A stretch of DNA of 64,000 nt from Candidatus Poribacteria bacterium (GTDB taxonomy: Bacteria; Poribacteria; WGA-4E; WGA-3G): positions 480,001-544,000 of the forward strand of contig OZ251518.1 in assembly GCA_965242965.1 (NCBI GenBank), read 5' to 3'. Positions 1 to 64,000 of this stretch are shown here, piece by piece. The notes beneath the pieces were generated by a model, which was not told the origin of the DNA, did not search any database, and saw nothing but the letters and a program-made list of their open reading frames with translations. Made by a program: the position numbers and the translations under genes. Every line of letters starts with the position of its first letter. The stretch's first letter is position 1.

Positions 1-88
1 TTGACATAGGTTTTGATTTGTGTTACCCTATTAAACGCCACGCTCGGGTGGAACTTTTTCTGTCCGTGCAATATAACTAAAGAGAGGA

Positions 89-421
89 GTGCTTATGATT
101 CCCCCAATCACGCAGCTGATTATCCGCATTGAGCAGCTAGAATGGGAGCTGCGAGAGGTGAAAGAGGCGTTAGTGGAACTAGAAAGTCCGGTGCTGAAGG
201 ACTTGACACCGGAGGAACGGTTGACTGCGCACACCGCGCGGTATCAAGCTCAAAAGGAGCGGATGCGGCCTGCGATTGAAAAAGTGCTCGGGAAACCGAA
301 GCCTGATTCTGAACTTCCCACCGCCGAGGAACTTCAGCGGCGTTCGCTAGAAGATGGCATAAACCCAGAGGACAATGTTTTTAGCAGCCTCATTACCGAA
401 GAACGGGAGAGGGAACGCTAG
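89..421 (+). CDS. Putative antitoxin of a VapBC-like pair
   Basis: 110 aa acidic/helical ORF after an RBS (gaggag); stop overlaps the start of the PIN gene; C-terminal FSSLITEERER resembles VapB-type tails. Confidence 0.65.
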   Translation: MLMIPPITQLIIRIEQLEWELREVKEALVELESPVLKDLTPEERLTAHTARYQAQKERMRPAIEKVLGKPKPDSELPTAEELQRRSLEDGINPEDNVFSSLITEERERER

Positions 422-918
422 TGAACTTTTTCTGGGTAGACGGGAATGCAGGTGTTAAACGGTATATCACGGAAGACGGGACACCGCTCATCAATTATTT
501 CTTTGATCAGGTTCCGCTCAGCCGGATGTTTTTCTTGTTTGACGGTGCAGGCGAGGTAATCAGCGTTTTCGTCCGCCGTTACAATGACAAGACGATTACT
601 GCAACGCGTTTTAGTGAGATTCGGCAGCAATTTGAAACCGAATTCATCCGACGTGATGAAGTTGTGTTGATATCGCCAACTGCGAATCAAATAACGGAAT
701 CTTGGGACTTGATTGAAGCGCATTCAGTCAACTGCACCGATGCAATTATTCTGCAGTGCGCGCTGGCTCAAGCGAATGTTTTGCTGCCAAGGGGAGACGG
801 GCTGGTACTAGTGAGCTCCGATCAGCGGCTCCTTGGTGCCGCTAGACGCGAAGGACTCCTGACATTCGATGCGGAAATCGATAGTCAAGAAGTCTTGGAT
901 GTCCTCATCAATCAATGA
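421..918 (+). CDS. PIN-domain (VapC-like) ribonuclease toxin
   Basis: N-terminal FWVDGNAGVKRY, central DAIILQCAL and C-terminal VSSDQRLLGAARREGL match the PIN acidic-residue pattern. Confidence 0.8.
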   Translation: MNFFWVDGNAGVKRYITEDGTPLINYFFDQVPLSRMFFLFDGAGEVISVFVRRYNDKTITATRFSEIRQQFETEFIRRDEVVLISPTANQITESWDLIEAHSVNCTDAIILQCALAQANVLLPRGDGLVLVSSDQRLLGAARREGLLTFDAEIDSQEVLDVLINQ

Positions 919-1036
919 ACAGTTGTCTCCTAAATCCTTTGGAGGGATTTGCCCAACTGTCCCTATATGTTTTCAAAGCGCGCTACCTTCGCTACAAGAT
1001 GAAGGAATGATGCCCTTACGAACGGGGCAATACACA

Positions 1037-1420
1037 ATGATGCCACAAAATTTGAGATACATGGAAAGCCATGAATGGGCGCGGCGGGAAGAAGATGTCG
1101 TCACTGTCGGCATTACCGACTACGCCCAGGCGGAAATTCAGGATATTGTCTACGTTGAGCTGCCCGAAGTCGGCACGCACGTCACACAGAAAACGGAGTT
1201 CGGCGTGATAGAATCTGTCAAGGCCGCGTTCGACCTTTACGCGCCTGTCAGTGGCGAGGTTATCGCTGTTAATGACACGCTTGTTGACGCGCCGGAATAT
1301 GTCAATACCTCGCCTTACGAAGATGGGTGGTTGATAAAAATCCGAACGGACGCGCCAGCGGAACTTGAGGCTCTTCTTGATGCAACTGGGTATCAAGCAC
1401 ACATTGAGGAGGAGAATTGA
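1037..1420 (+). CDS. gcvH: Glycine cleavage system H protein
   Basis: [13 protein letters not shown], lipoyl motif [29 protein letters not shown]; start placed at ATG 1037 rather than the 869 ORF start. Confidence 0.95.
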
Positions 1421-4320
1421 CGTATCAAATGACATCCCCCTTCGCAAATCGCCACATCGGCCCGCGCGCCGAAGACATCATGGAGATGTTAGCCGCCCTC
1501 GGTTACGCTTCAATGGCGGATTTTATTGACGACGTTGTGCCAGAGGATATTCGGTTCCAACCGTCTATCAAGCCCGGGAGGGTTCTCCTACCGGGGATGT
1601 CGGAATCCGAGATGCTTGCGGCGTTAAAGCGGCTCGCTGCGGATAACCGCGTCTACCGTTCCTATATCGGCACGGGTTACTATAACTGTATCGTGCCGCC
1701 GGTTATTCAACGAAACATCCTCGAAAATCCGGGGTGGTATACCCAATACACGCCTTATCAAGCGGAAATCTCGCAAGGACGGTTGGAGGCGTTGCTCAAT
1801 TTCCAGACGATGGTGATTGACTTGACAGGGCTTCCTGTCGCGAATGCCTCGCTTTTAGACGAAGCCACCGCCGCCGCTGAGGCGATGGGGATGTGTTTCG
1901 CTGCGGCACCTGCGCGTTTAAAAAGAGCCCCTACCGGTAGGACTGAGTCGGGCACCTTTTTCGTTTCGGAGACGTGTCATCCCCAGACAATCGCGGTGTT
2001 GCAGACGCGTGCCGAACCCCTCGGCATCCAATTGCGCATCGGTAACCATCGGGAAGTGGATTTCGATGAACCGATTCTCGGCGCGATTGTCCAATATCCT
2101 GCAACAGATGGAACAATTCACGACTACCGCGGCTTCGCCGAACAGGTGCATAACGCCGGGGGGTTGCTCGTTACTGCAGCAGACCTGCTTGCGTTAACAC
2201 TCCTGAAACCGCCCGGCGAATTTGGTGCTGACATTGCCATCGGTAGTGCGCAACGATTCGGCGTGCCGCTTGGCTATGGCGGCCCGCACGCGGCGTTCCT
2301 CTCAACACGTGAAGAGTTCAAACGTCGTATCCCCGGGCGCATCGCAGGCGTATCACACGATGTCACCGGGAAGCCTGCCACCCGATTAGCACTCCAGACG
2401 CGAGAACAACATATCCGCCGCGAAAAGGCGACGAGCAACATTTGCACCGCACAGGTGCTACTCGCTGTAATGGCGGGGATGTATGCTGTCTATCACGGAC
2501 AGGCGGGATTGAAGGGCATTGCGGAACGCGTTCACGCTTTAACTTGCATGCTTCGGACGGGCCTTGAGAAAGCAGGATATGCGATAGGTGATGCTCCCTA
2601 TTTTGATACGCTGTGTATTCAAACGCCTGCCGCCGAAGAAATTCACGCCGCCGCCCGCGCGAAACAGATAAATCTTCGTCCTATCGATGCAACGCACATC
2701 GGTATATCGCTGGACGAGACGACGAGAGAGGCTGATGTTGCGGAACTTCTTGAGATTTTTGGTGGCGTGCCGCAGCCTGTTGAAATTGAGAACGGTGGGG
2801 CGCGCCTACGGGGGATTCCTGAAAAATTCCAACGAAAGACACCCTACCTCACGCACCCTGTTTTCAATAGTTACCACTCTGAAACGGAGATGCTCCGGTA
2901 TATCCACAAACTCCAAGCGAAAGATCTTTCCTTAGTCAACGCGATGATTCCGCTGGGTTCATGCACGATGAAGCTCAACGCCACGGCGGAGATGGTGCCG
3001 GTGACATGGCCGGCATTCAGCGATATTCACCCGTTTGTCCCGGCAAAACAGGCAAAAGGGTATCACGCCTTGTTTGAACAGTTGGAGGCATGGTTGGTAG
3101 AGATAACCGGCTATAGTGGTATCTCCTTGCAACCGAATGCCGGTTCGCAGGGAGAATACGCCGGTCTGCTCGTTATCCGTAAGTATCACCACAGTCGAGG
3201 CGAGGCGCATCGGAACGTCTGCTTAATTCCCACTTCTGCGCACGGCACAAATCCTGCGAGTGCTGTCATGGCAGGGATGCAAGTTGTCGTTGTGGCGTGC
3301 GATGCGGCAGGCAACGTTGATTTAGCCGACTTGCGCGAGAAGGCGGAAACGTATCGCGAAACGCTTGCCGCCGCCATGCTCACCTATCCCTCAACGCACG
3401 GTGTGTTTGAAAAAGAGATTCGCGAAATATGCGATATTGTGCATCGTGCGGGTGGGCAAGTCTACATGGACGGTGCGAATCTCAACGCGCTTGTCGGGCT
3501 CAGCCGGCCTGCGGATATCGGTACCGATGTGTGTCATCTCAATCTGCATAAAACGTTTTGCATCCCGCACGGTGGTGGAGGTCCGGGGATGGGCCCCATC
3601 GGTGTAAAGGCGCATCTCGTTGACTTTTTACCGACGCATCCGATTGTTTCAATGCGAAGTGATGCGTCTCAGGCGATAGGCCCCGTTTCAGCGGCACCGT
3701 GGGGGAGTCCCGGTATCCTCCCGATTTCTTGGGCGTATATCGCCATGATGGGAGCAGATGGCCTGAAATCTGCGACAGAGGTGGCTATTCTCAACGCTAA
3801 CTACATTGCGAAGCGGTTGGTGGGGCACTATCCTATCCTCTATACTGCGGAGAATGGCCGCGTCGCGCACGAGTGCATCATTGATGTTCGCGATTTTAAG
3901 AAAACGGCAAATGTTGACGTAACCGATGTCGCCAAACGACTGATGGACTATGGATTTCACGCCCCCACTGTTTCGTGGCCCGTGCCTGGGACAATGATGA
4001 TTGAACCGACAGAGAGCGAATCTCTCGCGGAACTTGAACGGTTTTGTGACGCGCTCATTTCTATCCGCGAAGAGATTGCAGAGATTGAGAGTGGTGCTGC
4101 GGATAGGCAAGACAACGTCCTCAAAAACGCGCCGCACACAGTAGATGCGGTGACACAGACAGTTTGGCAGCATGCTTACACGCGCGAGGCTGCCGCTTTT
4201 CCAAAGCCGTGGGTGCGCGAGCATAAATTTTGGCCGGCTGTTGCCCGGATTAACGAAGTTCACGGCGACAGAAATCTGGTTTGTGCTTGTCCGCCGCTGA
4301 GTGCATATTCGGGGACGTAG
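1417..4320 (+). CDS. gcvP: Glycine dehydrogenase (decarboxylating), single-chain P protein
   Basis: [34 protein letters not shown] motif [18 protein letters not shown]; the start may be ATG 1429. Confidence 0.97.
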
Positions 4321-4340
4321 GGAGAGAGGTGTCATGGCTT

Positions 4341-5747
4341 ATGAAGGCAATAATTATCGGGGCGGGAGAAGTTGGATTTCATACCGCCCAACTATTAACG
4401 CGTGAAGAACACGATGTCGTGTTGATTGACGAATCCGAGGAAGCGTGCGAGCGAGTGAACGAGCAGTTGGACATGCAGACGCTTTGCGGTTCAGGTGCGT
4501 CGCCGCGCCTCATTGATGCTGCGGGGATTGATGAGGCAGAGCTGCTCATCGCGGTTACCAACGTGGATGAGATTAACATGCTGGCATGCCAGATAGCGAG
4601 TCTCCATACGGACTGTATTAAGATTGCGCGCGTCTCCAATCCGGACTATTTCATTCCCGGGAGTGGGCTTGAGCCCAAGGATTTTGGCATCGATTTGCTG
4701 GTGAATCCGGAGCAGTTGTGCGCCGCTGAATTTGTCCGATTGCTCAAGACACCCGAAGCGCGCGAGATTGTTGAATTTGAGAGTGGCAAAGTCCAACTCG
4801 TCTCTTTTCGCGTGAGGCAGTCAAACCCGTTTATCGGCACATCGCTTGCGGCATTAGACGAAAAAGGGCTCTTGGCAGACATTCGTTTTGCCGCCATTAA
4901 CCGCCGGAAGCGTACCAGCGAAAGACAGCATCCGGGGGAAGCGTCGCGGTATATTATTATCCCGCGCGGCACAGATGTCTTGCAACAAGGCGATGATGTA
5001 TTTGTGATTGGGAGTGCTGTCGCGGTGGAGCAGCTGCTCCGTCTCAGCGGCATCATGTTTAACGAGCACCTGGAGCGCGTTATCATCGCTGGCGCGAGCC
5101 CTATCGGTATCCAACTCGCTCGGGCTTTAGAGGAAAACGGCACGAATGTCAAACTGATTGAGGCAAACCAGGCGCGCGCTGAAGTGGCATCGCAGCTCTT
5201 GAAGCGCACCACCGTCTTGCACGGCGACTACCTTCAATTTCGGCTCCTTGAAGAAGCCGGCGTGACAGAGGTGAACGGCTTTGTTTCTGTCACCGGTGAC
5301 GATGAAGACGACATTATGGCGTGCATGACAGCAAAGGAGCACGGTGCGCAGCGCGTCCTCGCGCTTATCCAGCAGCCGCACTATCTGCCGCTGTTAGCGC
5401 GGATTCCGAGGCTTGATGGTGTAGTGAGTCGGCATCTTGCTGTCGTGAGTAATATCCTCCGCCTCATCCGCCGCGGTCAGATTATTTCTGTCGCCTCGCT
5501 CCATGGGATAGAAGCGGAGGTGATTGAAATTGTGGCGGGAGTCAACGCTAAAATTGTCCATAAAGAGCTCTCTTCGTTCAAAAAGAAATTTCCGCAGGAT
5601 GCCGTCATCGGTGCCGTTATTCGGCGTGAGAAACTCATTATTCCCACCGGGGCGAGCGTCATCCAACCGGCAGACAAGGTGATTGTGTTTAGCAGGCCGA
5701 AAGCGATACCGGTTGTCGAAGATCTGTTCGCAGAACGTAGGAATTAG
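4341..5747 (+). CDS. trkA: Trk K+ uptake NAD-binding subunit
   Basis: MKAIIIGAGEVG, two RCK N/C repeats, IIPRG/IIPTG motifs; followed by trkH. Confidence 0.93.
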   Translation: MKAIIIGAGEVGFHTAQLLTREEHDVVLIDESEEACERVNEQLDMQTLCGSGASPRLIDAAGIDEAELLIAVTNVDEINMLACQIASLHTDCIKIARVSNPDYFIPGSGLEPKDFGIDLLVNPEQLCAAEFVRLLKTPEAREIVEFESGKVQLVSFRVRQSNPFIGTSLAALDEKGLLADIRFAAINRRKRTSERQHPGEASRYIIIPRGTDVLQQGDDVFVIGSAVAVEQLLRLSGIMFNEHLERVIIAGASPIGIQLARALEENGTNVKLIEANQARAEVASQLLKRTTVLHGDYLQFRLLEEAGVTEVNGFVSVTGDDEDDIMACMTAKEHGAQRVLALIQQPHYLPLLARIPRLDGVVSRHLAVVSNILRLIRRGQIISVASLHGIEAEVIEIVAGVNAKIVHKELSSFKKKFPQDAVIGAVIRREKLIIPTGASVIQPADKVIVFSRPKAIPVVEDLFAERRN

Positions 5748-5749
5748 GG

Positions 5750-5800
5750 GAGCAGGATTTCCAAGGTTACGTTTCACGTTTGATAATAGTTTGTCCAACG
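5750..5800. repeat. 9-bp-period CAGGATTTC/AATCCTG repeat family (R4)
   Basis: gagcaggatttccaaggttacgtttcacgtttgataa is the reverse complement of the copy at 15395-15447 and resembles 20500-20560. Confidence 0.7.
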
Positions 5801-5828
5801 ATGATGGGATGCGAGGTGGCTGTCCTAC

Positions 5829-7334
5829 ATGAGCCGTAAACTCATTTTTCACACGCTCGGCAATTTATTAATGTCGCTTGCCGGCACCATGCTCCTGCCG
5901 GTGGTAGTGGCACTCTACTACCAGAACTGGGGTGGGCAGACAGAAACCGACCTGGGTGCGTTTGTGATTTCCGCTGTGCTGACATTAGTCGTCGGCTTGA
6001 TCCTCCGCTTCAGTGTGCGAGGACAGCAGCAGGAACTCGGCATCCGCGAGAGTTTCGCTGTCGTGGCGTTGGGGTGGATAATCGTCGCGCTCTTCGGCGC
6101 GTTTCCTTATCTCATCGCAAACGTGTTTGAAGCGGAGGGACGCACGCCGTGGACAGAATTCTCTTTCTGCTACTTTGAGTCAATGTCCGGCTTTTCGACA
6201 ACCGGCGCGACCTGCCTCACCGAAATTGAGCATCTCTCTCACGCTGTCTTATTCTGGCGGAGCTTCTCGCACTGGCTAGGTGGGATGGGCATCGTTGTCT
6301 TCGCAGTGGCGATTCTACCGATGCTCGGTGTCGGCGGTATGCAGCTCTTTCGCGCCGAAGCACCCGGCCCGCAAATAGAACGGCTCACGCCGCGCATCAC
6401 GCAAACTGCCAAACTGCTTTGGAGTGTGTATGTCCTCCTCTCAGCGATTGAAACGGTGTTGCTGGTTTTCGGCGGCATGTCGCTTTTTGATGCGCTGTGC
6501 CACACCTTCGGCACGATGGCGACAGGCGGGTTTTCCACTAAGAACCTCAGCATCGCGCATTACAACAGCGTCTATGTTGACATGGTAATCTGCTGCTTCA
6601 TGTTCCTCGCAGGCACTAATTTTGCCTTGCATTACCGCATGCTGCGCGGCGATTTCAAGGCATATTTCCAAGATACCGAATTCCGATTTTATTGCCTCGT
6701 CATCGGTGTCAGCATCGTTTTAGTCTCGTGGAATACCGTCACTTTTCCGGTTGACGGACAGATTCCCTACGATTCAATGTGGCCATCGTTGCGCGATGCT
6801 ACCTTCCAGGTGCTTGCAATTATCACGACGACTGGCTACGGCACCGCGGACTTTGAAAAATGGCCCTATCTCTCGCAGTTCATCCTCGTAACGCTGATGT
6901 TCTACGGAGGGTGCGCCGGTTCAACCGGCGGCGGAATGAAGCAGGTGCGGTTCTTGCTTTTGATTAAACAGAGCGGCGCGGAAATCAAGCGGCTCCTTTT
7001 CCCGCACGCCGTGCTGCCCATCCGGATTAACGACAGGGTGGTGCCACCGGAAGTGATGACGAATGTCCTCGGATTTTTCTTCTTTTTTATCGGCATTTTT
7101 GCTATTGTGACATGCGTGATGGCGACGCTGGGGATGGATTTGGTGAGCGCGGCGGCTTGCACAATTGCAACGATGGGGAATATCGGACCGGGGCTCGGCA
7201 CCGTAGGGCCCACGGATAACTACGCGCATATCCATACTGCTGGAAAGTTTATCCTCTCCTTCTGCATGCTCTTGGGACGTTTGGAACTTTACACCGTGCT
7301 GATTCTGTTTTCGCCGAATTTTTGGCGGAAGTAA
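5829..7334 (+). CDS. trkH: Trk K+ uptake membrane subunit
   Basis: FESMSGFSTTGAT, WLGGMGIVV, TGGFS, GCAGSTGGGMK, NIGPGLG, LGRLELYT. Confidence 0.95.
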   Translation: MSRKLIFHTLGNLLMSLAGTMLLPVVVALYYQNWGGQTETDLGAFVISAVLTLVVGLILRFSVRGQQQELGIRESFAVVALGWIIVALFGAFPYLIANVFEAEGRTPWTEFSFCYFESMSGFSTTGATCLTEIEHLSHAVLFWRSFSHWLGGMGIVVFAVAILPMLGVGGMQLFRAEAPGPQIERLTPRITQTAKLLWSVYVLLSAIETVLLVFGGMSLFDALCHTFGTMATGGFSTKNLSIAHYNSVYVDMVICCFMFLAGTNFALHYRMLRGDFKAYFQDTEFRFYCLVIGVSIVLVSWNTVTFPVDGQIPYDSMWPSLRDATFQVLAIITTTGYGTADFEKWPYLSQFILVTLMFYGGCAGSTGGGMKQVRFLLLIKQSGAEIKRLLFPHAVLPIRINDRVVPPEVMTNVLGFFFFFIGIFAIVTCVMATLGMDLVSAAACTIATMGNIGPGLGTVGPTDNYAHIHTAGKFILSFCMLLGRLELYTVLILFSPNFWRK

Positions 7335-7465
7335 TAGGCAATTCAGTTGTCGTTCGGGCTCGCCGGCAGCCCAGGCCAAACGAGTCACGCTCGGACGAGT
7401 TGATTTTCCTACAGAGACGATACAAATCAGTTTAATTTCATATTACGCAGAGTGAACTCGGAAGG

Positions 7466-7556
7466 CACATTAAGGACCTAAAGGCCCTTAGGGTTCTTCG
7501 CGAACCGATATGCTATAGACATGAAAGGTCTAAAGGACCTAATGCTATAAACATGC
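7466..7556. repeat. Partial copy of the AGGTCC-n-GGACCT repeat element (R3)
   Basis: ttaaggacctaaaggcccttagggttcttcgcg...gctatagacat matches 42160-42215 and 55405-55470. Confidence 0.75.
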
Positions 7557-7708
7557 CTCTCCGAACGGAACTGAACAGCGTTTTTGCTAAATAAAAACCT
7601 TGATTTTATTTTTGGAATTTGTCATTATTCTATCAGAAACTTTATCCAAAACGTTGCGGGACGCGTTTCAATACGTTCCCGCGCAACATTACGAGGAGAT
7701 CTACGCTC

Positions 7709-10486
7709 ATGAAAAAGACGCTCATTGCCGTTTTGGTACTGCTCTTAACGGCCACGCTATTTATCACGAACACTACCGCACAAGAAAAAATCACCGGCCC
7801 GTGGCTCTGGATTATTGCGCCAACCGAGGCAAACGAAGGTGGTGCGAATTCCATTGATATTGATTCACTTGCGATTGCCAGCGGAGGCACTGTCACCGAA
7901 TCAGACATCGCCGCAAACGGTGCAAACGCAGGCGGCCGGATAGGGAATTTTGTTTGGACGCTCGGTGAGATTTCGGAGACAGGCGGAGACAATATCAACG
8001 AGTGCCTCAACCGCATCGGCATGATAAACGGCGACGTAAACGACCATTCCTCATACGCGCTATTTCAGTTTAAGGTAGACACCGCCTTGCACGGCGTGAC
8101 GATGCTCGTCGGCAGCGATGACGCTATCAAAGTGTGGCTTAACGGCAAAGTCGTGCATACCAATGCCGTTAACCGCGGGGCAGGCGACTTCCAAGACGAA
8201 TTCCAAGTCAATCTCGTCGCAGGCGATAATCTGTTGCTGGTGAAAGTCAGTGAGCGTGGCGGTGGCTGGAGCATGTTTGTTGGTATAGATGCCTTTCTAG
8301 GAGAAATTGGAGAAATTGTCTCCATACCGGATCTCAACTTAGCATCAGCGATTCGCGAAGCTGCCCAACTACCTTCCGGTACGCCAATCACAACACGGAC
8401 AATGCAAGGGTTACAGGGAATTCAAATCCGCAATCGCGGGATAAGAGACCTCACAGGTCTACAACTGGCGATGAATCTGCAACAATTGGTCTTGGAAGAT
8501 GAGTCATTGATAGCAGATTTTTCACCCCTTGAAAAATTGCCACAACTGACATCGCTATCTCTCAACGGCAGCGCTGTCTGGAATGTAGCTCCCCTAGCAA
8601 ATCTTACGCAATTGAAGGCACTGAGTCTCCGCGAAACCGCTATTGATTTGTCGTTTCTCGCCTCCCTTACACAATTAGATACACTGGATCTCAGCAGCAC
8701 GGGTGTTTCGGATGTGTCGCCGCTCGCCTCCCTCACACAGTTGGAAACGCTGGATCTCAGCAGCACGGGTGTTTCGGATGTGTCGCCGCTCGCGAGTCTT
8801 ACGCAATTGCAGACGTTGAATCTCGGCAGCACGGGTGTTTCGGATGTGTCGCCGCTCGCCTCCCTCACACAGTTGGAAACGCTGGATCTCAGCAGCACGG
8901 GTGTTTCGGATGTGTCGCCGCTCGCGAGTCTTACGCAATTGCAGACGCTGGATCTCCGTAGCACGGGTGTTTCGGATGTGTCGCCGCTCGCGAGTCTTAC
9001 GCAATTGCAGACGCTGAATCTCCGTAGCACGGGTGTTTCAGATGTGGTTCCTCTTGCAAATCTCACACAATTGGAAAAACTAGAAATCAACAACACCGGT
9101 GTGGTAGATGTGGTTCCTCTTGCAAATCTCACACAATTGAAAGCGTTGAATCTTGCCGGCACAGATCTTTCAGACATAGTTCCTCTTGCAAATCTCACAC
9201 AATTGGAATGGTTAGATCTCGGCAGCACAGATGTCTGGGATGTGACACCGTTCACAAGCCTTACACAGTTGGAGTGGCTGAATCTCACCAACACAGATGT
9301 TTCGGATGTGACATCTCTTACAAATCTCACGCAATTGAAGGTACTGAATCTCAATAGCACCGATGTAGCAGATATGTCACTCTGGGTCATAGGCAATCTG
9401 CGTCTGAAGAACTGCCCGCTGAGTTACACCACTATCCACACGTATATTCCCGCGATGCAGGCGAGGGGGATAGGGGTGGAATTTGACAACGTCGCGCATC
9501 CCGCCCTATTGAAAATTTCTGGCGATGGGCAGGAAGGCGAACTCGGGGTGCCGTTAGAAAAACCGTTTTTTGTGAAAGCGATGGCTGAACACGGTAAACC
9601 AATGGTAGGGAGAACAGTTCAATTTGATATCCTTGAGGGCCGCGGGACGCTCAGTTCCAACACCGTGAAGACAGATGCAAGCGGAAATGCACGGGTAACC
9701 CTCACGCTCGGTAGAACTACTGGGGTGAACAAAGTCAAGGCGAGTGTCGTGGGTATCCGTTCTTGGGTATTATTCACAGCTATTGCTATAGGGACGGCCT
9801 CCGAATTTGCGCTAGATGTGAACGGTGATGGCGTGGTGAATATTCTGGATTTGACAGCGGTTTCAGGTCAGTTCGGAGAGACTGGCGAAAATCGCGCCGA
9901 TGTGAACGGTGATGGTGCCGTTAACATTCAGGATTTAGTGTTGGTTGCGGGTGCTTTTGGGGAGGGCGCGGCTGCGCCGCCGGCGCGGGCGGTTTCGCAG
10001 GCGCGTCTGACTGCCTCGGATGTAGAGCGGTGGTTGGGTGAGGCGCGTGCCATAGGAGGGACATCCCTGTCCCGATATGAAATGCATCGAGACCAGGAGG
10101 TCTCTCCTACCGGGAAGAGTCAAGACCAGGAGGCTATCCTACAACTGCGTGGAATTGTGGCACTGGAGCAGCTCCTTGCTAATCTGATTCCGAAGGAGAC
10201 AGCACTGCTGCCAAACTACCCCAATCCGTTTAATCCAGAGACGTGGATACCGTATCAATTGGCAAACCCTGCGGAGGTGACGGTGACGATTTATGCGGCG
10301 AACGGTGCGGTGGTGCGGACTTTGGACTTTGGGCATCGGCGTGCGAGGAGTTATGCGAGTCGAAGTCGTGCTGCGTATTGGGATGGCCGCAATGCACAGG
10401 GAGAGTCTGTTGCAAGCGGGGTCTATTTCTATACGCTCACGGCGGGAGATTTCGCAGCGACGCGGAAGATGCTAATTTTGAAGTAG
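7709..10486 (+). CDS. Secreted LRR protein with N-terminal PA14-like region, Ig-like domain, dockerin-like repeats and FlgD/T9SS-like C-terminal domain
   Basis: RBS gaggag and signal peptide MKKTLIAVLVLLL; GSDDAIKVWLNG; 22-aa LRRs; ISGDGQEG Ig-like start; two DVNGDGxVNIxDL motifs; LLPNYPNPFNPETWIPYQL...SGVYFYTL...RKMLILK. Confidence 0.88.
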   Translation: MKKTLIAVLVLLLTATLFITNTTAQEKITGPWLWIIAPTEANEGGANSIDIDSLAIASGGTVTESDIAANGANAGGRIGNFVWTLGEISETGGDNINECLNRIGMINGDVNDHSSYALFQFKVDTALHGVTMLVGSDDAIKVWLNGKVVHTNAVNRGAGDFQDEFQVNLVAGDNLLLVKVSERGGGWSMFVGIDAFLGEIGEIVSIPDLNLASAIREAAQLPSGTPITTRTMQGLQGIQIRNRGIRDLTGLQLAMNLQQLVLEDESLIADFSPLEKLPQLTSLSLNGSAVWNVAPLANLTQLKALSLRETAIDLSFLASLTQLDTLDLSSTGVSDVSPLASLTQLETLDLSSTGVSDVSPLASLTQLQTLNLGSTGVSDVSPLASLTQLETLDLSSTGVSDVSPLASLTQLQTLDLRSTGVSDVSPLASLTQLQTLNLRSTGVSDVVPLANLTQLEKLEINNTGVVDVVPLANLTQLKALNLAGTDLSDIVPLANLTQLEWLDLGSTDVWDVTPFTSLTQLEWLNLTNTDVSDVTSLTNLTQLKVLNLNSTDVADMSLWVIGNLRLKNCPLSYTTIHTYIPAMQARGIGVEFDNVAHPALLKISGDGQEGELGVPLEKPFFVKAMAEHGKPMVGRTVQFDILEGRGTLSSNTVKTDASGNARVTLTLGRTTGVNKVKASVVGIRSWVLFTAIAIGTASEFALDVNGDGVVNILDLTAVSGQFGETGENRADVNGDGAVNIQDLVLVAGAFGEGAAAPPARAVSQARLTASDVERWLGEARAIGGTSLSRYEMHRDQEVSPTGKSQDQEAILQLRGIVALEQLLANLIPKETALLPNYPNPFNPETWIPYQLANPAEVTVTIYAANGAVVRTLDFGHRRARSYASRSRAAYWDGRNAQGESVASGVYFYTLTAGDFAATRKMLILK
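8684..9360 (+). repeat. 66-bp tandem repeats encoding LRR units
   Basis: Units at 8684, 8750, 8816, 8882, 8948 and 9014 share agcacgggtgtttc(g/a)gatgtg; later units are more diverged. Confidence 0.95.
10052..10142. repeat. GTAG-REP-like hairpins (class B) inside the LRR gene
   Basis: catcgagaccaggaggtctctcctac is the reverse complement of intergenic gtaggagagacctcctggtctcgatg. Confidence 0.85.
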
Positions 10487-10609
10487 TGGGACAGGCGGAG
10501 AGAGAAATCCGCCTTTACCAGACACCCGCATCTTGGAAATCTTTCTGCTAATCCTGAAGATCCTGATTCAGACTCTTAACGACAGAATAGATCTGACATT
10601 TATAGCCCT

Positions 10610-11251
10610 ATGAACACGCATAAACTCCGCAGAGAATACGCCGCCCACGGTGGGCTCATTGAGGAAAACGCCGCCAAAGAGCCGTTTGAGCAGTTCAAGC
10701 AATGGTTCGCCGATGCTGTCGCCGCCGAACTTGACCTGCCGGATGCGATGACGCTGGCGACTGCAACGCCAGATGGAATACCCTCCGCCAGGATGGTCGT
10801 CCTTAGAGGTTTTGATGCGAACGGCTTCTGTTTCTATACAGATTACGACAGCCAAAAGGGAAAAGAGCTCGCACAAAATCCGCACGCCGCGCTTGTCTTC
10901 TATTGGCGTGAGTTGGACCGGCAGGTGCGGAGCGTCGGTACTGTGGAAAAGATGTCGGTGGCAGAATCGGATGCTTACTTCGCGAGTCGGCCGGTAGGGA
11001 GCCAACTTGCGGTGTGGACAGAACGTCAAAGCCGCGTCATCGCCGGACGCGAGCATCTGGAAGCAGGCTTCGCGCGCGCAAAACAAACGTATGCCGAGGG
11101 GAATATCCCGCGTCCATCGGAGTGGGGTGGGTATCGGCTAGTGCCAACGCTGTTTGAATTTTGGCAGGGGTGTCCCAATCGGCTGCACGATAGGCTTTGC
11201 TACACGCTACAATCGGACGGGACGTGGGAAATGACGCGTCTTTCGCCTTGA
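10610..11251 (+). CDS. pdxH: Pyridoxamine 5'-phosphate oxidase
   Basis: LRREY, AMTLATA, PSARMVVL, RQVR, YFASRP, WGGYR, EFWQG..NRLHDR, RLSP. Confidence 0.95.
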   Translation: MNTHKLRREYAAHGGLIEENAAKEPFEQFKQWFADAVAAELDLPDAMTLATATPDGIPSARMVVLRGFDANGFCFYTDYDSQKGKELAQNPHAALVFYWRELDRQVRSVGTVEKMSVAESDAYFASRPVGSQLAVWTERQSRVIAGREHLEAGFARAKQTYAEGNIPRPSEWGGYRLVPTLFEFWQGCPNRLHDRLCYTLQSDGTWEMTRLSP

Positions 11252-11499
11252 ATTTCGTTTGCAAAATTTTTTTTCGTAAAAAAACTTGCAATAATTTTTG
11301 AAATATGCGAAAATAAAAAGCAGGTGGTAAAAACTTTAGTTAAATCTGTCTGAATTAATTGTCGGTAGGCGGGTATTCTCGGTCCCGGCACACCGAAGAA
11401 ATCGATGCCGGGCGGGTGCGACGACGGTGTTGCATCGAGACCGGGAGGTCTCTCCTACTGAGGGCACGGCTCTTCTACGGAGAAAATAGACGAGAACCA

Positions 11500-11868
11500 A
11501 TGTTAATCAATTATCTTCCGATTTTAATGTTAGTGCTTTTCGCAGTGCTTTTTGCGGCGATAAACCTCGCGCTGACCCATATTCTTGGACCGAAACGGCC
11601 GACGCACACGAAGTTGTCCGTTTACGAATCCGGCGTGCGCCCTGTCGGCGATGCGAGGCAGCGGTTTACTATCCGCTTCGACCTCATCGCGATGCTCTTT
11701 ATCATTTTTGACATCGAGGTGGTTTTCCTCTACCCTTGGGCCGTCGTCTTCAAGAAATTCTCGGCGGAAAGTGGGATGTTTATCTTTGTGGAGATGCTGG
11801 TGTTCATCGGCATTCTCCTGCTTGGCTATATTTATGCATGGAAAAAAGGGGGCTTGACATGGGATTAG
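11500..11868 (+). CDS. nuoA: NADH-quinone oxidoreductase subunit A
   Basis: [28 protein letters not shown]; start placed at ATG 11500. Confidence 0.95.
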
Positions 11869-12383
11869 ATTTTGGCGGTGCGCGGAACCTGTCCGCTGAT
11901 GGCGGCCCGGTGGACGGAAATATCATCACGACGACTATTGATAAGGTGGCGAATTGGGGTAGAAAAAACTCGCTGTGGCCGATGCCGTTCGGCACGGCGT
12001 GCTGCGCGATAGAGATGATGGCGACTTTGGCTGCCAAGTTCGATCTTTCGCGTTTCGGTTCGGAGGCGATCCGCTTCTCGCCGCGGCAGTCCGATCTGCT
12101 CATCGTATCCGGGCGCATCTCGATTAAGATGATGCCCGTGCTGAAACGCATCTATGACCAGATGCCGGAACCGAAGTGGGTTATCTCCATGGGCGCGTGC
12201 GCTTCCTGCGGCGGCGTGTTTGATACCTATACGCTCATCCAAGGCGTAGATCAGTTCATTCCGGTGGATGTCTACATCCCCGGATGCCCGCCTCGCCCGG
12301 AAGACCTGATTGACGCGGTGATACAGGTGCAACAGAAAATCGCCGGCGGCGAAGTGCCGAAAGGCGTAGAGGTGGCGGTATGA
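11859..12383 (+). CDS. nuoB: NADH-quinone oxidoreductase subunit B
   Basis: [38 protein letters not shown]. Confidence 0.96.
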
Positions 12384-12922
12384 GCGAAGAACAAACCGCA
12401 GCCGAATCTCCGCTCGTCCTCCAGAAACTGCAGGAGCACTACGCGGACGCGCTATTAGCGCATAACGAGACGCAGGACGGCATTGCTGTCGTTGTCGGCA
12501 AAGAGAAGGCTTACGCGCTCTTGGAATACCTCAAGAACGAGGCGGAACTGGGGTATGCCTACCTCGTCGATGTCACGGCGGTTGACAATTCGCAGCTGGA
12601 ATCGGAGTTGGTGAAATATGATTACGCCCGGTTCATGGTGGTGTATCACCTGTATTCGTATCAGGGGCACTGTCGGGTGCGTGTTAAGGTGCCGGTGCAT
12701 GAACGGGATTTGCGCGTGCGTTCTGTCACGAGTTTGTGGAAGGGCGCGAATTGGTTGGAGCGCGAGACCTACGACATGTTTGGGATAGCGTTTGAGGGGC
12801 ACCCAGACCTCCGACGGATTTTGATGCCGGACGATTTCGATGGGCATCCGCTCCGCAAGGATTATCCGCTCCGCGGCCGCGGCGAGCGCGAGAGTTTCAA
12901 TTTTGAACGGCAGAACGTATAA
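12380..12922 (+). CDS. nuoC: NADH-quinone oxidoreductase subunit C
   Basis: [41 protein letters not shown]. Confidence 0.95.
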
Positions 12923-12991
12923 CGACATTTCTGACCGGGAGGCGGGACCGCCCCGATTTTGGGAGGGGATGTTGAGTGATAGGAGTCTACT

Positions 12992-14188
12992 ATGCACGCT
13001 GAGCTGGAGCGGGCGACTGGGGAGAAAATGGTTCTCAACTTCGGCCCGCAACATCCGGCGACACACGGCACATTGCGCATCGTGTTAGAACTGGATGGCG
13101 AATCGATTTTGAAAGCGACACCGCACCTCGGATACCTGCATACCGGATTCGAGAAGTTGGGGGAACATCTGGATTACAACCAGTTCATCGTCGTCACCGA
13201 CCGGATGAACTACCTGTCCCCGCTTTCCAACAACTTCGGGTATGTGCTTGCTGTGGAGCAGTTGCTCGGCATTGAGGTGCCGAAGCGGTGTCAATATATC
13301 CGCATTTTGATGGCAGAGTTGTCGCGGCTGGCAGACCATTTGCTATGGCTAGGCACTGCGGCTCTCGACTTGGGCGCGTTTTCGGTGTTCCTCTACAGTT
13401 TCCGCGAACGCGAGAAGTTGTATAGTATTTTTGAGAAAACGACCGGGGCGCGATTGACGACGAGTTACACGCGCGTCGGGGGTGTGCTACGCGACCTTTA
13501 CGCTGGGTTCGATGAAGACGTGCGGCAATTCATCACTAATTTCCCGAAGGCGTTGCGGGAGACGCATACGCTCCTCACGCGAAATCGTATCTGGATGGAT
13601 AGAACGAAGGGAGTCGGCGCGATTTCAGGCGAAGACGCGATTAATTACGGCATGACAGGCCCGTGTCTCCGTGCCACCGGTGTCGCGCACGACATCCGGA
13701 AGGCGGAACCCTACTCCTCTTACGATGAAATGACGTTTGAGGTGACGGTGGGCTCAAACGGCGATGTCTACGACAGGTATCTCGTGCGGATGGAGGAGAT
13801 GGTGCAGAGTTGCCATATCGTTCAGCAGGCACTAGATAACCTGCCTGACGGACCGGTTAACGTAGAGGATAACAAGATTTCGCTGCCGCAGAAGTCGGAT
13901 GCGTATGGGCATATTGAGGGGCTTATCCATCATTTCAAGATTATCATGGATGGGCACGGTGTGCAGCCGCCGCTAGGCGAGCACTATTGCGCGACTGAAT
14001 CGCCGAACGGCGAGCTCGGTTTCTATATTGTGAGCGATGGCAGCGGCACCGGGTATCGCATTCGCATCCGGCCGCCGAGTTTCCTGAATTTTCAGGCATT
14101 GCCGCACATGCTAGAAGGCGGCATGGTATCCGATACCGTCGCTGTGTTGGGGAGTTTGAACGTGATTGCGGGAGAGTTGGACCGGTAG
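12992..14188 (+). CDS. nuoD: NADH-quinone oxidoreductase subunit D
   Basis: LNFGPQHPATHGTLR, GYLHTGFEK, DRMNY, ESPNGELG, GELDR. Confidence 0.96.
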   Translation: MHAELERATGEKMVLNFGPQHPATHGTLRIVLELDGESILKATPHLGYLHTGFEKLGEHLDYNQFIVVTDRMNYLSPLSNNFGYVLAVEQLLGIEVPKRCQYIRILMAELSRLADHLLWLGTAALDLGAFSVFLYSFREREKLYSIFEKTTGARLTTSYTRVGGVLRDLYAGFDEDVRQFITNFPKALRETHTLLTRNRIWMDRTKGVGAISGEDAINYGMTGPCLRATGVAHDIRKAEPYSSYDEMTFEVTVGSNGDVYDRYLVRMEEMVQSCHIVQQALDNLPDGPVNVEDNKISLPQKSDAYGHIEGLIHHFKIIMDGHGVQPPLGEHYCATESPNGELGFYIVSDGSGTGYRIRIRPPSFLNFQALPHMLEGGMVSDTVAVLGSLNVIAGELDR

Positions 14189-14270
14189 TCATCTGGCACA
14201 TCGGGCCCCGAGGTCTCTCCTACCGGAAAATTGAAACCGGAAGGCGCGCATACCAAAAAATTTTAAAAAG

Positions 14271-14299
14271 TTGACAATTTTTCGGTTTTTTGGTAAAAT
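14271..14299 (+). promoter_or_regulatory. Sigma-70-type promoter internal to the nuo cluster
   Basis: TTGACA (14271-76), 17 nt spacer, TG-n-TAAAAT (14294-99), upstream of the VOC gene. Confidence 0.7.
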
Positions 14300-14331
14300 C
14301 CAACAGAGCAATTTGGGAGGGTTCTCTCATC

Positions 14332-14673
14332 ATGGAAATCGGAAGCATCATCCTTTTTGTTAAAGATATGAAGGGAGTGACATCGTTTTATCGGGATGTC
14401 GTCGGGTTAACGCCAGATGCCGAACAGCCGTTTCCTGCGCACCGCTTCTTTCGCTTTGATACTGGGCAGTGCAAACTTTGCCTACACAGTGCCAGCAAAC
14501 CGAACGAGGGGAGACAAAAGGTTGGCTTTCACGTTGAAAGTGTCAGTGCAGTGCATGCGGCACTGAAGGCGAAGGGGTTGCGTTTGCGTCCCCTGAAAAA
14601 CGAGGATGGACGCGCATGCTTTGATATTCGGGACCCCGAGAAAAACCGCATTCAGTTTTGGGGAGCCTATTAG
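14332..14673 (+). CDS. VOC/glyoxalase family protein
   Basis: IILFVKDM...FYRDVVGL, FHVESV, IRDPEKNRIQF; RBS ggagg. Confidence 0.85.
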   Translation: MEIGSIILFVKDMKGVTSFYRDVVGLTPDAEQPFPAHRFFRFDTGQCKLCLHSASKPNEGRQKVGFHVESVSAVHAALKAKGLRLRPLKNEDGRACFDIRDPEKNRIQFWGAY

Positions 14674-14793
14674 GGCAGCGCGCTAACCCGGCGCACCCCG
14701 AGCGTAGGAGAGACCTCCCGGTCTCGACTCCCCCGTAGGGCGACGCGCTGACACCGCGCACCCAGAGTGAAGAAAAAGACTAAGGAAAACTAG

Positions 14794-15312
14794 ATGTCAG
14801 AGGAACTCATACAAATTCAGCCAGCTTTTCGGTTTACCGATGAGAACCAACGTGAATTTGACGCGCTTATCGGGCACTACCCGGTGAAGGAAGCGGCGAT
14901 GCTTCCGACGCTCCATCTCGCGCAGAGGCAGGCGGGTTATGTCAGTCCCGCCGTGATGGCACACGTCGCGGAACTGCTAGAAGTCCCCATCATGAAGGTA
15001 AAGGATGTCGTGACGTTCTACCCGATGTTCTTTGAGGAGCCGGTGGGGGAGTATGTTATCCGCGTCTGCCACACGTTGCCGTGTGCGTTGCGCGATTGCA
15101 AAGTCGTGTTGGAGCATCTCAAGGCGAAACTTGACACCGATGTCGCTTCTGAGACAAACCTCGGGAAAGGCACAACCGCCGATGGAAAATTCACCTTGAT
15201 GAAGGTGGAATGCCTCGCGTCCTGCGATGTCGCCCCCGTTATCATGGTGAACGACGATTTATACAAAAACTTGACACCCGAAAAGGTGGATGAGATTTTG
15301 GATAATTTATAG
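14794..15312 (+). CDS. nuoE: NADH-quinone oxidoreductase subunit E
   Basis: VVTFYPMF, CHTLPCAL and ECLASCDVAP 2Fe-2S cysteines. Confidence 0.94.
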   Translation: MSEELIQIQPAFRFTDENQREFDALIGHYPVKEAAMLPTLHLAQRQAGYVSPAVMAHVAELLEVPIMKVKDVVTFYPMFFEEPVGEYVIRVCHTLPCALRDCKVVLEHLKAKLDTDVASETNLGKGTTADGKFTLMKVECLASCDVAPVIMVNDDLYKNLTPEKVDEILDNL

Positions 15313-15369
15313 CGGGCCCGGTGGCGAGGGCCAGTCCCTCCCCCTGCCTGCCACTTGAAGTCCGTTATT

Positions 15370-15447
15370 GTTCAAAAGGCTATCGGGCTTCAAAGAAATT
15401 GTTATTGAACGTGAAACGTAATCCTGGAAATCTTGGAAATCCTGCTC
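15370..15447. repeat. R4 repeat (aatcctggaaatcttggaaatcctg with extended core)
   Basis: Reverse-complement similarity to 20500-20560 and 5750-5800. Confidence 0.75.
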
Positions 15448-16917
15448 ATGGTTCAAGAAAAACGCATTCTGTATGAACACTTGGATGTGCCGGAGATTCA
15501 CACCTTTGATGTCTTTCGCCAGCACGATGGCTATGCTCATTTTGAGAAGGCGGTAGGCGACTACCAGCCGGACGACATCGCTAAGATGGTGATGGATGCC
15601 GGGCTGAAAGGCAGAGGCGGTGCCGGCTTTTCCACCGGGTTGAAATGGAGTTTCGTCCCGAAGGATATCAAGCCGTGTTATCTCTGTTGCAACGCCGACG
15701 AAAGCGAGCCGGGGACGTTTAGCAACCGGTATGTCTTGGAGAAAAATCCGCACCTCCTCATTGAGGGTATCCTGATTTGCTGCTACGCGATGGGCATTGA
15801 GACAACTTATGTCTACATCCGCGGCGAATTTACCCTCGGTAAGAAGATGCTGGATGCCGCTATTAAAGAGGCTTACGCCAATGGATACCTCGGCAAAAAT
15901 ATCCGCGGCACCGGACTCAACGTTGATATTTACACGCACCCCGGCGCGGGTGCCTACATCTGCGGTGAAGAAACAGGGCTCATTGAGTCGCTAGAAGGAA
16001 AACGGGGACAGCCGCGGAATAAGCCGCCATTTCCTGCAGTAGAAGGTGTGTTTCGGAAACCTACCGTCGTGCAGAACGTGGAAACGTTGTGTAATCTCCC
16101 GTTCATCGTTGGCAACGGTGTGGAGTGGTATACGGCGATGGGGCCGACGTATGGCGATGCGCGCTTCGATCCGCCGAAACCCGATCCGAATACCGGCACC
16201 AAACTCTACTGCATCAGCGGTGATGTCAACAAACCGGGTGTCTATGAGTTGGAACTGGGATTGACATGTGCTGAACTCATCGAAGTCGCGGGCGGTGTCC
16301 GCGGGAAAGAGGTAAAAGCAGTGATTCCGGGTGGCAGTTCTGCTCCGATTTTGACGCATTATGAATTGGATACGCGCCTTGATTTCACCTCGCTGACGCT
16401 CGCCAAATCGATGCTCGGTTCAGGCGGCATCATCGTGATGAACGAGACGCGCAACATCGTCGATTGCCTATTGAACATCATGAAGTTTTACGCGCATGAA
16501 TCGTGTGGGCAATGCACACCGTGCCGCTGGGGCACGCCGTGGGTGCGTGATATTGTGCAACGCATCGCCGATGGAAACGGACGGCAGAGCACCATCACTC
16601 GTCCCAGATTTGGCATCGCCGAAAACGGCAGATGGGGGGACACCGGCGAGACTGAGGAAATCTACGAAGACCTGGATTTGCTGGAGAGTGTCGCTAACAA
16701 CATCGCTAATGTGGATACGATGACGTGGAATACCATCTGCGTCTTTGGCATCGCCGTTTCGTGGCCCGCTGTCAGTTATCTGCGGAAATTCCGTCCGGAA
16801 TTCGAGGCGGCGATTCAGGAAGGACAACTGACGACGCTTTCGGTTGAGGCGGCGACGGTGCCGCCGGAGGAAAACTACGCTTACCAACAGCGCATCGTTC
16901 CGAGAGAGTTAGAATAA
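15448..16917 (+). CDS. nuoF: NADH-quinone oxidoreductase subunit F
   Basis: GRGGAGF.TGLKW, NADESEPGT, GAGAYICGEET, ESCGQCTPCR. Confidence 0.96.
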   Translation: MVQEKRILYEHLDVPEIHTFDVFRQHDGYAHFEKAVGDYQPDDIAKMVMDAGLKGRGGAGFSTGLKWSFVPKDIKPCYLCCNADESEPGTFSNRYVLEKNPHLLIEGILICCYAMGIETTYVYIRGEFTLGKKMLDAAIKEAYANGYLGKNIRGTGLNVDIYTHPGAGAYICGEETGLIESLEGKRGQPRNKPPFPAVEGVFRKPTVVQNVETLCNLPFIVGNGVEWYTAMGPTYGDARFDPPKPDPNTGTKLYCISGDVNKPGVYELELGLTCAELIEVAGGVRGKEVKAVIPGGSSAPILTHYELDTRLDFTSLTLAKSMLGSGGIIVMNETRNIVDCLLNIMKFYAHESCGQCTPCRWGTPWVRDIVQRIADGNGRQSTITRPRFGIAENGRWGDTGETEEIYEDLDLLESVANNIANVDTMTWNTICVFGIAVSWPAVSYLRKFRPEFEAAIQEGQLTTLSVEAATVPPEENYAYQQRIVPRELE

Positions 16918-17022
16918 GCCGAAGACTGCAAGAGAAGACAGCGTCTCTCCGAGTCTTTCTGACTGGTTAGGCGAGAAATCTGCCAAGTCAAACGTCAAAC
17001 AACCGCTAGGAACAACAAAAAG

Positions 17023-18663
17023 ATGGCCTTTATTAAACTGAACGAACTTGAGGTGGAGGTAGAGGATGGAACGAATGTCGTGGAAGCCGCCCGGCAGCAC
17101 GGTATTGAGGTGCCGCACTACTGCTATCACCCCGGGCTGAGCCGTCCGGCGAATTGCAGGATGTGCCTCGTTGAGCCTCACGTCTTCTTTCCACCCGCGG
17201 GGAAGATTGTGCCAGACCGGCAGCTCGCGACGGGATGCACGACGATGCTCCGCACTGCGCCGCCGGATAGAAAACTGGACGGCAAATACGATTTTATCGT
17301 CTATACCGATAGCCCGCGTGTGAAAAAGGCGCGGGAGGATATTTTGGAATTCCTTCTCGTCCATCACCCGCTGGATTGTCCCGTGTGCGATCAGGCAGGC
17401 GAATGCGACTTGCAAGATTTCTCCTATCGGCATGGACACGACAAGAGCCGCTACCTAGAGGTGAAGAACGTCCCGCCGAAGAAGGACCTCGGGCCTGATG
17501 TGTTGCTCTATTCCACGCGGTGTATCGTCTGCACGCGCTGCATTCGGTTCTGCCAAGAGGTGTCGGGCAGCAGCGAGCTCGGGTTAATCCACCGCGGTTC
17601 TCACGACGAAATCGACATTCCGCGCGCGCATAATGGCACGCCGTTGCAATTGCTCGATAATAAACTCGCCGGCAATGTAGTGGACATCTGTCCCGTTGGC
17701 GCGTTAATTAGCAAGGATTTCCTCTTCAAATCGCGTCCCTGGTTCATGAAAAAGGCGGACAGCGTCTGTGCAGGATGCAGTGTCGGCTGCAATATCACGG
17801 TGGAATACAAGGAAGATGGCGTTTACCGCCTGAAACCGCGATTCCATGGTGAGATTAACCAACATTGGATGTGCGACGATGGACGGCTCGGATACCACTA
17901 CGTCAACAGCGATGACAGGCTCCAACTGCCTCTGAAGCGGGTAGATGGCGAACTCCAACCGACGCATTGGGCTGATGCCCTGACGCAGGTTACAGAAAAG
18001 TTGTCTGAAGCAGACGCGGCAAACGTCATTATCATCGGCTCAGCGCAAGGCACGAACGAGGATAACTACGTCTTGCAGCAATTCGCGCATGAAGTGCTGA
18101 AAACAGAGCATCTCGGGCTCTTCGGTGCTTTGCAGGGTGAGGAGCATGTCTTCCCGCAGTTTACCATTGAGGCGGACAAAAATCCGAACACCGCCGGCGC
18201 GCGCCAGATGCTGAGCAACGGCACCCCGGTTTTAGAGGGTGAGGCACTCTGGCAAAAGTTCTCCGAGGCGAGCATCGTCTATCTCGTCAGTGGTGCGCCG
18301 CAACGGCCGCTTGAAGAGGCGGAGAAGGCGGCGTTGGAAAACGTGGATTTTCTTATCGTCCAAGATATCCTGCCTTCTGAGGTGACAGCGTTGGCAGATG
18401 TGGTGTTGCCTGGGACAACGTTCGTCGAAAAGGATGGCACGTTCACCAATTCCAAAGGGTGGGTGCAGCGCATTCGCAAGACGGTAGATGCCCCCGGTGA
18501 AGCGCGCGCGGACTGGGAGATTATCCAGCAGATTGCGAAGCAACTCGGCGGTGAAATGGACTACCACTTCGCTGGCGAAATCGCCATCTCTATCGCGGCA
18601 AATGTTCCGGGTTACACCGAGGCGACGCACCAGAACATCGGCGATAAGGGTGTGAAATTGTAA
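17023..18663 (+). CDS. nuoG: NADH-quinone oxidoreductase subunit G (546 aa, short form)
   Basis: PHYCYHPGL..ANCRMCLVE, HPLDCPVCDQAGECDLQ, CIVCTRCIRFC, CAGCSVGC...MCDDGR. Confidence 0.93.
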   Translation: MAFIKLNELEVEVEDGTNVVEAARQHGIEVPHYCYHPGLSRPANCRMCLVEPHVFFPPAGKIVPDRQLATGCTTMLRTAPPDRKLDGKYDFIVYTDSPRVKKAREDILEFLLVHHPLDCPVCDQAGECDLQDFSYRHGHDKSRYLEVKNVPPKKDLGPDVLLYSTRCIVCTRCIRFCQEVSGSSELGLIHRGSHDEIDIPRAHNGTPLQLLDNKLAGNVVDICPVGALISKDFLFKSRPWFMKKADSVCAGCSVGCNITVEYKEDGVYRLKPRFHGEINQHWMCDDGRLGYHYVNSDDRLQLPLKRVDGELQPTHWADALTQVTEKLSEADAANVIIIGSAQGTNEDNYVLQQFAHEVLKTEHLGLFGALQGEEHVFPQFTIEADKNPNTAGARQMLSNGTPVLEGEALWQKFSEASIVYLVSGAPQRPLEEAEKAALENVDFLIVQDILPSEVTALADVVLPGTTFVEKDGTFTNSKGWVQRIRKTVDAPGEARADWEIIQQIAKQLGGEMDYHFAGEIAISIAANVPGYTEATHQNIGDKGVKL

Positions 18664-18666
18664 GGA

Positions 18667-18762
18667 CAGGAGCAGGATTTCTAGGATTTCCAAGATGTCC
18701 AAGATGATAGGAAACGTTAAACGTAATCCTAGAAATCTTGTGAATCTTGTCTAATCCTGATT
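18667..18762. repeat. R4 inverted pair (caggattt... / ...aatcctg)
   Basis: agcaggatttctaggatttccaagat...aatcctagaaatcttgtgaatcttgtctaatcctg. Confidence 0.8.
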
Positions 18763-18768
18763 GAAACT

Positions 18769-19959
18769 ATGGATTTACCAATTAACGTTTTATTTTTGAG
18801 TTCCATCGTCAAAATCCTCATCATCGCGCATCTGCTGCTCATCGGAGTGATGGCGATGATTTGGGCGGAACGCCGCGTCAGCGGTTGGATGCAGGACAGG
18901 CTCGGCCCCAACCGTGTCGGCTTCCAAGGCATTCTTCAGCCGATTGCGGATGGCATCAAGTTCCTTCTCAAGGAAGATCTGATTCCGAATCACGTCGATA
19001 AACCGCTTTACGTGCTTGCCCCGGCGATGCTCCTGATTCCGGCGATGATATCAATTGCCGTTGTGCCGTTCGGCAGTGCAATTGAGATTGCCGGGTACAC
19101 GATTCCGATGCAGATTGCACCGGGATTGAACATCGGCATCCTTTACATTTTGGCGATTACGTCACTCGGTGTTTACGGTGTCGTGCTGGGCGCGTGGGCA
19201 TCGAACAATAAATACTCGCTGTTAGGCGGCCTGCGCTCCTCGGCGCAGATGATTAGTTATGAATTGACGCTCGGCTTGGCGATTATCGGCGTGCTAATGC
19301 TCTCCAGTTCGCTAAAGCTTGAGGATATCGCGAGGGAGCAAGGCGCGTATCCGTGGCAGTGGAATTTTCTTATCCACTTCCCTGCGTTCCTCGCGTTTAC
19401 AACGGCGATGTTCGCGGAAACGAACCGTTTGCCGTTCGATCTTGCCGAAGCGGAGCAGGAACTCGTCGCCGGTTATCATACCGAATACAGTAGCATGAAA
19501 TTCGCGATGTTCTTCATGGCAGAATACATGAATATGATTGTCGGTTCAGCGGTGACGGTGACGCTGTTCTTGGGAGGCTGGCATTTCTTTGGATTGGAGA
19601 ACCTCGGCGGACCGGTTTGGAGTGGGCTTATCTCGTTCGCGATTTTCTTCGCGAAGACAGCGTGTTTCCTGTTTGTGTTTATTTGGGTGCGGTGGACGCT
19701 CCCGCGCTTCCGGTATGATCAGCTGATGAACCTCGGTTGGAAATTCCTGTTGCCGGTGGCGTTAAGTTCCATCGTCGTAACGGGACTCCTTTGGGTAACG
19801 ACAGGCGGCAACAAACTGATTATCGGTATCGGCAACGTCGTCGCGGCGTTTATAGTCGTCGCCATTGTCGGCGGTTTGCTAGCGATGAATAAACCCCCGG
19901 AGGTTTCAACGCCGAAGATTGCGGGTTTAGACGAGTTAGAATCGGAGGTGTCGTCATGA
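18769..19959 (+). CDS. nuoH: NADH-quinone oxidoreductase subunit H
   Basis: ERRV..MQDRLGPNRVG, QPIADGIK, ETNRLPFDLAEAEQELVAGYHTEYS, PRFRYDQLM. Confidence 0.96.
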   Translation: MDLPINVLFLSSIVKILIIAHLLLIGVMAMIWAERRVSGWMQDRLGPNRVGFQGILQPIADGIKFLLKEDLIPNHVDKPLYVLAPAMLLIPAMISIAVVPFGSAIEIAGYTIPMQIAPGLNIGILYILAITSLGVYGVVLGAWASNNKYSLLGGLRSSAQMISYELTLGLAIIGVLMLSSSLKLEDIAREQGAYPWQWNFLIHFPAFLAFTTAMFAETNRLPFDLAEAEQELVAGYHTEYSSMKFAMFFMAEYMNMIVGSAVTVTLFLGGWHFFGLENLGGPVWSGLISFAIFFAKTACFLFVFIWVRWTLPRFRYDQLMNLGWKFLLPVALSSIVVTGLLWVTTGGNKLIIGIGNVVAAFIVVAIVGGLLAMNKPPEVSTPKIAGLDELESEVSS

Positions 19960-20501
19960 ATCCAGAGCAGATTCTGTTTTTCGTCTTTGGTTCGCTGTCG
20001 CTGGCGGGTGCGATTTCGGTGATTTCGTTTCGGCATCCGATTTACAGTGCGTTAGCTTTGATTGTGACGTTTTTTGCGCAGGCTGGGCTTTTCGTGCTGC
20101 TAGGCGCGCATTTTGTCGCCGCGGCGCAAGTCATCGTCTACGCGGGCGCAATTATGGTGCTGTTCCTCTTCGTGATTATGCTCCTGAACTTGGGCCGTCG
20201 CCCCGCAGGTTCTGCGGAGGGTAGGGGAAAATGGAAGGGAATTGCCGTGATTTTAGGGATTCTCTTCGCGGCGGAGGGTATCTATATCGCCGTGAACGCG
20301 CTCAACGATAATACCGCTGTTGCATCGGCGGAACCGGCGGCGGAGTCGGTAACGACTTACGATATTGGCACGCTGTTGTTCAGCAAGTATCTTCTACCTT
20401 TTGAGGTTACGTCGCTGATACTGCTGGCGGCGTTGATTGGGGTTATCGTCCTCGTCAAGCGTGAAAGTCCGAGCAAGATTTCCAGGATTACGCAAGATTA
20501 G
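19956..20501 (+). CDS. nuoJ: NADH-quinone oxidoreductase subunit J
   Basis: HPIYSAL, QVIVYAGAIMVLFLFVIMLL, YLLPFEVTS. Confidence 0.95.
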   Translation: MNPEQILFFVFGSLSLAGAISVISFRHPIYSALALIVTFFAQAGLFVLLGAHFVAAAQVIVYAGAIMVLFLFVIMLLNLGRRPAGSAEGRGKWKGIAVILGILFAAEGIYIAVNALNDNTAVASAEPAAESVTTYDIGTLLFSKYLLPFEVTSLILLAALIGVIVLVKRESPSKISRITQD

Positions 20502-20597
20502 CAGGATTACAGGATACGTTTGATAACAGTTTCTTTGAAGTCCGAGGGCGTTTTGAAACGTAATCTTGGAAATCTTGTGAATCTTGTCTAATCCTGG
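20471..20597. repeat. R4 inverted pair overlapping the nuoJ 3' end
   Basis: gagcaagatttccaggattacgcaagattagcaggattac...aatcttggaaatcttgtgaatcttgtctaatcctgg. Confidence 0.8.
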
Positions 20598-20615
20598 TCG
20601 GAAAGGGAAAAATCT

Positions 20616-20915
20616 ATGGCATTAGAATACTACCTCATGTTAAGCGCGCTTCTGTTTACCACCGGCGTTGTCGGTGTCCTCGTGCGGAGGAATGCGATTA
20701 TCATTTTTATGTGTATTGAACTGATGCTGAACGCTGCTAACCTCGCTTTCGTGGCGTTCAGTCGTAGCCTCGGCCAAACGGAGGGGCAGGTGTTCGTCTT
20801 CTTTGTGATGACGGTAGCCGCCGCCGAAGTGGCTATTGGGCTCGCGATTATTGTCAGCGTGTTTAAACACCGCCAAACGATTAACGTCGACGAGGTGAAC
20901 TCGCTCAAGGGTTGA
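20616..20915 (+). CDS. nuoK: NADH-quinone oxidoreductase subunit K
   Basis: [32 protein letters not shown]. Confidence 0.96.
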
Positions 20916-21074
20916 TGTTTTTCGTTATTCGCAAGGCGTTCGGCTGGCTTCTCTCGTGCAGAGGAGGGTGTCTTACCAGGCCGAAAAGACGTTGTCTTTT
21001 CTTGGATCGCTAGCGAAAAATAGCGAAAAACGGAAATCCTGTCACGTGCCAAAATCCTGGAGATTCTGATAAAA

Positions 21075-22991
21075 ATGTCAAGAGAACTTATTGTTGTCTT
21101 GTTAATCTCTCCCCTAGTCGGGTTTCTGATTAACGGACTGTTTGGCAAATTCTTAAAGGGTAACGAAAAGTTGAGCGGGGGGATAGGCGCGCTGGCGGTG
21201 CTGGTTTCGTTTGTCTGTGCCATCGTCGCGTTTGCGGGTGTGCAAGGCGGCGCGGTGCTGGAAGGCGATGCAGGCGTGCTTTACGAGTGGATTGCAGGCG
21301 AAGGGTTTACTTTCAACATCGGCTTCCACGTTGACGCGCTGACTACCGTGATGCTGCTCGTTATCACCGGCGTTGGATTCCTTATCCACGTCTATTCAAT
21401 CGGCTACATGCACGGCGATGCGGGGTATACGCGCTATTTTGCGTATCTCAACCTGTTCGTGTTTGCGATGCTGGTGCTGGTGCTGGGCAACAACTACCTG
21501 ATGATGTTCGTTGGGTGGGAAGGTGTAGGGCTCTGCTCCTACCTGCTTATTGGGTTCTGGTATGAGAAACAATCGGCGACAGATGCTGGGAAGAAGGCGT
21601 TCATAGTCAACCGCATCGGTGATTTCGGGTTTCTGCTCGGCATTTTTACGCTGTTCGCCGCATTCAGCAGTTTGGATTTCGCGTCAATCTTTGATGCTGC
21701 GGAAGCCGATAACTTTCAGAAGGTTTTCGGGGCAAGCACGCTAGGTATCGCGACGCTGCTGCTCTTCGTCGGTGCAGTCGGCAAATCGGCACAGATTCCG
21801 CTCTACGTCTGGCTACCGGATGCAATGGAAGGTCCGACACCTGTCAGTGCCTTAATCCACGCCGCTACGATGGTGACAGCGGGTGTCTATATGATTGCGC
21901 GTTCCGCTGTGCTTTATGAACTCGCGCATACCGGACAGGTTGTCGCGTGGATTGGCGTGTTAACGGCGTTTTTCGCCGCGACTATTGCGATAACACAGAA
22001 CGACATCAAGCGCATTCTCGCCTATTCCACTGTGAGCCAACTCGGTTATATGTTCGTCGGTGTCGGTGTCGGCGCGTATGCCTCCGGCATTTTCCATTTG
22101 ATGACGCATGCCTTCTTCAAAGGGCTTATGTTCCTCGCTGCGGGCAGTGTGATGCACGCGATGGCGAATGAATTGGATATGCGGAAGATGGGCGGCTTGT
22201 GGAAGAAAATGCCGATAACGCATTGGACGTTCCTCATCGGCGCGCTTGCGATTGCAGGTTGTCCGTTCCTCAGCGGCTTCTGGAGCAAAGACGAGATTTT
22301 GCACAGCGCGTGGGGCAGCAATCCCGCGATTTACGTCATCGGCATGATTACGGCGTTTTTGACAGCGTTCTACATGTTCCGGCTCATTGTCGTCACCTTT
22401 TATGGGCAGTCGCGGGTGGAGTCAGATGTGGCATCGCATCTGCATGAATCGCCGCCGGTGATGTGGGTGCCGCTGGCGATTCTCGCTATTCCTTCGGCAA
22501 TAATCGGGCTGCTCCTCGGGTGGGGTGGACACCACAGCGCGTTTCACCATTTCACGGACAATGTCTTTAAGGCTGCGAAGGAAATCGGGCACGGAGGACA
22601 CGGCGAAGTTGTTGGCAGCGCGCTACCGTTTCTGATAATTTCGGGCATCGTCGGGGCGGTGGGAATTGGAGCCGCGTGGATGCGATACAGCAAGCGGACT
22701 CCGTCAGAGCAACCCGGAACGGCTCTTCACAAATTGGTAGCGAACAAATACTACATCGACGAGATTTACAACGCTGTCTTCGTGCAGCCGATTAAAAACG
22801 TTTCGCACTATCTGTTGTGGCGCGTCGTGGATACCGGCATTATTGACGGCATTGTTAACGGTGTCGCCGGTGCTATCCGCATCATCGGCGGAACGTTGCG
22901 GCGGCTCCAGACCGGGGTAGTTCAGGCATATATCGTGTCAATGGTTGTAGGCATCGTTATATTCCTTGCCTATTATCTGTTCATGCTATAA
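21075..22991 (+). CDS. nuoL: NADH-quinone oxidoreductase subunit L
   Basis: GWEGVGLCSYLLIGFW, NRIGDFG, KSAQIPLYVWLPDAMEGPTPVSALIHAATMV, HAFFK. Confidence 0.97.
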   Translation: MSRELIVVLLISPLVGFLINGLFGKFLKGNEKLSGGIGALAVLVSFVCAIVAFAGVQGGAVLEGDAGVLYEWIAGEGFTFNIGFHVDALTTVMLLVITGVGFLIHVYSIGYMHGDAGYTRYFAYLNLFVFAMLVLVLGNNYLMMFVGWEGVGLCSYLLIGFWYEKQSATDAGKKAFIVNRIGDFGFLLGIFTLFAAFSSLDFASIFDAAEADNFQKVFGASTLGIATLLLFVGAVGKSAQIPLYVWLPDAMEGPTPVSALIHAATMVTAGVYMIARSAVLYELAHTGQVVAWIGVLTAFFAATIAITQNDIKRILAYSTVSQLGYMFVGVGVGAYASGIFHLMTHAFFKGLMFLAAGSVMHAMANELDMRKMGGLWKKMPITHWTFLIGALAIAGCPFLSGFWSKDEILHSAWGSNPAIYVIGMITAFLTAFYMFRLIVVTFYGQSRVESDVASHLHESPPVMWVPLAILAIPSAIIGLLLGWGGHHSAFHHFTDNVFKAAKEIGHGGHGEVVGSALPFLIISGIVGAVGIGAAWMRYSKRTPSEQPGTALHKLVANKYYIDEIYNAVFVQPIKNVSHYLLWRVVDTGIIDGIVNGVAGAIRIIGGTLRRLQTGVVQAYIVSMVVGIVIFLAYYLFML

Positions 22992-23142
22992 TCAACAGCC
23001 CGTTCCTAACGGCACTGTTAAGTTATAGGGCTACACAGAACAAGCTCTTTAGTGACGGTTTGCAACCGCGGCGGTTGCAAACCGCGCTTACCGGTGGAGA
23101 GTTATAGGCATTTGCTTCCGTCCTGTTAATTAGGAGGTTTCA

Positions 23143-24744
23143 TTGTTACTTTCAACAGTCATTTTTTTACCAATCCTCGGTGTTATCGCGATTGCGCTGC
23201 TCAGAGGCATGGGAGCATCCGTTGTCAAAGGCATCGCGCTTGCGGTTGCCCTGCTGACGTTCCTGATTTCGTTGGGGATTTACACGGGATTTGATGCGAA
23301 TTCCGCCGCGATGCAATTTTCGGAAGACAGGGAATGGATTTCAGGGTTAGGCTCGCGTTATCACGTCGGTATTGACGGTATCTCACTGTGGCTGGTACTG
23401 CTGACGACGTTCCTGACACCGGTGTGTATTCTCGCGGCGTGGAATTCCGTGGAGAAGGGGCTCAGCGGCTTCATGATGTCATTGCTGGCTCTTGAAACGG
23501 GGATGCTCGGCGTGTTTTGCGCTATGGACTTGTTCCTGTTCTTCGTGTTTTGGGAGTCGATGCTGATTCCGATGTATTTTCTTATCGGCATCTGGGGTGG
23601 CGAACGGCGCATTTACGCGACTATCAAGTTTGTCCTCTATACGATGGGGGGCAGCGCGCTAATGCTGGTAGGCATTTTGGCACTTTACTTCCAGAACGGC
23701 GACGATGGGTTCGCGCTGCTGCCGTTGTATGAGAAAGCGGGGGGATTCACGCACGCGAATCTCTTGTTCCTCGCATTTTTCATTGCGTTTGCGATTAAAG
23801 TGCCGCTGTTTCCGTTCCACACGTGGCTGCCAGACGCGCACGTTGAGGCACCGACAGTCGGCAGTGTCATCCTTGCCGGTGTGTTGCTGAAGATGGGCAC
23901 TTACGGGATTGTGCGTTTCTGTTTACCACTCTTCCCGGATGCGGCGGCGACGTATACCCCGCTAATCGTAACGCTCGCAGTCATCGGCATCATCTACGGC
24001 GCGTTAGTGGCGATGGTTCAACCAGACCTGAAGAAATTGGTTGCATATTCAAGTGTGAGCCACCTCGGCTTTGTCGTGTTGGGACTTTTCACACAGCACC
24101 ATGCAGGTATCCAAGGCGGCGTGCTGCAAATGATTAATCACGGGCTGAGTACGGGCGCGCTCTTCCTCCTCGTCGGAATGATTTATGAACGCCGACACAG
24201 CCGCATGATTGTCGATTTCGGTGGGGTGGCCAAGTCGATGCCTATCTTCGCCACGGTTTTTATGATTACCACGTTATCCTCTATCGGGTTGCCCGGATTG
24301 AACGGTTTCGTTGGAGAATTTATGATTCTGCTCGGCAGTTTCCACGGTGGCGCGTTCTCGAAAATTTACGTGGTGCTTGCCGCAACCGGTGTGATTCTAG
24401 CGGCGGTGTATATGCTGTGGATGTTCCAACGCGTGATGTTCGGCACGCCGGATAAGACGAACGCGGCTCTTCCGGATTTGAACGCGCGTGAGTTGGCAGT
24501 GCTGCTCCCGGTGCTGCTGTTCATCGTCTGGATAGGCGTGTATCCGAAGCCGTTCTTGAATCCGATGGAGAAGTCGGTGGACGTTGTCGTAACGAAGGTG
24601 CGGCAGCAAACGGCACCCGTGATGGGACACACCGATTTTTTTGATGGCATCGAAAACGAGCCGCAGCGCGTTGTTAAACAACCAATGATTTCATCAAACG
24701 CCTTACGAAAAACGAAAAATCAGAAGGAGGCAGCAACAAAATAA
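23143..24744 (+). CDS. nuoM: NADH-quinone oxidoreductase subunit M
   Basis: FWESMLIPMY, KVPLFPFHTWLPDAHVEAPT, LLKMGTYG, GLPGLNGFVGEF; TTG start after ggagg. Confidence 0.96.
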   Translation: MLLSTVIFLPILGVIAIALLRGMGASVVKGIALAVALLTFLISLGIYTGFDANSAAMQFSEDREWISGLGSRYHVGIDGISLWLVLLTTFLTPVCILAAWNSVEKGLSGFMMSLLALETGMLGVFCAMDLFLFFVFWESMLIPMYFLIGIWGGERRIYATIKFVLYTMGGSALMLVGILALYFQNGDDGFALLPLYEKAGGFTHANLLFLAFFIAFAIKVPLFPFHTWLPDAHVEAPTVGSVILAGVLLKMGTYGIVRFCLPLFPDAAATYTPLIVTLAVIGIIYGALVAMVQPDLKKLVAYSSVSHLGFVVLGLFTQHHAGIQGGVLQMINHGLSTGALFLLVGMIYERRHSRMIVDFGGVAKSMPIFATVFMITTLSSIGLPGLNGFVGEFMILLGSFHGGAFSKIYVVLAATGVILAAVYMLWMFQRVMFGTPDKTNAALPDLNARELAVLLPVLLFIVWIGVYPKPFLNPMEKSVDVVVTKVRQQTAPVMGHTDFFDGIENEPQRVVKQPMISSNALRKTKNQKEAATK

Positions 24745-26340
24745 ATGAAAATAGGTTCTATTTCCCTTGCGTTCTTACCACTTTGTATCCTTTTAGTCCT
24801 TGTCGGCTCCGTGGGCCTCGCATTTGCTGCGGATGACGTGCACGGCGAACACCATGGCGGTGTGTCCGGCGAGAAACTTCCTATCTGGAGTGTCATCCCG
24901 TTCGTCGGCATTTTGCTCTCTATTGCGATTATTCCGGTAGTGGGAGATTCGCATTTCCTTCATCACCACGGCGGGAAGATGGCGGCGGCTTGGGCATTAG
25001 TCTTCGCTATTCCGTATCTCATCGCGTTCCGCGGCGACGCGTTTTACGACATTCTGCACATTTACCTGATAGACTACATTCCGTTTATCGTGCTGTTGTG
25101 GGGCCTGTTTACGGTTGCGGGCGGCGTTCTGGTGCGCGGCACCTTGCGCGGCACCCCGATAGTGAACACGCTTTTGCTCCTCATCGGCACCGCCATCGCC
25201 TCGTGGGTAGGGACGACAGGTGCATCGATGCTCCTCATTCGTCCGTTGATTCGTGCGAACGCGTATCGAAAAAACAAGGTGCATCTGATTGTCTTCTTCA
25301 TCTTCCTAGTAAGCAATATTGGGGGTTCTTTGACACCACTCGGAGATCCGCCGCTGTTTTTGGGGTTTCTGCACGGCGTTCCGTTTTTCTGGACGACTAC
25401 CGCGCTGTTCCCACACATGCTGTTTATCAGTATCATCTTAATCGTGCTTTTCTTCGCGCTGGACACCTTCATGTTTAAACGCGAAGGCGGTGAGGTGCCT
25501 GATGACGGCACCAGCGAACCGATTCGAGTAGAGGGGCTGTTTAACCTCATTTTCCTCGTCGGCATCGTCGCCGCTGTCTTGATGAGCGGCACGTTGAAGT
25601 TGGGCGAAGTGAACATTCTCGGCGTGCATGTCGCATGGCAGAACATCCTCCGAGACGTGACTATTGCGATTATGGGCTTCTTGTCACTCCGGTTTACGCC
25701 ATTTAGTGGCGAATTGCGTCAAGCCAACGAGTTTTCATGGGCACCGATTGAAGAAGTGGCGAAGGTGTTCGCCGGTATCTTTATGACAATTATCCCCGCG
25801 CTGGCGATTTTGAAGGCGGGCGAAAGCGGCGCGTTGAGCGCGTTAAACCGAGCGATTCAAGAATCATCGCACTACTTTTGGATAACCGGTATCCTGTCCA
25901 GTTTCTTGGACAACGCGCCGACGTATTTGACGTTCTATAACACTGCCCTTGGCAAACTGCATCTCACCGAAGACTTGGTGCCGCAAATTCTTACAGGACA
26001 GTTAGTGGAATCGCAGCACTTGGAGTTTGTGAAACTGCTCACCGCTATCTCTGTCGGTGCCGTTTTCATGGGTGCGAATACCTACATCGGCAATGCGCCG
26101 AATTTCATGGTGAAGGCGATTGCGGAGGATAGCGGCATTCCTATGCCGAGTTTCTTCGGCTATACCATCTGGTCTGGGGGAATTTTAATGCCGCTGTTTT
26201 GGATTGTCGCGCGGCTATTTTTCGGCGATGGGCTCGGGCTCATTGATATTGTGGTGCCCCTGGTTGTCATGGCGGCGTTCGTGCTGCTCCTCTTCTTCTC
26301 ACCGCTGGCACGAAAACAGAGCGAAGGGAACGAATCGTAG
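24745..26340 (+). CDS. Putative Na+/H+ antiporter-like ion transporter (IT superfamily)
   Basis: About 13 hydrophobic segments; GTTGASMLLIRP, SNIGGSLTPLGDPPLFLGFL, SSFLDNAPTY, MGANTYIGNAPNFMVK. Confidence 0.8.
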   Translation: MKIGSISLAFLPLCILLVLVGSVGLAFAADDVHGEHHGGVSGEKLPIWSVIPFVGILLSIAIIPVVGDSHFLHHHGGKMAAAWALVFAIPYLIAFRGDAFYDILHIYLIDYIPFIVLLWGLFTVAGGVLVRGTLRGTPIVNTLLLLIGTAIASWVGTTGASMLLIRPLIRANAYRKNKVHLIVFFIFLVSNIGGSLTPLGDPPLFLGFLHGVPFFWTTTALFPHMLFISIILIVLFFALDTFMFKREGGEVPDDGTSEPIRVEGLFNLIFLVGIVAAVLMSGTLKLGEVNILGVHVAWQNILRDVTIAIMGFLSLRFTPFSGELRQANEFSWAPIEEVAKVFAGIFMTIIPALAILKAGESGALSALNRAIQESSHYFWITGILSSFLDNAPTYLTFYNTALGKLHLTEDLVPQILTGQLVESQHLEFVKLLTAISVGAVFMGANTYIGNAPNFMVKAIAEDSGIPMPSFFGYTIWSGGILMPLFWIVARLFFGDGLGLIDIVVPLVVMAAFVLLLFFSPLARKQSEGNES

Positions 26341-26518
26341 GGCGGATGTCTATGGGTTCCGCCCTACGCTATGAAGGCGGATGTTCTTTCACCTGCCTCT
26401 CATCAAAAACCGAGATATCGGCAACGTCAATAACGTCGATATCGGCACTATGCAGAGCGATGTTCATCAACGTATGAGCTTTCTCAAACGCTTTGCGTCA
26501 ATACGGAAATATGAAAAG

Positions 26519-27979
26519 ATGCCAATAGAAATACCAAATATAGACTGGCAACTGCTGATGCCGGAACTAGTCATCATTTCAACGTTGTTCCTCGTCCTTA
26601 TCTTCGACCTGTTTGACGCTATTTCAAAGCAGGTGCTTGGATGGGTGACACTTTTGGGTGCAGGGATTGCGCTATGGGTATCGGTAACGATGCGCATCGA
26701 AGCGACTTATGGCACCGTCTTTGGCGGGATGTTTTCGGTAAATGGGTTCTCCCTGTTCTTTAACATCATATTCCTCGTTTCAACCATCCTCGTGTCCCTG
26801 ATTTCGCTTCAGTATCTGCGCGGTAACGGGGTAGATGGTGGAAGAGAGAGGAGCCAAGGGCCTTATTACCTGCTCATCTTGCTTGCGACGCTCGGCATGA
26901 TGCTAATGGCGGCGGGCAATGAACTCATCGTCGTGTTCCTCGGCTTGGAATTGATGTCGCTGTCGCTGTATGTGTTGGCGGGCTATTTCCGCGAACGCTC
27001 CGTTTCCAGTGAGGCGGGAATGAAATACCTGTTGCTCGGTGCATTCGCGAGCGCGTTCTTCCTCTACGGTATCGCGCTCCTCTACGGCGGCACCGGTACG
27101 ACGAGTCTTCCGGAAATTGCAACGGCTGTTGCGTCAGGGAGTCCATCGCCGTTGCTGCTCGCGGGGATGTTCCTGCTCATCGTTGGGTTCGGGTTTAAGG
27201 TCGCGATTGTGCCGTTCCATCAGTGGGCACCCGATGTTTACGATGGCGCGCCGACGACGATTGCGGCGTTCATTTCCGCGGGCCCGAAAGCGGCGGGATT
27301 TGCTGCCTTCCTACGGATTTTCACGGAAACACTGCAGAATTTGCACACGGAGTGGAGCGGCGTTGTCATCCTCTTGGCAATGTTGACGATGACAGGTGGG
27401 AATATTCTCGCGATTGCACAGACGAACATCAAGCGGATGCTCGCCTATTCAAGCATCGCGCACGCCGGTTACGTGCTGATAGGCGTAGCAGCGGCAAATC
27501 AGGAGGGTATCTCTAGTGCGATGCTTTATCTACTCGTTTATTGCATTATGAACATCGGCGCGTTCGCCGCTGTCATTTTAGCACAAACGTCAACGGGTGA
27601 ACGGTTGGCAATTTCGGAATACGCGGGGCTCGGATTTAGGAAGCCGCTGCTGGCCTTGTTCCTGACGGTGATGCTGTTATCGCTGGCAGGTTTTCCACCG
27701 ACAGCGGGGTTTGTCGGAAAATTCTACGTCTTCAAATCGGCGGTGCAGGCGGGACATTTCTGGCTTGTCGCCATCGGTGCCGTTAACACAGCAATCTCGG
27801 CATTTTACTATCTGCGGGTTGTCGTGACGATGTATATGCGTGAGCCGGCGGGAGAAGTGGATGTCTCTCCGTATCCACGGACGCTGATAGTGGGGCTTGT
27901 CCTCGCGGCGATTGGCGTGTTGCTGATTGGAATTTTGCCATCGTTGGTGTTCAATTCTGCGCGGAATTCGGTGCTGTGA
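26519..27979 (+). CDS. nuoN: NADH-quinone oxidoreductase subunit N
   Basis: GLELMSLSLY, SEAGMKY, FKVAIVPFHQWAPDVYDGAP, KRMLAYSSIAHAGY, YYLRVV; start placed at ATG 26519. Confidence 0.95.
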   Translation: MPIEIPNIDWQLLMPELVIISTLFLVLIFDLFDAISKQVLGWVTLLGAGIALWVSVTMRIEATYGTVFGGMFSVNGFSLFFNIIFLVSTILVSLISLQYLRGNGVDGGRERSQGPYYLLILLATLGMMLMAAGNELIVVFLGLELMSLSLYVLAGYFRERSVSSEAGMKYLLLGAFASAFFLYGIALLYGGTGTTSLPEIATAVASGSPSPLLLAGMFLLIVGFGFKVAIVPFHQWAPDVYDGAPTTIAAFISAGPKAAGFAAFLRIFTETLQNLHTEWSGVVILLAMLTMTGGNILAIAQTNIKRMLAYSSIAHAGYVLIGVAAANQEGISSAMLYLLVYCIMNIGAFAAVILAQTSTGERLAISEYAGLGFRKPLLALFLTVMLLSLAGFPPTAGFVGKFYVFKSAVQAGHFWLVAIGAVNTAISAFYYLRVVVTMYMREPAGEVDVSPYPRTLIVGLVLAAIGVLLIGILPSLVFNSARNSVL

Positions 27980-28098
27980 TTGTTGGGGGTTCTCCTACCG
28001 GAGTTAATCGAGACTAGGAGGGCTCTCCTACTGCCTTTCAAGATGGGAAAGACTCTTACCGGGGACAACTGAATCGCCTTGTCCTCATCACGCCGAGC

Positions 28099-28128
28099 TT
28101 GACAGTTGCTTCTTGAATAGGGTATCAT
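28099..28128 (+). promoter_or_regulatory. Sigma-70-type promoter
   Basis: TTGACA, 18 nt spacer, TATCAT upstream of the 28184 ORF. Confidence 0.55.
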
Positions 28129-28183
28129 ATACTACCAAATTCATTTGATTCGCCTTGCTCTTGCAGGTAGAAGGTATAGATTG

Positions 28184-28675
28184 ATGCAGAAAACTGAGCA
28201 TGATAACGACGAGGAACACTCTGTCCAAGATGCTGTGGAAGAGGGATACGCGGCTTTTCCGGGCGGTATTCCCAAAAGATGGTTAAATCCTGCGATTTAC
28301 CTCTTCCTCACATTCTTGGGGGTGTATGCCTTATGGGTTGGCAGTGGGGAGATTCTTGATGGCAGAAAAGCAGGCATCCATCTGCGGATAACGATGGGAG
28401 TCATCTGGTCACATCTCTCTGATTTCGCTTTCAACTTAACAATCGCCATGATTGGCGGTAGCAAAATATTGGAGCGTGTCATGTATTATTTACAGGCGAA
28501 GAAATTAGCGAAGCAGCTGGAACGGCGGGCTGAAGCGGCGGAACGGCTCGCGGCAGAGTATAAACAGCAGCTGGAACAGGCGCAACAGCACCTTGAGCAG
28601 GAACGACTGCGCGCCGATGCGGCTGAGAAGCGCGCCGATGCGGCAGAAGCAAAAAACGGCAGCGATTCGCAATAA
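28184..28675 (+). CDS. Hypothetical membrane protein with C-terminal coiled coil
   Basis: Two hydrophobic segments, then a RAEAAE/RADAAE heptad-like tail. Confidence 0.65.
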   Translation: MQKTEHDNDEEHSVQDAVEEGYAAFPGGIPKRWLNPAIYLFLTFLGVYALWVGSGEILDGRKAGIHLRITMGVIWSHLSDFAFNLTIAMIGGSKILERVMYYLQAKKLAKQLERRAEAAERLAAEYKQQLEQAQQHLEQERLRADAAEKRADAAEAKNGSDSQ

Positions 28676-28772
28676 ACGCGGCTCGCGTCTTTGTATCGCG
28701 GGGGACAGGCCCCCGCGAGTGTTGCTCGAAGGAGAGGGACAGGAGCCCCTCGCGCTACGGTATCGGCAGCCT

Positions 28773-29507
28773 CTAGCCGGATTCGTCCTTTTTCTTCGGG
28801 CGATACGCGGTCAGGTGCGGTGGAAGCGGCAGATATTTCCGTCCCTTTTTCCGCTCTTTTTCCGATTGTTCTGCCAAGTGCTCGTAGAGTTCATCGATAG
28901 TCTTGAACTCTTCGCTGATTTCCCGTTTGATGCGGTAGCATTCTTCAAGGACCGGGTCGGTGTAAGTCTCCGGGTCAAAGTCGGGAACCGGATACTTTTG
29001 ACGTATTTCTTTCACGACAAATTCCTCCATTAAGGTTGTCGGCGTGCAGATAATGACAGGCTGAAACCCAGCGGCTTCGCACACGCGGCGAATCTGCCGC
29101 AGTTGATTTTCATTCACGAGATGCTTGTGGTTCCACGAGGCAAGGTAGTCCACGCCATACACTGTGGCGATGGCGGTGTGTTCAGCGTCCGCTCCCGAGT
29201 TTTCTGGTATGGCTCGCGCCGCGACCAGCTGCCGCGCGAGCGCACGCGCCTGCGAGGACAGGGGCAAACTGTGTAGATGTGCTATCGCTGCCTCTCGTTT
29301 CATCGCTTGGAGCGTGTCACCTCTGCGGATTTCAACGAGGACTGAATCTGAAACCACAAGATCAAATTGATGCTGATAGTCGTTCAGAAAACGGCGGCTT
29401 TCTGCTTGCCATGCTGCTAATTTCGGGTTAGCACTTGGGTCCGCCACCGCGTAACTGATAACCGTCGGATCGAGATAGACCCGAGGGTTTTGCGCATAGG
29501 TTAACAT
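28773..29507 (-). CDS. PIN-domain protein with fused C-terminal partner-like domain
   Basis: VYLDPTVISY, DAEHTAIATVYGVDYLASWNHKHLVN, ICTPTTL; then about 80 extra aa containing DPVLEECYRIKREISEEF. Confidence 0.85.
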   Translation of the reverse strand: MLTYAQNPRVYLDPTVISYAVADPSANPKLAAWQAESRRFLNDYQHQFDLVVSDSVLVEIRRGDTLQAMKREAAIAHLHSLPLSSQARALARQLVAARAIPENSGADAEHTAIATVYGVDYLASWNHKHLVNENQLRQIRRVCEAAGFQPVIICTPTTLMEEFVVKEIRQKYPVPDFDPETYTDPVLEECYRIKREISEEFKTIDELYEHLAEQSEKERKKGRKYLPLPPHLTAYRPKKKDESG

Positions 29508-29513
29508 GCAACT

Positions 29514-29542
29514 ATTATACCACAAATTTCAACGAATGTCAA
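29514..29542 (-). promoter_or_regulatory. Consensus sigma-70 promoter, probably driving a leaderless mRNA
   Basis: Minus strand TTGACA (29542-37), 17 nt, TG-n-TATAAT (29519-14); ATG 7 nt downstream. Confidence 0.75.
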
Positions 29543-29725
29543 GAAAATATCATGTTAACCCCAGAATCGTTTAGTGCGCAGAACAACGGTTAAGACAGAT
29601 TGCTAGAGTTAGCAGATTTGGATTAATCGGGCGCAGTGCTTTACGGCGGTGCAGGCAGCGGCCATAGAAATCCATGCTTCCGGTCGCCCCGATTTGCGGA
29701 AATCGTAAAAATTTTGAAATTTTTT

Positions 29726-29754
29726 TTGCATTTTCTTAATTTTTGTGGTATAAT
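29726..29754 (+). promoter_or_regulatory. atp operon promoter
   Basis: TTGCAT, 17 nt, TG-n-TATAAT. Confidence 0.7.
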
Positions 29755-29832
29755 ATATAGCGTTGTCTAATGTAAAAGGTGCACGATTGCAAAGCGCGCC
29801 TACCGAGGTGTCTGCTTTGAGAGGGAATAGCC

Positions 29833-30126
29833 ATGTTTAAGCGTCGGATGAAACAGTTCAAGCACGAGAATATCGGCATGTTTGACCTTGCTTCGATTGG
29901 TTTGACGCTTGCTTTAGCGATTGGCATCGGCGCGTTCGGTGGCAAGTGGCTCGGGGGGAAATTAGGCAACGAAACGGTTGGATTGTTCATCGGTTTCGGG
30001 CTGGGCGTTGCGGCGGGATTCATGGAGATGTTCCGCGCCGTCGCCCGATGGAACCGACACCTGGAAGGGGAAGAGAAACAGCGGCGTGAGGCAAAACGTC
30101 GGGAACAGAAGGACCCGCCTCAATGA
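29833..30126 (+). CDS. AtpZ/AtpI-like small membrane protein (ATPase gene 1)
   Basis: SIGLTLALAIGIG..GGKWLG...GFGLGVAAGF; first gene of the atp operon. Confidence 0.8.
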   Translation: MFKRRMKQFKHENIGMFDLASIGLTLALAIGIGAFGGKWLGGKLGNETVGLFIGFGLGVAAGFMEMFRAVARWNRHLEGEEKQRREAKRREQKDPPQ

Positions 30127-30527
30127 GTTCTGCTTTTGAAGTGGATGACCGGTTTATCCGACACATCTATATTTTAAGCATCATTTTCACGGTGCTGATT
30201 GCCGGGCTACTTTTCTGGTTCAAACGGAGCGCGGTGCCGAGTTTTCTCATCGGCAGTGCTATCAGCCTGAGCATGCTCTGGTCCGTAGAGTTTGTCGTTC
30301 GCAGGCTTATCCGGCCCGGGAAATCGGCAAAGACGAAATACCTGCTCGGTGCAATCGCACTCGGTAAGTATGCGGTGCTTGGAGGCTGCCTCTACCTGCT
30401 CTTTAAAATGGAGTGGCGGAACGACTACGCGCTCGCTGGCGGGATTGCTTTAACGCAAGTTGCAATCATCTTTAAAGCGGTGGGGCTCATCGTGTCACAC
30501 CTCTCAAACGCGAAAAACGAAAAATGA
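30123..30527 (+). CDS. atpI: ATP synthase protein I
   Basis: Four hydrophobic segments, immediately before atpB. Confidence 0.7.
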   Translation: MSSAFEVDDRFIRHIYILSIIFTVLIAGLLFWFKRSAVPSFLIGSAISLSMLWSVEFVVRRLIRPGKSAKTKYLLGAIALGKYAVLGGCLYLLFKMEWRNDYALAGGIALTQVAIIFKAVGLIVSHLSNAKNEK

Positions 30528-31351
30528 TAAAACGATTGTGGATCTTTTTAACTTTCGGCATGAGCCTCGCAAGTTCCGGCTGGGCGGCGGAAGACGCGCA
30601 CCGTTCTTGGCTCAAGCCGCTTTCAGATGTGCTGCCGAATAATATCATTCCGGAACCAGGACGGTGGCATCAACCAGACCTGATTGCGAATACCTACTTC
30701 GCGGTCGTCCTGCTCACCGTGCTTTTTGTCTTCGCGACGCGCAACCTGAAACAACTGCCGGAAGGAAAAGGACAGACCTTGTTGGAGTTGTTTGTCGGTG
30801 GGATAATGGATTTCTTCGGGGGCATCCTCGGCGAACACGGCAGGAAGTATGTGCCGTTCGTTGGCTCCTACTTTATCTTTATTATCACGCTGAATTACTT
30901 GGGGTTGATTCCCGGTTTTCAGTCACCGACTGCCGATCTGAATACCACGCTCGCCCTCGGCATTTCAGCCGTGCTCGGCGTTCAAATCATCGCTATTAAG
31001 GAAAACGGACTCGGCGGTTATCTGAAGCACCTGCTCGGAGATCCGCCGTGGCTTGGGATTCTGATGTTTCCGCTAGAAGTGATTGCGCAGCTCTCACGGG
31101 CCGGTTCGCTTGCTATTCGGCTTTTCGGGAATATCTTCGGGGAAGAATCGGTTATTATTGAGCTCACTAAACTGGGACTCATCCTGACGATTGCCTCTAT
31201 CCCATTTTTACCCGTGCAAGTCCCAATGCTCTTCTTTGGGCTGTTCGGCGGTTTTCTACAAGCGTTCGTTTTCACGCTTTTAACCTCAATTTACATTGTG
31301 CTGTTTGTAGAGCACGACGCGGATGCACACGGTGCTGAAGCGCATCATTAA
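30524..31351 (+). CDS. atpB: ATP synthase F0 subunit a
   Basis: NYLGLIPG..SPTADLNTT, SLAIRLFGNIFGEE, LQAFVFTLLTSIYI. Confidence 0.95.
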   Translation: MIKRLWIFLTFGMSLASSGWAAEDAHRSWLKPLSDVLPNNIIPEPGRWHQPDLIANTYFAVVLLTVLFVFATRNLKQLPEGKGQTLLELFVGGIMDFFGGILGEHGRKYVPFVGSYFIFIITLNYLGLIPGFQSPTADLNTTLALGISAVLGVQIIAIKENGLGGYLKHLLGDPPWLGILMFPLEVIAQLSRAGSLAIRLFGNIFGEESVIIELTKLGLILTIASIPFLPVQVPMLFFGLFGGFLQAFVFTLLTSIYIVLFVEHDADAHGAEAHH

Positions 31352-31490
31352 TTTTGATATAGAACAGACGCAGATTTCCGCTTTCTAACTGTGTTGCGCT
31401 AGTAGGAGGGACCTCCTGGTCTCGATGCAATACCGTGTTGCGTCCGTTCCTATGATAAAAGAACCTGAAAGTTTAAGGAGGCTTTTGATA

Positions 31491-31787
31491 ATGATTTATC
31501 TAGCTGTTTTGGCATTTGGCGTGACCTTGGGGCTGCCAATTGCCGTGATTTTCGCATCAACCGCTCAAGGCAGAGCCACTAGCACTGCCCTTGAGGGAAT
31601 CGCCCGTCAACCCGAATCCGCTCCACGCATCCAGACCGCGATGATCATCGGTTTGGCACTCATTGAATCGCTCGTTATCTACGCGCTGTTGATGTTCTTC
31701 ATCCTGCAGGCGAAACTCCCCGAAGGCGACATGTTAAAGCAGATGATTCAATCTGATGCACAACGTGTCACAACGCAACAGCGGTAA
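31491..31787 (+). CDS. atpE: ATP synthase F0 subunit c
   Basis: RBS aaggagg; IARQPE loop; ALIESLVIYALL. Confidence 0.95.
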   Translation: MIYLAVLAFGVTLGLPIAVIFASTAQGRATSTALEGIARQPESAPRIQTAMIIGLALIESLVIYALLMFFILQAKLPEGDMLKQMIQSDAQRVTTQQR

Positions 31788-31815
31788 GTTAACGGCAGAC
31801 CACGGGATACGAACG

Positions 31816-32460
31816 ATGGTAACAAAAATCTACCGAATCATGCGCTGTTCGTGCAAGCCGCTTCGGCTAGCGGTGTGTCTCATGCTGATAGGTTTCGCAG
31901 CAGCGAACGTGTTTGCTGCTGACGAAACCGCGGCCGATGGAGGAGGGCTCTTGGCCCTCATTGGAATCGATCCGCAGACGATTATCATCCAAGTCATCGG
32001 TTTCCTTGTCGTCCTCGGGGTGCTCTGGAAGTTTGTGTTCGGCAAAGTCGGCGGGCTTCTGGACGAACGCCGCAACGAAATTGCGCAGCAATCTGCACAA
32101 TTGCAGGCGGACCGGGAGGAGTTGGACCGGCTCACTGCGGAGACGCGCCAACGCTTAAGTGATATTGAAACCGAGGCGCAAGCGAAGATTCAAGCCGCCG
32201 TGGAGCAGGGGAATGCGGAACGCCAGCAGATTCTGGTGCAAGCACGCCAAGAGGCCGCGGACGAAGTGGAACGAGCCCGCGCGGAAATCCAACGGGAAAA
32301 GGACGAGGCTATCTCAGAACTGCGAGGTGTTGTCGCAGAACTCGCCATTGATGCCGCCGGTAAAATTATCAGTGCGGAACTCAATGCCGATAGACACCAG
32401 CAGATTATTGATGCCTCGATGCGTCGGTTGCCCGAGCGAGATACGAACAGGCGGGTGTGA
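31816..32460 (+). CDS. atpF: ATP synthase F0 subunit b with N-terminal extension
   Basis: IIIQVIGFLVVLGVLWKF...LDERR followed by a long coiled coil; start uncertain. Confidence 0.9.
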   Translation: MVTKIYRIMRCSCKPLRLAVCLMLIGFAAANVFAADETAADGGGLLALIGIDPQTIIIQVIGFLVVLGVLWKFVFGKVGGLLDERRNEIAQQSAQLQADREELDRLTAETRQRLSDIETEAQAKIQAAVEQGNAERQQILVQARQEAADEVERARAEIQREKDEAISELRGVVAELAIDAAGKIISAELNADRHQQIIDASMRRLPERDTNRRV

Positions 32461-32511
32461 TGAAAAAGTGAGGCGCGGTTTTATACCGCGCCTCTGAATG
32501 AGAGGCATAAG

Positions 32512-33051
32512 ATGAGAGATATTCGGGTTGCGAAACCTTACGCGCGCGCACTCTATGATGCCGCCGTTGAACAGAACGCCTTGCCCGCCGTTGTCGCGGA
32601 TGTGCGCGCTCTGAAACAGACGACAGAGCAGTCTCAAGAATTCGCGCAGTTCCTCAGCAGCCCCATCCTGTCACCGCAAATCAAAAGCGAAACGTTTCAA
32701 AACCTTTTTGACGATAGCGTGCATCCGCTGACGCTGAATTTCCTGCGTCTGCTGGCGTTGAAACAGCGGGAACGTCACCTGCTTGCGATAGGCGAGGTGC
32801 TACTGGAAATTGTCGATGAAGCCGCCGGCCGGCTCGTCGCGAAAGTGACAACGGCTGTCTCGATGACAGAGGCGCAGCAGGAGCTGCTCGCGCAACAATT
32901 GAGCGTGTACTCGGGGAAAGAGGTGCGGCTTGAAACGACGATTGACCCGGGGATTCAAGGCGGCTTCATTGTGCAGCTCAACGACACCGTTTTTGATGCA
33001 AGCGTTGCAACACAACTCCGCCGTTTGAAGCGGCAGCTTGCAAAGGGGTAA
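32512..33051 (+). CDS. atpH: ATP synthase F1 subunit delta
   Basis: [32 protein letters not shown]. Confidence 0.94.
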
Positions 33052-33071
33052 CAACTGGGAGAATTGCAAAT

Positions 33072-34595
33072 ATGGCACGAGAAGTCAGACCGGACGAAAT
33101 ATCAAATATCCTCAAACAGCAGCTCGTCCAGTTTGAACAAGACGTAGATGTCTACGATGCTGGCACGGTGTTGGAAGTCGGCGATGGTATCGCCCGCGTG
33201 CATGGCCTCGCGAACGCTATGGCGAGCGAGATGATCGAATTTCCAAACGACATTTACGGCATTGCTTTTAACTTGGAGGAAGATAACGTCGGGTGCGTCT
33301 TGTTTGGCGAAGACCAGCTCATTCACGAAGGTGATGTCGCCAAGCGCACCGGACGGCTACCGGAAGTCCCTGTCGGCGAGGCACTCCTCGGACGGATTGT
33401 CGATGCCCTCGGGCAGCCGATTGATGGCCTCGGCGAGATTCAGACAGACGAGACGCTGCCGGTCGAACGGAAAGGCTATGGCATCGTTCAACGGCAACCT
33501 GTCAGCGAACCGCTCTACACGGGACTCAAAGCAATTGATAGTTTGACACCTATCGGGAGAGGACAGCGGGAGCTCATCATTGGCGACAGGCGGACAGGCA
33601 AAACTGCCATCGCGTTAGACACGATTCTGAGCCAGAAGGATACCGATGTTTACTGCATTTATGTCGCTATTGGCCAGAAAGGTTCAACGTTGGCGCAGGT
33701 TGCCAGCACGCTTCGGGAGCATAACGCGCTGGAATATACCACCATCGTTTCTGCGCAGGCGAGCGCGCCTTCACCGTTGCAGTATCTCGCGCCGTATTCC
33801 GGCACGGCGATGGGCGAATACTTCATGGATAACGGGAAGCACGCCTTAATCATCTACGATGATTTGACGAAGCACGCTTGGGCATATCGGCAGATGTCAT
33901 TGCTCTCACGCCGTCCGCCGGGGCGCGAGGCGTATCCGGGTGATGTTTTCTATCTGCATTCACGGCTCTTGGAGCGCGCCGCGAAGTTGAGCGATGCATT
34001 GGGAGGCGGCTCCCTCACCGCGCTGCCGATTATTGAAATCTTTGAAGGCGATTTGACGACTTACATCCCGACGAACGTCATTTCTATCACCGATGGACAG
34101 ATTTACCTCACCACGGATCTCTTTAACCAAGGTGTGAGGCCGGCGATTGATGTCGGCACGTCTGTTTCCCGTGTCGGTGGGGATGCGCAAGTGAAAGCGA
34201 TGAAATCGGATGAGGTGGCTGGCACGTTGAAACTCGATCTTGCGAGTTTCCGCGAAGTCGCCGCGTTCGCGCAGTTTGGCTCAGATTTAGATGCCTCTAC
34301 GCAGTCCCTGCTTCGGCGCGGTTCGCGGCTCGTTGAGTTGCTCAAACAGCCGCAATATGCACCGATGCCGGTCCAACGCGAAGTCGCCTCAATTTTCTGT
34401 GGCACGAACGGCTATCTTGACGATGTACCGGAAGAGGAAGTTGAGGGGTTTGAGACAGATTTCCTTCAGTATCTGGACAGGAATCACGGTGAGATGCTCA
34501 CGGAGATTTCCGATACCGGCTCACTCAGCGATGAGGTGCTTGAAGGGTTGCACGCCGCTGTCAAAACGTTCAAGCAGAACCGCGCGACGGCATAG
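33072..34595 (+). CDS. atpA: ATP synthase F1 subunit alpha
   Basis: [49 protein letters not shown]. Confidence 0.98.
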
Positions 34596-34712
34596 TAGCC
34601 TGAGCACCGGCGGTAGTGCTTCAGAACCGCGGCTACCAAACGCAGTGAGGCGTGCAATGTTAATAGAAGGAGTGTGGGGTGAGGCTTTGTGCTTCTGCCC
34701 ACATCGGTGATT

Positions 34713-35579
34713 ATGGCAACTCTACGTGAAATTCGGCGGCGCATCGCGAGTATTACGAACATCTCACAAGTCACGGATGCGATGCGCGTTGTTGCGGCGG
34801 CGCGCCTCCGCCGCGCACAAGAGAACATCACAGCGACGCGTCCCTACGCCGAGAAATTAGATACCATTTTGGGACATCTTATCTCGCAAATCGAGAACCC
34901 GACGCATCCTTTGCTGGAACGGCGCGAAGTGAAACACGTCTGTCTCATTTCGGTTTCGGGTGATAGAGGCTTGTGCGGCAGTTTCAACAGCAACGTCATC
35001 CGCACGACAACGCAGCGCGCGCAGCATTATCAGGCGAACGGCGCGGACGTGACGCTCATCTGCATCGGCAGACGGACGCACGAGCATTTTTCTCGGCGCG
35101 GCTACGATATTACGGACGCGTATGTCAACATCTTTCGGCAGTTGGAATTTCAGACTGCAGTTGATGTCGTCCACGAGTTTGAACAACTCTACGTTGACAA
35201 GCAGATCGACCGGGTTGAGGTGATTTACAACAACTTCAAGTCGGCGATTCTCCAGACGGTGTTGGTGGAGCAACTGCTCCCATTAGTGCCTGAGGAGCCT
35301 GAAGGAGACGAACTCTTTTTGGACTATGTCTATGAACCGGGACAGGAGGCACTTTTTGAGATGCTGCTCAGCCAAGATCTGAACATGCAGATGTGGAAGG
35401 TGCTTTTGGATTCCAATGCTGCGGAGCAGGCAGCGCGGATGGCGGCTATGGAGAATGCGACGCAGAAGGCAAAGGAGTTGATTGACGAACTCATCCTGCA
35501 GCGCAACCGGGCGCGTCAAACGCAAATCACAACCGAAATCTCCGAGATTGTCAGTGGTGCGGCCGCGTTGGAGGGATAA
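34713..35579 (+). CDS. atpG: ATP synthase F1 subunit gamma
   Basis: MATLREIRRRI, DRGLCGSFN, NRARQTQITTEISEIVSGA. Confidence 0.97.
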   Translation: MATLREIRRRIASITNISQVTDAMRVVAAARLRRAQENITATRPYAEKLDTILGHLISQIENPTHPLLERREVKHVCLISVSGDRGLCGSFNSNVIRTTTQRAQHYQANGADVTLICIGRRTHEHFSRRGYDITDAYVNIFRQLEFQTAVDVVHEFEQLYVDKQIDRVEVIYNNFKSAILQTVLVEQLLPLVPEEPEGDELFLDYVYEPGQEALFEMLLSQDLNMQMWKVLLDSNAAEQAARMAAMENATQKAKELIDELILQRNRARQTQITTEISEIVSGAAALEG

Positions 35580-35695
35580 TAAGTTTCTGTCTTCAGCAAC
35601 GCTGCAGTGGAAACATCATTTCAGTAACGGTGTTAGGACGAGAGATATGCTCGTCCCAACAAGGTGTATCAAACGCTGTGCGCTAATACGAAAAA

Positions 35696-37643
<1,948 letters not shown>

Positions 37644-37651
37644 AAATCACT

Positions 37652-38059
37652 ATGTTAAACCGAAGTTTTCACCTTGAAATTCGCACGCCAGAGAAGTTGA
37701 TTTACGAAGGGGAGGTTACGAGTGTCCGCGCGCCGGGTGTTGAGGGTAACTTCGAGATCCTCGCTGGGCACATCCCTTTCCTGACAGCTCTGGAAATCGG
37801 CGAGATTCGTATCCGTGAGGGAGATACCCCGCAGTTGCTCGCGACGAGCGGTGGCGTGTTTGAGGTGCTCCGTACCGGTGTTACGGCGTTGGTTGAGACA
37901 GCTGAGTGGGCATCAGAAATTGATGTCTCACGTGCAGAAACTGCGCTGTCGCGCGCGCAGGCGTATCTGGCCGCAAATGCCCCGGATCTAAATGTTCCGC
38001 GTGCATCGGCGGCGCGTGCCCGCGCGGAGAACCGGATTCGGGTTGCGAGCAACCTGTAG
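37652..38059 (+). CDS. atpC: ATP synthase F1 subunit epsilon
   Basis: LEIRTPEK, PGVEGNFEILAGH, ARARAENR. Confidence 0.94.
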   Translation: MLNRSFHLEIRTPEKLIYEGEVTSVRAPGVEGNFEILAGHIPFLTALEIGEIRIREGDTPQLLATSGGVFEVLRTGVTALVETAEWASEIDVSRAETALSRAQAYLAANAPDLNVPRASAARARAENRIRVASNL

Positions 38060-38127
38060 TATCGTCTGAATTTACCGGTAGGCACACTGACAAAGCGCGC
38101 CTCCGGATATGTTAGGGGGGCATATCG

Positions 38128-38700
38128 ATGGCATCTGTTGCAGCGCAGACCTTGGTAACGCCAGAGGAATATCTTGTTTTTGAACGCAAGGCCGAATTCA
38201 AAAGCGAGTTCTTCAATGGAGAGATTATTGAAATGCCAGGAGCAAGTAACGCGCATAACCTGATTACTGTGAATACTATCAACGGGATTTACAACCAAGT
38301 GGTAGAACAGGGATGCCGAGTTTACGGCAGCGATATGCGCGTCGGAACAAGTCCCGTGACATCTTACCTCTACCCGGATGTCTCCGTTGTTTGCGATGAA
38401 CCACGTTTTGAGGATGATGTCTTTGATACCCTCATCAATCCTCTTGTTCTAGTAGAGGTGCTTTCGCCCTCAACCGAAGCGCGGGACCGAGGTGAAAAAT
38501 TCGCCTACTACCGGCAGTTGGAATCTGTGCAAGAATACATCCTCATTTCACAGGACCGGGTTCGGGTTGAGCACTATCTTCGCCAGGGGGAAAAGTGGGT
38601 TTTTGAGGAATTGCGGGAATTCACGGATGTGCTTCGTGTCGTTTCGATTGCCTGTGAGTTGCCGTTGCAGCATATCTATCGCTTGGTTGAGTTTGCGTGA
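38128..38700 (+). CDS. Uma2 family (DUF820) putative endonuclease
   Basis: TPEEYL.FER, KSEFFNGEI, YPDVSVVC, VEVLSPST..RDRGEKF..Y, EYILISQD. Confidence 0.92.
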   Translation: MASVAAQTLVTPEEYLVFERKAEFKSEFFNGEIIEMPGASNAHNLITVNTINGIYNQVVEQGCRVYGSDMRVGTSPVTSYLYPDVSVVCDEPRFEDDVFDTLINPLVLVEVLSPSTEARDRGEKFAYYRQLESVQEYILISQDRVRVEHYLRQGEKWVFEELREFTDVLRVVSIACELPLQHIYRLVEFA

Positions 38701-38815
38701 GGATGCGTCTCGGTAATTTTGAAAGCGTTCCCGCCTTTTGTGAAGCGCGCCCACGGAACGTTGCGCGGGGGCCTGTCCCCTCGCAACGTTATTACATACG
38801 CGAGAGTTTTGATTC

Positions 38816-39023
38816 GCCGCTGTTGTGTTTTTTCACAACGGCGGCTTTTTTGTTGCGCGGTTTTTTTTTGCACTATCTCGCCTTTTTCGGAGAATTTTAA
38901 TAGAATTGTGTTTTTTTTCGGCAAAAAAGGAAAAAAAGTGGCAAAGGGCCTTAATTTTTTGGCAGCCGAGGGTATAATTAGAGTTAAGCGAACGTGGTAG
39001 GTATGATGCCTCGAAAATCCAAA
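38816..39023 (+). promoter_or_regulatory. Terminator-plus-promoter cassette, copy 1
   Basis: Hairpin gccgctgttgtg...cacaacggcggc plus T-run, then A/T tracts, ccttaatttt, tataat (38973-78), aggtatgatgcctcgaaaatccaaa; near-duplicate at 40778-40966. Confidence 0.8.
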
Positions 39024-39081
39024 GGGTTTGGATATCCGAAACGGGGCATCGCCTTCCACTCTTCCTTGAAGGAGAAGAAAA

Positions 39082-39588
39082 ATGTTTAGGAAATTGTTCA
39101 GTTCCCCATACATGGGGACTAAGAGTGGCGCATGGACAGTGCGTCTATCGGTAATCGGTTTGCTGGCACTGATGTGTCTTTTCACCGTGCCATCCGATGT
39201 GTATGCGATATCGGATTCCCGCTGGATAGGCGGTGTCTACGGTTCTGTAGAGTTGTGGGGCATCGGCTACAGCCGGCCGTATACGCGGAGTTCGCACTAC
39301 CTCACCGTATCGAACGAGAGTCGGTTCCTCGCCCGGTATGACTACGAGTTCAAGCACGCCATCCTGGAAACAGGCGACGAGAACACGAAAGTCAAACGGG
39401 ATCTGCGGCTCCGTGCCGGGGGCGTGTATATGGAGCCGAGTTACGGACGGCGCCTCAATCTCAACAGAATCCCGGAGTTAGAGCCAGGCGATCGGTTTAC
39501 GCTCTCGGCCTATACCCGCGTTGCGATTCGGGCACGCGGTGCCCGCGGTGGCTGGAAAGTGGAAATCAAGCGGCGTTTCCAGAAATAA
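39082..39588 (+). CDS. Hypothetical secreted basic protein
   Basis: RBS aaggag; hydrophobic signal-like segment ending VYA; C-terminus paralogous to the remnant at 41684-41793. Confidence 0.7.
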   Translation: MFRKLFSSPYMGTKSGAWTVRLSVIGLLALMCLFTVPSDVYAISDSRWIGGVYGSVELWGIGYSRPYTRSSHYLTVSNESRFLARYDYEFKHAILETGDENTKVKRDLRLRAGGVYMEPSYGRRLNLNRIPELEPGDRFTLSAYTRVAIRARGARGGWKVEIKRRFQK

Positions 39589-39658
39589 CTCTACCGCAGT
39601 GTGCCGTGCGCCGGATAGGCGTGCGGCACGCTATTTCTTAAAAGCGAGGAGAATCACC

Positions 39659-40729
39659 ATGCGTATTCAGAGCCTTTCCCTCAACATTGCGGCTGCCAAT
39701 ATACTCTTTGTGTTGATAGCGGCAGTTGCCTCGGCCGAAATTGTCTTCATCTCGGATCGCGATGGCAGCATTGACATCTACGAAAGCGACATCTACGTCA
39801 TGGACGATGAGGGCAGACGCGTCCGGCGGATCACGAACGATTTGCTCTATAAGAGTCGCCCGCGCTGGTCTCCCGATGGCGCACAAATTACTTTTTCTGC
39901 AGACCTAAATTCAGCGGTCCCGGAACAGGGGCAAGATATAGACGGATTCCTTATGAATGCAGATGGGACAAGATTGCAAAACTTGACACAACATCCCGCA
40001 CTAGATGGGGGTGGTGCTTGGTCTCCTGATGGACGCAGCCTGGCTTTTGTCAGCGATCGAAGCGGCGATTTTGAAATTCACGTGATGGATATCGCCACCG
40101 GTGCCGTGACACAACTGACAGACAGCACCGCGGTGGGCGGCTATGCCACGGGGCCCGCCTGGTCGCCCGATGGACAGCAGATTGCTTACCAAATGTCGCT
40201 GCCAGGACAAGGCCGGCACATCTATCTCATGGATGCTACCGGGAAACGTAACCGGCCCCTTGTCAAGCAATTAGTCCCAGCCGTGCTCGGGAAAACTTTC
40301 ATGAGTCATCACCCACGGTGGTCACCGGCAGGTGAATACTTGCTGTATAATGAGCGAGAGTTTGATGTCGGCCCCGACATGTTTAAGCGGGTCGCGAATC
40401 GTGTGATTATCCGTCGGCGGGATGGTTCGCAGCCGCGGGTGTTGGCGATACCGGCGACATGGCGTGTGGCTGACGTATGCTGGGCGGCAGATGGCACGGC
40501 GGTGCTTTTTTCTGGGATAGAAAATGGGTTGGTAGATTACGAGAGTGGGAACTACGAGATTTATCGCTATGAGTTAGCTAGTCGGCAGATAACAAATCTC
40601 ACCCATCATCCCAGTAACGACTGGGCACCGGACTGGTCTCCCCACCTTTTGTCTGTTTCCTCAGCCGGGAAATTAACCACGCAGTGGGCACGGATAAAGG
40701 CGAAAAGTGTGCCGAGTGAGTCCTTTTAG
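39659..40729 (+). CDS. TolB-like (PD40) beta-propeller protein 1, secreted
   Basis: Signal peptide ending ASA; repeated WSPDG motifs; tail LSVSSAGKLTTQWARIK. Confidence 0.88.
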   Translation: MRIQSLSLNIAAANILFVLIAAVASAEIVFISDRDGSIDIYESDIYVMDDEGRRVRRITNDLLYKSRPRWSPDGAQITFSADLNSAVPEQGQDIDGFLMNADGTRLQNLTQHPALDGGGAWSPDGRSLAFVSDRSGDFEIHVMDIATGAVTQLTDSTAVGGYATGPAWSPDGQQIAYQMSLPGQGRHIYLMDATGKRNRPLVKQLVPAVLGKTFMSHHPRWSPAGEYLLYNEREFDVGPDMFKRVANRVIIRRRDGSQPRVLAIPATWRVADVCWAADGTAVLFSGIENGLVDYESGNYEIYRYELASRQITNLTHHPSNDWAPDWSPHLLSVSSAGKLTTQWARIKAKSVPSESF

Positions 40730-40777
40730 CGCGGCAGGTTTCACTAGGGCAGTCACCATCGGCTTAACTCTCCCGCA

Positions 40778-40966
40778 GCCGCTGTTGTGTTTTTTCACAA
40801 CGGCGGCTTTTTCCACTGTCTCGCCTTTTTCGGCGAATTTTGACAGAATTGTGCTTTTTTCGGCAAAAAAGTAAAAAAAGTGGCAATGGGCCTTAATTTT
40901 TTTCGCATCCGAGGGTATAATTAAAATTAAGCGAACGTGGGAGGTATGATGCCTCGAAAATCCAAA
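40778..40966 (+). promoter_or_regulatory. Terminator-plus-promoter cassette, copy 2
   Basis: Near-identical to 38816-39023; tataat at 40916-21. Confidence 0.8.
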
Positions 40967-41044
40967 AGTAGAGATAAGAGGGCCCTGGACAACCGGGGCC
41001 CACTGCCGCTGCTACTGGACACAATCCTAAAAAGGAGTGAAAAA

Positions 41045-41683
41045 ATGCGGAACATCATTTTGCCGGCTATCATTCTCGTCCTGCTGATAGCCGGGTTTCA
41101 GTTCTACTTTGAGGTGGCGAAAAGGGATTTTGAGAGGAGCCTGCCTCAAGCACCAGAGCCGGTTGAACAGCAGAATGCGGATGCGCCTTCTGAATCTCTG
41201 GACGTGGAAGAGGCTACAGAGACAGGACTGGAGGAAGGGACGGCTGCAGTTGCTGCGCCCTCCGTGCAGACGCATGTCCCTGAGGATGATGCTGCTGTTG
41301 ACGTTGATTGGCGAGAGGATAATACACAGGACTCCCTCCTCCATGAAGTGGATCCGTGGCATCAAATCCACTCACAAGAATCGGAAGAGGGAGCAGAAGG
41401 CACACCGCCAAAAGTTCGGTGGTTTGAGATTGCCGATCCGTATGAGCGAGCAGCGGCGAATCGCGCGCAACTCATCCAGCAGTTTGGCGATATCCCCGAA
41501 GTGCATACGCATGTAGATATAGATCTGAAATTGCAATTGGGGATGTTCGTCACCCTTGACGAAGAGATAGCCCTCTATGAGGCAACTTACTCTCTGTGGC
41601 CTCATGAAGAGACGCTCAAATCTCTTAAGAGGGCAAGGGCTGATAAGGCAGCCGCATCGCGAGCGCGGACATTTTCGCACTGA
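41045..41683 (+). CDS. Hypothetical membrane-anchored/exported protein
   Basis: RBS aaggag; N-terminal hydrophobic helix, acidic linker, helical domain LIQQFGDIPEVHT shared with the 46642 protein. Confidence 0.75.
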   Translation: MRNIILPAIILVLLIAGFQFYFEVAKRDFERSLPQAPEPVEQQNADAPSESLDVEEATETGLEEGTAAVAAPSVQTHVPEDDAAVDVDWREDNTQDSLLHEVDPWHQIHSQESEEGAEGTPPKVRWFEIADPYERAAANRAQLIQQFGDIPEVHTHVDIDLKLQLGMFVTLDEEIALYEATYSLWPHEETLKSLKRARADKAAASRARTFSH

Positions 41684-41793
41684 TGAAGAGAGATGCTCGG
41701 CTTTGTCCGCGCACGCCTTAACGGCACCTCAATCTCAACACCATCCCTGAGCTAGACTGGAAAGTGGAAATCAAGCGTAAGTTTCGTAAGTAA
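41684..41793 (+). pseudogene. Deleted remnant of a paralog of the 39082 gene
   Basis: Encodes RHLNLNTIPELD-WKVEIKRKFRK*, versus RRLNLNRIPELE...WKVEIKRRFQK* in the intact gene. Confidence 0.75.
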
Positions 41794-41795
41794 CT

Positions 41796-42448
41796 GAGGG
41801 TGTTTCATAAATCGCTCGACATCGCGGTGACATGCCCCGCGCTACGGTGAAAAATGGGGAATTGCCGATGGGCGGGCCCTCCCGATCTCAATACCAGCCG
41901 GGTAGGAGAGACCTCCCGGTCTCGATGTCTTCGGGTAGGAGAGACCTCCTGGTCCCGATGTTCCCGTAGCACGGGGGCCTGTCCCCCGCGATGGCTCAAG
42001 CACGTTTTTTTATCGTAGCGCGGGGGCCTGTCCCCCGCGATCGCTATCGTCAAGGTATGTTTTTAGGTCCTTTAGGACATGTCTATAGAAAAACGTGCTA
42101 GCCCGTTTTCAAGGTCTTTTAGGAACTTAATAAAAACACGCGCCGCAGGGAAAAGCATATTAAGGACCTAAAGGACCTTAGCATTCTTCGCGTCTACGCG
42201 GGCTATAGACATTCAGGTCCTACAGACCTGAAGAGAGCAAGAGACGTTTTTTGCGTAGCGCGAACGCTGGCGAGGGACAGGCCCTCGCCCTACGATGAAG
42301 GGGGGCTTTCTGCCGCCGCTGCCCCAGTAGGCGCGACGACAGGAAGAAGGCAGAAATCGAGACCAGGAGGTCTCTCCTACAGGGAAAACGGAATCATTCA
42401 AGGTGCCACGAAATCATTTTTGACAACAACGAGTTATGAAACATCCTC
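41796..42448. mobile_element. MITE-like element with 15-bp TIRs, 8-bp TSD and REP/R3 cargo
   Basis: Left GAGGGTGTTTCATAA, right TTATGAAACATCCTC; AAGTAACT duplicated at 41788-95 and 42449-56; no transposase. Confidence 0.85.
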
Positions 42449-42516
42449 AAGTAACTCACTCAGTCTGCCCGCGCCAATTTGGCGCGAGGCACACTTTTCT
42501 TAGAAGGAGCGTTGTC

Positions 42517-43620
42517 ATGCGAATGCACAAACGTTTGGCAAAGACAGCGGCTGTCGTTATCCTCTGGGTAGGTATTGCGGCAGTTGCCTCAGCAGACATT
42601 GTCTTCCAATCCGACCGGGATGGGCAGTTTAACATTTACGTGATGAAGGATGATGGCAGCCATGTCCGCCGGTTAACGGACGCTCCGTTTTATGATTATG
42701 CGCCTACCTGGTCTCCCGATGGTAGGCACATCGCTTTCGTGCGAGATATGCATTGGGGCGGTGCAGGAAAGGGGCAACAGGATGACATCTTCCTGATGAA
42801 TGCTGATGGCACGCAGCTGCGGAATCTCACGCAACATCCCAAGTATGATGGAGGTGTGACTTGGGCACCGGATGGAAAGCACCTTGCGTTTGCGAGTGGG
42901 CGGAGTGGAGAGACAGAGATACATATCATGGAACTCGCCACGGGGGCCGTGGAACAACTCACGGACAACTCGAAGGAGGGCGGCTTTTCCGCTGCGCCGA
43001 GTTGGTCGCCAGATGGGCACCACATCGCCTATGAACAGGTGATACCGGGAGGTGGGCGGCACATCTATCTCATGGATGCTGATGGCAAGAATGCTAGACC
43101 TTTGCTCAAGGGTCCTCAACCCCATCTCATCGGAGAACACTTGAGGCAGCGCGGTTTTCCTCGCTGGTCCCCAGATGGACAACATATTCTGTATGTTGAA
43201 TATGAACTGCGTTTTGTGCCGGGCAAAATTATCCGCATGGCGAACCGTCTGATTGTAGTTGGCAAAAACGGCAGACGGCCGAAGAACCTAGGGATTCCAA
43301 AAAACTGGGACATAGGAGATGCCTGTTGGACAGCGGATGGCAAGGCGATTCTTTTTCCCGCGGTGAAAAACGGATTAACGCAACCTGTCCGCGGCAAGTT
43401 TGACATTTACCGGTATCAGCTGACGAGTGGGCAGTTGACGAATCTCACCCAGCATCCCGGGGACGACTATTTTCAGGACTGGATCTCGCCCCACCGTTTG
43501 TCCGTTTCTGCTACTGGGAAATTAACCCTGCGATGGGCACAGATTAAGGTGAGGTATGCAGAGAGAGGTCCTTTTTCGCGCGTGCAGGCTACCCAAAGCG
43601 TCCAGTCTCCGCATCCCTAA
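42517..43620 (+). CDS. TolB-like (PD40) beta-propeller protein 2, secreted
   Basis: RBS aaggag; signal ending VASA; WSPDG repeats; tail LSVSATGKLTLRWAQIK. Confidence 0.88.
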   Translation: MRMHKRLAKTAAVVILWVGIAAVASADIVFQSDRDGQFNIYVMKDDGSHVRRLTDAPFYDYAPTWSPDGRHIAFVRDMHWGGAGKGQQDDIFLMNADGTQLRNLTQHPKYDGGVTWAPDGKHLAFASGRSGETEIHIMELATGAVEQLTDNSKEGGFSAAPSWSPDGHHIAYEQVIPGGGRHIYLMDADGKNARPLLKGPQPHLIGEHLRQRGFPRWSPDGQHILYVEYELRFVPGKIIRMANRLIVVGKNGRRPKNLGIPKNWDIGDACWTADGKAILFPAVKNGLTQPVRGKFDIYRYQLTSGQLTNLTQHPGDDYFQDWISPHRLSVSATGKLTLRWAQIKVRYAERGPFSRVQATQSVQSPHP

Positions 43621-43626
43621 GTTTAT

Positions 43627-43663
43627 GCCGCTGGCGTGGTTTTCCACGCCAGCGGCTTTTTTG
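43627..43663 (+). terminator. Intrinsic terminator
   Basis: gccgctggcgtgg-tttt-ccacgccagcggc followed by tttttt. Confidence 0.8.
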
Positions 43664-43889
43664 TTACGGTTCACTTCTTTGCAAAAAAGTTGACGTTTCC
43701 GAAAAATGAGCACATATTAAGGGTAGCACCAGTAAAATTCGTGCGCGAACACCGCGATTTTGCAGATTTTTTGAGAAAAATGTGAAAAAAACGCAAAAAA
43801 AGTGCATTTTACCCTAAATTTTCGTCCTTTAATCCCTATACTATATATAAAGGACGAACTACCGTTATTTTCCGTGAGGAGGTTTCATC

Positions 43890-44711
43890 ATGAAAACGTC
43901 ACCTCGCCGCTATACCGCTCCGGATGCGTTAACGTGCTGTCTGCGGTGTGCCGAGACGCATGGCCCGTTATCACGGGAGGCGGAAGTGGCATTAGCGAAG
44001 CAAATGGAAGCCGGTGATGCCGGTGCACGCGATGGGCTGATCGAGGCGAACCTGCGCCTAGTCATTTCCATCGCGCGGAAATATCAGCACAACGGGATAC
44101 CCCTTGAAGACCTGGTTCAAGAGGGAAATATCGGGTTAATGAAGGCGGTGGATAAATTCGATTACCGGAAGGGGTGTAAACTCAGCACCTATGCGACACG
44201 CAGCATTGAAAAGGCAATTCAGGTGGCGGTTCGCCGCGATTCTGGGTTGACGCACCTACCTGGGCATCTCCGGCAGGGTGGTAAAGTCGCCGCCGCTTAC
44301 ACGAGGCTGTGTCAAGAATTGCAACGCGAACCGACGCACGCCGAAGTTGCGGCAGAAGTTGAGTTAACCGTTGCGCAAGTCGAAGAGATTCTGCTGTTCC
44401 GGGAAGGAACGATTTCGTTGGAGGCACCGGTTGGCGATGGAGACGACGACACCTCCGTTGGCGACTTCGTTGCAGATACGTCCGTGGACATAGAAGCAGA
44501 TCTGGTTCGTGCGGAAGTGCGGCAGCAGATTCGGGAGGCACTGTCCACGCTTACCGAGCGGCAGAAGACAATAGTGGTGTCAAAAGCGATTGAAGCGGTG
44601 AAAGGAAAAGAGATAGCCGAGCAATTGGATATCTCTTCCCCGCGTGTCACCCAAATCTACCATGAGGTGTTGGGGATATTAAAGGCGCGTTTGTCTCCGT
44701 TTCAGGCATGA
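43890..44711 (+). CDS. Sigma-70 family RNA polymerase sigma factor (RpoD/RpoS-like, no region 1.1)
   Basis: LIEANLRLVISIARKY, EDLVQEGNIGLMKAVDKFDYRKG, REPTHAEVA, EIAEQLDISSPRVTQI; RBS aggagg. Confidence 0.9.
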   Translation: MKTSPRRYTAPDALTCCLRCAETHGPLSREAEVALAKQMEAGDAGARDGLIEANLRLVISIARKYQHNGIPLEDLVQEGNIGLMKAVDKFDYRKGCKLSTYATRSIEKAIQVAVRRDSGLTHLPGHLRQGGKVAAAYTRLCQELQREPTHAEVAAEVELTVAQVEEILLFREGTISLEAPVGDGDDDTSVGDFVADTSVDIEADLVRAEVRQQIREALSTLTERQKTIVVSKAIEAVKGKEIAEQLDISSPRVTQIYHEVLGILKARLSPFQA

Positions 44712-44815
44712 GGCGAGTAGGCATTCCGGGCAGATTGAGTGCTTGTAAGCGCGGCGGCCCGCGCTGCATCCCTCACCGCGGCAGGCGAGGGACAGGTTCT
44801 CGCCTTACATTACCT

Positions 44816-45172
44816 GAGGGTGTTTCATATTTCGATGCCTTCCCCTTAGGAGAGACCTCCTGGTCTCAATGTTCCCGTAGCGCGGGGGCCTGTCCCCCGC
44901 GAGTGCCATCGTCCCGATGTGTGTTTCCCCTCTGTAGTTTGTGATTGCCTGATCACAAACGGGTCAGGATCTGGCGATCCTGACTTACAGGGCCTGGCAC
45001 GCGGACGCTGGCGAGGGAAACCCGCTCGGATGCGCGTGTGGCATCCGAGGGCCCTCGCCCTACGGTGAAGTGCCGTTTTTTCCGTAGCGCGGGGGCCTGT
45101 CCCCCGCGAGCGTTAGATTGCGCGGACGATATTGAGACCGGGAGGGTTCTCACAGATTTATGAAACACCCTC
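44816..45172. mobile_element. MITE-like element with the same TIRs and different REP cargo
   Basis: GAGGGTGTTTCATAT ... TTATGAAACACCCTC enclosing GTAG hairpins; no clean TSD. Confidence 0.7.
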
Positions 45173-45196
45173 CGTTAAGGCAGGAGGGAAGTTGTA

Positions 45197-46231
45197 ATGT
45201 TAACTTACAGAGGCAAGACAGCATCGGTGAGAGCCGCGGCGTTCCTAGCACTCGTTTTCATGCTGCTCGCTGCAGCGAATGCCTTCGCCGCGATTGTTTT
45301 CCGTTCGACCTGCGATGGCAACGGCGACATCTACGTCATGAACGATGATGGCAGCACCGTCACACGACTCACCAACACACCACTGCCGGAGTATCGCCCG
45401 CGCTGGTCTCCGGATGGCAGCGGTATCCTTTTTGTGCGAAAGTTTCGCGAACAACATGCCAATATCTTCCTCATGGATGCTGATGGCGGCAATGAACGGC
45501 ACCTCACGCATCATCCATCGGATGGACAACCCACCTGGGCACCCGATGGACGACACATTGCCTTCAAGAGTCGCCGCAGTGGCAATGCAGAAATTTACAT
45601 TATGGAGGTTGCAAGTGGGCAGTTGCGGCAACTCACGAAAACGGCGCGGGAGGAAGGGTTCTCCTCCGCGCCAAACTGGTCTCCGGATGGGCACCATATC
45701 GCTTATGAACATGTCGGCGCAAACGGCCGCCATATCTACATCGTTGATCGGGAGGGCAAACGGCCGCGGCCCTTTCTTAAAGGCCCCCAGCCGCATCTTG
45801 TGGGTGAACATCTGATTTCGCGTTACGCGCCGCGCTGGTCGCCGGATGGACAACACTTGGTGTATGAAGAAATTGAGTATCAGTTCGATCCGGCAAAACC
45901 GCTGCGTGTTTCCAACAAACTGATTGTGGTGGACAAGCACGGCAGACACCCGAACGTCCTGAAGATTCCAGAGACATGGTATGTCAATTATGCGTGTTGG
46001 GCGGCGGATGGCACGCAGATTCTTTTCGTCGCGGCGGAAGAGAGGTTGTTGGACCAGTTGCCGATTCGGGATTATGATATTTATCGGTATCATCGTTCGA
46101 GTGGCAAGATTGCGCAACTCACCGATACGCCGTATAAAGAGGTTTCACCGGACTGGACACCGCTGCGGCTGTCTGTTTCTGCCAATGGTAAAATCTCAAC
46201 CCAGTGGGGACAAGTGAAGCGCGCGGATTAA
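45197..46231 (+). CDS. TolB-like (PD40) beta-propeller protein 3, secreted
   Basis: Signal ending AFA; WSPDG repeats; tail LSVSANGKISTQWGQVK. Confidence 0.88.
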   Translation: MLTYRGKTASVRAAAFLALVFMLLAAANAFAAIVFRSTCDGNGDIYVMNDDGSTVTRLTNTPLPEYRPRWSPDGSGILFVRKFREQHANIFLMDADGGNERHLTHHPSDGQPTWAPDGRHIAFKSRRSGNAEIYIMEVASGQLRQLTKTAREEGFSSAPNWSPDGHHIAYEHVGANGRHIYIVDREGKRPRPFLKGPQPHLVGEHLISRYAPRWSPDGQHLVYEEIEYQFDPAKPLRVSNKLIVVDKHGRHPNVLKIPETWYVNYACWAADGTQILFVAAEERLLDQLPIRDYDIYRYHRSSGKIAQLTDTPYKEVSPDWTPLRLSVSANGKISTQWGQVKRAD

Positions 46232-46322
46232 CCGAGCAATGAAGACATGTGCGCGGGGCACTCCGCGCACATACCTGATACTGTCACCACGGTAGGTGAG
46301 GGCCAGGTTCTCGCCTGCCGCA

Positions 46323-46553
46323 GAAGGGGGCCGTTTTTCGACGCAGAAACCCGCCCGATACCGTAGCGCGGGGGCCTGTCCCCCGCGAACGGCCGGTAGA
46401 CCACAGCATGGCGAGGGACAGGCCCCCGCCCTACGATGAAGGGAGACCGTTTTTCGACTCAGAAACCCTCACGATACCGTAGCGCGGGGGCCTGTCCCCC
46501 GCGAACGGCCGGTAGCCCACGGCATGGCGAGGGACAGGCCCTCGCCCTACGAT
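46323..46553. repeat. Tandem ~115-bp REP doublets (BIME/REPIN-like)
   Basis: Two direct copies of gtagcgcgggggcctgtcccccgcga...tggcgagggacaggccc(c/t)cgccctac. Confidence 0.88.
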
Positions 46554-46641
46554 GAAGGGGAGCCGTTTGGATATCCGAAATGGGGAATTCTCTGCCAGTG
46601 ATGAATTTATCACGAACGACTTTGAGTAAAAGGAGATAACC

Positions 46642-47493
46642 ATGAAGACCAGCCTGTCCTTATCCGGCGTTTTTTGCCTCGTTTGCTTTCTCAGTCTGTC
46701 ATTATTTGGCGGCTGTGCGGGCACGGAGGACAGCGAAACTGAAACGCCAACCGCAGACACAACGCCGAGTGTCATGCCCTTTGTGCCAGTAGATATGCAG
46801 GCAGTGGAAGAACTCCGCTTACGCGCTGAATTCATTCGCGAGCAACTCTGGCAGGGGAAAATGGGGGTGCCGCTGGACTGGGACAAGACAGCAGACCCGC
46901 TGTTACGTGCCGAATACGCGCGCTTCCTGCTCCGCAAGGAGAGAATTGCGATACCTTTCAACTGGGCTCAGACAGCCGACTTGTTCGTGCGCGCCGAATA
47001 TGAACGCGCGCTGCTCCTGAAGGAGTTCGGCGATATCCCGGCGGTTCACACGATTGCGGATTACGGCAAATTCGCGCGTCTGGCTGGCGCGTCTACGGTG
47101 ACGCGTGAGGAATTCATCGCCTTTTTTGCGGCGCAATACAAACTCTTCCCGAATGAAGCAAATCGGCGTGCCTTAGAAACAGCGAGAAAACCAGAACGCG
47201 TCGCGGGGCCAGAGCTGGAGAAGATGAGAATAGTAGCACCCGAGTTATGGGCCCAACACAAGCACGAGCAGCTTATCCGGCAGCATGGGGATAGCCCACA
47301 AGTTGACATCGTTGCCGATTTTATCCGAAAGGTGGAACTGCAACTCCCCAGAACTGATGAGGAATGCCATGCTTTTCTAAAGGCATTACGGCATCTCGAT
47401 CCGTTTGAGACTCAGCATCTGAAACGGTTTGGATATCCTTATGATGAAGGCTATGCTGCGCTTGAAGCCCGAGCCCAACTCCATCTCATGTGA
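46642..47493 (+). CDS. Hypothetical lipoprotein; the frame continues past TGA to 47604
   Basis: RBS aaggag; lipobox-like LFGGC; internal repeats LLKEFGDIPAVHT and LIRQHGDSPQVD. Confidence 0.75.
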   Translation: MKTSLSLSGVFCLVCFLSLSLFGGCAGTEDSETETPTADTTPSVMPFVPVDMQAVEELRLRAEFIREQLWQGKMGVPLDWDKTADPLLRAEYARFLLRKERIAIPFNWAQTADLFVRAEYERALLLKEFGDIPAVHTIADYGKFARLAGASTVTREEFIAFFAAQYKLFPNEANRRALETARKPERVAGPELEKMRIVAPELWAQHKHEQLIRQHGDSPQVDIVADFIRKVELQLPRTDEECHAFLKALRHLDPFETQHLKRFGYPYDEGYAALEARAQLHLM

Positions 47494-47734
47494 CATGAAC
47501 TAGCGTGGCGCGCCCTAGAAAAATACCGAGAAGCGAAAGCGAAGGGGATTCCATTTCGTCTCATTGACTGGGAGGACGGTGGCCCTGTTCATATCATTGA
47601 TTGATAGGGATGAAGGGGCGTAAGCATTAGCGCGGAGGAAATCTATCCCGTGGGCCGAAGTCAAATCGGAACGTTAACTGAAATTGACTGCGGACGAAAA
47701 GACGTGTGCGCGGGGCGGCCCGCGCACATGCTTT

Positions 47735-48559
47735 TTATACTGTCAATGTCACCCTGTCCTGCTTGACAATTTCCTTGGTATGTCCATACGGCGCGGAGGC
47801 AACCAATTCCAACGTTTCTGGTGAAAGCCTGTCCAGAATGGGTTGCGGCAGGTTATGTCTGCCAGTGTATTGCGGATAATAACGCAGCACGAGGAACCGC
47901 CTGTCTCTGTCCTTCGGTTTCCATCGCAGCACGCCGTGCGTGAGGAGCTCTGAAATAATCACAATATCCCCTGCCTTCGGCGTGATGTTGGTGAAAACCG
48001 GGTTATCGACAGGATCGATGCCGTCCTCTTCATCAAGCGTCAGCAAAGTTTCGGGCCGGGTGAACTCGCTCTTATGCGAACCGGGAATCACGATGAGTCC
48101 GCCATCGCCCGGATGCACGTCGGTAAAATAGGTAAAACAGACGAAGTCATCGCAATAGATGCTCCCGTTGTCTACCTCGTAGCGGGTGCTATACCATCCG
48201 TAGTCATCGCGTGCGCAGTGTAAGCCGCCCGGATTGACTTTCGCGCGTTCGCCCGGTTCCCACAAGTCGTGCTTATCGTGTTTCAGTGAGCCGCGCGCAA
48301 ACCGCGGCCGGTCCGCCGTGAATTCCTTGATAATCGGCCACGTCGCGGCGTGCATCGTCAAGCACTCTAGCGATTTGTCAAAGGCGAACCCGTGCTGATG
48401 GAGTCCCTTCACTTCAAACCCTGAGGGCAATTCATCGGGTGGTGTGTTGATATATCTGTCCACCGCCTCGGTTGCCTCGGTTAATGCGTCGCCGGTGATG
48501 ACGTTTTCTAAGTGGAGATAGCCTGTCACGTCAAAGAGATAGCGTTGTTTCGGAGTCAT
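47735..48559 (-). CDS. PhyH-family Fe(II)/2-oxoglutarate oxygenase (HxA variant)
   Basis: QRYLFDVTGYL, LHCA, DGGLIVIPGSHK, AGDIVIISELLTHG, RR. Confidence 0.85.
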   Translation of the reverse strand: MTPKQRYLFDVTGYLHLENVITGDALTEATEAVDRYINTPPDELPSGFEVKGLHQHGFAFDKSLECLTMHAATWPIIKEFTADRPRFARGSLKHDKHDLWEPGERAKVNPGGLHCARDDYGWYSTRYEVDNGSIYCDDFVCFTYFTDVHPGDGGLIVIPGSHKSEFTRPETLLTLDEEDGIDPVDNPVFTNITPKAGDIVIISELLTHGVLRWKPKDRDRRFLVLRYYPQYTGRHNLPQPILDRLSPETLELVASAPYGHTKEIVKQDRVTLTV

Positions 48560-48577
48560 GGTTTTGATTCTCCTTCT

Positions 48578-49456
48578 CTACAGTGCCATATCAAACTTCG
48601 TTCCGGTCACGTTGCCTTTCACATAAGCGTCCCTGAAGAGTGTCTGCCGTTTTGGCGGCATCGATTCTAACAGAGCCTTCGGCGGTTTTGAAAGGCTCCA
48701 CCGTTTATCAACAGAGTTATACGCGTTGAAAACCGCAACTCTGTCGGTGTTCGGGTTGTGCCACGGCTGTCCGCTGTGCGTAATCGCTTCCGTAAAGATG
48801 ATAACAGAACCGGGGGGACAAGCGTAGGTATCCCAGAACTCCCAGTCTTGCGTATGCGCGCACGCCGGTGCGGTATAGGCAGCTTTGTGACTTCCTGTGA
48901 TGAACATTGTTCCGCCATCGCCTTTTTCCACCGGGTTGAGTTCCCACACCACGCGCGTCAATCCGCTATAGGCTTGCCCGGGGAGGCAGTGGTATTCGTG
49001 GCAGTCGCCCGGCATCCGCAACATTCCATTGCCGTTATGTGGATGGAATTTGAAAGGCGTTTCGTCTTTCGTAGAACGTAATGCCAAGAAACTCATCTCC
49101 ATGCGGAACCCGTAGCATGTCTCCGAGGCTAAATAAGCAGATGCGAGGAATTCGTTGCCGAATGCCACGATGACAGGATGATCGGTGAGTTTCTCAAGTG
49201 GGCCGCCATAGGTGGAACGATGGTGTTGCGGAATTGTCTCTGGGGCTTGCTGCAGCCGATAGCAGAAATCCCGCATCTCTTCAACCTCGGCATCTGTTAG
49301 CACGCCCGGTATTAAGAGCCACCCGTTCTTATCAAATAGGTATTTTTGCTCTTGCGTGAGTGGGCTAACCGTTGCGCCATCGGCGTTGGTTTGCGTTAGG
49401 GCTGCAGCGGACGTTGCCAATGGGCTCCCGAGGTCTTTGTTAAATTTGAGTGTCAT
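48578..49456 (-). CDS. PhyH-family Fe(II)/2-oxoglutarate oxygenase (HxG variant)
   Basis: QKYLFDKNGWL, PHNG, DGGTMFITGSHK, PGSVIIFTEAITHSG. Confidence 0.85.
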   Translation of the reverse strand: MTLKFNKDLGSPLATSAAALTQTNADGATVSPLTQEQKYLFDKNGWLLIPGVLTDAEVEEMRDFCYRLQQAPETIPQHHRSTYGGPLEKLTDHPVIVAFGNEFLASAYLASETCYGFRMEMSFLALRSTKDETPFKFHPHNGNGMLRMPGDCHEYHCLPGQAYSGLTRVVWELNPVEKGDGGTMFITGSHKAAYTAPACAHTQDWEFWDTYACPPGSVIIFTEAITHSGQPWHNPNTDRVAVFNAYNSVDKRWSLSKPPKALLESMPPKRQTLFRDAYVKGNVTGTKFDMAL

Positions 49457-49471
49457 GCATTATGCCTCCGG

Positions 49472-50455
49472 TTATCGGATTTTCCCACCTGTGAAGTAGT
49501 CTGGATTCGCGCCCAGTTTCTCCAAAAGTGGCGCGGTTACCTTGTCCAGGCTCTCAATCACCTCATCGGCAGGCGAGTATTCAACGGCGTGCAGATTCTG
49601 TTCCAGTTCACTGACATTCCGAGTGCCGACGAGCATGCACGTAATTCCCGGTCTCGCCATCGCCCATGCAATGGCAAGTCGACTCATCGGCACCTTTTCG
49701 GATTCTGCGATGCTTCGGATGCGTTCCAGCGTCTCAAACATTTCTTGTTCTGCGCCTTCCTCACCGTGTGAGGCATTCTGCCGTTCTGCGCCAAAATGGC
49801 GAAACCGCGAATGCACTGGGGGAATTTCTTCTGCACTTTTGTATTTGCCGGTCAAAATTCCTTGCAACAGCGGCATGTATCCTAAAATCCCGACGTTGTT
49901 ACGTTGGCAGAGAGGCAGGAGTTCGGGTTCTATCGCACGCGACAAAAGGTTATAGCAGAGTTGATTCACGGCGATGGATGCGCCCGTATCAATTGCATCA
50001 GTCAACTGTCCGCAGCCGAAGTTGCTCACGCCGATGGCACGGATGAGTCCGTCTTCCCGCAGACGCGTTAACACCTCCATGCTCTCTTCAATGGAGAACT
50101 CTTCGTGCGGCCAGTGAATCATATAGATGTCAACGTAGTCTGTCTGCAGTCGGCGGAGGCTAGCTTCGCAGTGCTCGCGGATAGTGCCCGGGTTAGGCGT
50201 GCTCACCTTCGTGCCGATGACTGCCTCGTGTCGTCTGCCTTTAAGTGCGATGGCGAGAGCTTCTTCACTTCTGCCATCGTTATAGCCTTCCGCCGTATCA
50301 AAGAAGTTGATACCCGCGTCCAATGCGGCGTGAGCTACTTCGGTGACATCGGATTGTGCCTGCGGCCCCCAGTAATCGCCGCCGCCGTATGCCCAGCATC
50401 CGATGCCCATCGGTGAGATTTCGATTCCAGATTCTCCACAAGTGCGTCTTTCCAT
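49472..50455 (-). CDS. Aldo/keto reductase
   Basis: MGIGCWAYGG, FFDTAEGY, SLRRLQTDYVDIYMIHWP, IGVSNF, YNLL. Confidence 0.93.
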   Translation of the reverse strand: MERRTCGESGIEISPMGIGCWAYGGGDYWGPQAQSDVTEVAHAALDAGINFFDTAEGYNDGRSEEALAIALKGRRHEAVIGTKVSTPNPGTIREHCEASLRRLQTDYVDIYMIHWPHEEFSIEESMEVLTRLREDGLIRAIGVSNFGCGQLTDAIDTGASIAVNQLCYNLLSRAIEPELLPLCQRNNVGILGYMPLLQGILTGKYKSAEEIPPVHSRFRHFGAERQNASHGEEGAEQEMFETLERIRSIAESEKVPMSRLAIAWAMARPGITCMLVGTRNVSELEQNLHAVEYSPADEVIESLDKVTAPLLEKLGANPDYFTGGKIR

Positions 50456-50470
50456 TTTTTATTCCCTCCA

Positions 50471-51301
50471 TCACATAGCCGCGCAGAGTTCTGTAATTAA
50501 CGCCGCGTTTTCGCCCACCTGATCGCCGAACTGTTGATACATGCCGAGTAGCAACGGATCGATCGGTTTGATATGCTCCAGCGCGAATTTGACTTCGGCG
50601 CGAATCTGCTCAGGGCTACCGACTGTCCTACCCGCAGCAAGCACCTTGAAAACGATGCACGGCTTATCTGTTCGCTGTATCGCCTTGCACATTGCATCCC
50701 GGTCTTCACGTGCATAGATTTCGCCGAGGGGTGCGTAACCGAACTTCTCAGTAAATTTCTCGTGTCCGCCGTGGAGGTTATAGAGCCCTGTCATGTAGTA
50801 GTCAAGATCCCACGCTTCGTCTTCGGCGATGTGCAAGAGTCTCGGGTCATGCACCGATAAACCGACAAGCACCCCGGTGTCGCGAATCCGTTTGAGGATA
50901 TCCTGCAACAGATCGAGTCTGTTTTCGCGGAGGCATCGCTGTCCCACGCCGCCGCCGTGTGGTGCCATGCCGAGTGGGTTGTGCGTCGCCGCCTCAAAAA
51001 CCAGGTCTGGTTCACGATACCAATCCGAGCTCCAACTGAGGCAGAACCAGTTCATCGTGCCGCCTTCCTCACGATAGCGCGTCAGATCTGCCAGTGAACG
51101 TTCTGTCAGGCTATTCTGCCAGCCGTTAATGCCGACTTCTTCGGCGCGCTTGAGTGTTGCCACGACGCGTGCCGGCGTATGATACTCCTTCTGATGCTGC
51201 GACAGCAGTTGGTTAAAATGCGAATAGCCGTAAATCGGGTTGTCGCCGATGAGCAGTTTGCTGATTTGGTGATTGCAGAACGAGATTTTCGGTAATGTCA
51301 T
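50471..51301 (-). CDS. Hypothetical protein, divergent AKR-like TIM barrel
   Basis: ISKLLIGDNP N-terminus and FKVLAAGR resemble AKR-fold elements; RBS ggagg before ATG 51301. Confidence 0.6.
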   Translation of the reverse strand: MTLPKISFCNHQISKLLIGDNPIYGYSHFNQLLSQHQKEYHTPARVVATLKRAEEVGINGWQNSLTERSLADLTRYREEGGTMNWFCLSWSSDWYREPDLVFEAATHNPLGMAPHGGGVGQRCLRENRLDLLQDILKRIRDTGVLVGLSVHDPRLLHIAEDEAWDLDYYMTGLYNLHGGHEKFTEKFGYAPLGEIYAREDRDAMCKAIQRTDKPCIVFKVLAAGRTVGSPEQIRAEVKFALEHIKPIDPLLLGMYQQFGDQVGENAALITELCAAM

Positions 51302-51347
51302 TGCTGAACCTCCGCTTGTAGGATAGTCCTCCCTGTCCCGATAATGT

Positions 51348-52424
51348 TTACTCAAACAAAAATCCCTTTACAACCGATGCATCGATCTCGCGAACGAGGT
51401 GCGAAAGCAGTTCCAACGTCGCGGTATAGTCGTCAATGTTGATGATAGAGACATGGCTATGCACATAACGCGCCGGTACGCCGAGCACGATTGATGGCAC
51501 ACCGGTGCCGACTTGATGAATTGAACCGCCATCGGTGCCGCCGGATTGACGCACGGCGACTTGATACGGAATCTGATGCCGTTTCGCCGTTTCAATGACA
51601 AACTCTCCCAGTTTTGGGTTGACAATCATGGAAGGGTCGTAGAGGCGGATTTGCACGCCGCCGCCGAGTTTTCCCTGCACTGCATCTCTGTCTAGGCCCG
51701 GGGTATCGTCTGCAGGCGGTCCTTCAAGTACAATTGCGATGTCAGGTTGCACGCTTGTCGCCACCGTTTTTGCGCCTCGCAATCCGACTTCTTCTTGGAC
51801 GCTTCCCGCGCCGATGACGGTGTTCGGATGTTCCTCTGGCAGTCCTAAAAGCGTCTCAATTACCAGCGCGACACCGACGCGGTTATCAAACGCTTTAGCG
51901 GAGAACAGTTTGCTGTTTTTCATCGGTTGAAAGGGCCCATAAGGTGCGATAGGGCATCCGGGCAGCACGCCGAATTCTTCTGTCGCTTGTTCTGCGTTCT
52001 CCGCGCCGATGTCAATGAAGAGGTTTTTCATGTCCATCACTTTATCGCGCTCGCCTGCCCCGAGCAGATGCGGTGGCACTGAGCCGATGATTCCCGGCAC
52101 CTTGCTGTCCTTCGTAGAGATTGTCACGCGCTGTGCTAAGAGGGTATGTGCCCACCAGCCACCGAGCGGCAAAAACTTGACATATCCGGCATCGGTTACG
52201 CGTTGCACGATGAACCCGACTTCGTCCAGATGCGAATCAAGCAGGATGCGAGGGTGTTCTGCGTTTCCGACGTGCGTGCAGAAGATACTGCCGAGCCGGT
52301 CCGTCCCGATAGTGCCGATGCCAGTTAACGCTGTGCGGAAAATCTCCCGCACCTCCGCCTCGTGGCCGGGGACTCCATGTGCTTGCGTGAGTGATGTGAG
52401 GAGTTCTATCGATTTTTGCGTCAT
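51348..52424 (-). CDS. M42 family aminopeptidase
   Basis: GVPGHE, SHLDEVG, KAFDNRVG, VQEEVGLRGA, GGTDGG, RYVHS. Confidence 0.93.
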   Translation of the reverse strand: MTQKSIELLTSLTQAHGVPGHEAEVREIFRTALTGIGTIGTDRLGSIFCTHVGNAEHPRILLDSHLDEVGFIVQRVTDAGYVKFLPLGGWWAHTLLAQRVTISTKDSKVPGIIGSVPPHLLGAGERDKVMDMKNLFIDIGAENAEQATEEFGVLPGCPIAPYGPFQPMKNSKLFSAKAFDNRVGVALVIETLLGLPEEHPNTVIGAGSVQEEVGLRGAKTVATSVQPDIAIVLEGPPADDTPGLDRDAVQGKLGGGVQIRLYDPSMIVNPKLGEFVIETAKRHQIPYQVAVRQSGGTDGGSIHQVGTGVPSIVLGVPARYVHSHVSIINIDDYTATLELLSHLVREIDASVVKGFLFE

Positions 52425-52467
52425 CTGTTTTGCGTTCCTTGCGGCAATTGTGGTATCATTTGGGTGT

Positions 52468-52547
52468 ATTCTAGCATGGATGCGATTTTGTGTCAATTTT
52501 TTTGCGGGGAAAAAAGAATTGACAAATGACGTAAAATAAGGTATAAT
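52468..52547. promoter_or_regulatory. Back-to-back divergent sigma-70 promoters
   Basis: Plus strand TTGACA (52519-24), 17 nt, TATAAT (52542-47); minus strand TTGACA (52496-91), 17 nt, TAGAAT (52473-68). Confidence 0.8.
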
Positions 52548-52552
52548 AAATT

Positions 52553-52809
52553 GAGGGTGTTTCATAATTCGCTCAATGTCGCGGGGGAAACCCGCTCGCA
52601 TGCGCGTGTGGCATCCGAGCCCTCCGTGCCACGATAAAAAAACGCTTCCCCTTCACGTAGGGCGAGGGCCTGTCCCTCGCCATGTGTCTTGCTGTTAGAC
52701 TGCCTCACCCCTGTAGGTCAGGATCGCCTGATCCTGACCTGTTCGGGAGCGGGCGCTCCCGAACTACAGAGGTGGGCCCGATGCCTTTCGGTGTTTATGA
52801 AACACCCTC
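52553..52809. mobile_element. MITE-like element with the same TIRs, third cargo arrangement
   Basis: GAGGGTGTTTCATAA ... TTATGAAACACCCTC perfect 15-bp inverted repeat; ATT on both flanks. Confidence 0.8.
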
Positions 52810-52903
52810 ATTGCAGTCACCGCGTTGGGGGCATTGCAGTTCGTCGCGCCGAGGGCGGCACGTATTTACCGAAAAGTGATAAAGGAGTTAAAAGATAAAT
52901 CTG

Positions 52904-53269
52904 ATGAGAATTCTTAAACAGAAAACTCTCAGGCTAATGGGGTTGTTACTGTGTATAATCCCGGTGACAGCGTGTTATACGGTGCTCCGCCTCCTTGGAT
53001 GTGCCGAGACGATAGCAACTCTCGCAACTGTGCTTTTTTCCGGGGTTGCTTATTTTTGGTTGCTGACCCGGATTGAAGTGTTTTTACGCAACATTTTGCC
53101 CTTCTTCCGTCCCAAACGGCGGACCGAATTTGAGGCAGTTAACCGCCGATTAGAACATTCGGATAACGATGTCGCCAAAGGTCCCAATTTATATGCCGAT
53201 GGCAACAAACCAGATGTTGACATTCCAATTATCCATGCTGCGCGGAGCCGCGTGGGAGGTTGGGTTTAG
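52904..53269 (+). CDS. Hypothetical small membrane protein
   Basis: Two hydrophobic segments; aaggag upstream. Confidence 0.55.
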   Translation: MRILKQKTLRLMGLLLCIIPVTACYTVLRLLGCAETIATLATVLFSGVAYFWLLTRIEVFLRNILPFFRPKRRTEFEAVNRRLEHSDNDVAKGPNLYADGNKPDVDIPIIHAARSRVGGWV

Positions 53270-53319
53270 GCCTAGCGGTTGAATTCAGCGATACGAACCG
53301 ATGCCGAAGGAAAATACTA

Positions 53320-55130
53320 GTGAAAACCGACAAAACCCCGAAAACGACACCCGCTCCAAACGAGGAGCGGCTCCGACAACTCAAGCAACTCTTCCCTGAA
53401 TGCCTCACCGAAGGCGAAGTGGACATGGAGAAACTTGCGAATATACTGCAGGTTTGTGAAGGGGGGGGGTAAACCAAAAGGATAGGTATCACTTCAATTG
53501 GGCAGGCAAGCGCGATGCCATCCGCCTACTCAATGTCCCCACCGAGGCTACTCTTATCCCATGCCGAGAGGAGTCGCTCCATTTTGACAGCACCTCAAAC
53601 CTCTTCATTGAGGGTGATAACCTAGAGGTGCTGAAACTCCTCTACAAACCCTATTTCGGACGCGTGAAGGCGATTTACATCGATCCGCCTTACAACACCG
53701 GCAACGACTTCGTCTATCCCGATAACTACGCGAAGCCGTTGGATACCTATCTCCAATTGTCGGGTCAAATCGATGCCGCTGGCAATCTGCAGACGAGCAA
53801 TCCGGAGAGTGGTGGCCGTTACCACTCGGCATGGTTATCGATGATGTATCCACGCCTTTTCCTTGCGCGGCAGTTGCTCACGGATGATGGCCTCATCTTC
53901 GTTAGTATCGATGACCGCGAGGTGCATGATCTTCGCTTCATGTTAAATGAGATTTTTGGCGAGGAAAATTTTATGCAACAACTCGTATGGCAACGACATG
54001 CTGGCGGCCGTAGTGATGTCAAGCATTTTGCAACAGACCACGAGTATATCCTCACGTATGCTAAAAATCTCCAGTCCATCGGTAAGTTGAGGCGGCCGTT
54101 AACCGAGGAGGAGAAAGCGGACTACACGGAAAAAGACGAGTATTATGGGACTCTCGGGCCCTATAAAACTCGCGGATTTCAAGCACAGCGTCAACATGGT
54201 GGGCATCTCTACGAGATCGAATGTCCCGACGGATCAGTGGTTTTGAAGCATTGGCGATGGCAGCAATCGCGTTTTCTGCAAGCGAAACAGGAAAACAAAA
54301 TCGCTTTCAAGCAGAACCAAAACGGGACATGGCGGGTTGAATATAAACTCTACCAGAATGAGGCTGCAAGGGTTCTGCGGAGTTTGTTGACAGATGTGGA
54401 ACGAAATAGCCATGCCCGCGCGCAGCTTCGGCGAATTTTCAAAGCAGATGATATTTTTGATTATCCAAAGCCGGTGGGTTTAATCAAACACCTCCTGCAG
54501 TTCAGCACTGACGCAGATTCCATCGTTTTGGATTTCTTCGCGGGCTCCTGCCCAACGGCGCAGGCGGTTCTAGAACTCAATCAGGAAGATGGCGGCAACC
54601 GACAGTTTATCGTCGTGCAACTCCCTGAACTGACACCGGAAAAATCGGAGGCGCGCAAGGCAGGATTTGAGACGATTGCCGAGATTGGCAAAGAACGGAT
54701 CCGCCGCGTGTGTTTGCAGGAAAACACGGGTTTTCGCGTCTTCAAACTTGCCGAGTCCAACTATCGGACAGAAGACGATGTCCGCACCGAGGATGTGCAA
54801 ACTTACATCGCGCAGTTGGAAAGCACTATCGATGCGCTTCGGGACGGATGGCGCGAAGAGGATGTCCTTTATGAAGTTGCGCTTAAAGAGGGATATCCAC
54901 TGGACAGCGAGATTGAACGCGTTACGGGCCTGGAGACGAATACGGTTTTTCAGATTGCCGCGCCCGATGGTTCGCAGATGTTCCACGTCTGTTTGGATGC
55001 GGAACTTGCGCCGAGAGATATAGAGCGTCTAGGGTTGTCAAAGGATTCCGTGTTTATCTGCCGGGATGTTGCGTTAACGGATACGCTTGCAGCGAACTTG
55101 GCATTGCAGTGTCGCCTTAAGACTCTCTGA
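53320..55130 (+). pseudogene. mod: Type III R-M methyltransferase, frameshifted at G9 (53461-53469)
   Basis: 5' part LKQLFPECLTEGEVD; 3' frame RYHFNWAGK, FIEGDNLEVLK, IYIDPPYNTG, YPKP, LDFFAGS; one extra G joins the two frames. Confidence 0.88.
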
Positions 55131-55199
55131 TACCAAACCGTGATGGGCAAACTCAGGTGCTCTTGCCCACGGGTGTCGCCAAAATGGGCCGTTTTAATC

Positions 55200-55727
55200 C
55201 CGACATGGCGAGGGACAGGCCCTCGCCCTACGGTGAAGGGAACTGTTTTTTACCGTAGCGCGGGGGCCTGTCCCCCGCGATCTCTATCGTCAAGAGTCGC
55301 GTTTTAGGTCCTTTAGGTCCTACATGTCTATAGCAACACGTGTCGGCCCGTTGTCAAGGTCCTTTAGGTCCTTAATAAGAAACGCGCGGCCCCGGCAAAA
55401 TCTATTAAGGTCCTACAGACCTTAGGGTTCTTCGCGGGCGCGCATGCTATAGACATTAAGGTCCTACGGACCTAAGAGACGTTTTTTTCGTAGTGCGGGG
55501 GCCTGTCCCCCGCGACGTTGTGCGATTTATGAAACACCCTCAATTAGATAAGGCGTGCCTGATCTTGACCCGTTCGGGATCGGGCGATCCCGAACTACAG
55601 AGTTATGAAACACCCTCGTTTTAATGCTGATTCAGACATCCGACATGGCGAGGGACAGGCACTCGCACTACGATACAACGAGGAAAGGCGAGGGACAGGC
55701 CCTCGCCCTACGATACAACGAGGAAAA
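55200..55727. repeat. Repeat cluster between mod and res
   Basis: GTAG hairpins at 55207, 55255, 55490; R3 element 55301-55481; TIR-like ttatgaaacaccctc ending 55541 and 55617; ~40-bp tandem duplication 55647-55727. Confidence 0.85.
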
Positions 55728-58379
55728 ATGCAATTTGAATTTGATGCCAATCAGGCATATCAACGCGATGCTATCGATGCCGTGGTCAAACTGTTTGAAG
55801 GACAAAGCCGCGTGCAGGCGAATCTTGAATTCAGTGGGGATACCAACTTCGCCGCTGTTCCGAATCGGCTGGACCTGGGCGATGACCAGGTTCATCGTAA
55901 CCTCGCGCAGGTTATAGTGGATAATCGCGCCCGGGATGCAGATAATCAAGACCGGGAGGGCTCTCCTATTGGGTTTCCGAACTTTTCTGTGGAGATGGAA
56001 ACCGGCACTGGGAAAACCTACATTTATCTGCGCACTGCGCTGGAGCTCTATCAGCAGTATGGGATGCGGAAGTTCATCGTCGTTGTGCCTTCGGTAGCGA
56101 TTCGGGAAGGCGTGCTGAAAACCCTCCAGATGACAGAAGCGCATTTCAAAAACCTGTATCAGAATTTGCCTTATCGCTACTGCGTTTACGACTCCGCGAA
56201 TCTCTCCCAAGTCCGGCAATTTGCGTTGTCGGGAAGCGTGGAGATTATGGTGATGACGCTTGCTTCGTTCAACAAGGCATCCAACGTCATTCGTCAAAGC
56301 ACGGACAGGTTGCAAGGGGAAACGCCGATTCATCTCATCCAAGCGGCGCGCCCGATACTCATCCTTGACGAACCGCAACGGATGGAAAGCGACTTGAGTG
56401 TTGAGTCCCTCTCGTCCTTATCTCCGCTGTTCGCCTTGCGGTATAGTGCTACGCATCGGAACGCTTACAACCTCGTCTATCAATTAACGCCTTACGATGC
56501 GTATCGCGAAGGGTTGGTGAAGCAGATAGAGGTGGCGGGTTTTGAGGAGCGCGCGGGCATGAGTCGCGCCTTTGTTGAGGTGAAAAGCCTTCGTAGCCAA
56601 AGGCACCGCGTGACAGCGAAACTCGCCGTGCATAAACTGCAGAAGAGCGGCGCGGTAAAACTTACCACGCTGACTGTCAGGGCCGGTGACGATCTGGCGA
56701 TGAAAACCAATCTGCCGATGTATGAAGGGTATCGCGTCAAGGAAATCGACTTGCGGTGGGAACATGTCAGTTTTGAAAACGGCGTGGAGATGAAGGTAGG
56801 CGAGTCGCGCGGTGCAGACAAAACGGCGATGTTTGAAGCGCAAATCCGCTATACGATAGAGGAACATTTTCGGAAACAGGCGCGCCTCAAGCCGCACGGT
56901 ATCAAGGTGTTGTCTCTCTTTTTCATCGATAAGGTCAGCAATTACGCCGACGATGATGGCGTTATTCGCAAGTTGTTTGACAAATGTTTCAACGAGTTGA
57001 AGCAGGAAGCGCGATATACGGAGTGGCGAGACAAACGCGCGGCGGATGTGCAAGCCGCCTATTTTGCTCAAAGCAAGAAGGGTGGCAAGGCTGTCTACGA
57101 AGACAGCAAAACAGGGGAGGCGCAGCGCGATGCGGAGGCGTATCAACTCATCATGAGGGACAAGGAGCGGCTGTTGTCCTTTGCCGAACCGACGTGCTTC
57201 ATTTTTTCGCATTCTGCGCTTCGCGAGGGGTGGGATAGTCCGAACGTTTTCCAGATCTGCACGCTTAACCAGACTGCCTCGGAGATGAAGAAACGGCAGG
57301 AGATCGGGCGCGGCGTGCGCCTCGCTGTTAATCAGGATGGGAAACGCGTGCATGATGGACAGCTCAACCTGCTCACCGTGATTGCCAACGATAGTTACGC
57401 CAATTACGTCAGGGAATTGCAAACCGAAGTGACGGAGGAATTCGGGGGTGCGGCGAGCACGCCGAGACCACGGAATGCGCGGGAACGTGGTGTTGCGCGG
57501 CCGAACAAAGAGATGATGCTCACGCCGGAGTTCAAGGAACTCTGGGAACGGATAAAGCACAAAACGCGATATAAGGTGGCGGTTGACACCGAGACGCTCA
57601 TCTCCGAGGTAGTGGCGGCATTGGATAATGCCGAGATCGAACTCCCCCAACTTAGCATCGGCAGGGGGCGCGTGGTGGCAGATGAAGAGGATAACTTCTC
57701 CGTTCAGCACATGGGGGAGGGAAGTTTTACGTATCAGATGTCTGGGAGTGCAAACGTCGTCGGTTACATGGAGCATCGGTTGGCACATACGACACCGGCG
57801 ATGAGATTGACGCGGCGCACCTTGCTGCAGATTCTGAAACGCACCCGAAATCAGCAGACAGCGATAGACAACCCTTCTGAATTTGCCAAAGTTGCGGTTG
57901 GGTTTATCAGGGAGAAGATGACGCAGCAGCTTATTGACGGAATAAAATATGAGCCGATCGGCGAGGCTTATGAAATGCGGCTGCTGGATTGCGAACTGGA
58001 GAGTTGGAAGGACTGCATGGTGCCTGCTTCGCGTTCTGTCTATGATGCGGTGATATACGACTCGGAGGTTGAACGCGCATTCGTTGAGGCGTTAGAGCAG
58101 CGCGCGGATATCCGGTGCTATCTGAAGTTGCCCGCCTTTTTCGCCGTGCCGACACCGATTGGCGACTATAACCCGGATTGGGCAATTGTGAAGGAGGTGC
58201 GCGATGCGTTCGGTGTTCCTACCGGCGAGAAACTTTATTTGGTGCGCGAGACGAAGGGGACGGCTGATGCATCGCAACTTCGTCCGAGTGAAGCGCAGAA
58301 GATTCGGTGTGGTGAACGTCATTTCTGGGACGCGCTTGATGTGGATTATTGCGTCGTCACTTCTGCAGATGAGGTTTAA
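55728..58379 (+). CDS. res: Type III R-M restriction subunit
   Basis: EMETGTGKT, ILDEPQ, RYSATH, ALREGWDSPNVFQIC, QEIGRGVRL, YNPDW...ETKG. Confidence 0.93.
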   Translation: MQFEFDANQAYQRDAIDAVVKLFEGQSRVQANLEFSGDTNFAAVPNRLDLGDDQVHRNLAQVIVDNRARDADNQDREGSPIGFPNFSVEMETGTGKTYIYLRTALELYQQYGMRKFIVVVPSVAIREGVLKTLQMTEAHFKNLYQNLPYRYCVYDSANLSQVRQFALSGSVEIMVMTLASFNKASNVIRQSTDRLQGETPIHLIQAARPILILDEPQRMESDLSVESLSSLSPLFALRYSATHRNAYNLVYQLTPYDAYREGLVKQIEVAGFEERAGMSRAFVEVKSLRSQRHRVTAKLAVHKLQKSGAVKLTTLTVRAGDDLAMKTNLPMYEGYRVKEIDLRWEHVSFENGVEMKVGESRGADKTAMFEAQIRYTIEEHFRKQARLKPHGIKVLSLFFIDKVSNYADDDGVIRKLFDKCFNELKQEARYTEWRDKRAADVQAAYFAQSKKGGKAVYEDSKTGEAQRDAEAYQLIMRDKERLLSFAEPTCFIFSHSALREGWDSPNVFQICTLNQTASEMKKRQEIGRGVRLAVNQDGKRVHDGQLNLLTVIANDSYANYVRELQTEVTEEFGGAASTPRPRNARERGVARPNKEMMLTPEFKELWERIKHKTRYKVAVDTETLISEVVAALDNAEIELPQLSIGRGRVVADEEDNFSVQHMGEGSFTYQMSGSANVVGYMEHRLAHTTPAMRLTRRTLLQILKRTRNQQTAIDNPSEFAKVAVGFIREKMTQQLIDGIKYEPIGEAYEMRLLDCELESWKDCMVPASRSVYDAVIYDSEVERAFVEALEQRADIRCYLKLPAFFAVPTPIGDYNPDWAIVKEVRDAFGVPTGEKLYLVRETKGTADASQLRPSEAQKIRCGERHFWDALDVDYCVVTSADEV

Positions 58380-58459
58380 GCGATGCTGTCCCTAGGTTCT
58401 TCAATGGAGAGCATGTCTGCGGAACGGGAAACGGCTTTGGTTGGCGTGCGTTTTTCGCG

Positions 58460-59167
58460 CAGATCGGGCGATCGCGGGGGAAAAACGTGCCGCTGACCGT
58501 AGGGCGAGGGCCTGTCCCTCGCCGTGCCTCGATCGGGAGGGAAATGGCCTGGGTCTGCGTGCAGTTTTTGCGCAGGTCGGGCGATCGCGGGGGACAGGCC
58601 CCCGCGCTACGGGCCCGGAAGGGTTCTCCTCAAGGTCCGTAGGACCTTAATGTCTATAGCACGCGCCGATGCAATATCCCTCAAGGTCCTTTAGGACCTT
58701 AATGTTTTCTGCCGCAGATTAAGGACCTAAAGGACTTTAGGGCTTTTTTTTGGTCGGGTTTCTATAGCTATGCAGGACCTAAAGGACCTGAAGAGACGTT
58801 TTTTTACGGGTGCGCTCGCGGGGGACAGGCCCCCGCGCTACGGTAGATGAGGAGGCCTCGCTATTGACCCGTTCGGGATCAGGCACTCCCGAACTACAGT
58901 CTCCGGGCCATATAATCTTGCTAATTCGTGATAATCGTGTAAATCCTGCTCATCTCTGAGGCACGCGGGCGAACGCGAGGGCCTGTCTCCCGCGCCGGGG
59001 GGTTGGGTTCTGTGTGGCAAAAAAAATTCTGCTAGCAAAGAAAACAGCAATGTGATATACTGGTTCATGTCAGGAAACTTCATGGGGTATCTCCTAAAAT
59101 GTTTTTAGTTCTTCATGCTAGGATCCCCCATCTCCTGACATTTTACAACCATTTATGAAACACCCTC
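58460..59167. repeat. Repeat cluster (REP hairpins, R3, R4, orphan TIR)
   Basis: gtagggcgagggcctgtccctcgcc at 58499; R3 58631-58800; aatcttg/aatcctg 58912-58952; ttatgaaacaccctc ending 59167. Confidence 0.8.
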
Positions 59168-59199
59168 GTATAATTCGTATTTCCAAAATGGAGGAAGAA

Positions 59200-60126
59200 A
59201 TGGCAAGAAAAAAAATTAGTGTCATCGGCGCGGGGAATGTTGGCGCAACAGCAGCGTTCCTCATCGCGCAAAAACAACTCGCCGATGTCGTGATGATCGA
59301 CATCATTGACGGAGTCCCGCAAGGTAAGGCTCTTGATATGGCGCAGATGTCCCCCGTGGAGATGTTTGATGCCGCCATTGATGGAAGCCTTGATTACGCT
59401 GCTACTGCTGGCTCCGATTTAGTCATTATCACATCCGGTTCCCCGCGCAAACCGGGAATGACGCGCGAGGATCTGTTGCAAACCAACGCCAACATCGTCG
59501 GCAGCGTCACGGAAAGCGTCGTCAAGCATTCACCCGATTGCATCCTTATGATGCTTACCAACCCATTAGACATCATGACGTATCACGCATGGAAGGTCTC
59601 GGGGTTTCCCTCACACCGAGTTGTCGGGCAGGCAGGCGTGCTGGATTCGGCACGGTTCCGTTATTTCATATCGCTGGAGTTGGGGGTATCCGTGGAAGAC
59701 ATTCACGCGCTCGTCCTCGGCGGACACGGAGACACGATGGTGCCGCTGCCGCGCTATACCACCGTTAACGGCATCCCTATTCCGCAACTCATCCCGCAAG
59801 AACGGATTGAGGCGATGGCACAGCGCACCCGCGATGGCGGTGCCGAAGTCGTGAACCTCCTCAAGACGAGCGGGTATTACGCCGCCGGTGCGTCGTTAGC
59901 ACAAATGGCGGAGGCGATTGTTCTGGACAAAAAACGGCTGCTCCCGTGTTCTGCGCATCTTACCGGACAGTATGGCATCGATGACCTGTATATCGGGGTG
60001 CCGATTAAACTCGGTGCAAACGGGGTTGAGCAGATTGTCGAAATCGAATTAACGAGTGATGAACTCGCGTCCTTACAGCACTCCGCGCAAACCTATCGGG
60101 AAGGGATTGCGCTGCTCGGCTACTAA
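59200..60126 (+). CDS. mdh: Malate dehydrogenase (LDH-like)
   Basis: KISVIGAGNVG, PRKPGMTREDL, TNPLD, LDSARF, LGGHGD. Confidence 0.95.
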   Translation: MARKKISVIGAGNVGATAAFLIAQKQLADVVMIDIIDGVPQGKALDMAQMSPVEMFDAAIDGSLDYAATAGSDLVIITSGSPRKPGMTREDLLQTNANIVGSVTESVVKHSPDCILMMLTNPLDIMTYHAWKVSGFPSHRVVGQAGVLDSARFRYFISLELGVSVEDIHALVLGGHGDTMVPLPRYTTVNGIPIPQLIPQERIEAMAQRTRDGGAEVVNLLKTSGYYAAGASLAQMAEAIVLDKKRLLPCSAHLTGQYGIDDLYIGVPIKLGANGVEQIVEIELTSDELASLQHSAQTYREGIALLGY

Positions 60127-60162
60127 CGCGCCTCCAAATTTCATTTGGAAGGAGAATAACTT

Positions 60163-61377
60163 TTGCGAAATTTGCTTAACGGCAAGGTTCTTCTTGCCTT
60201 ATTAATTCTTGCGATGTGCTTGAGTTTTACCTCAACGAGTCATGGTCTGTCCTTCGTTTCCGTAGAACCAGATCAGACTGAATCACCGCGAATCGGAGGC
60301 GAACTGAGTTTCAGCATCCAGATAGTCGGTGGACTAGGTGTCGCAGGCTATCAGTTGACTGTAGAGTTCGATCCGACAGCGTTGCGTTATGTTGGAGGTA
60401 GTTACGCGGATTATCTTCCCGCTGGGGCACTTGCAGTACCAGTGAGTGCGACTGATAACAGCGTTTCGTTTACCGCAACTTCCGTGGTAGGAGAAGCTGT
60501 AGCCAGCGTCGGCACACTTGCGGTAGTCACTTTTGAGGTAATTGATCCAAAACCGTCTGCGATTCGGTTGATGGATGTTGTCCTCTCCGATATTAACGGC
60601 ATGCCGTTGGAAGTCATAACTTCCAATGGCACAATTGTTGAACCCAGGGCGTTATCCTGGGATGTCAATCAGGATGGAATAGTCAACATCCTAGATTTAA
60701 CGCTAGTAGCAGGCAATCTCGGGGCAGTTGTTCCAACGAACCCACGCGCGGATGCCAATGGTGATGGAACCGTTAATGTGTTAGATCTGGTGCTCGTTGC
60801 CTCAAACTTGGGCGCAGTAGTGGAGGAACGAACTGCGCCAGCAGCTTTGGTTTCGGCGCATCCTGCAAACGGTGCCAGAATCGCTGCAAACGCGTCTGTC
60901 ACTGTCGTCTTTGACAATGCGCCTGCTAATCTTTCTGTGAGTGTGGGGAGTGTTACTGTAGCCGGTAAAACTGCCACAATCGCAGGCCCTTTCGCGCCGG
61001 GGCTGCTTGCTTTCACCCTCACGTGGGATGATGGGACACAAACCCTGAACTACATTGTGACGGTGCCGGATAACACCCCGCCGACAGTTACGGGAGGCAC
61101 AGTAAGTGATGGCGACAAGGATGTCGATTCTGAAGCCATTAACTTTGACGCGAAGATTGAGATTACCTTCAGCGAGGATGTGACAGGAAGTATCGCGCTG
61201 CAGACCGAGGGTGGCGACGATGTCGGTTGGCTTGGCAAAATCGAAGGCACCACAGGCACCTTGGAACTCGTCAAAGGCAATGAAATTGAAAACGATACTA
61301 TCTACGTCATCGTAGGAAAAGTTTCAGATAGTGCCGGTAATTCTCTTGATGTCAATATCGCCTTCGTCACTCAATAA
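60163..61377 (+). CDS. Secreted cohesin + dockerin + Ig-like domain protein
   Basis: Signal peptide; VAGYQLTVEFDPTALRY...GTLAVVTFEV cohesin-like region; DVNQDGIVNILDL and DANGDGTVNVLDL; DNTPPTV...ITFSEDV Ig-like region. Confidence 0.8.
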   Translation: MRNLLNGKVLLALLILAMCLSFTSTSHGLSFVSVEPDQTESPRIGGELSFSIQIVGGLGVAGYQLTVEFDPTALRYVGGSYADYLPAGALAVPVSATDNSVSFTATSVVGEAVASVGTLAVVTFEVIDPKPSAIRLMDVVLSDINGMPLEVITSNGTIVEPRALSWDVNQDGIVNILDLTLVAGNLGAVVPTNPRADANGDGTVNVLDLVLVASNLGAVVEERTAPAALVSAHPANGARIAANASVTVVFDNAPANLSVSVGSVTVAGKTATIAGPFAPGLLAFTLTWDDGTQTLNYIVTVPDNTPPTVTGGTVSDGDKDVDSEAINFDAKIEITFSEDVTGSIALQTEGGDDVGWLGKIEGTTGTLELVKGNEIENDTIYVIVGKVSDSAGNSLDVNIAFVTQ

Positions 61378-61397
61378 ATTTCGGTTCTGCAGAGGAT

Positions 61398-61430
61398 AGC
61401 GTGTGTGAGGTATATCACCTCGCACACGCT
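61398..61430. terminator. Hairpin between convergent genes
   Basis: agcgtgtgtgaggt-atatc-acctcgcacacgct. Confidence 0.6.
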
Positions 61431-61451
61431 TCAAACCCAACGAGCATGGCC

Positions 61452-62057
61452 CTATGCCTTTTGCTCCACCATGTTGACGAGGATACCGAGGATTCTATCG
61501 CACCGTTCGATCGGGTAGGTTGCCATATCAATATGCAGGCACTTTCCCTCCAATTTCAGGAATAGCCATTCTGTGCCAGTTGTGGAAACTCCGTAAACGC
61601 GAGGGATATCATTGCCTTTTTCAGCGTTAAAGCGTTGGGCGGCGAGCATTTCCGCAACACATTGCCCAAGCCCCAGTTTCAAGTCAAGATTTTTCGCCTC
61701 AACGAGGACGATGACAGGGGCCGCCAAATCAAGCTGGTCTGGCGATAGACTCACTAAAAAATCGCAAACGCCTGTCAAGCCGCATCCCGGGTCAACGCTA
61801 AAATCAATGCCGGAAAAGAAACTAATCCGGTAATTGAAATGCTCAAGGAGTTCAACAAGCACATCGGCGACAATCAGTTCCGACCGGGCTTTCTCCGTGC
61901 CGATAGCGGTGGCTAACGATACCTTTTTCGCCAAGCCTGTGGTGAGATACGCGCTGGGTTCCACAGGCTCTATTTCAGAAAAGAGGCCAGTAGACAGAAC
62001 CTTTTTGAGTTGGAACGTTTTCTGCGCTTCTGCTAGGGTGAAATTGCTATAAGCCAT
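61452..62057 (-). CDS. MAYSNFTL-type putative PD-(D/E)XK nuclease-fold protein, copy 3
   Basis: TEKARSELIV, GVCDFLVS, VEAK, GQCVAEM.AAQRFN, TTGTEW.F. Confidence 0.8.
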   Translation of the reverse strand: MAYSNFTLAEAQKTFQLKKVLSTGLFSEIEPVEPSAYLTTGLAKKVSLATAIGTEKARSELIVADVLVELLEHFNYRISFFSGIDFSVDPGCGLTGVCDFLVSLSPDQLDLAAPVIVLVEAKNLDLKLGLGQCVAEMLAAQRFNAEKGNDIPRVYGVSTTGTEWLFLKLEGKCLHIDMATYPIERCDRILGILVNMVEQKA

Positions 62058-62086
62058 TGATCAAACCTCTTGTGTAGGGAATCGTC

Positions 62087-62692
62087 TCATGCCTTTTGCT
62101 CCACCATGCTGACGAGGATGCCGAGGATTCTGTCACACTGCGCAATTGTGTAGTCTGTTCGATCAAGGTGCAAACGCTGTCTGTCCAATTTGAGGAATTG
62201 CCAGACAGTCCCTGAAGTGGTCGTCCCATAAACACAAGGGATGTCATTACCCCTTTCCGCGTTAAAGCGTTGTGCTGCCACCATCTCGGCGACACACTGC
62301 CCGAAACCGCCTGTCAAATCGTCTTTTTTCGCTTCAACCAAGGCGATGATAGGTGCCTCTAAAAATGCTTGTGTTGGCGACAGACTCACCAGAAAATCGC
62401 ATACACCGCGCAAATCGTTATCGGCATCAACATCGAATTCAATGCCGGAGAAAAGGCTGATGCGCCGGTTAAAGTGCTCGCGGAGTTCAATGAGAATGTT
62501 GGCAACAATCATTTCTGATTTTGCCTTCTCCGTGTTGATGGCGGCGGCTAATTCCACATTTCTCTCCAGCGTCGTGGTGAGATGTGCACTGGGATGCACC
62601 CCCGCTGTGGTAGAAAAGAGCCCGGTGGATTCAACGATTTCAAGTTGAAAATTTTTCTGGACTGCTTCCAAGGTGAAGTTGCTATACGCCAT
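62087..62692 (-). CDS. MAYSNFTL-type putative PD-(D/E)XK nuclease-fold protein, copy 2
   Basis: Same motifs, 201 aa; the most divergent of the three. Confidence 0.8.
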   Translation of the reverse strand: MAYSNFTLEAVQKNFQLEIVESTGLFSTTAGVHPSAHLTTTLERNVELAAAINTEKAKSEMIVANILIELREHFNRRISLFSGIEFDVDADNDLRGVCDFLVSLSPTQAFLEAPIIALVEAKKDDLTGGFGQCVAEMVAAQRFNAERGNDIPCVYGTTTSGTVWQFLKLDRQRLHLDRTDYTIAQCDRILGILVSMVEQKA

Positions 62693-62782
62693 AACCGCAC
62701 CTCTTTTGTAGTGAGCCGCAATTCTATTTGCGCCTTATTGCCTCATGGCACACGAGCCCAAACTACTCAGGGTAATTTAGTC

Positions 62783-63388
62783 TCATGCCTTTTGCTCCAC
62801 CATGTTGACGAGGATACCAAGGATCCTATCGCACCGTTCGATCGTGTAGATTGCCATATCAAGGTGGAGCTGCTTGTCCTCTAGTTTGAGGAATTGCCAA
62901 TTGGTGCCTGTCGTCGTTGCACCATAAACAGCCCGGATATCATTCCCTTGTTCGGCATTAAAGCGTTGTGCGGCGAGCATCTCAGCGACACACTGCCCGA
63001 GCCCCAGTTTCAAGTCAAGATTTTTTGCCTCAACGAGGACGATGACAGGGGCCTCCAAATTGAGTTGGTCTGGCGACAGACTCACTAAAAAGTCGCACAC
63101 CCCAACTAAGCCATCCTTGGCATCGACGTTGAATTCAATGCCAGAAAACAGGCTAACACGCTCCTCAAAGTGTTCTCGAAGTTCAAACAGGATATCGGCG
63201 ACAATCAGTTCCGACCGGGCTTTCTCCGTGCCGATAGCGGCGGCTAACGCCGCCTTTTTCGCCAAGCCTGTGGTGAGATACGCGCTGGGTTCCACAGGCT
63301 CTATTTGAGAAAAGAGGCCAGTAGACAGAACCTTTTCAAGTTGGAACGTTTTCTGCGCTTCGATTAGCGTAAAGTTGCTATAAGCCAT
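62783..63388 (-). CDS. MAYSNFTL-type putative PD-(D/E)XK nuclease-fold protein, copy 1
   Basis: True start at ATG 63388 (RBS gaggagg), 201 aa; the longer ORF call overlaps dnaK. Confidence 0.8.
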   Translation of the reverse strand: MAYSNFTLIEAQKTFQLEKVLSTGLFSQIEPVEPSAYLTTGLAKKAALAAAIGTEKARSELIVADILFELREHFEERVSLFSGIEFNVDAKDGLVGVCDFLVSLSPDQLNLEAPVIVLVEAKNLDLKLGLGQCVAEMLAAQRFNAEQGNDIRAVYGATTTGTNWQFLKLEDKQLHLDMAIYTIERCDRILGILVNMVEQKA

Positions 63389-63442
63389 TGATATAGCCTC
63401 CTCTGCAATGTTCTCAAGGCAAAATCTAACGCGAGTGCTGTC

Positions 63443-63470
63443 GGGCGAGGATTTGTGCGAATCCTCGCCC
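63443..63470 (-). terminator. Hairpin after dnaK
   Basis: gggcgaggatt-tgtgcg-aatcctcgccc; no clear U-tract. Confidence 0.5.
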
Positions 63471-63485
63471 AGTTGAAATGGCACG

Positions 63486-64000
63486 CTACTTTTTGTCCTT
63501 CTTATCGTCGTCAACGACTTCGTATTCAGCGTCAACGACATCTTCGGCATCGGCACCGGCATCGGCTTCAGCATCGGCACCGGGTGGAGTTTCACCTGTC
63601 GCCTGCTGGTAAATCTGCGAGGAAGCCTCATGCCAGACCTGGGTGAGTGCCTCAGATGCGGCTTTGAGCTCCTCGTTGTTGTTCGCCGCCAATGCACTCT
63701 TGACGCGCTCAACAGCAGCGGAGACCTTTTCCTTCGTCGCATCGTCCACCTTATCGCCGAATTCCTGCAGGTTCTTCTCTGTCTCGTAGACGAGCGAGTC
63801 GGCGCGGTTACGGGTTTCAACTTCCTCCCGCTTCTGCTTATCCTCTTCGGCGTGTGCCTCGGCATCTTTCACCATCTGTTCGATCTCAGCATCGGTGAGG
63901 CCGGAGGAGGCAGTGATCGTAATCTTCTGCTCCTTGCCAGTTGCGGTGTCCTTGGCAGATACGTTGAGGATACCGTTGGCATCAATGTCAAACGTCACCT
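63486..64000 (-). CDS. dnaK: Chaperone DnaK, 3' part
   Basis: [49 protein letters not shown]. Confidence 0.97.

Follow-up and report, generated by a model that had tools for sequence, protein, structure and literature searches.

A Poribacteria gene cluster uniting TolB-like propellers, tethered proteins of an undescribed helical family and a divergent sigma-70 paralogue

Introduction

The known ECF sigma factors that are extended at the C-terminus by a sensor part include the ECF57 group, which carries WD40-like repeats, and the IutY-type sigma/anti-sigma hybrid, as described in excerpts of PMC8999054. In the Tol-Pal system the periplasmic propeller TolB is accompanied by a lipoprotein and by a membrane-helix protein on a long linker, PspF systems drive envelope-stress operons, and the group 2/3 sigma factors, such as RpoS and SigB, include members that activate their own genes. 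Poribacteria are an uncultured, sponge-associated bacterial phylum. We analysed a 64,000-nt stretch of Candidatus Poribacteria DNA, hereafter the window, in which a gene cluster, or its counterparts at other loci, resembles each of these systems in part.

Results

Seven genes, all on the + strand, sit between a Uma2 gene and a PhyH pair, and a GGAG-type Shine-Dalgarno site lies upstream of the ATG in 7/7 (Table 1). The cluster unites three TolB-like propellers, two tethered proteins of a previously undescribed helical family (FG1 and FG2), a small secreted protein and a fast-evolved sigma factor. A sequence-only reading had proposed just such a run of co-oriented genes, with three paralogous secreted propellers, two proteins sharing a FGDIP-x-VHT domain, a small secreted protein with its remnant and one sigma-70 factor, and each of these components was recovered; its cluster end at 47604 did not hold, as that position is reached only by reading through a TGA and FG2 ends at 47493. 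Export signals were judged by eye on the translations and backed by a hydropathy scan, and the signal peptides, membrane anchor and lipobox so recognized support the predicted export of the three propellers, the small protein, FG1 and FG2, in agreement with the exported nature first proposed.

Table 1. Features of the cluster and their positions in the window
Feature	Coordinates	Strand	Details
Terminator hairpin after Uma2, first of three copies	38816..38845	+	12-pair stem, T run; family D10
Promoter + leader, unit A	38865..39023	+	family D6
Unit A motif	38931-38958	+	AAAAAAAGTG-N8-CCTTAATTTT; TATAAT 38973-38978
Small secreted protein	39082-39588	+	168 aa; signal peptide ending VYA
Strong hairpin between small gene and propeller 1	39598..39632	+	-34.8 kcal/mol, z = -4.86
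PD40 propeller 1	39659-40729	+	356 aa; signal peptide ending ASA; Pfam PD40, translation
Terminator hairpin, second copy	40778..40807	+	family D10
Promoter + leader, unit B	40808..40966	+	motif 40873-40900; TATAAT 40916-40921
FG1	41045-41683	+	212 aa; N-terminal membrane helix, acidic linker of ~97 aa, one FG domain
Remnant: 3' end of second small-gene copy	41721-41795	+	repeat families D18, D19; translation RHLNLNTIPELDWKVEIKRKFRK, then stop
Repeat-rich spacer	41794..42450	.	inverted 21-nt motif at both ends; REP-like palindromes
PD40 propeller 2	42517-43620	+	367 aa; signal peptide ending ASA; Pfam PD40, translation
Terminator hairpin, third copy	43627..43656	+	13 pairs, then TTTTTT; family D10
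Third, diverged promoter-motif copy upstream of sigma gene	43795..43842	+	TATACT 43837-43842
Divergent sigma-70 paralogue	43890-44711	+	273 aa; regions 1.2 to 4
Second repeat-rich spacer	44814..45174	.	flanked by same inverted 21-nt motif as 41794..42450
PD40 propeller 3	45197-46231	+	344 aa; signal peptide ending AFA; Pfam PD40, translation
Hairpin 46242-46272, then tandem pair of 116-nt REP units	46242..46563	.	families D9, D16
FG2 lipoprotein	46642-47493	+	283 aa as encoded; lipobox LFGGC, two full FG domains
In-frame TGA in FG2, then last 37 codons still intact	47491..47604	+	translation
Terminator hairpin closing cluster	47703..47730	+	12 pairs, then CTTTTT

The three propellers are 45-54% identical in pairwise comparison (E 2e-95 to 9e-131) and each matches Pfam PD40 (E 2e-28 to 1e-34); identical copies of propellers 1 (356 aa), 2 (367 aa) and 3, as well as a protein identical to FG1, are present in a public protein collection. 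The mature part of the small secreted protein has 126 aa with a pI of 10 and no match in Pfam, NCBIfam or PDB. Its homologues form only nine clusters, eight of them 80-95% identical, and none was found in the 48 FG loci described below (0/48); a confinement of the small protein and of the window's sigma factor to a narrow clade is supported by the sequences compared.

FG1 and FG2 are 31% identical across 170 aa (E 9e-14) and share an FGDIPxVH motif, which reads FGDIPEVHT in the former and FGDIPAVHT in the latter. We define the FG domain here as a helical domain of ~85 aa with the pattern W..D..Y.AQL.KQFGDIP.VH ... A.Y.L.P.E, located behind an N-terminal membrane helix or a lipobox, a description that fits both proteins. 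An HMM of the domain finds one copy in FG1 (E 6e-32) and two in FG2 (E 4e-32 and 5e-14), together with a weak, partial third match at FG2 residues 73-94. The AlphaFold model of FG2 is all-helical, with 13 helices and a mean pLDDT of 86.1, and so bears out the helical fold expected by the sequence-only reading; a Foldseek search with this model gave no match, and the family has no relatives in Pfam, NCBIfam or PDB. The FG2 frame is interrupted by a TGA, an ordinary stop used by 15/48 long ORFs in the window, where the homologue P0001 carries Arg, and the other FG2 cluster members among those listed are 320-324 aa long in 14/14 cases. We propose that this nonsense mutation may be a recent gain.

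Among 1.84 billion proteins searched, the FG family amounts to 212 representative proteins. The FG loci that we compared (n = 48, from 26 assemblies) are Poribacteria by record in 45/48 cases and 'uncultured bacterium' in three, which supports a real family restricted, as far as found, to Poribacteria; together with the narrow clade of the small protein and sigma factor, this agrees with the lineage-specific nature claimed at the outset. Membrane-anchored members (n = 24) carry a single domain in 23/24 cases, after a linker with a median of 98 aa that in these one-domain proteins is rich in T, P, D and E, and lipoprotein members (n = 53) carry two domains in 43/53. The usual layout is a pair, the membrane-anchored form followed by the lipoprotein form and often then by f3, a small secreted protein. 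The window departs from this cassette in that 5 kb separate FG1 from FG2, which are mostly adjacent elsewhere, and f3 has no homologue in it, the identification of the window's small protein with f3 being rejected at an hhalign probability of 6.5%.

Many assemblies retain full-length orthologues of the cluster genes, at 78-99% identity. Contigs of identical size, some of only 3.7-5.9 kb, carry several cluster genes in at least 20 assemblies, a co-occurrence established from equal contig sizes and not from contig sequence. On the 13,216-nt contig of a close strain, FG2 and the small protein are 78% and 40% identical to those of the window, and the sigma factor and propeller 3 are 90-92% identical.

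The sigma factor belongs to the sigma-70 family by its Pfam matches (Sigma70_r2 2e-20, r3 9e-20, r4 7e-7, r4_2 4e-8). In the alignment it has no acidic N-terminus, its region 2.3 lacks the Trp-Trp dyad (YATRSIEK versus YAIWWIKQ of relatives, with WW replaced by RS), region 2.4 has lost the residues by which primary sigmas read TATAAT, the region 4.2 helix is altered (SSPRVTQ versus TRERIRQ) and region 4 carries a 4-residue deletion. Classification as a primary (group 1) sigma was rejected on the missing acidic N-terminus and Trp-Trp dyad and on the altered regions 2.4 and 4.2, and RpoD models score it at 176-183 bits against cut-offs of 354-572. An ECF (group 4) assignment was rejected in turn, since the sigma factor has a region 3 and, at 273 aa, exceeds the about 160-220 aa of that group; against an HMM built here from the Poribacteria ECF group it scores only 21 bits. 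The stem branch of its clade measures 2.44 substitutions per site and the tip branches at most 0.17, and the altered regions 2.3, 2.4 and 4.2 are retained in orthologues at 82-96% identity. On sequence evidence, this sigma factor is conserved after fast change.

The 159-nt promoter and leader stretches of units A and B are 82% identical, and the terminator hairpins as well as stretches of the propeller genes are also repeated between the units. The 28-nt motif within them occurs three times in the window against zero expected, upstream of unit A, of unit B and of the sigma gene. At the sigma gene the whole terminator-promoter block aligns with those of A and B (scores of 76.5 and 62.0; shuffle maxima of 39 and 28.5), and tandem duplication alone could therefore explain the common promoter block. 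These cluster promoters have a good -10 box and no TTGACA-like -35, canonical TTGACA-17-TATAAT promoters being found elsewhere in the window. The unit duplication seen by the sequence-only reading thus stands for promoter, leader, terminators and propellers, and falls for the hairpin before the propeller, which has no T run behind it and belongs to unit A only, unit B having a repeat-rich spacer of ~660 nt in its place. The hairpin at 46242-46272 is 87% identical to one at 47699-47729.

Across the FG loci, PD40 genes were counted at 14/184 within two positions of an FG gene versus 9/460 farther away (Fisher p = 0.001) and sigma-type regulators at 11/184 versus 8/460 (p = 0.006), p-values that are too optimistic, since synteny among L013-L016 and L022-L024 deprives the loci of independence. 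The regulators are of four kinds: stand-alone ECF sigmas; fusions of 559-564 aa in which an ECF sigma is followed by a membrane helix and PD40; PspF-like sigma-54 activators, at six loci; and a second odd non-ECF sigma-70, at locus L031. No sigma-type regulator lies within 10 kb at 32/48 loci, tblastn finds no propeller homologue at 35/48, and a homologue of the window's sigma occurs in 1/48, at 27% identity and unrelated on the tree. Conserved co-localisation, chosen beforehand as the refuting test, therefore held within the clade, in at least 20 assemblies, and also, between families, for FG genes with PD40 and with sigma-type regulators; it failed for the window's sigma outside the clade (1/48).

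Perfect sigma-54 promoters number 14 in 755 kb of loci, and 7/14 lie directly upstream of FG or PD40-FG genes, while relaxed criteria show no enrichment (5/53 FG upstream regions versus 34/648 others); the window has no perfect sigma-54 promoter (TGGCAY-N5-TTGCW) and no Sigma54_activat match among its ORFs. At L042 an activator gene is followed by a sigma-54 promoter, a PD40 gene whose product is 42% identical to propeller 2, and two FG genes, an order to be compared with the window's sigma, propeller 3 and FG2. At L031 a 30-nt motif precedes both the sigma gene and the FG cassette, its only two occurrences across all loci and the window. In the L013-L024 group one block is present at 8/8 sites upstream of FG, ECF-PD40 or PD40 genes; it holds a sigma-70-like TTGCTA-16-TATACT, so a housekeeping sigma could read it. 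In three separate lineages, then, one upstream block is common to a sigma gene and to FG or PD40 genes. The block before both units and the sigma gene of the window, with the same pattern in two other lineages, suggests control by the cluster's sigma. Overall, the earlier interpretation is partly supported; its statement that no described system matches applies to the FG family and the small protein, the propellers and the sigma factor having clear relatives.

Discussion

We regard it as probable that the cluster has a cell-envelope role and controls its own transcription. The specific reading that we prefer, and to which we give even chances, is that of a cell-envelope module of propellers and FG domain with a tandem-duplication history, whose common promoter block would be read by its own sigma. 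Soluble periplasmic TolB-like PD40 propellers would work with the Poribacteria-restricted FG domain, which would be displayed in two ways, on a membrane helix with a long acidic linker (FG1 type) and as a two-copy lipoprotein (FG2 type). Since one promoter block is common to them, the gene units and the sigma gene may be expressed together, and the fast-evolved sigma-70 paralogue would be the likeliest reader of this block, activating itself and the exported genes. The arrangement would have originated by tandem duplication of a unit of promoter, small gene, propeller and terminator, after which the small gene would have been replaced in one copy, repeats inserted and, recently, the nonsense mutation of FG2 gained. 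A contact between propeller and FG domain, an outer-membrane location of the FG2-type lipoprotein, recognition of the cluster promoters by the cluster's sigma and a signal or substrate that the cluster may handle are inferred.

The sigma factor could instead be a bystander, a general alternative sigma captured by the duplicating terminator-promoter unit and having its targets in other parts of the genome, with the exported genes forming a usual family of envelope or secreted proteins read by the housekeeping sigma. We regard this as unlikely, if still to be taken seriously: the three cluster promoters have housekeeping -10 boxes (TATAAT or TATACT), precisely the element for which the window's sigma has lost the Trp-Trp dyad and region 2.4 residues used by primary sigmas, the promoter block is homologous by descent, as its alignment over the whole stretch indicates, none of the 48 loci has an orthologue of this sigma near FG genes, and most have no regulator nearby. 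Against it, however, the same promoters have no TTGACA-like -35 although canonical promoters occur in the window, sigma-type regulators are enriched beside FG genes, two further lineages combine a sigma with FG or PD40 genes under a common upstream block, and throughout the clade short contigs carry the sigma gene along with other cluster genes.

More doubtful, and in our estimate improbable, is a role in host interaction or substrate sensing, in which 'eukaryote-like' propellers, FG proteins and the small protein would, once exposed or released, bind sponge matrix or host factors and the sigma-linked versions would be trans-envelope sensors switching on degradative genes. PD40 and TolB-like propellers are, according to excerpts of PMC9531527 and PMC5735121, among the repeat domains enriched in sponge microbiomes. 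FG loci often adjoin sulfatases, sulfatase-modifying enzymes, and ConA-like lectin-fold and FG-GAP proteins, six PD40 genes are interleaved with Laminin_G_3 genes at L045, and FG2 and the small protein vary far more between close strains than the sigma factor and propeller 3 do. Yet the cluster holds no secretion system gene, signal peptides and lipoboxes deliver only to the periplasm or outer membrane, no finding links the cluster proteins to a host molecule, and housekeeping genes (ATP synthase, complex I, PhyH) occupy the window flanks. It is very improbable that the cluster is no working unit but a spot prone to duplication and repeat insertion, in which a sigma paralogue and mutually unrelated exported genes have accumulated and are decaying: the small-gene remnant, the FG2 nonsense codon, the repeat insertions that leave genes separated by repeat-rich spacers and REP arrays, and the 5 kb that split FG genes adjacent in most loci would fit this view, but the seven genes show no other damage and have good ribosome-binding sites, their full-length orthologues persist in many assemblies, the three gene classes recur jointly in independent lineages, and REP-like palindromes are spread over the whole window and not peculiar to the cluster.

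Relation to known systems

Against TIGR02800, the profile of the TolB beta-propeller, the three propellers score 141-156 bits. Among solved structures, TolB chains and 2ojh, a stand-alone propeller, come closest to them (E 1e-21 to 1e-22), and like TolB they are predicted to be periplasmic; the combination of propeller, lipoprotein and membrane-helix protein on a long linker further echoes the Tol-Pal topology. Unlike TolB, they stay far under the TIGR02800 cut-off of 343 bits, align only with profile positions ~240-386 of 418, and in mature form start at the first blade, the N-terminal alpha/beta domain being absent. Unlike Tol-Pal, the FG proteins have no similarity to Pal or TolA and the window has no tolQ, tolR, tolA or pal, a Pfam scan of 45 window ORFs having matched none of these families. 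Membership in Tol-Pal, already denied by the sequence-only reading, was thus rejected despite the PD40 matches, for want of the N-terminal domain, of a full-length TIGR02800 match and of tol/pal neighbours.

In its domain order, from region 1.2 to region 4, the window's sigma resembles the group 2/3 sigmas RpoS and SigB, its closest family and PDB matches are RpoD, SigA, RpoS and SigB, and, as with self-activating group 2/3 sigmas, a copy of the target-like promoter block stands upstream of its own gene; in contrast to them, it falls under every NCBIfam cut-off (183 bits at best versus 555). The C-terminal part of MzaA, from the MZA anti-phage system, also matches it (162 bits in NCBIfam, 104 in PADLOC), but the alignment is confined to the generic sigma part (profile positions 430-654 of 683 and 448-703 of 726), and identity with MzaA was rejected at 273 aa versus ~700 and 162 bits versus a cut-off of 800, the other six cluster proteins matching no PADLOC model.

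The activators at six FG loci share with PspF a composition of only AAA+ and HTH domains (TIGR02974, 268 bits), and these loci carry perfect sigma-54 promoters before FG or PD40-FG genes, much as PspF systems serve envelope-stress operons; unlike PspF, they score below the cut-off (268 versus 444 bits) and no pspA-like gene was seen, and unlike these loci, the window has no activator. The ECF fusions of Poribacteria recall the ECF57 and IutY-type factors, an ECF sigma being joined via one membrane helix to a PD40 propeller at L013, L014 and L024 and to a BNR/sortilin-type propeller at L021, L036 and L038, a likeness of layout. Unlike in these fusions, the window's sigma has region 3 and is fused to nothing, and its propellers are free and secreted.

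A Probable Envelope Gene Cluster around the FG Family

The island between the Uma2 gene and the PhyH pair is probably an envelope gene cluster linked to an alternative sigma, and it centres on an undescribed protein family, for which we coin the name FG family and whose members share a helical domain with the motif FGDIPxVH (the FG domain). Its gene content is as the sequence-only reading had claimed: seven genes on one strand, each with a GGAG-type ribosome-binding site ahead of its ATG and each encoding a protein found with identical sequence in a public protein collection, on a contig of 5,661,971 nt. Three of these are paralogous secreted TolB-like propellers (propellers 1-3; 45-54% pairwise identity) with PD40 repeats in Pfam and signal peptides ending in ASA, ASA and AFA, respectively, and a fourth is a sigma-70 paralogue matched by Pfam in regions 2, 3 and 4 and weakly in region 1.2, with NCBIfam in agreement. 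The small secreted protein, whose signal peptide ends in VYA, has no Pfam match, nor do FG1 and FG2, and NCBIfam again agrees. The two FG proteins do share the proposed domain (31% identity across 170 residues), which is present twice in FG2; FG1 consists of a membrane helix followed by an acidic linker of 97 residues before its domain, and FG2 carries the lipobox LFGGC, export signals in the island having been assigned by eye and hydropathy.

The cluster sits in ordinary chromosome, with glycine cleavage, Trk, complex I and ATP synthase genes upstream and PhyH, aldo-keto reductase, M42 peptidase, type III restriction system and malate dehydrogenase genes downstream, and since its G+C content (0.50-0.58) is similar to that of the flanks, a foreign origin is not indicated. 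An Rfam scan of 38000-48000 gave no match near gathering score, and no tRNA gene was found in the 64-kb window. A defence-system reading was rejected, as PADLOC matches within the island are to the generic sigma domain only; outside it, Uma2 has a match (E 3e-24) to PDC-S03, a candidate defence family of PADLOC, and a type III restriction-modification pair (methylase and Res helicase-endonuclease) lies 6 kb downstream of the island. Elsewhere in the window, a CitMHS_2 transporter gene (E 7e-178) is placed between two Proton_antipo_M genes of the complex I operon, and the ATP synthase operon has a DnaJ-C28 conserved-domain gene (DJC28_CD) between those for its gamma and beta subunits. A 955-aa protein combining leucine-rich repeats with bacterial Ig-like, dockerin and FlgD Ig-like domains is a typical 'eukaryote-like' surface protein with relatives at four FG loci, and three tandem paralogous genes (201, 201 and 360 aa; no Pfam match) have a relative in one of them (L016).

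Positions of island genes, associated elements, further window features and regulators or propellers at other loci with FG genes (48 loci, numbered with the prefix L)
Feature	Position or loci	Strand	Remark
Uma2 gene	38128-38700		upstream border of island
Terminator hairpin	38816, 40778, 43627		three copies
Promoter-and-leader blocks	38865-39023, 40808-40966		units A and B
Small secreted protein gene	39082-39588	+	unit A
Hairpin	39598-39632		unit A
Propeller 1 gene	39659-40729	+	unit A
FG1 gene	41045-41683	+	unit B
Remnant of small gene	41721-41795		downstream of FG1
21-nt motif	41794, 42430, 44814, 45154, 52551, 55523, 59149		7 copies
Propeller 2 gene	42517-43620	+	unit B
Inverted repeat	43823-43854		ahead of sigma gene
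Sigma gene	43890-44711	+	
Propeller 3 gene	45197-46231	+	
Tandem pair of 116-nt units	46326-46557		
FG2 gene	46642-47493	+	in-frame TGA at 47491-47493
Two PhyH genes	47735-49456	-	downstream border of island
955-aa repeat protein gene	7619-10486		
REP-like family, second	10086-55966		10 matches
CitMHS_2 gene	24745-26340		
REP-like family, first	28698-58993		31 matches
DJC28_CD gene	35696-36169		
Type III restriction-modification pair	53628-58379		
Tandem paralogous genes	61452-63865	-	
Stand-alone PD40 propellers adjoining FG genes	L008, L013, L014, L022, L023, L034, L042, L045		
Interleaved PD40, Laminin_G_3 and FG genes	L045:253-12946		one strand
Stand-alone ECF sigmas	L002 (two), L010, L020		fragments in L005, L015
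ECF sigma, one membrane helix, PD40 fusions	L013:11421-13100, L014:12657-14336, L024:5606-7300		559-564 aa
ECF sigma, membrane helix, BNR/sortilin-type propeller fusions	L021:5040-7934, L036:3305-6412, L038:10786-13680		964-1035 aa
Sigma-54 activators	L017, L033, L035, L036, L038, L042		
f3 gene after FG pair	L002, L004, L010, L017, L021, L025, L027, L028, L030, L031, L032, L035, L038, L039		
Targets of ~70-nt block	FG: L006, L013, L014; ECF or ECF-PD40: L014, L015, L024; PD40: L022, L023		

FG Proteins Come in Two Anchored Types

A word-indexed search of 5.8 billion proteins returned six relatives of FG2, and an exhaustive profile search of 1.84 billion representatives brought the family to 212 at E <=0.001. 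Scanning one genome per species gave 142 pattern-matching stretches, 54 of them encoding a relative of the query, which resolve into 48 distinct loci from 26 assemblies; 45 are labelled Poribacteria and three 'uncultured bacterium'. ORFs were called and clustered in all 48 loci, yielding 791 with those of the window included, among them 87 FG genes of which 77 were typed by anchor. The membrane-helix type (24/77) has a single domain in 23 cases, carried on a linker with a median of 98 residues rich in T, P, D, E and S, and the lipoprotein type (53/77) has two domains in 43 cases, behind a shorter acidic linker. In the usual arrangement a membrane-anchored FG gene is directly followed by a lipoprotein FG gene, often with a gene for a small secreted protein, f3, thereafter (112-157 aa; no match in Pfam or NCBIfam), whose invariant His-Pro, HxxH and C-terminal Cys could form a metal site or a disulphide. 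In the window the two anchor types are represented by one FG gene each, separated by 5 kb, and f3 is absent; the window's own small protein was rejected as an f3 member, the signal peptide being all they have in common.

An AlphaFold model of FG2 built from 55 sequences (mean pLDDT 86.1, pTM 0.65, above 90 across most of residues 50-250) confidently predicts an entirely helical fold, with 0 Foldseek matches at E <=0.001 in PDB and BFVD. The best match of the family among PDB sequences is to designed proteins (E 0.017), and when members were compared with Pfam one by one, no Pfam family matched more than 2 of the 55. The full-text literature covered, subscription journals lying outside it, holds nothing on the cluster, the FG family or the motif FGDIP, and does not link Poribacteria in this sense with PD40, TolB, ECF or sigma-54.

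The end of the island had been placed at 47604, and the FG2 frame is indeed intact to that position, but the encoded protein stops earlier, at an in-frame TGA. The 37 codons that follow are identical to those of P0001, a 93% identical FG2 homologue with Arg at the TGA position, and the other members listed in FG2's 90% cluster are all 320-324 aa long (14/14). TGA is a normal stop in the window, where 15 of 48 long ORFs use it, and its occurrence here represents either a recent nonsense change or a sequencing error.

FG Genes Recur with PD40 Propellers and Changing Regulators

The flanks of the window showed no synteny with the 48 loci, which thus contain no orthologous locus among species representatives. 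Conserved co-localisation elsewhere, on which the sequence-only reading was staked, holds for FG genes with PD40 genes and with regulators but not for the whole gene set: in tblastn searches with the island proteins, propeller homologues were found at 13 of the 48 loci, a sigma homologue at one (L031, 27% identity) and a small-protein homologue at none. Typing neighbour families further with Pfam and home-made HMMs revealed stand-alone PD40 propellers, stand-alone ECF sigmas, sigma-54 activators and two kinds of fusion in which an ECF sigma is joined through a membrane helix (at about residues 219-237 in the PD40 fusions) to a PD40 or a BNR/sortilin-type propeller. At L031, a second non-ECF, ill-fitting sigma is encoded directly upstream of an FG-FG-f3 cassette; its 27% identity and very long separate branch led us to reject it as a distant orthologue of the window's sigma. 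One locus, L045, interleaves six PD40 genes with four Laminin_G_3 (ConA-like) and two FG genes.

Among the 184 genes within rank <=2 of the nearest FG gene, 14 encode PD40 proteins, versus 9 of 460 beyond (Fisher p = 0.001), and 11 encode regulators, versus 8 of 460 (p = 0.006); these p-values are too favourable because several loci are orthologous (L013-L016, L022-L024). The link of FG genes with PD40 genes and regulators nonetheless extends over five or more distinct architectures. The window has no perfect sigma-54 promoter (TGGCAY-N5-TTGCW) and the 755 kb of loci contain 14; seven of these immediately precede FG genes or, at L042, a PD40 gene followed by FG genes, and an eighth adjoins an activator gene, while a relaxed pattern is not enriched upstream of FG genes. 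At L042, which shares an assembly with the best FG2 match (L001), activator and sigma-54 promoter precede a PD40 gene (42% identical to propeller 2) and two FG genes, the same order as sigma, propeller 3 and FG2 in the window. The three window propellers group together as one clade in the propeller tree, with those of L042, L025 and L010 beside it, and the PD40 parts of the ECF fusions cluster with the free propellers encoded alongside them.

Across the phylum, the recurring unit combines FG proteins, PD40 propellers and a regulator of sigma type whose kind varies; the small protein and the particular sigma of the window are additions specific to its clade. The proposal of a lineage-specific, sigma-controlled module survives in part, in sharper form. 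PD40/TolB-like propellers are also listed, in the portions of PMC9531527 and PMC5735121 consulted, among repeat domains enriched in sponge microbiomes, and the gene set might, with low probability, serve host or substrate binding, a rival that such enrichment would suit; the consulted portion of PMC7826278 mentions neither propeller, PD40, TolB nor Poribacteria.

Repeated Units and Shared Upstream Blocks

The duplication seen from sequence alone, a unit of promoter, exported gene, hairpin and propeller, is real for the promoter block, the terminators and the propellers, but its hairpin (-34.8 kcal/mol, z = -4.9) is confined to unit A. By repeat search, the 159-nt promoter-and-leader block occurs twice at 82% identity, one terminator hairpin occurs in three copies, and the propeller genes and their 3' ends share matching stretches. 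Unit A comprises promoter, small gene, hairpin, propeller 1 and terminator, and unit B is a copy of it with FG1 in place of most of the small gene, the last codons of which persist as the remnant already recognised in the sequence-only reading. At the hairpin position in unit B, and after the sigma gene, there are instead repeat-rich spacers bordered by an inverted 21-nt motif. The GC-rich palindromes of these spacers are found all over the window, and hence are genome-wide REP-like elements outside the island's logic.

A 28-nt motif, AAAAAAAGTG-N8-CCTWAATTTT, lies 14-15 nt upstream of a TATAAT or TATACT box and precedes unit A, unit B and the sigma gene, these being its three copies in 64 kb against none expected. 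Between terminator and start codon, the whole region upstream of the sigma gene is alignable with its counterparts in A and B (scores 76.5 and 62.0; shuffled controls: means 14.7 and 13.1, maxima 39 and 28.5), so that the sigma gene, with propeller 3 after it, occupies a third, older copy of the unit frame. The three window blocks have a perfect or near-perfect -10 box and no TTGACA-like -35 box, and were not called by a consensus promoter scan; canonical TTGACA-17-TATAAT promoters are present nearby. A stretch upstream of FG2 (family D20) that resembles the unit A leader was not counted as a fourth promoter, as it looks part of a REP unit.

Shared upstream blocks also occur in other lineages. 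A 30-nt motif has exactly two copies in all loci and the window, both at L031; the sigma ORF follows one copy after 219 nt and the first FG gene the other after 291 nt, and each copy is embedded in a 49-nt stretch with 78% identity between the two. The L013-L024 group has a block of ~70 nt in eight copies (<=4 mismatches allowed), each 48-397 nt upstream of an FG, ECF, ECF-PD40 or PD40 gene, sites that amount to about two independent positions because several are orthologous. Three lineages, the window's included, thus have a sigma gene and an FG or PD40 gene behind the same upstream block, for which the plain reading is co-regulation, by whichever sigma. The window's sigma could also be a bystander: the block of the L013-L024 group contains TTGCTA-16-TATACT, which a housekeeping sigma could read, and 32 of the 48 FG loci have no sigma-type regulator within 10 kb, observations to be weighed against these shared blocks and the sigma's retention described below.

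Several repeats merit separate mention. An inverted repeat, CGTCCTTTA ... TAAAGGACG, flanks the TATACT box ahead of the sigma gene, has no counterpart in units A and B, and could be an operator. Two GC-rich palindromic REP-like families, GCGGGGGCCTGTCCCCCGC and GGAGAGACCTCCTGGTCTCGAT, are intergenic, and 116-nt units form a tandem pair ahead of FG2. The 21-nt motif CTGAGGGTGTTTCATAWWTCG is present seven times against 0.01 expected, inverted pairs of it bordering the repeat-rich spacers; its reverse complement contains ATGAAACACCC, as a result of which several ORFs begin MKHP..., including the malate dehydrogenase gene at 59155, and the motif may represent a terminus of some miniature mobile element that supplies a start codon.

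The Sigma Factor Diverged and Was Then Conserved

The sigma had been called atypical, and proves to be so. Its six 90% clusters (82-96% identity, all 273 aa) are followed at a distance by Poribacteria RpoD-like sigmas of 316-433 aa at <=47% identity. Alignment with these shows that the clade is without the acidic N-terminal stretch, has YATRSIEKAIQVAV where the relatives have YAIWWIKQAIMRTL, with loss of the Trp-Trp dyad and of -10 reading positions, carries a 4-residue deletion in region 4, and reads SSPRVTQIY instead of TRERIRQLE in the -35 helix; we take these residues to be involved in -10 and -35 reading by their mapping onto E. coli sigma-70. No NCBIfam model reaches its cut-off, and the best solved relatives are SigA, RpoD, RpoS and SigB. 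In a maximum-likelihood tree the clade (7 rows, support 100/100) stands beside the RpoD-like group on a stem of 2.44 substitutions per site, versus tip branches of <=0.17, and the altered residues are kept in orthologues. Rapid divergence with subsequent conservation speaks for a new specificity and against a dead gene.

Where the longest contigs recorded for island proteins of different families are equal in nucleotide size, we took the proteins to lie on the same contig. A 13,216-nt contig encodes the sigma, propeller 3, FG2 and a small-protein paralogue (90%, 92%, 78% and 40% identical to the window's), and one of 24,939 nt encodes FG1, propeller 2, propeller 3 and FG2; the sigma accompanies FG2 on a 4,081-nt contig, FG1 on a 3,684-nt contig, and the small protein (81-84% identical, with a sigma at 89%) on contigs of 4,045, 5,817 and 5,964 nt. 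We infer that in at least 20 assemblies the sigma, at identities as low as 82%, is kept with island genes. FG2 and the small protein are far more variable among close strains than the sigma or propeller 3; the small protein has nine relatives, eight at 80-95% identity and one at 37%, and in a paralogue from a close strain (P0135, alignment A5) the first 28 residues are the same as in the window and the mature part is about 30% identical. A decaying hotspot, to which the remnant and the FG2 stop would conform, is the least likely of the rival readings.

Discussion

Since Poribacteria are uncultured, gene-context inference is the main route to their biology, and the FG family is newly defined by it as phylum-restricted, exported, and travelling with TolB-like propellers and three kinds of promoter-specificity regulators. 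That the island is an envelope module under its own sigma is the reading we favour, at about even odds. In such a module the secreted TolB-like propellers would act with FG domains held at two envelope depths, and in the window clade a neo-functionalised sigma-70 paralogue would take the place held elsewhere by sigma-54 activators or ECF sigmas. As the ECF-helix-PD40 fusions show, PD40 propellers in Poribacteria are able to serve a sigma as its sensor in the periplasm, which makes signalling to the linked regulators by free propellers, by FG proteins or by the two together a plausible arrangement; just as possibly, these proteins are no more than the output under regulation. Should the link prove functional, it would provide a testable model of envelope sensing or maintenance in these symbionts, and also a naturally occurring example of a single gene module whose control has been rewired among sigma-54, ECF and sigma-70-type regulation.

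A bolder proposal, which we consider improbable at present, is that Poribacteria possess their own trans-envelope apparatus, a new surface signalling or tethering system reporting to dedicated sigmas. The FG domain would be displayed both from the inner membrane on a long TonB- or TolA-like linker and from an outer-membrane lipoprotein, periplasmic TolB-like propellers would bind it, and the state of assembly would be reported to the sigmas. Reporting of this kind would account for the fusion of propeller and ECF sigma in some lineages, and likewise for the guarding of the same genes elsewhere by sigma-54 activators or newly specialised sigma-70 paralogues.

Among known systems, the FG1 type is built like TonB or TolA, with a membrane helix, a long flexible linker and a C-terminal domain, and the FG2 type like an outer-membrane lipoprotein. 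In E. coli, lipoproteins with Ala or Gly and not Asp after the lipid-carrying Cys are sorted to the outer membrane; the FG2 type has Ala or Gly and not Asp at this position, which, if the same rule applies in this phylum, would suggest an outer-membrane location. The sigma-54 activators at FG loci resemble PspF in having AAA+ and HTH domains only. For the fusions, the consulted portion of PMC8999054 describes both ECF57, ECF sigmas with WD40-like C-terminal extensions, and IutY, a sigma/anti-sigma hybrid released by proteolysis.
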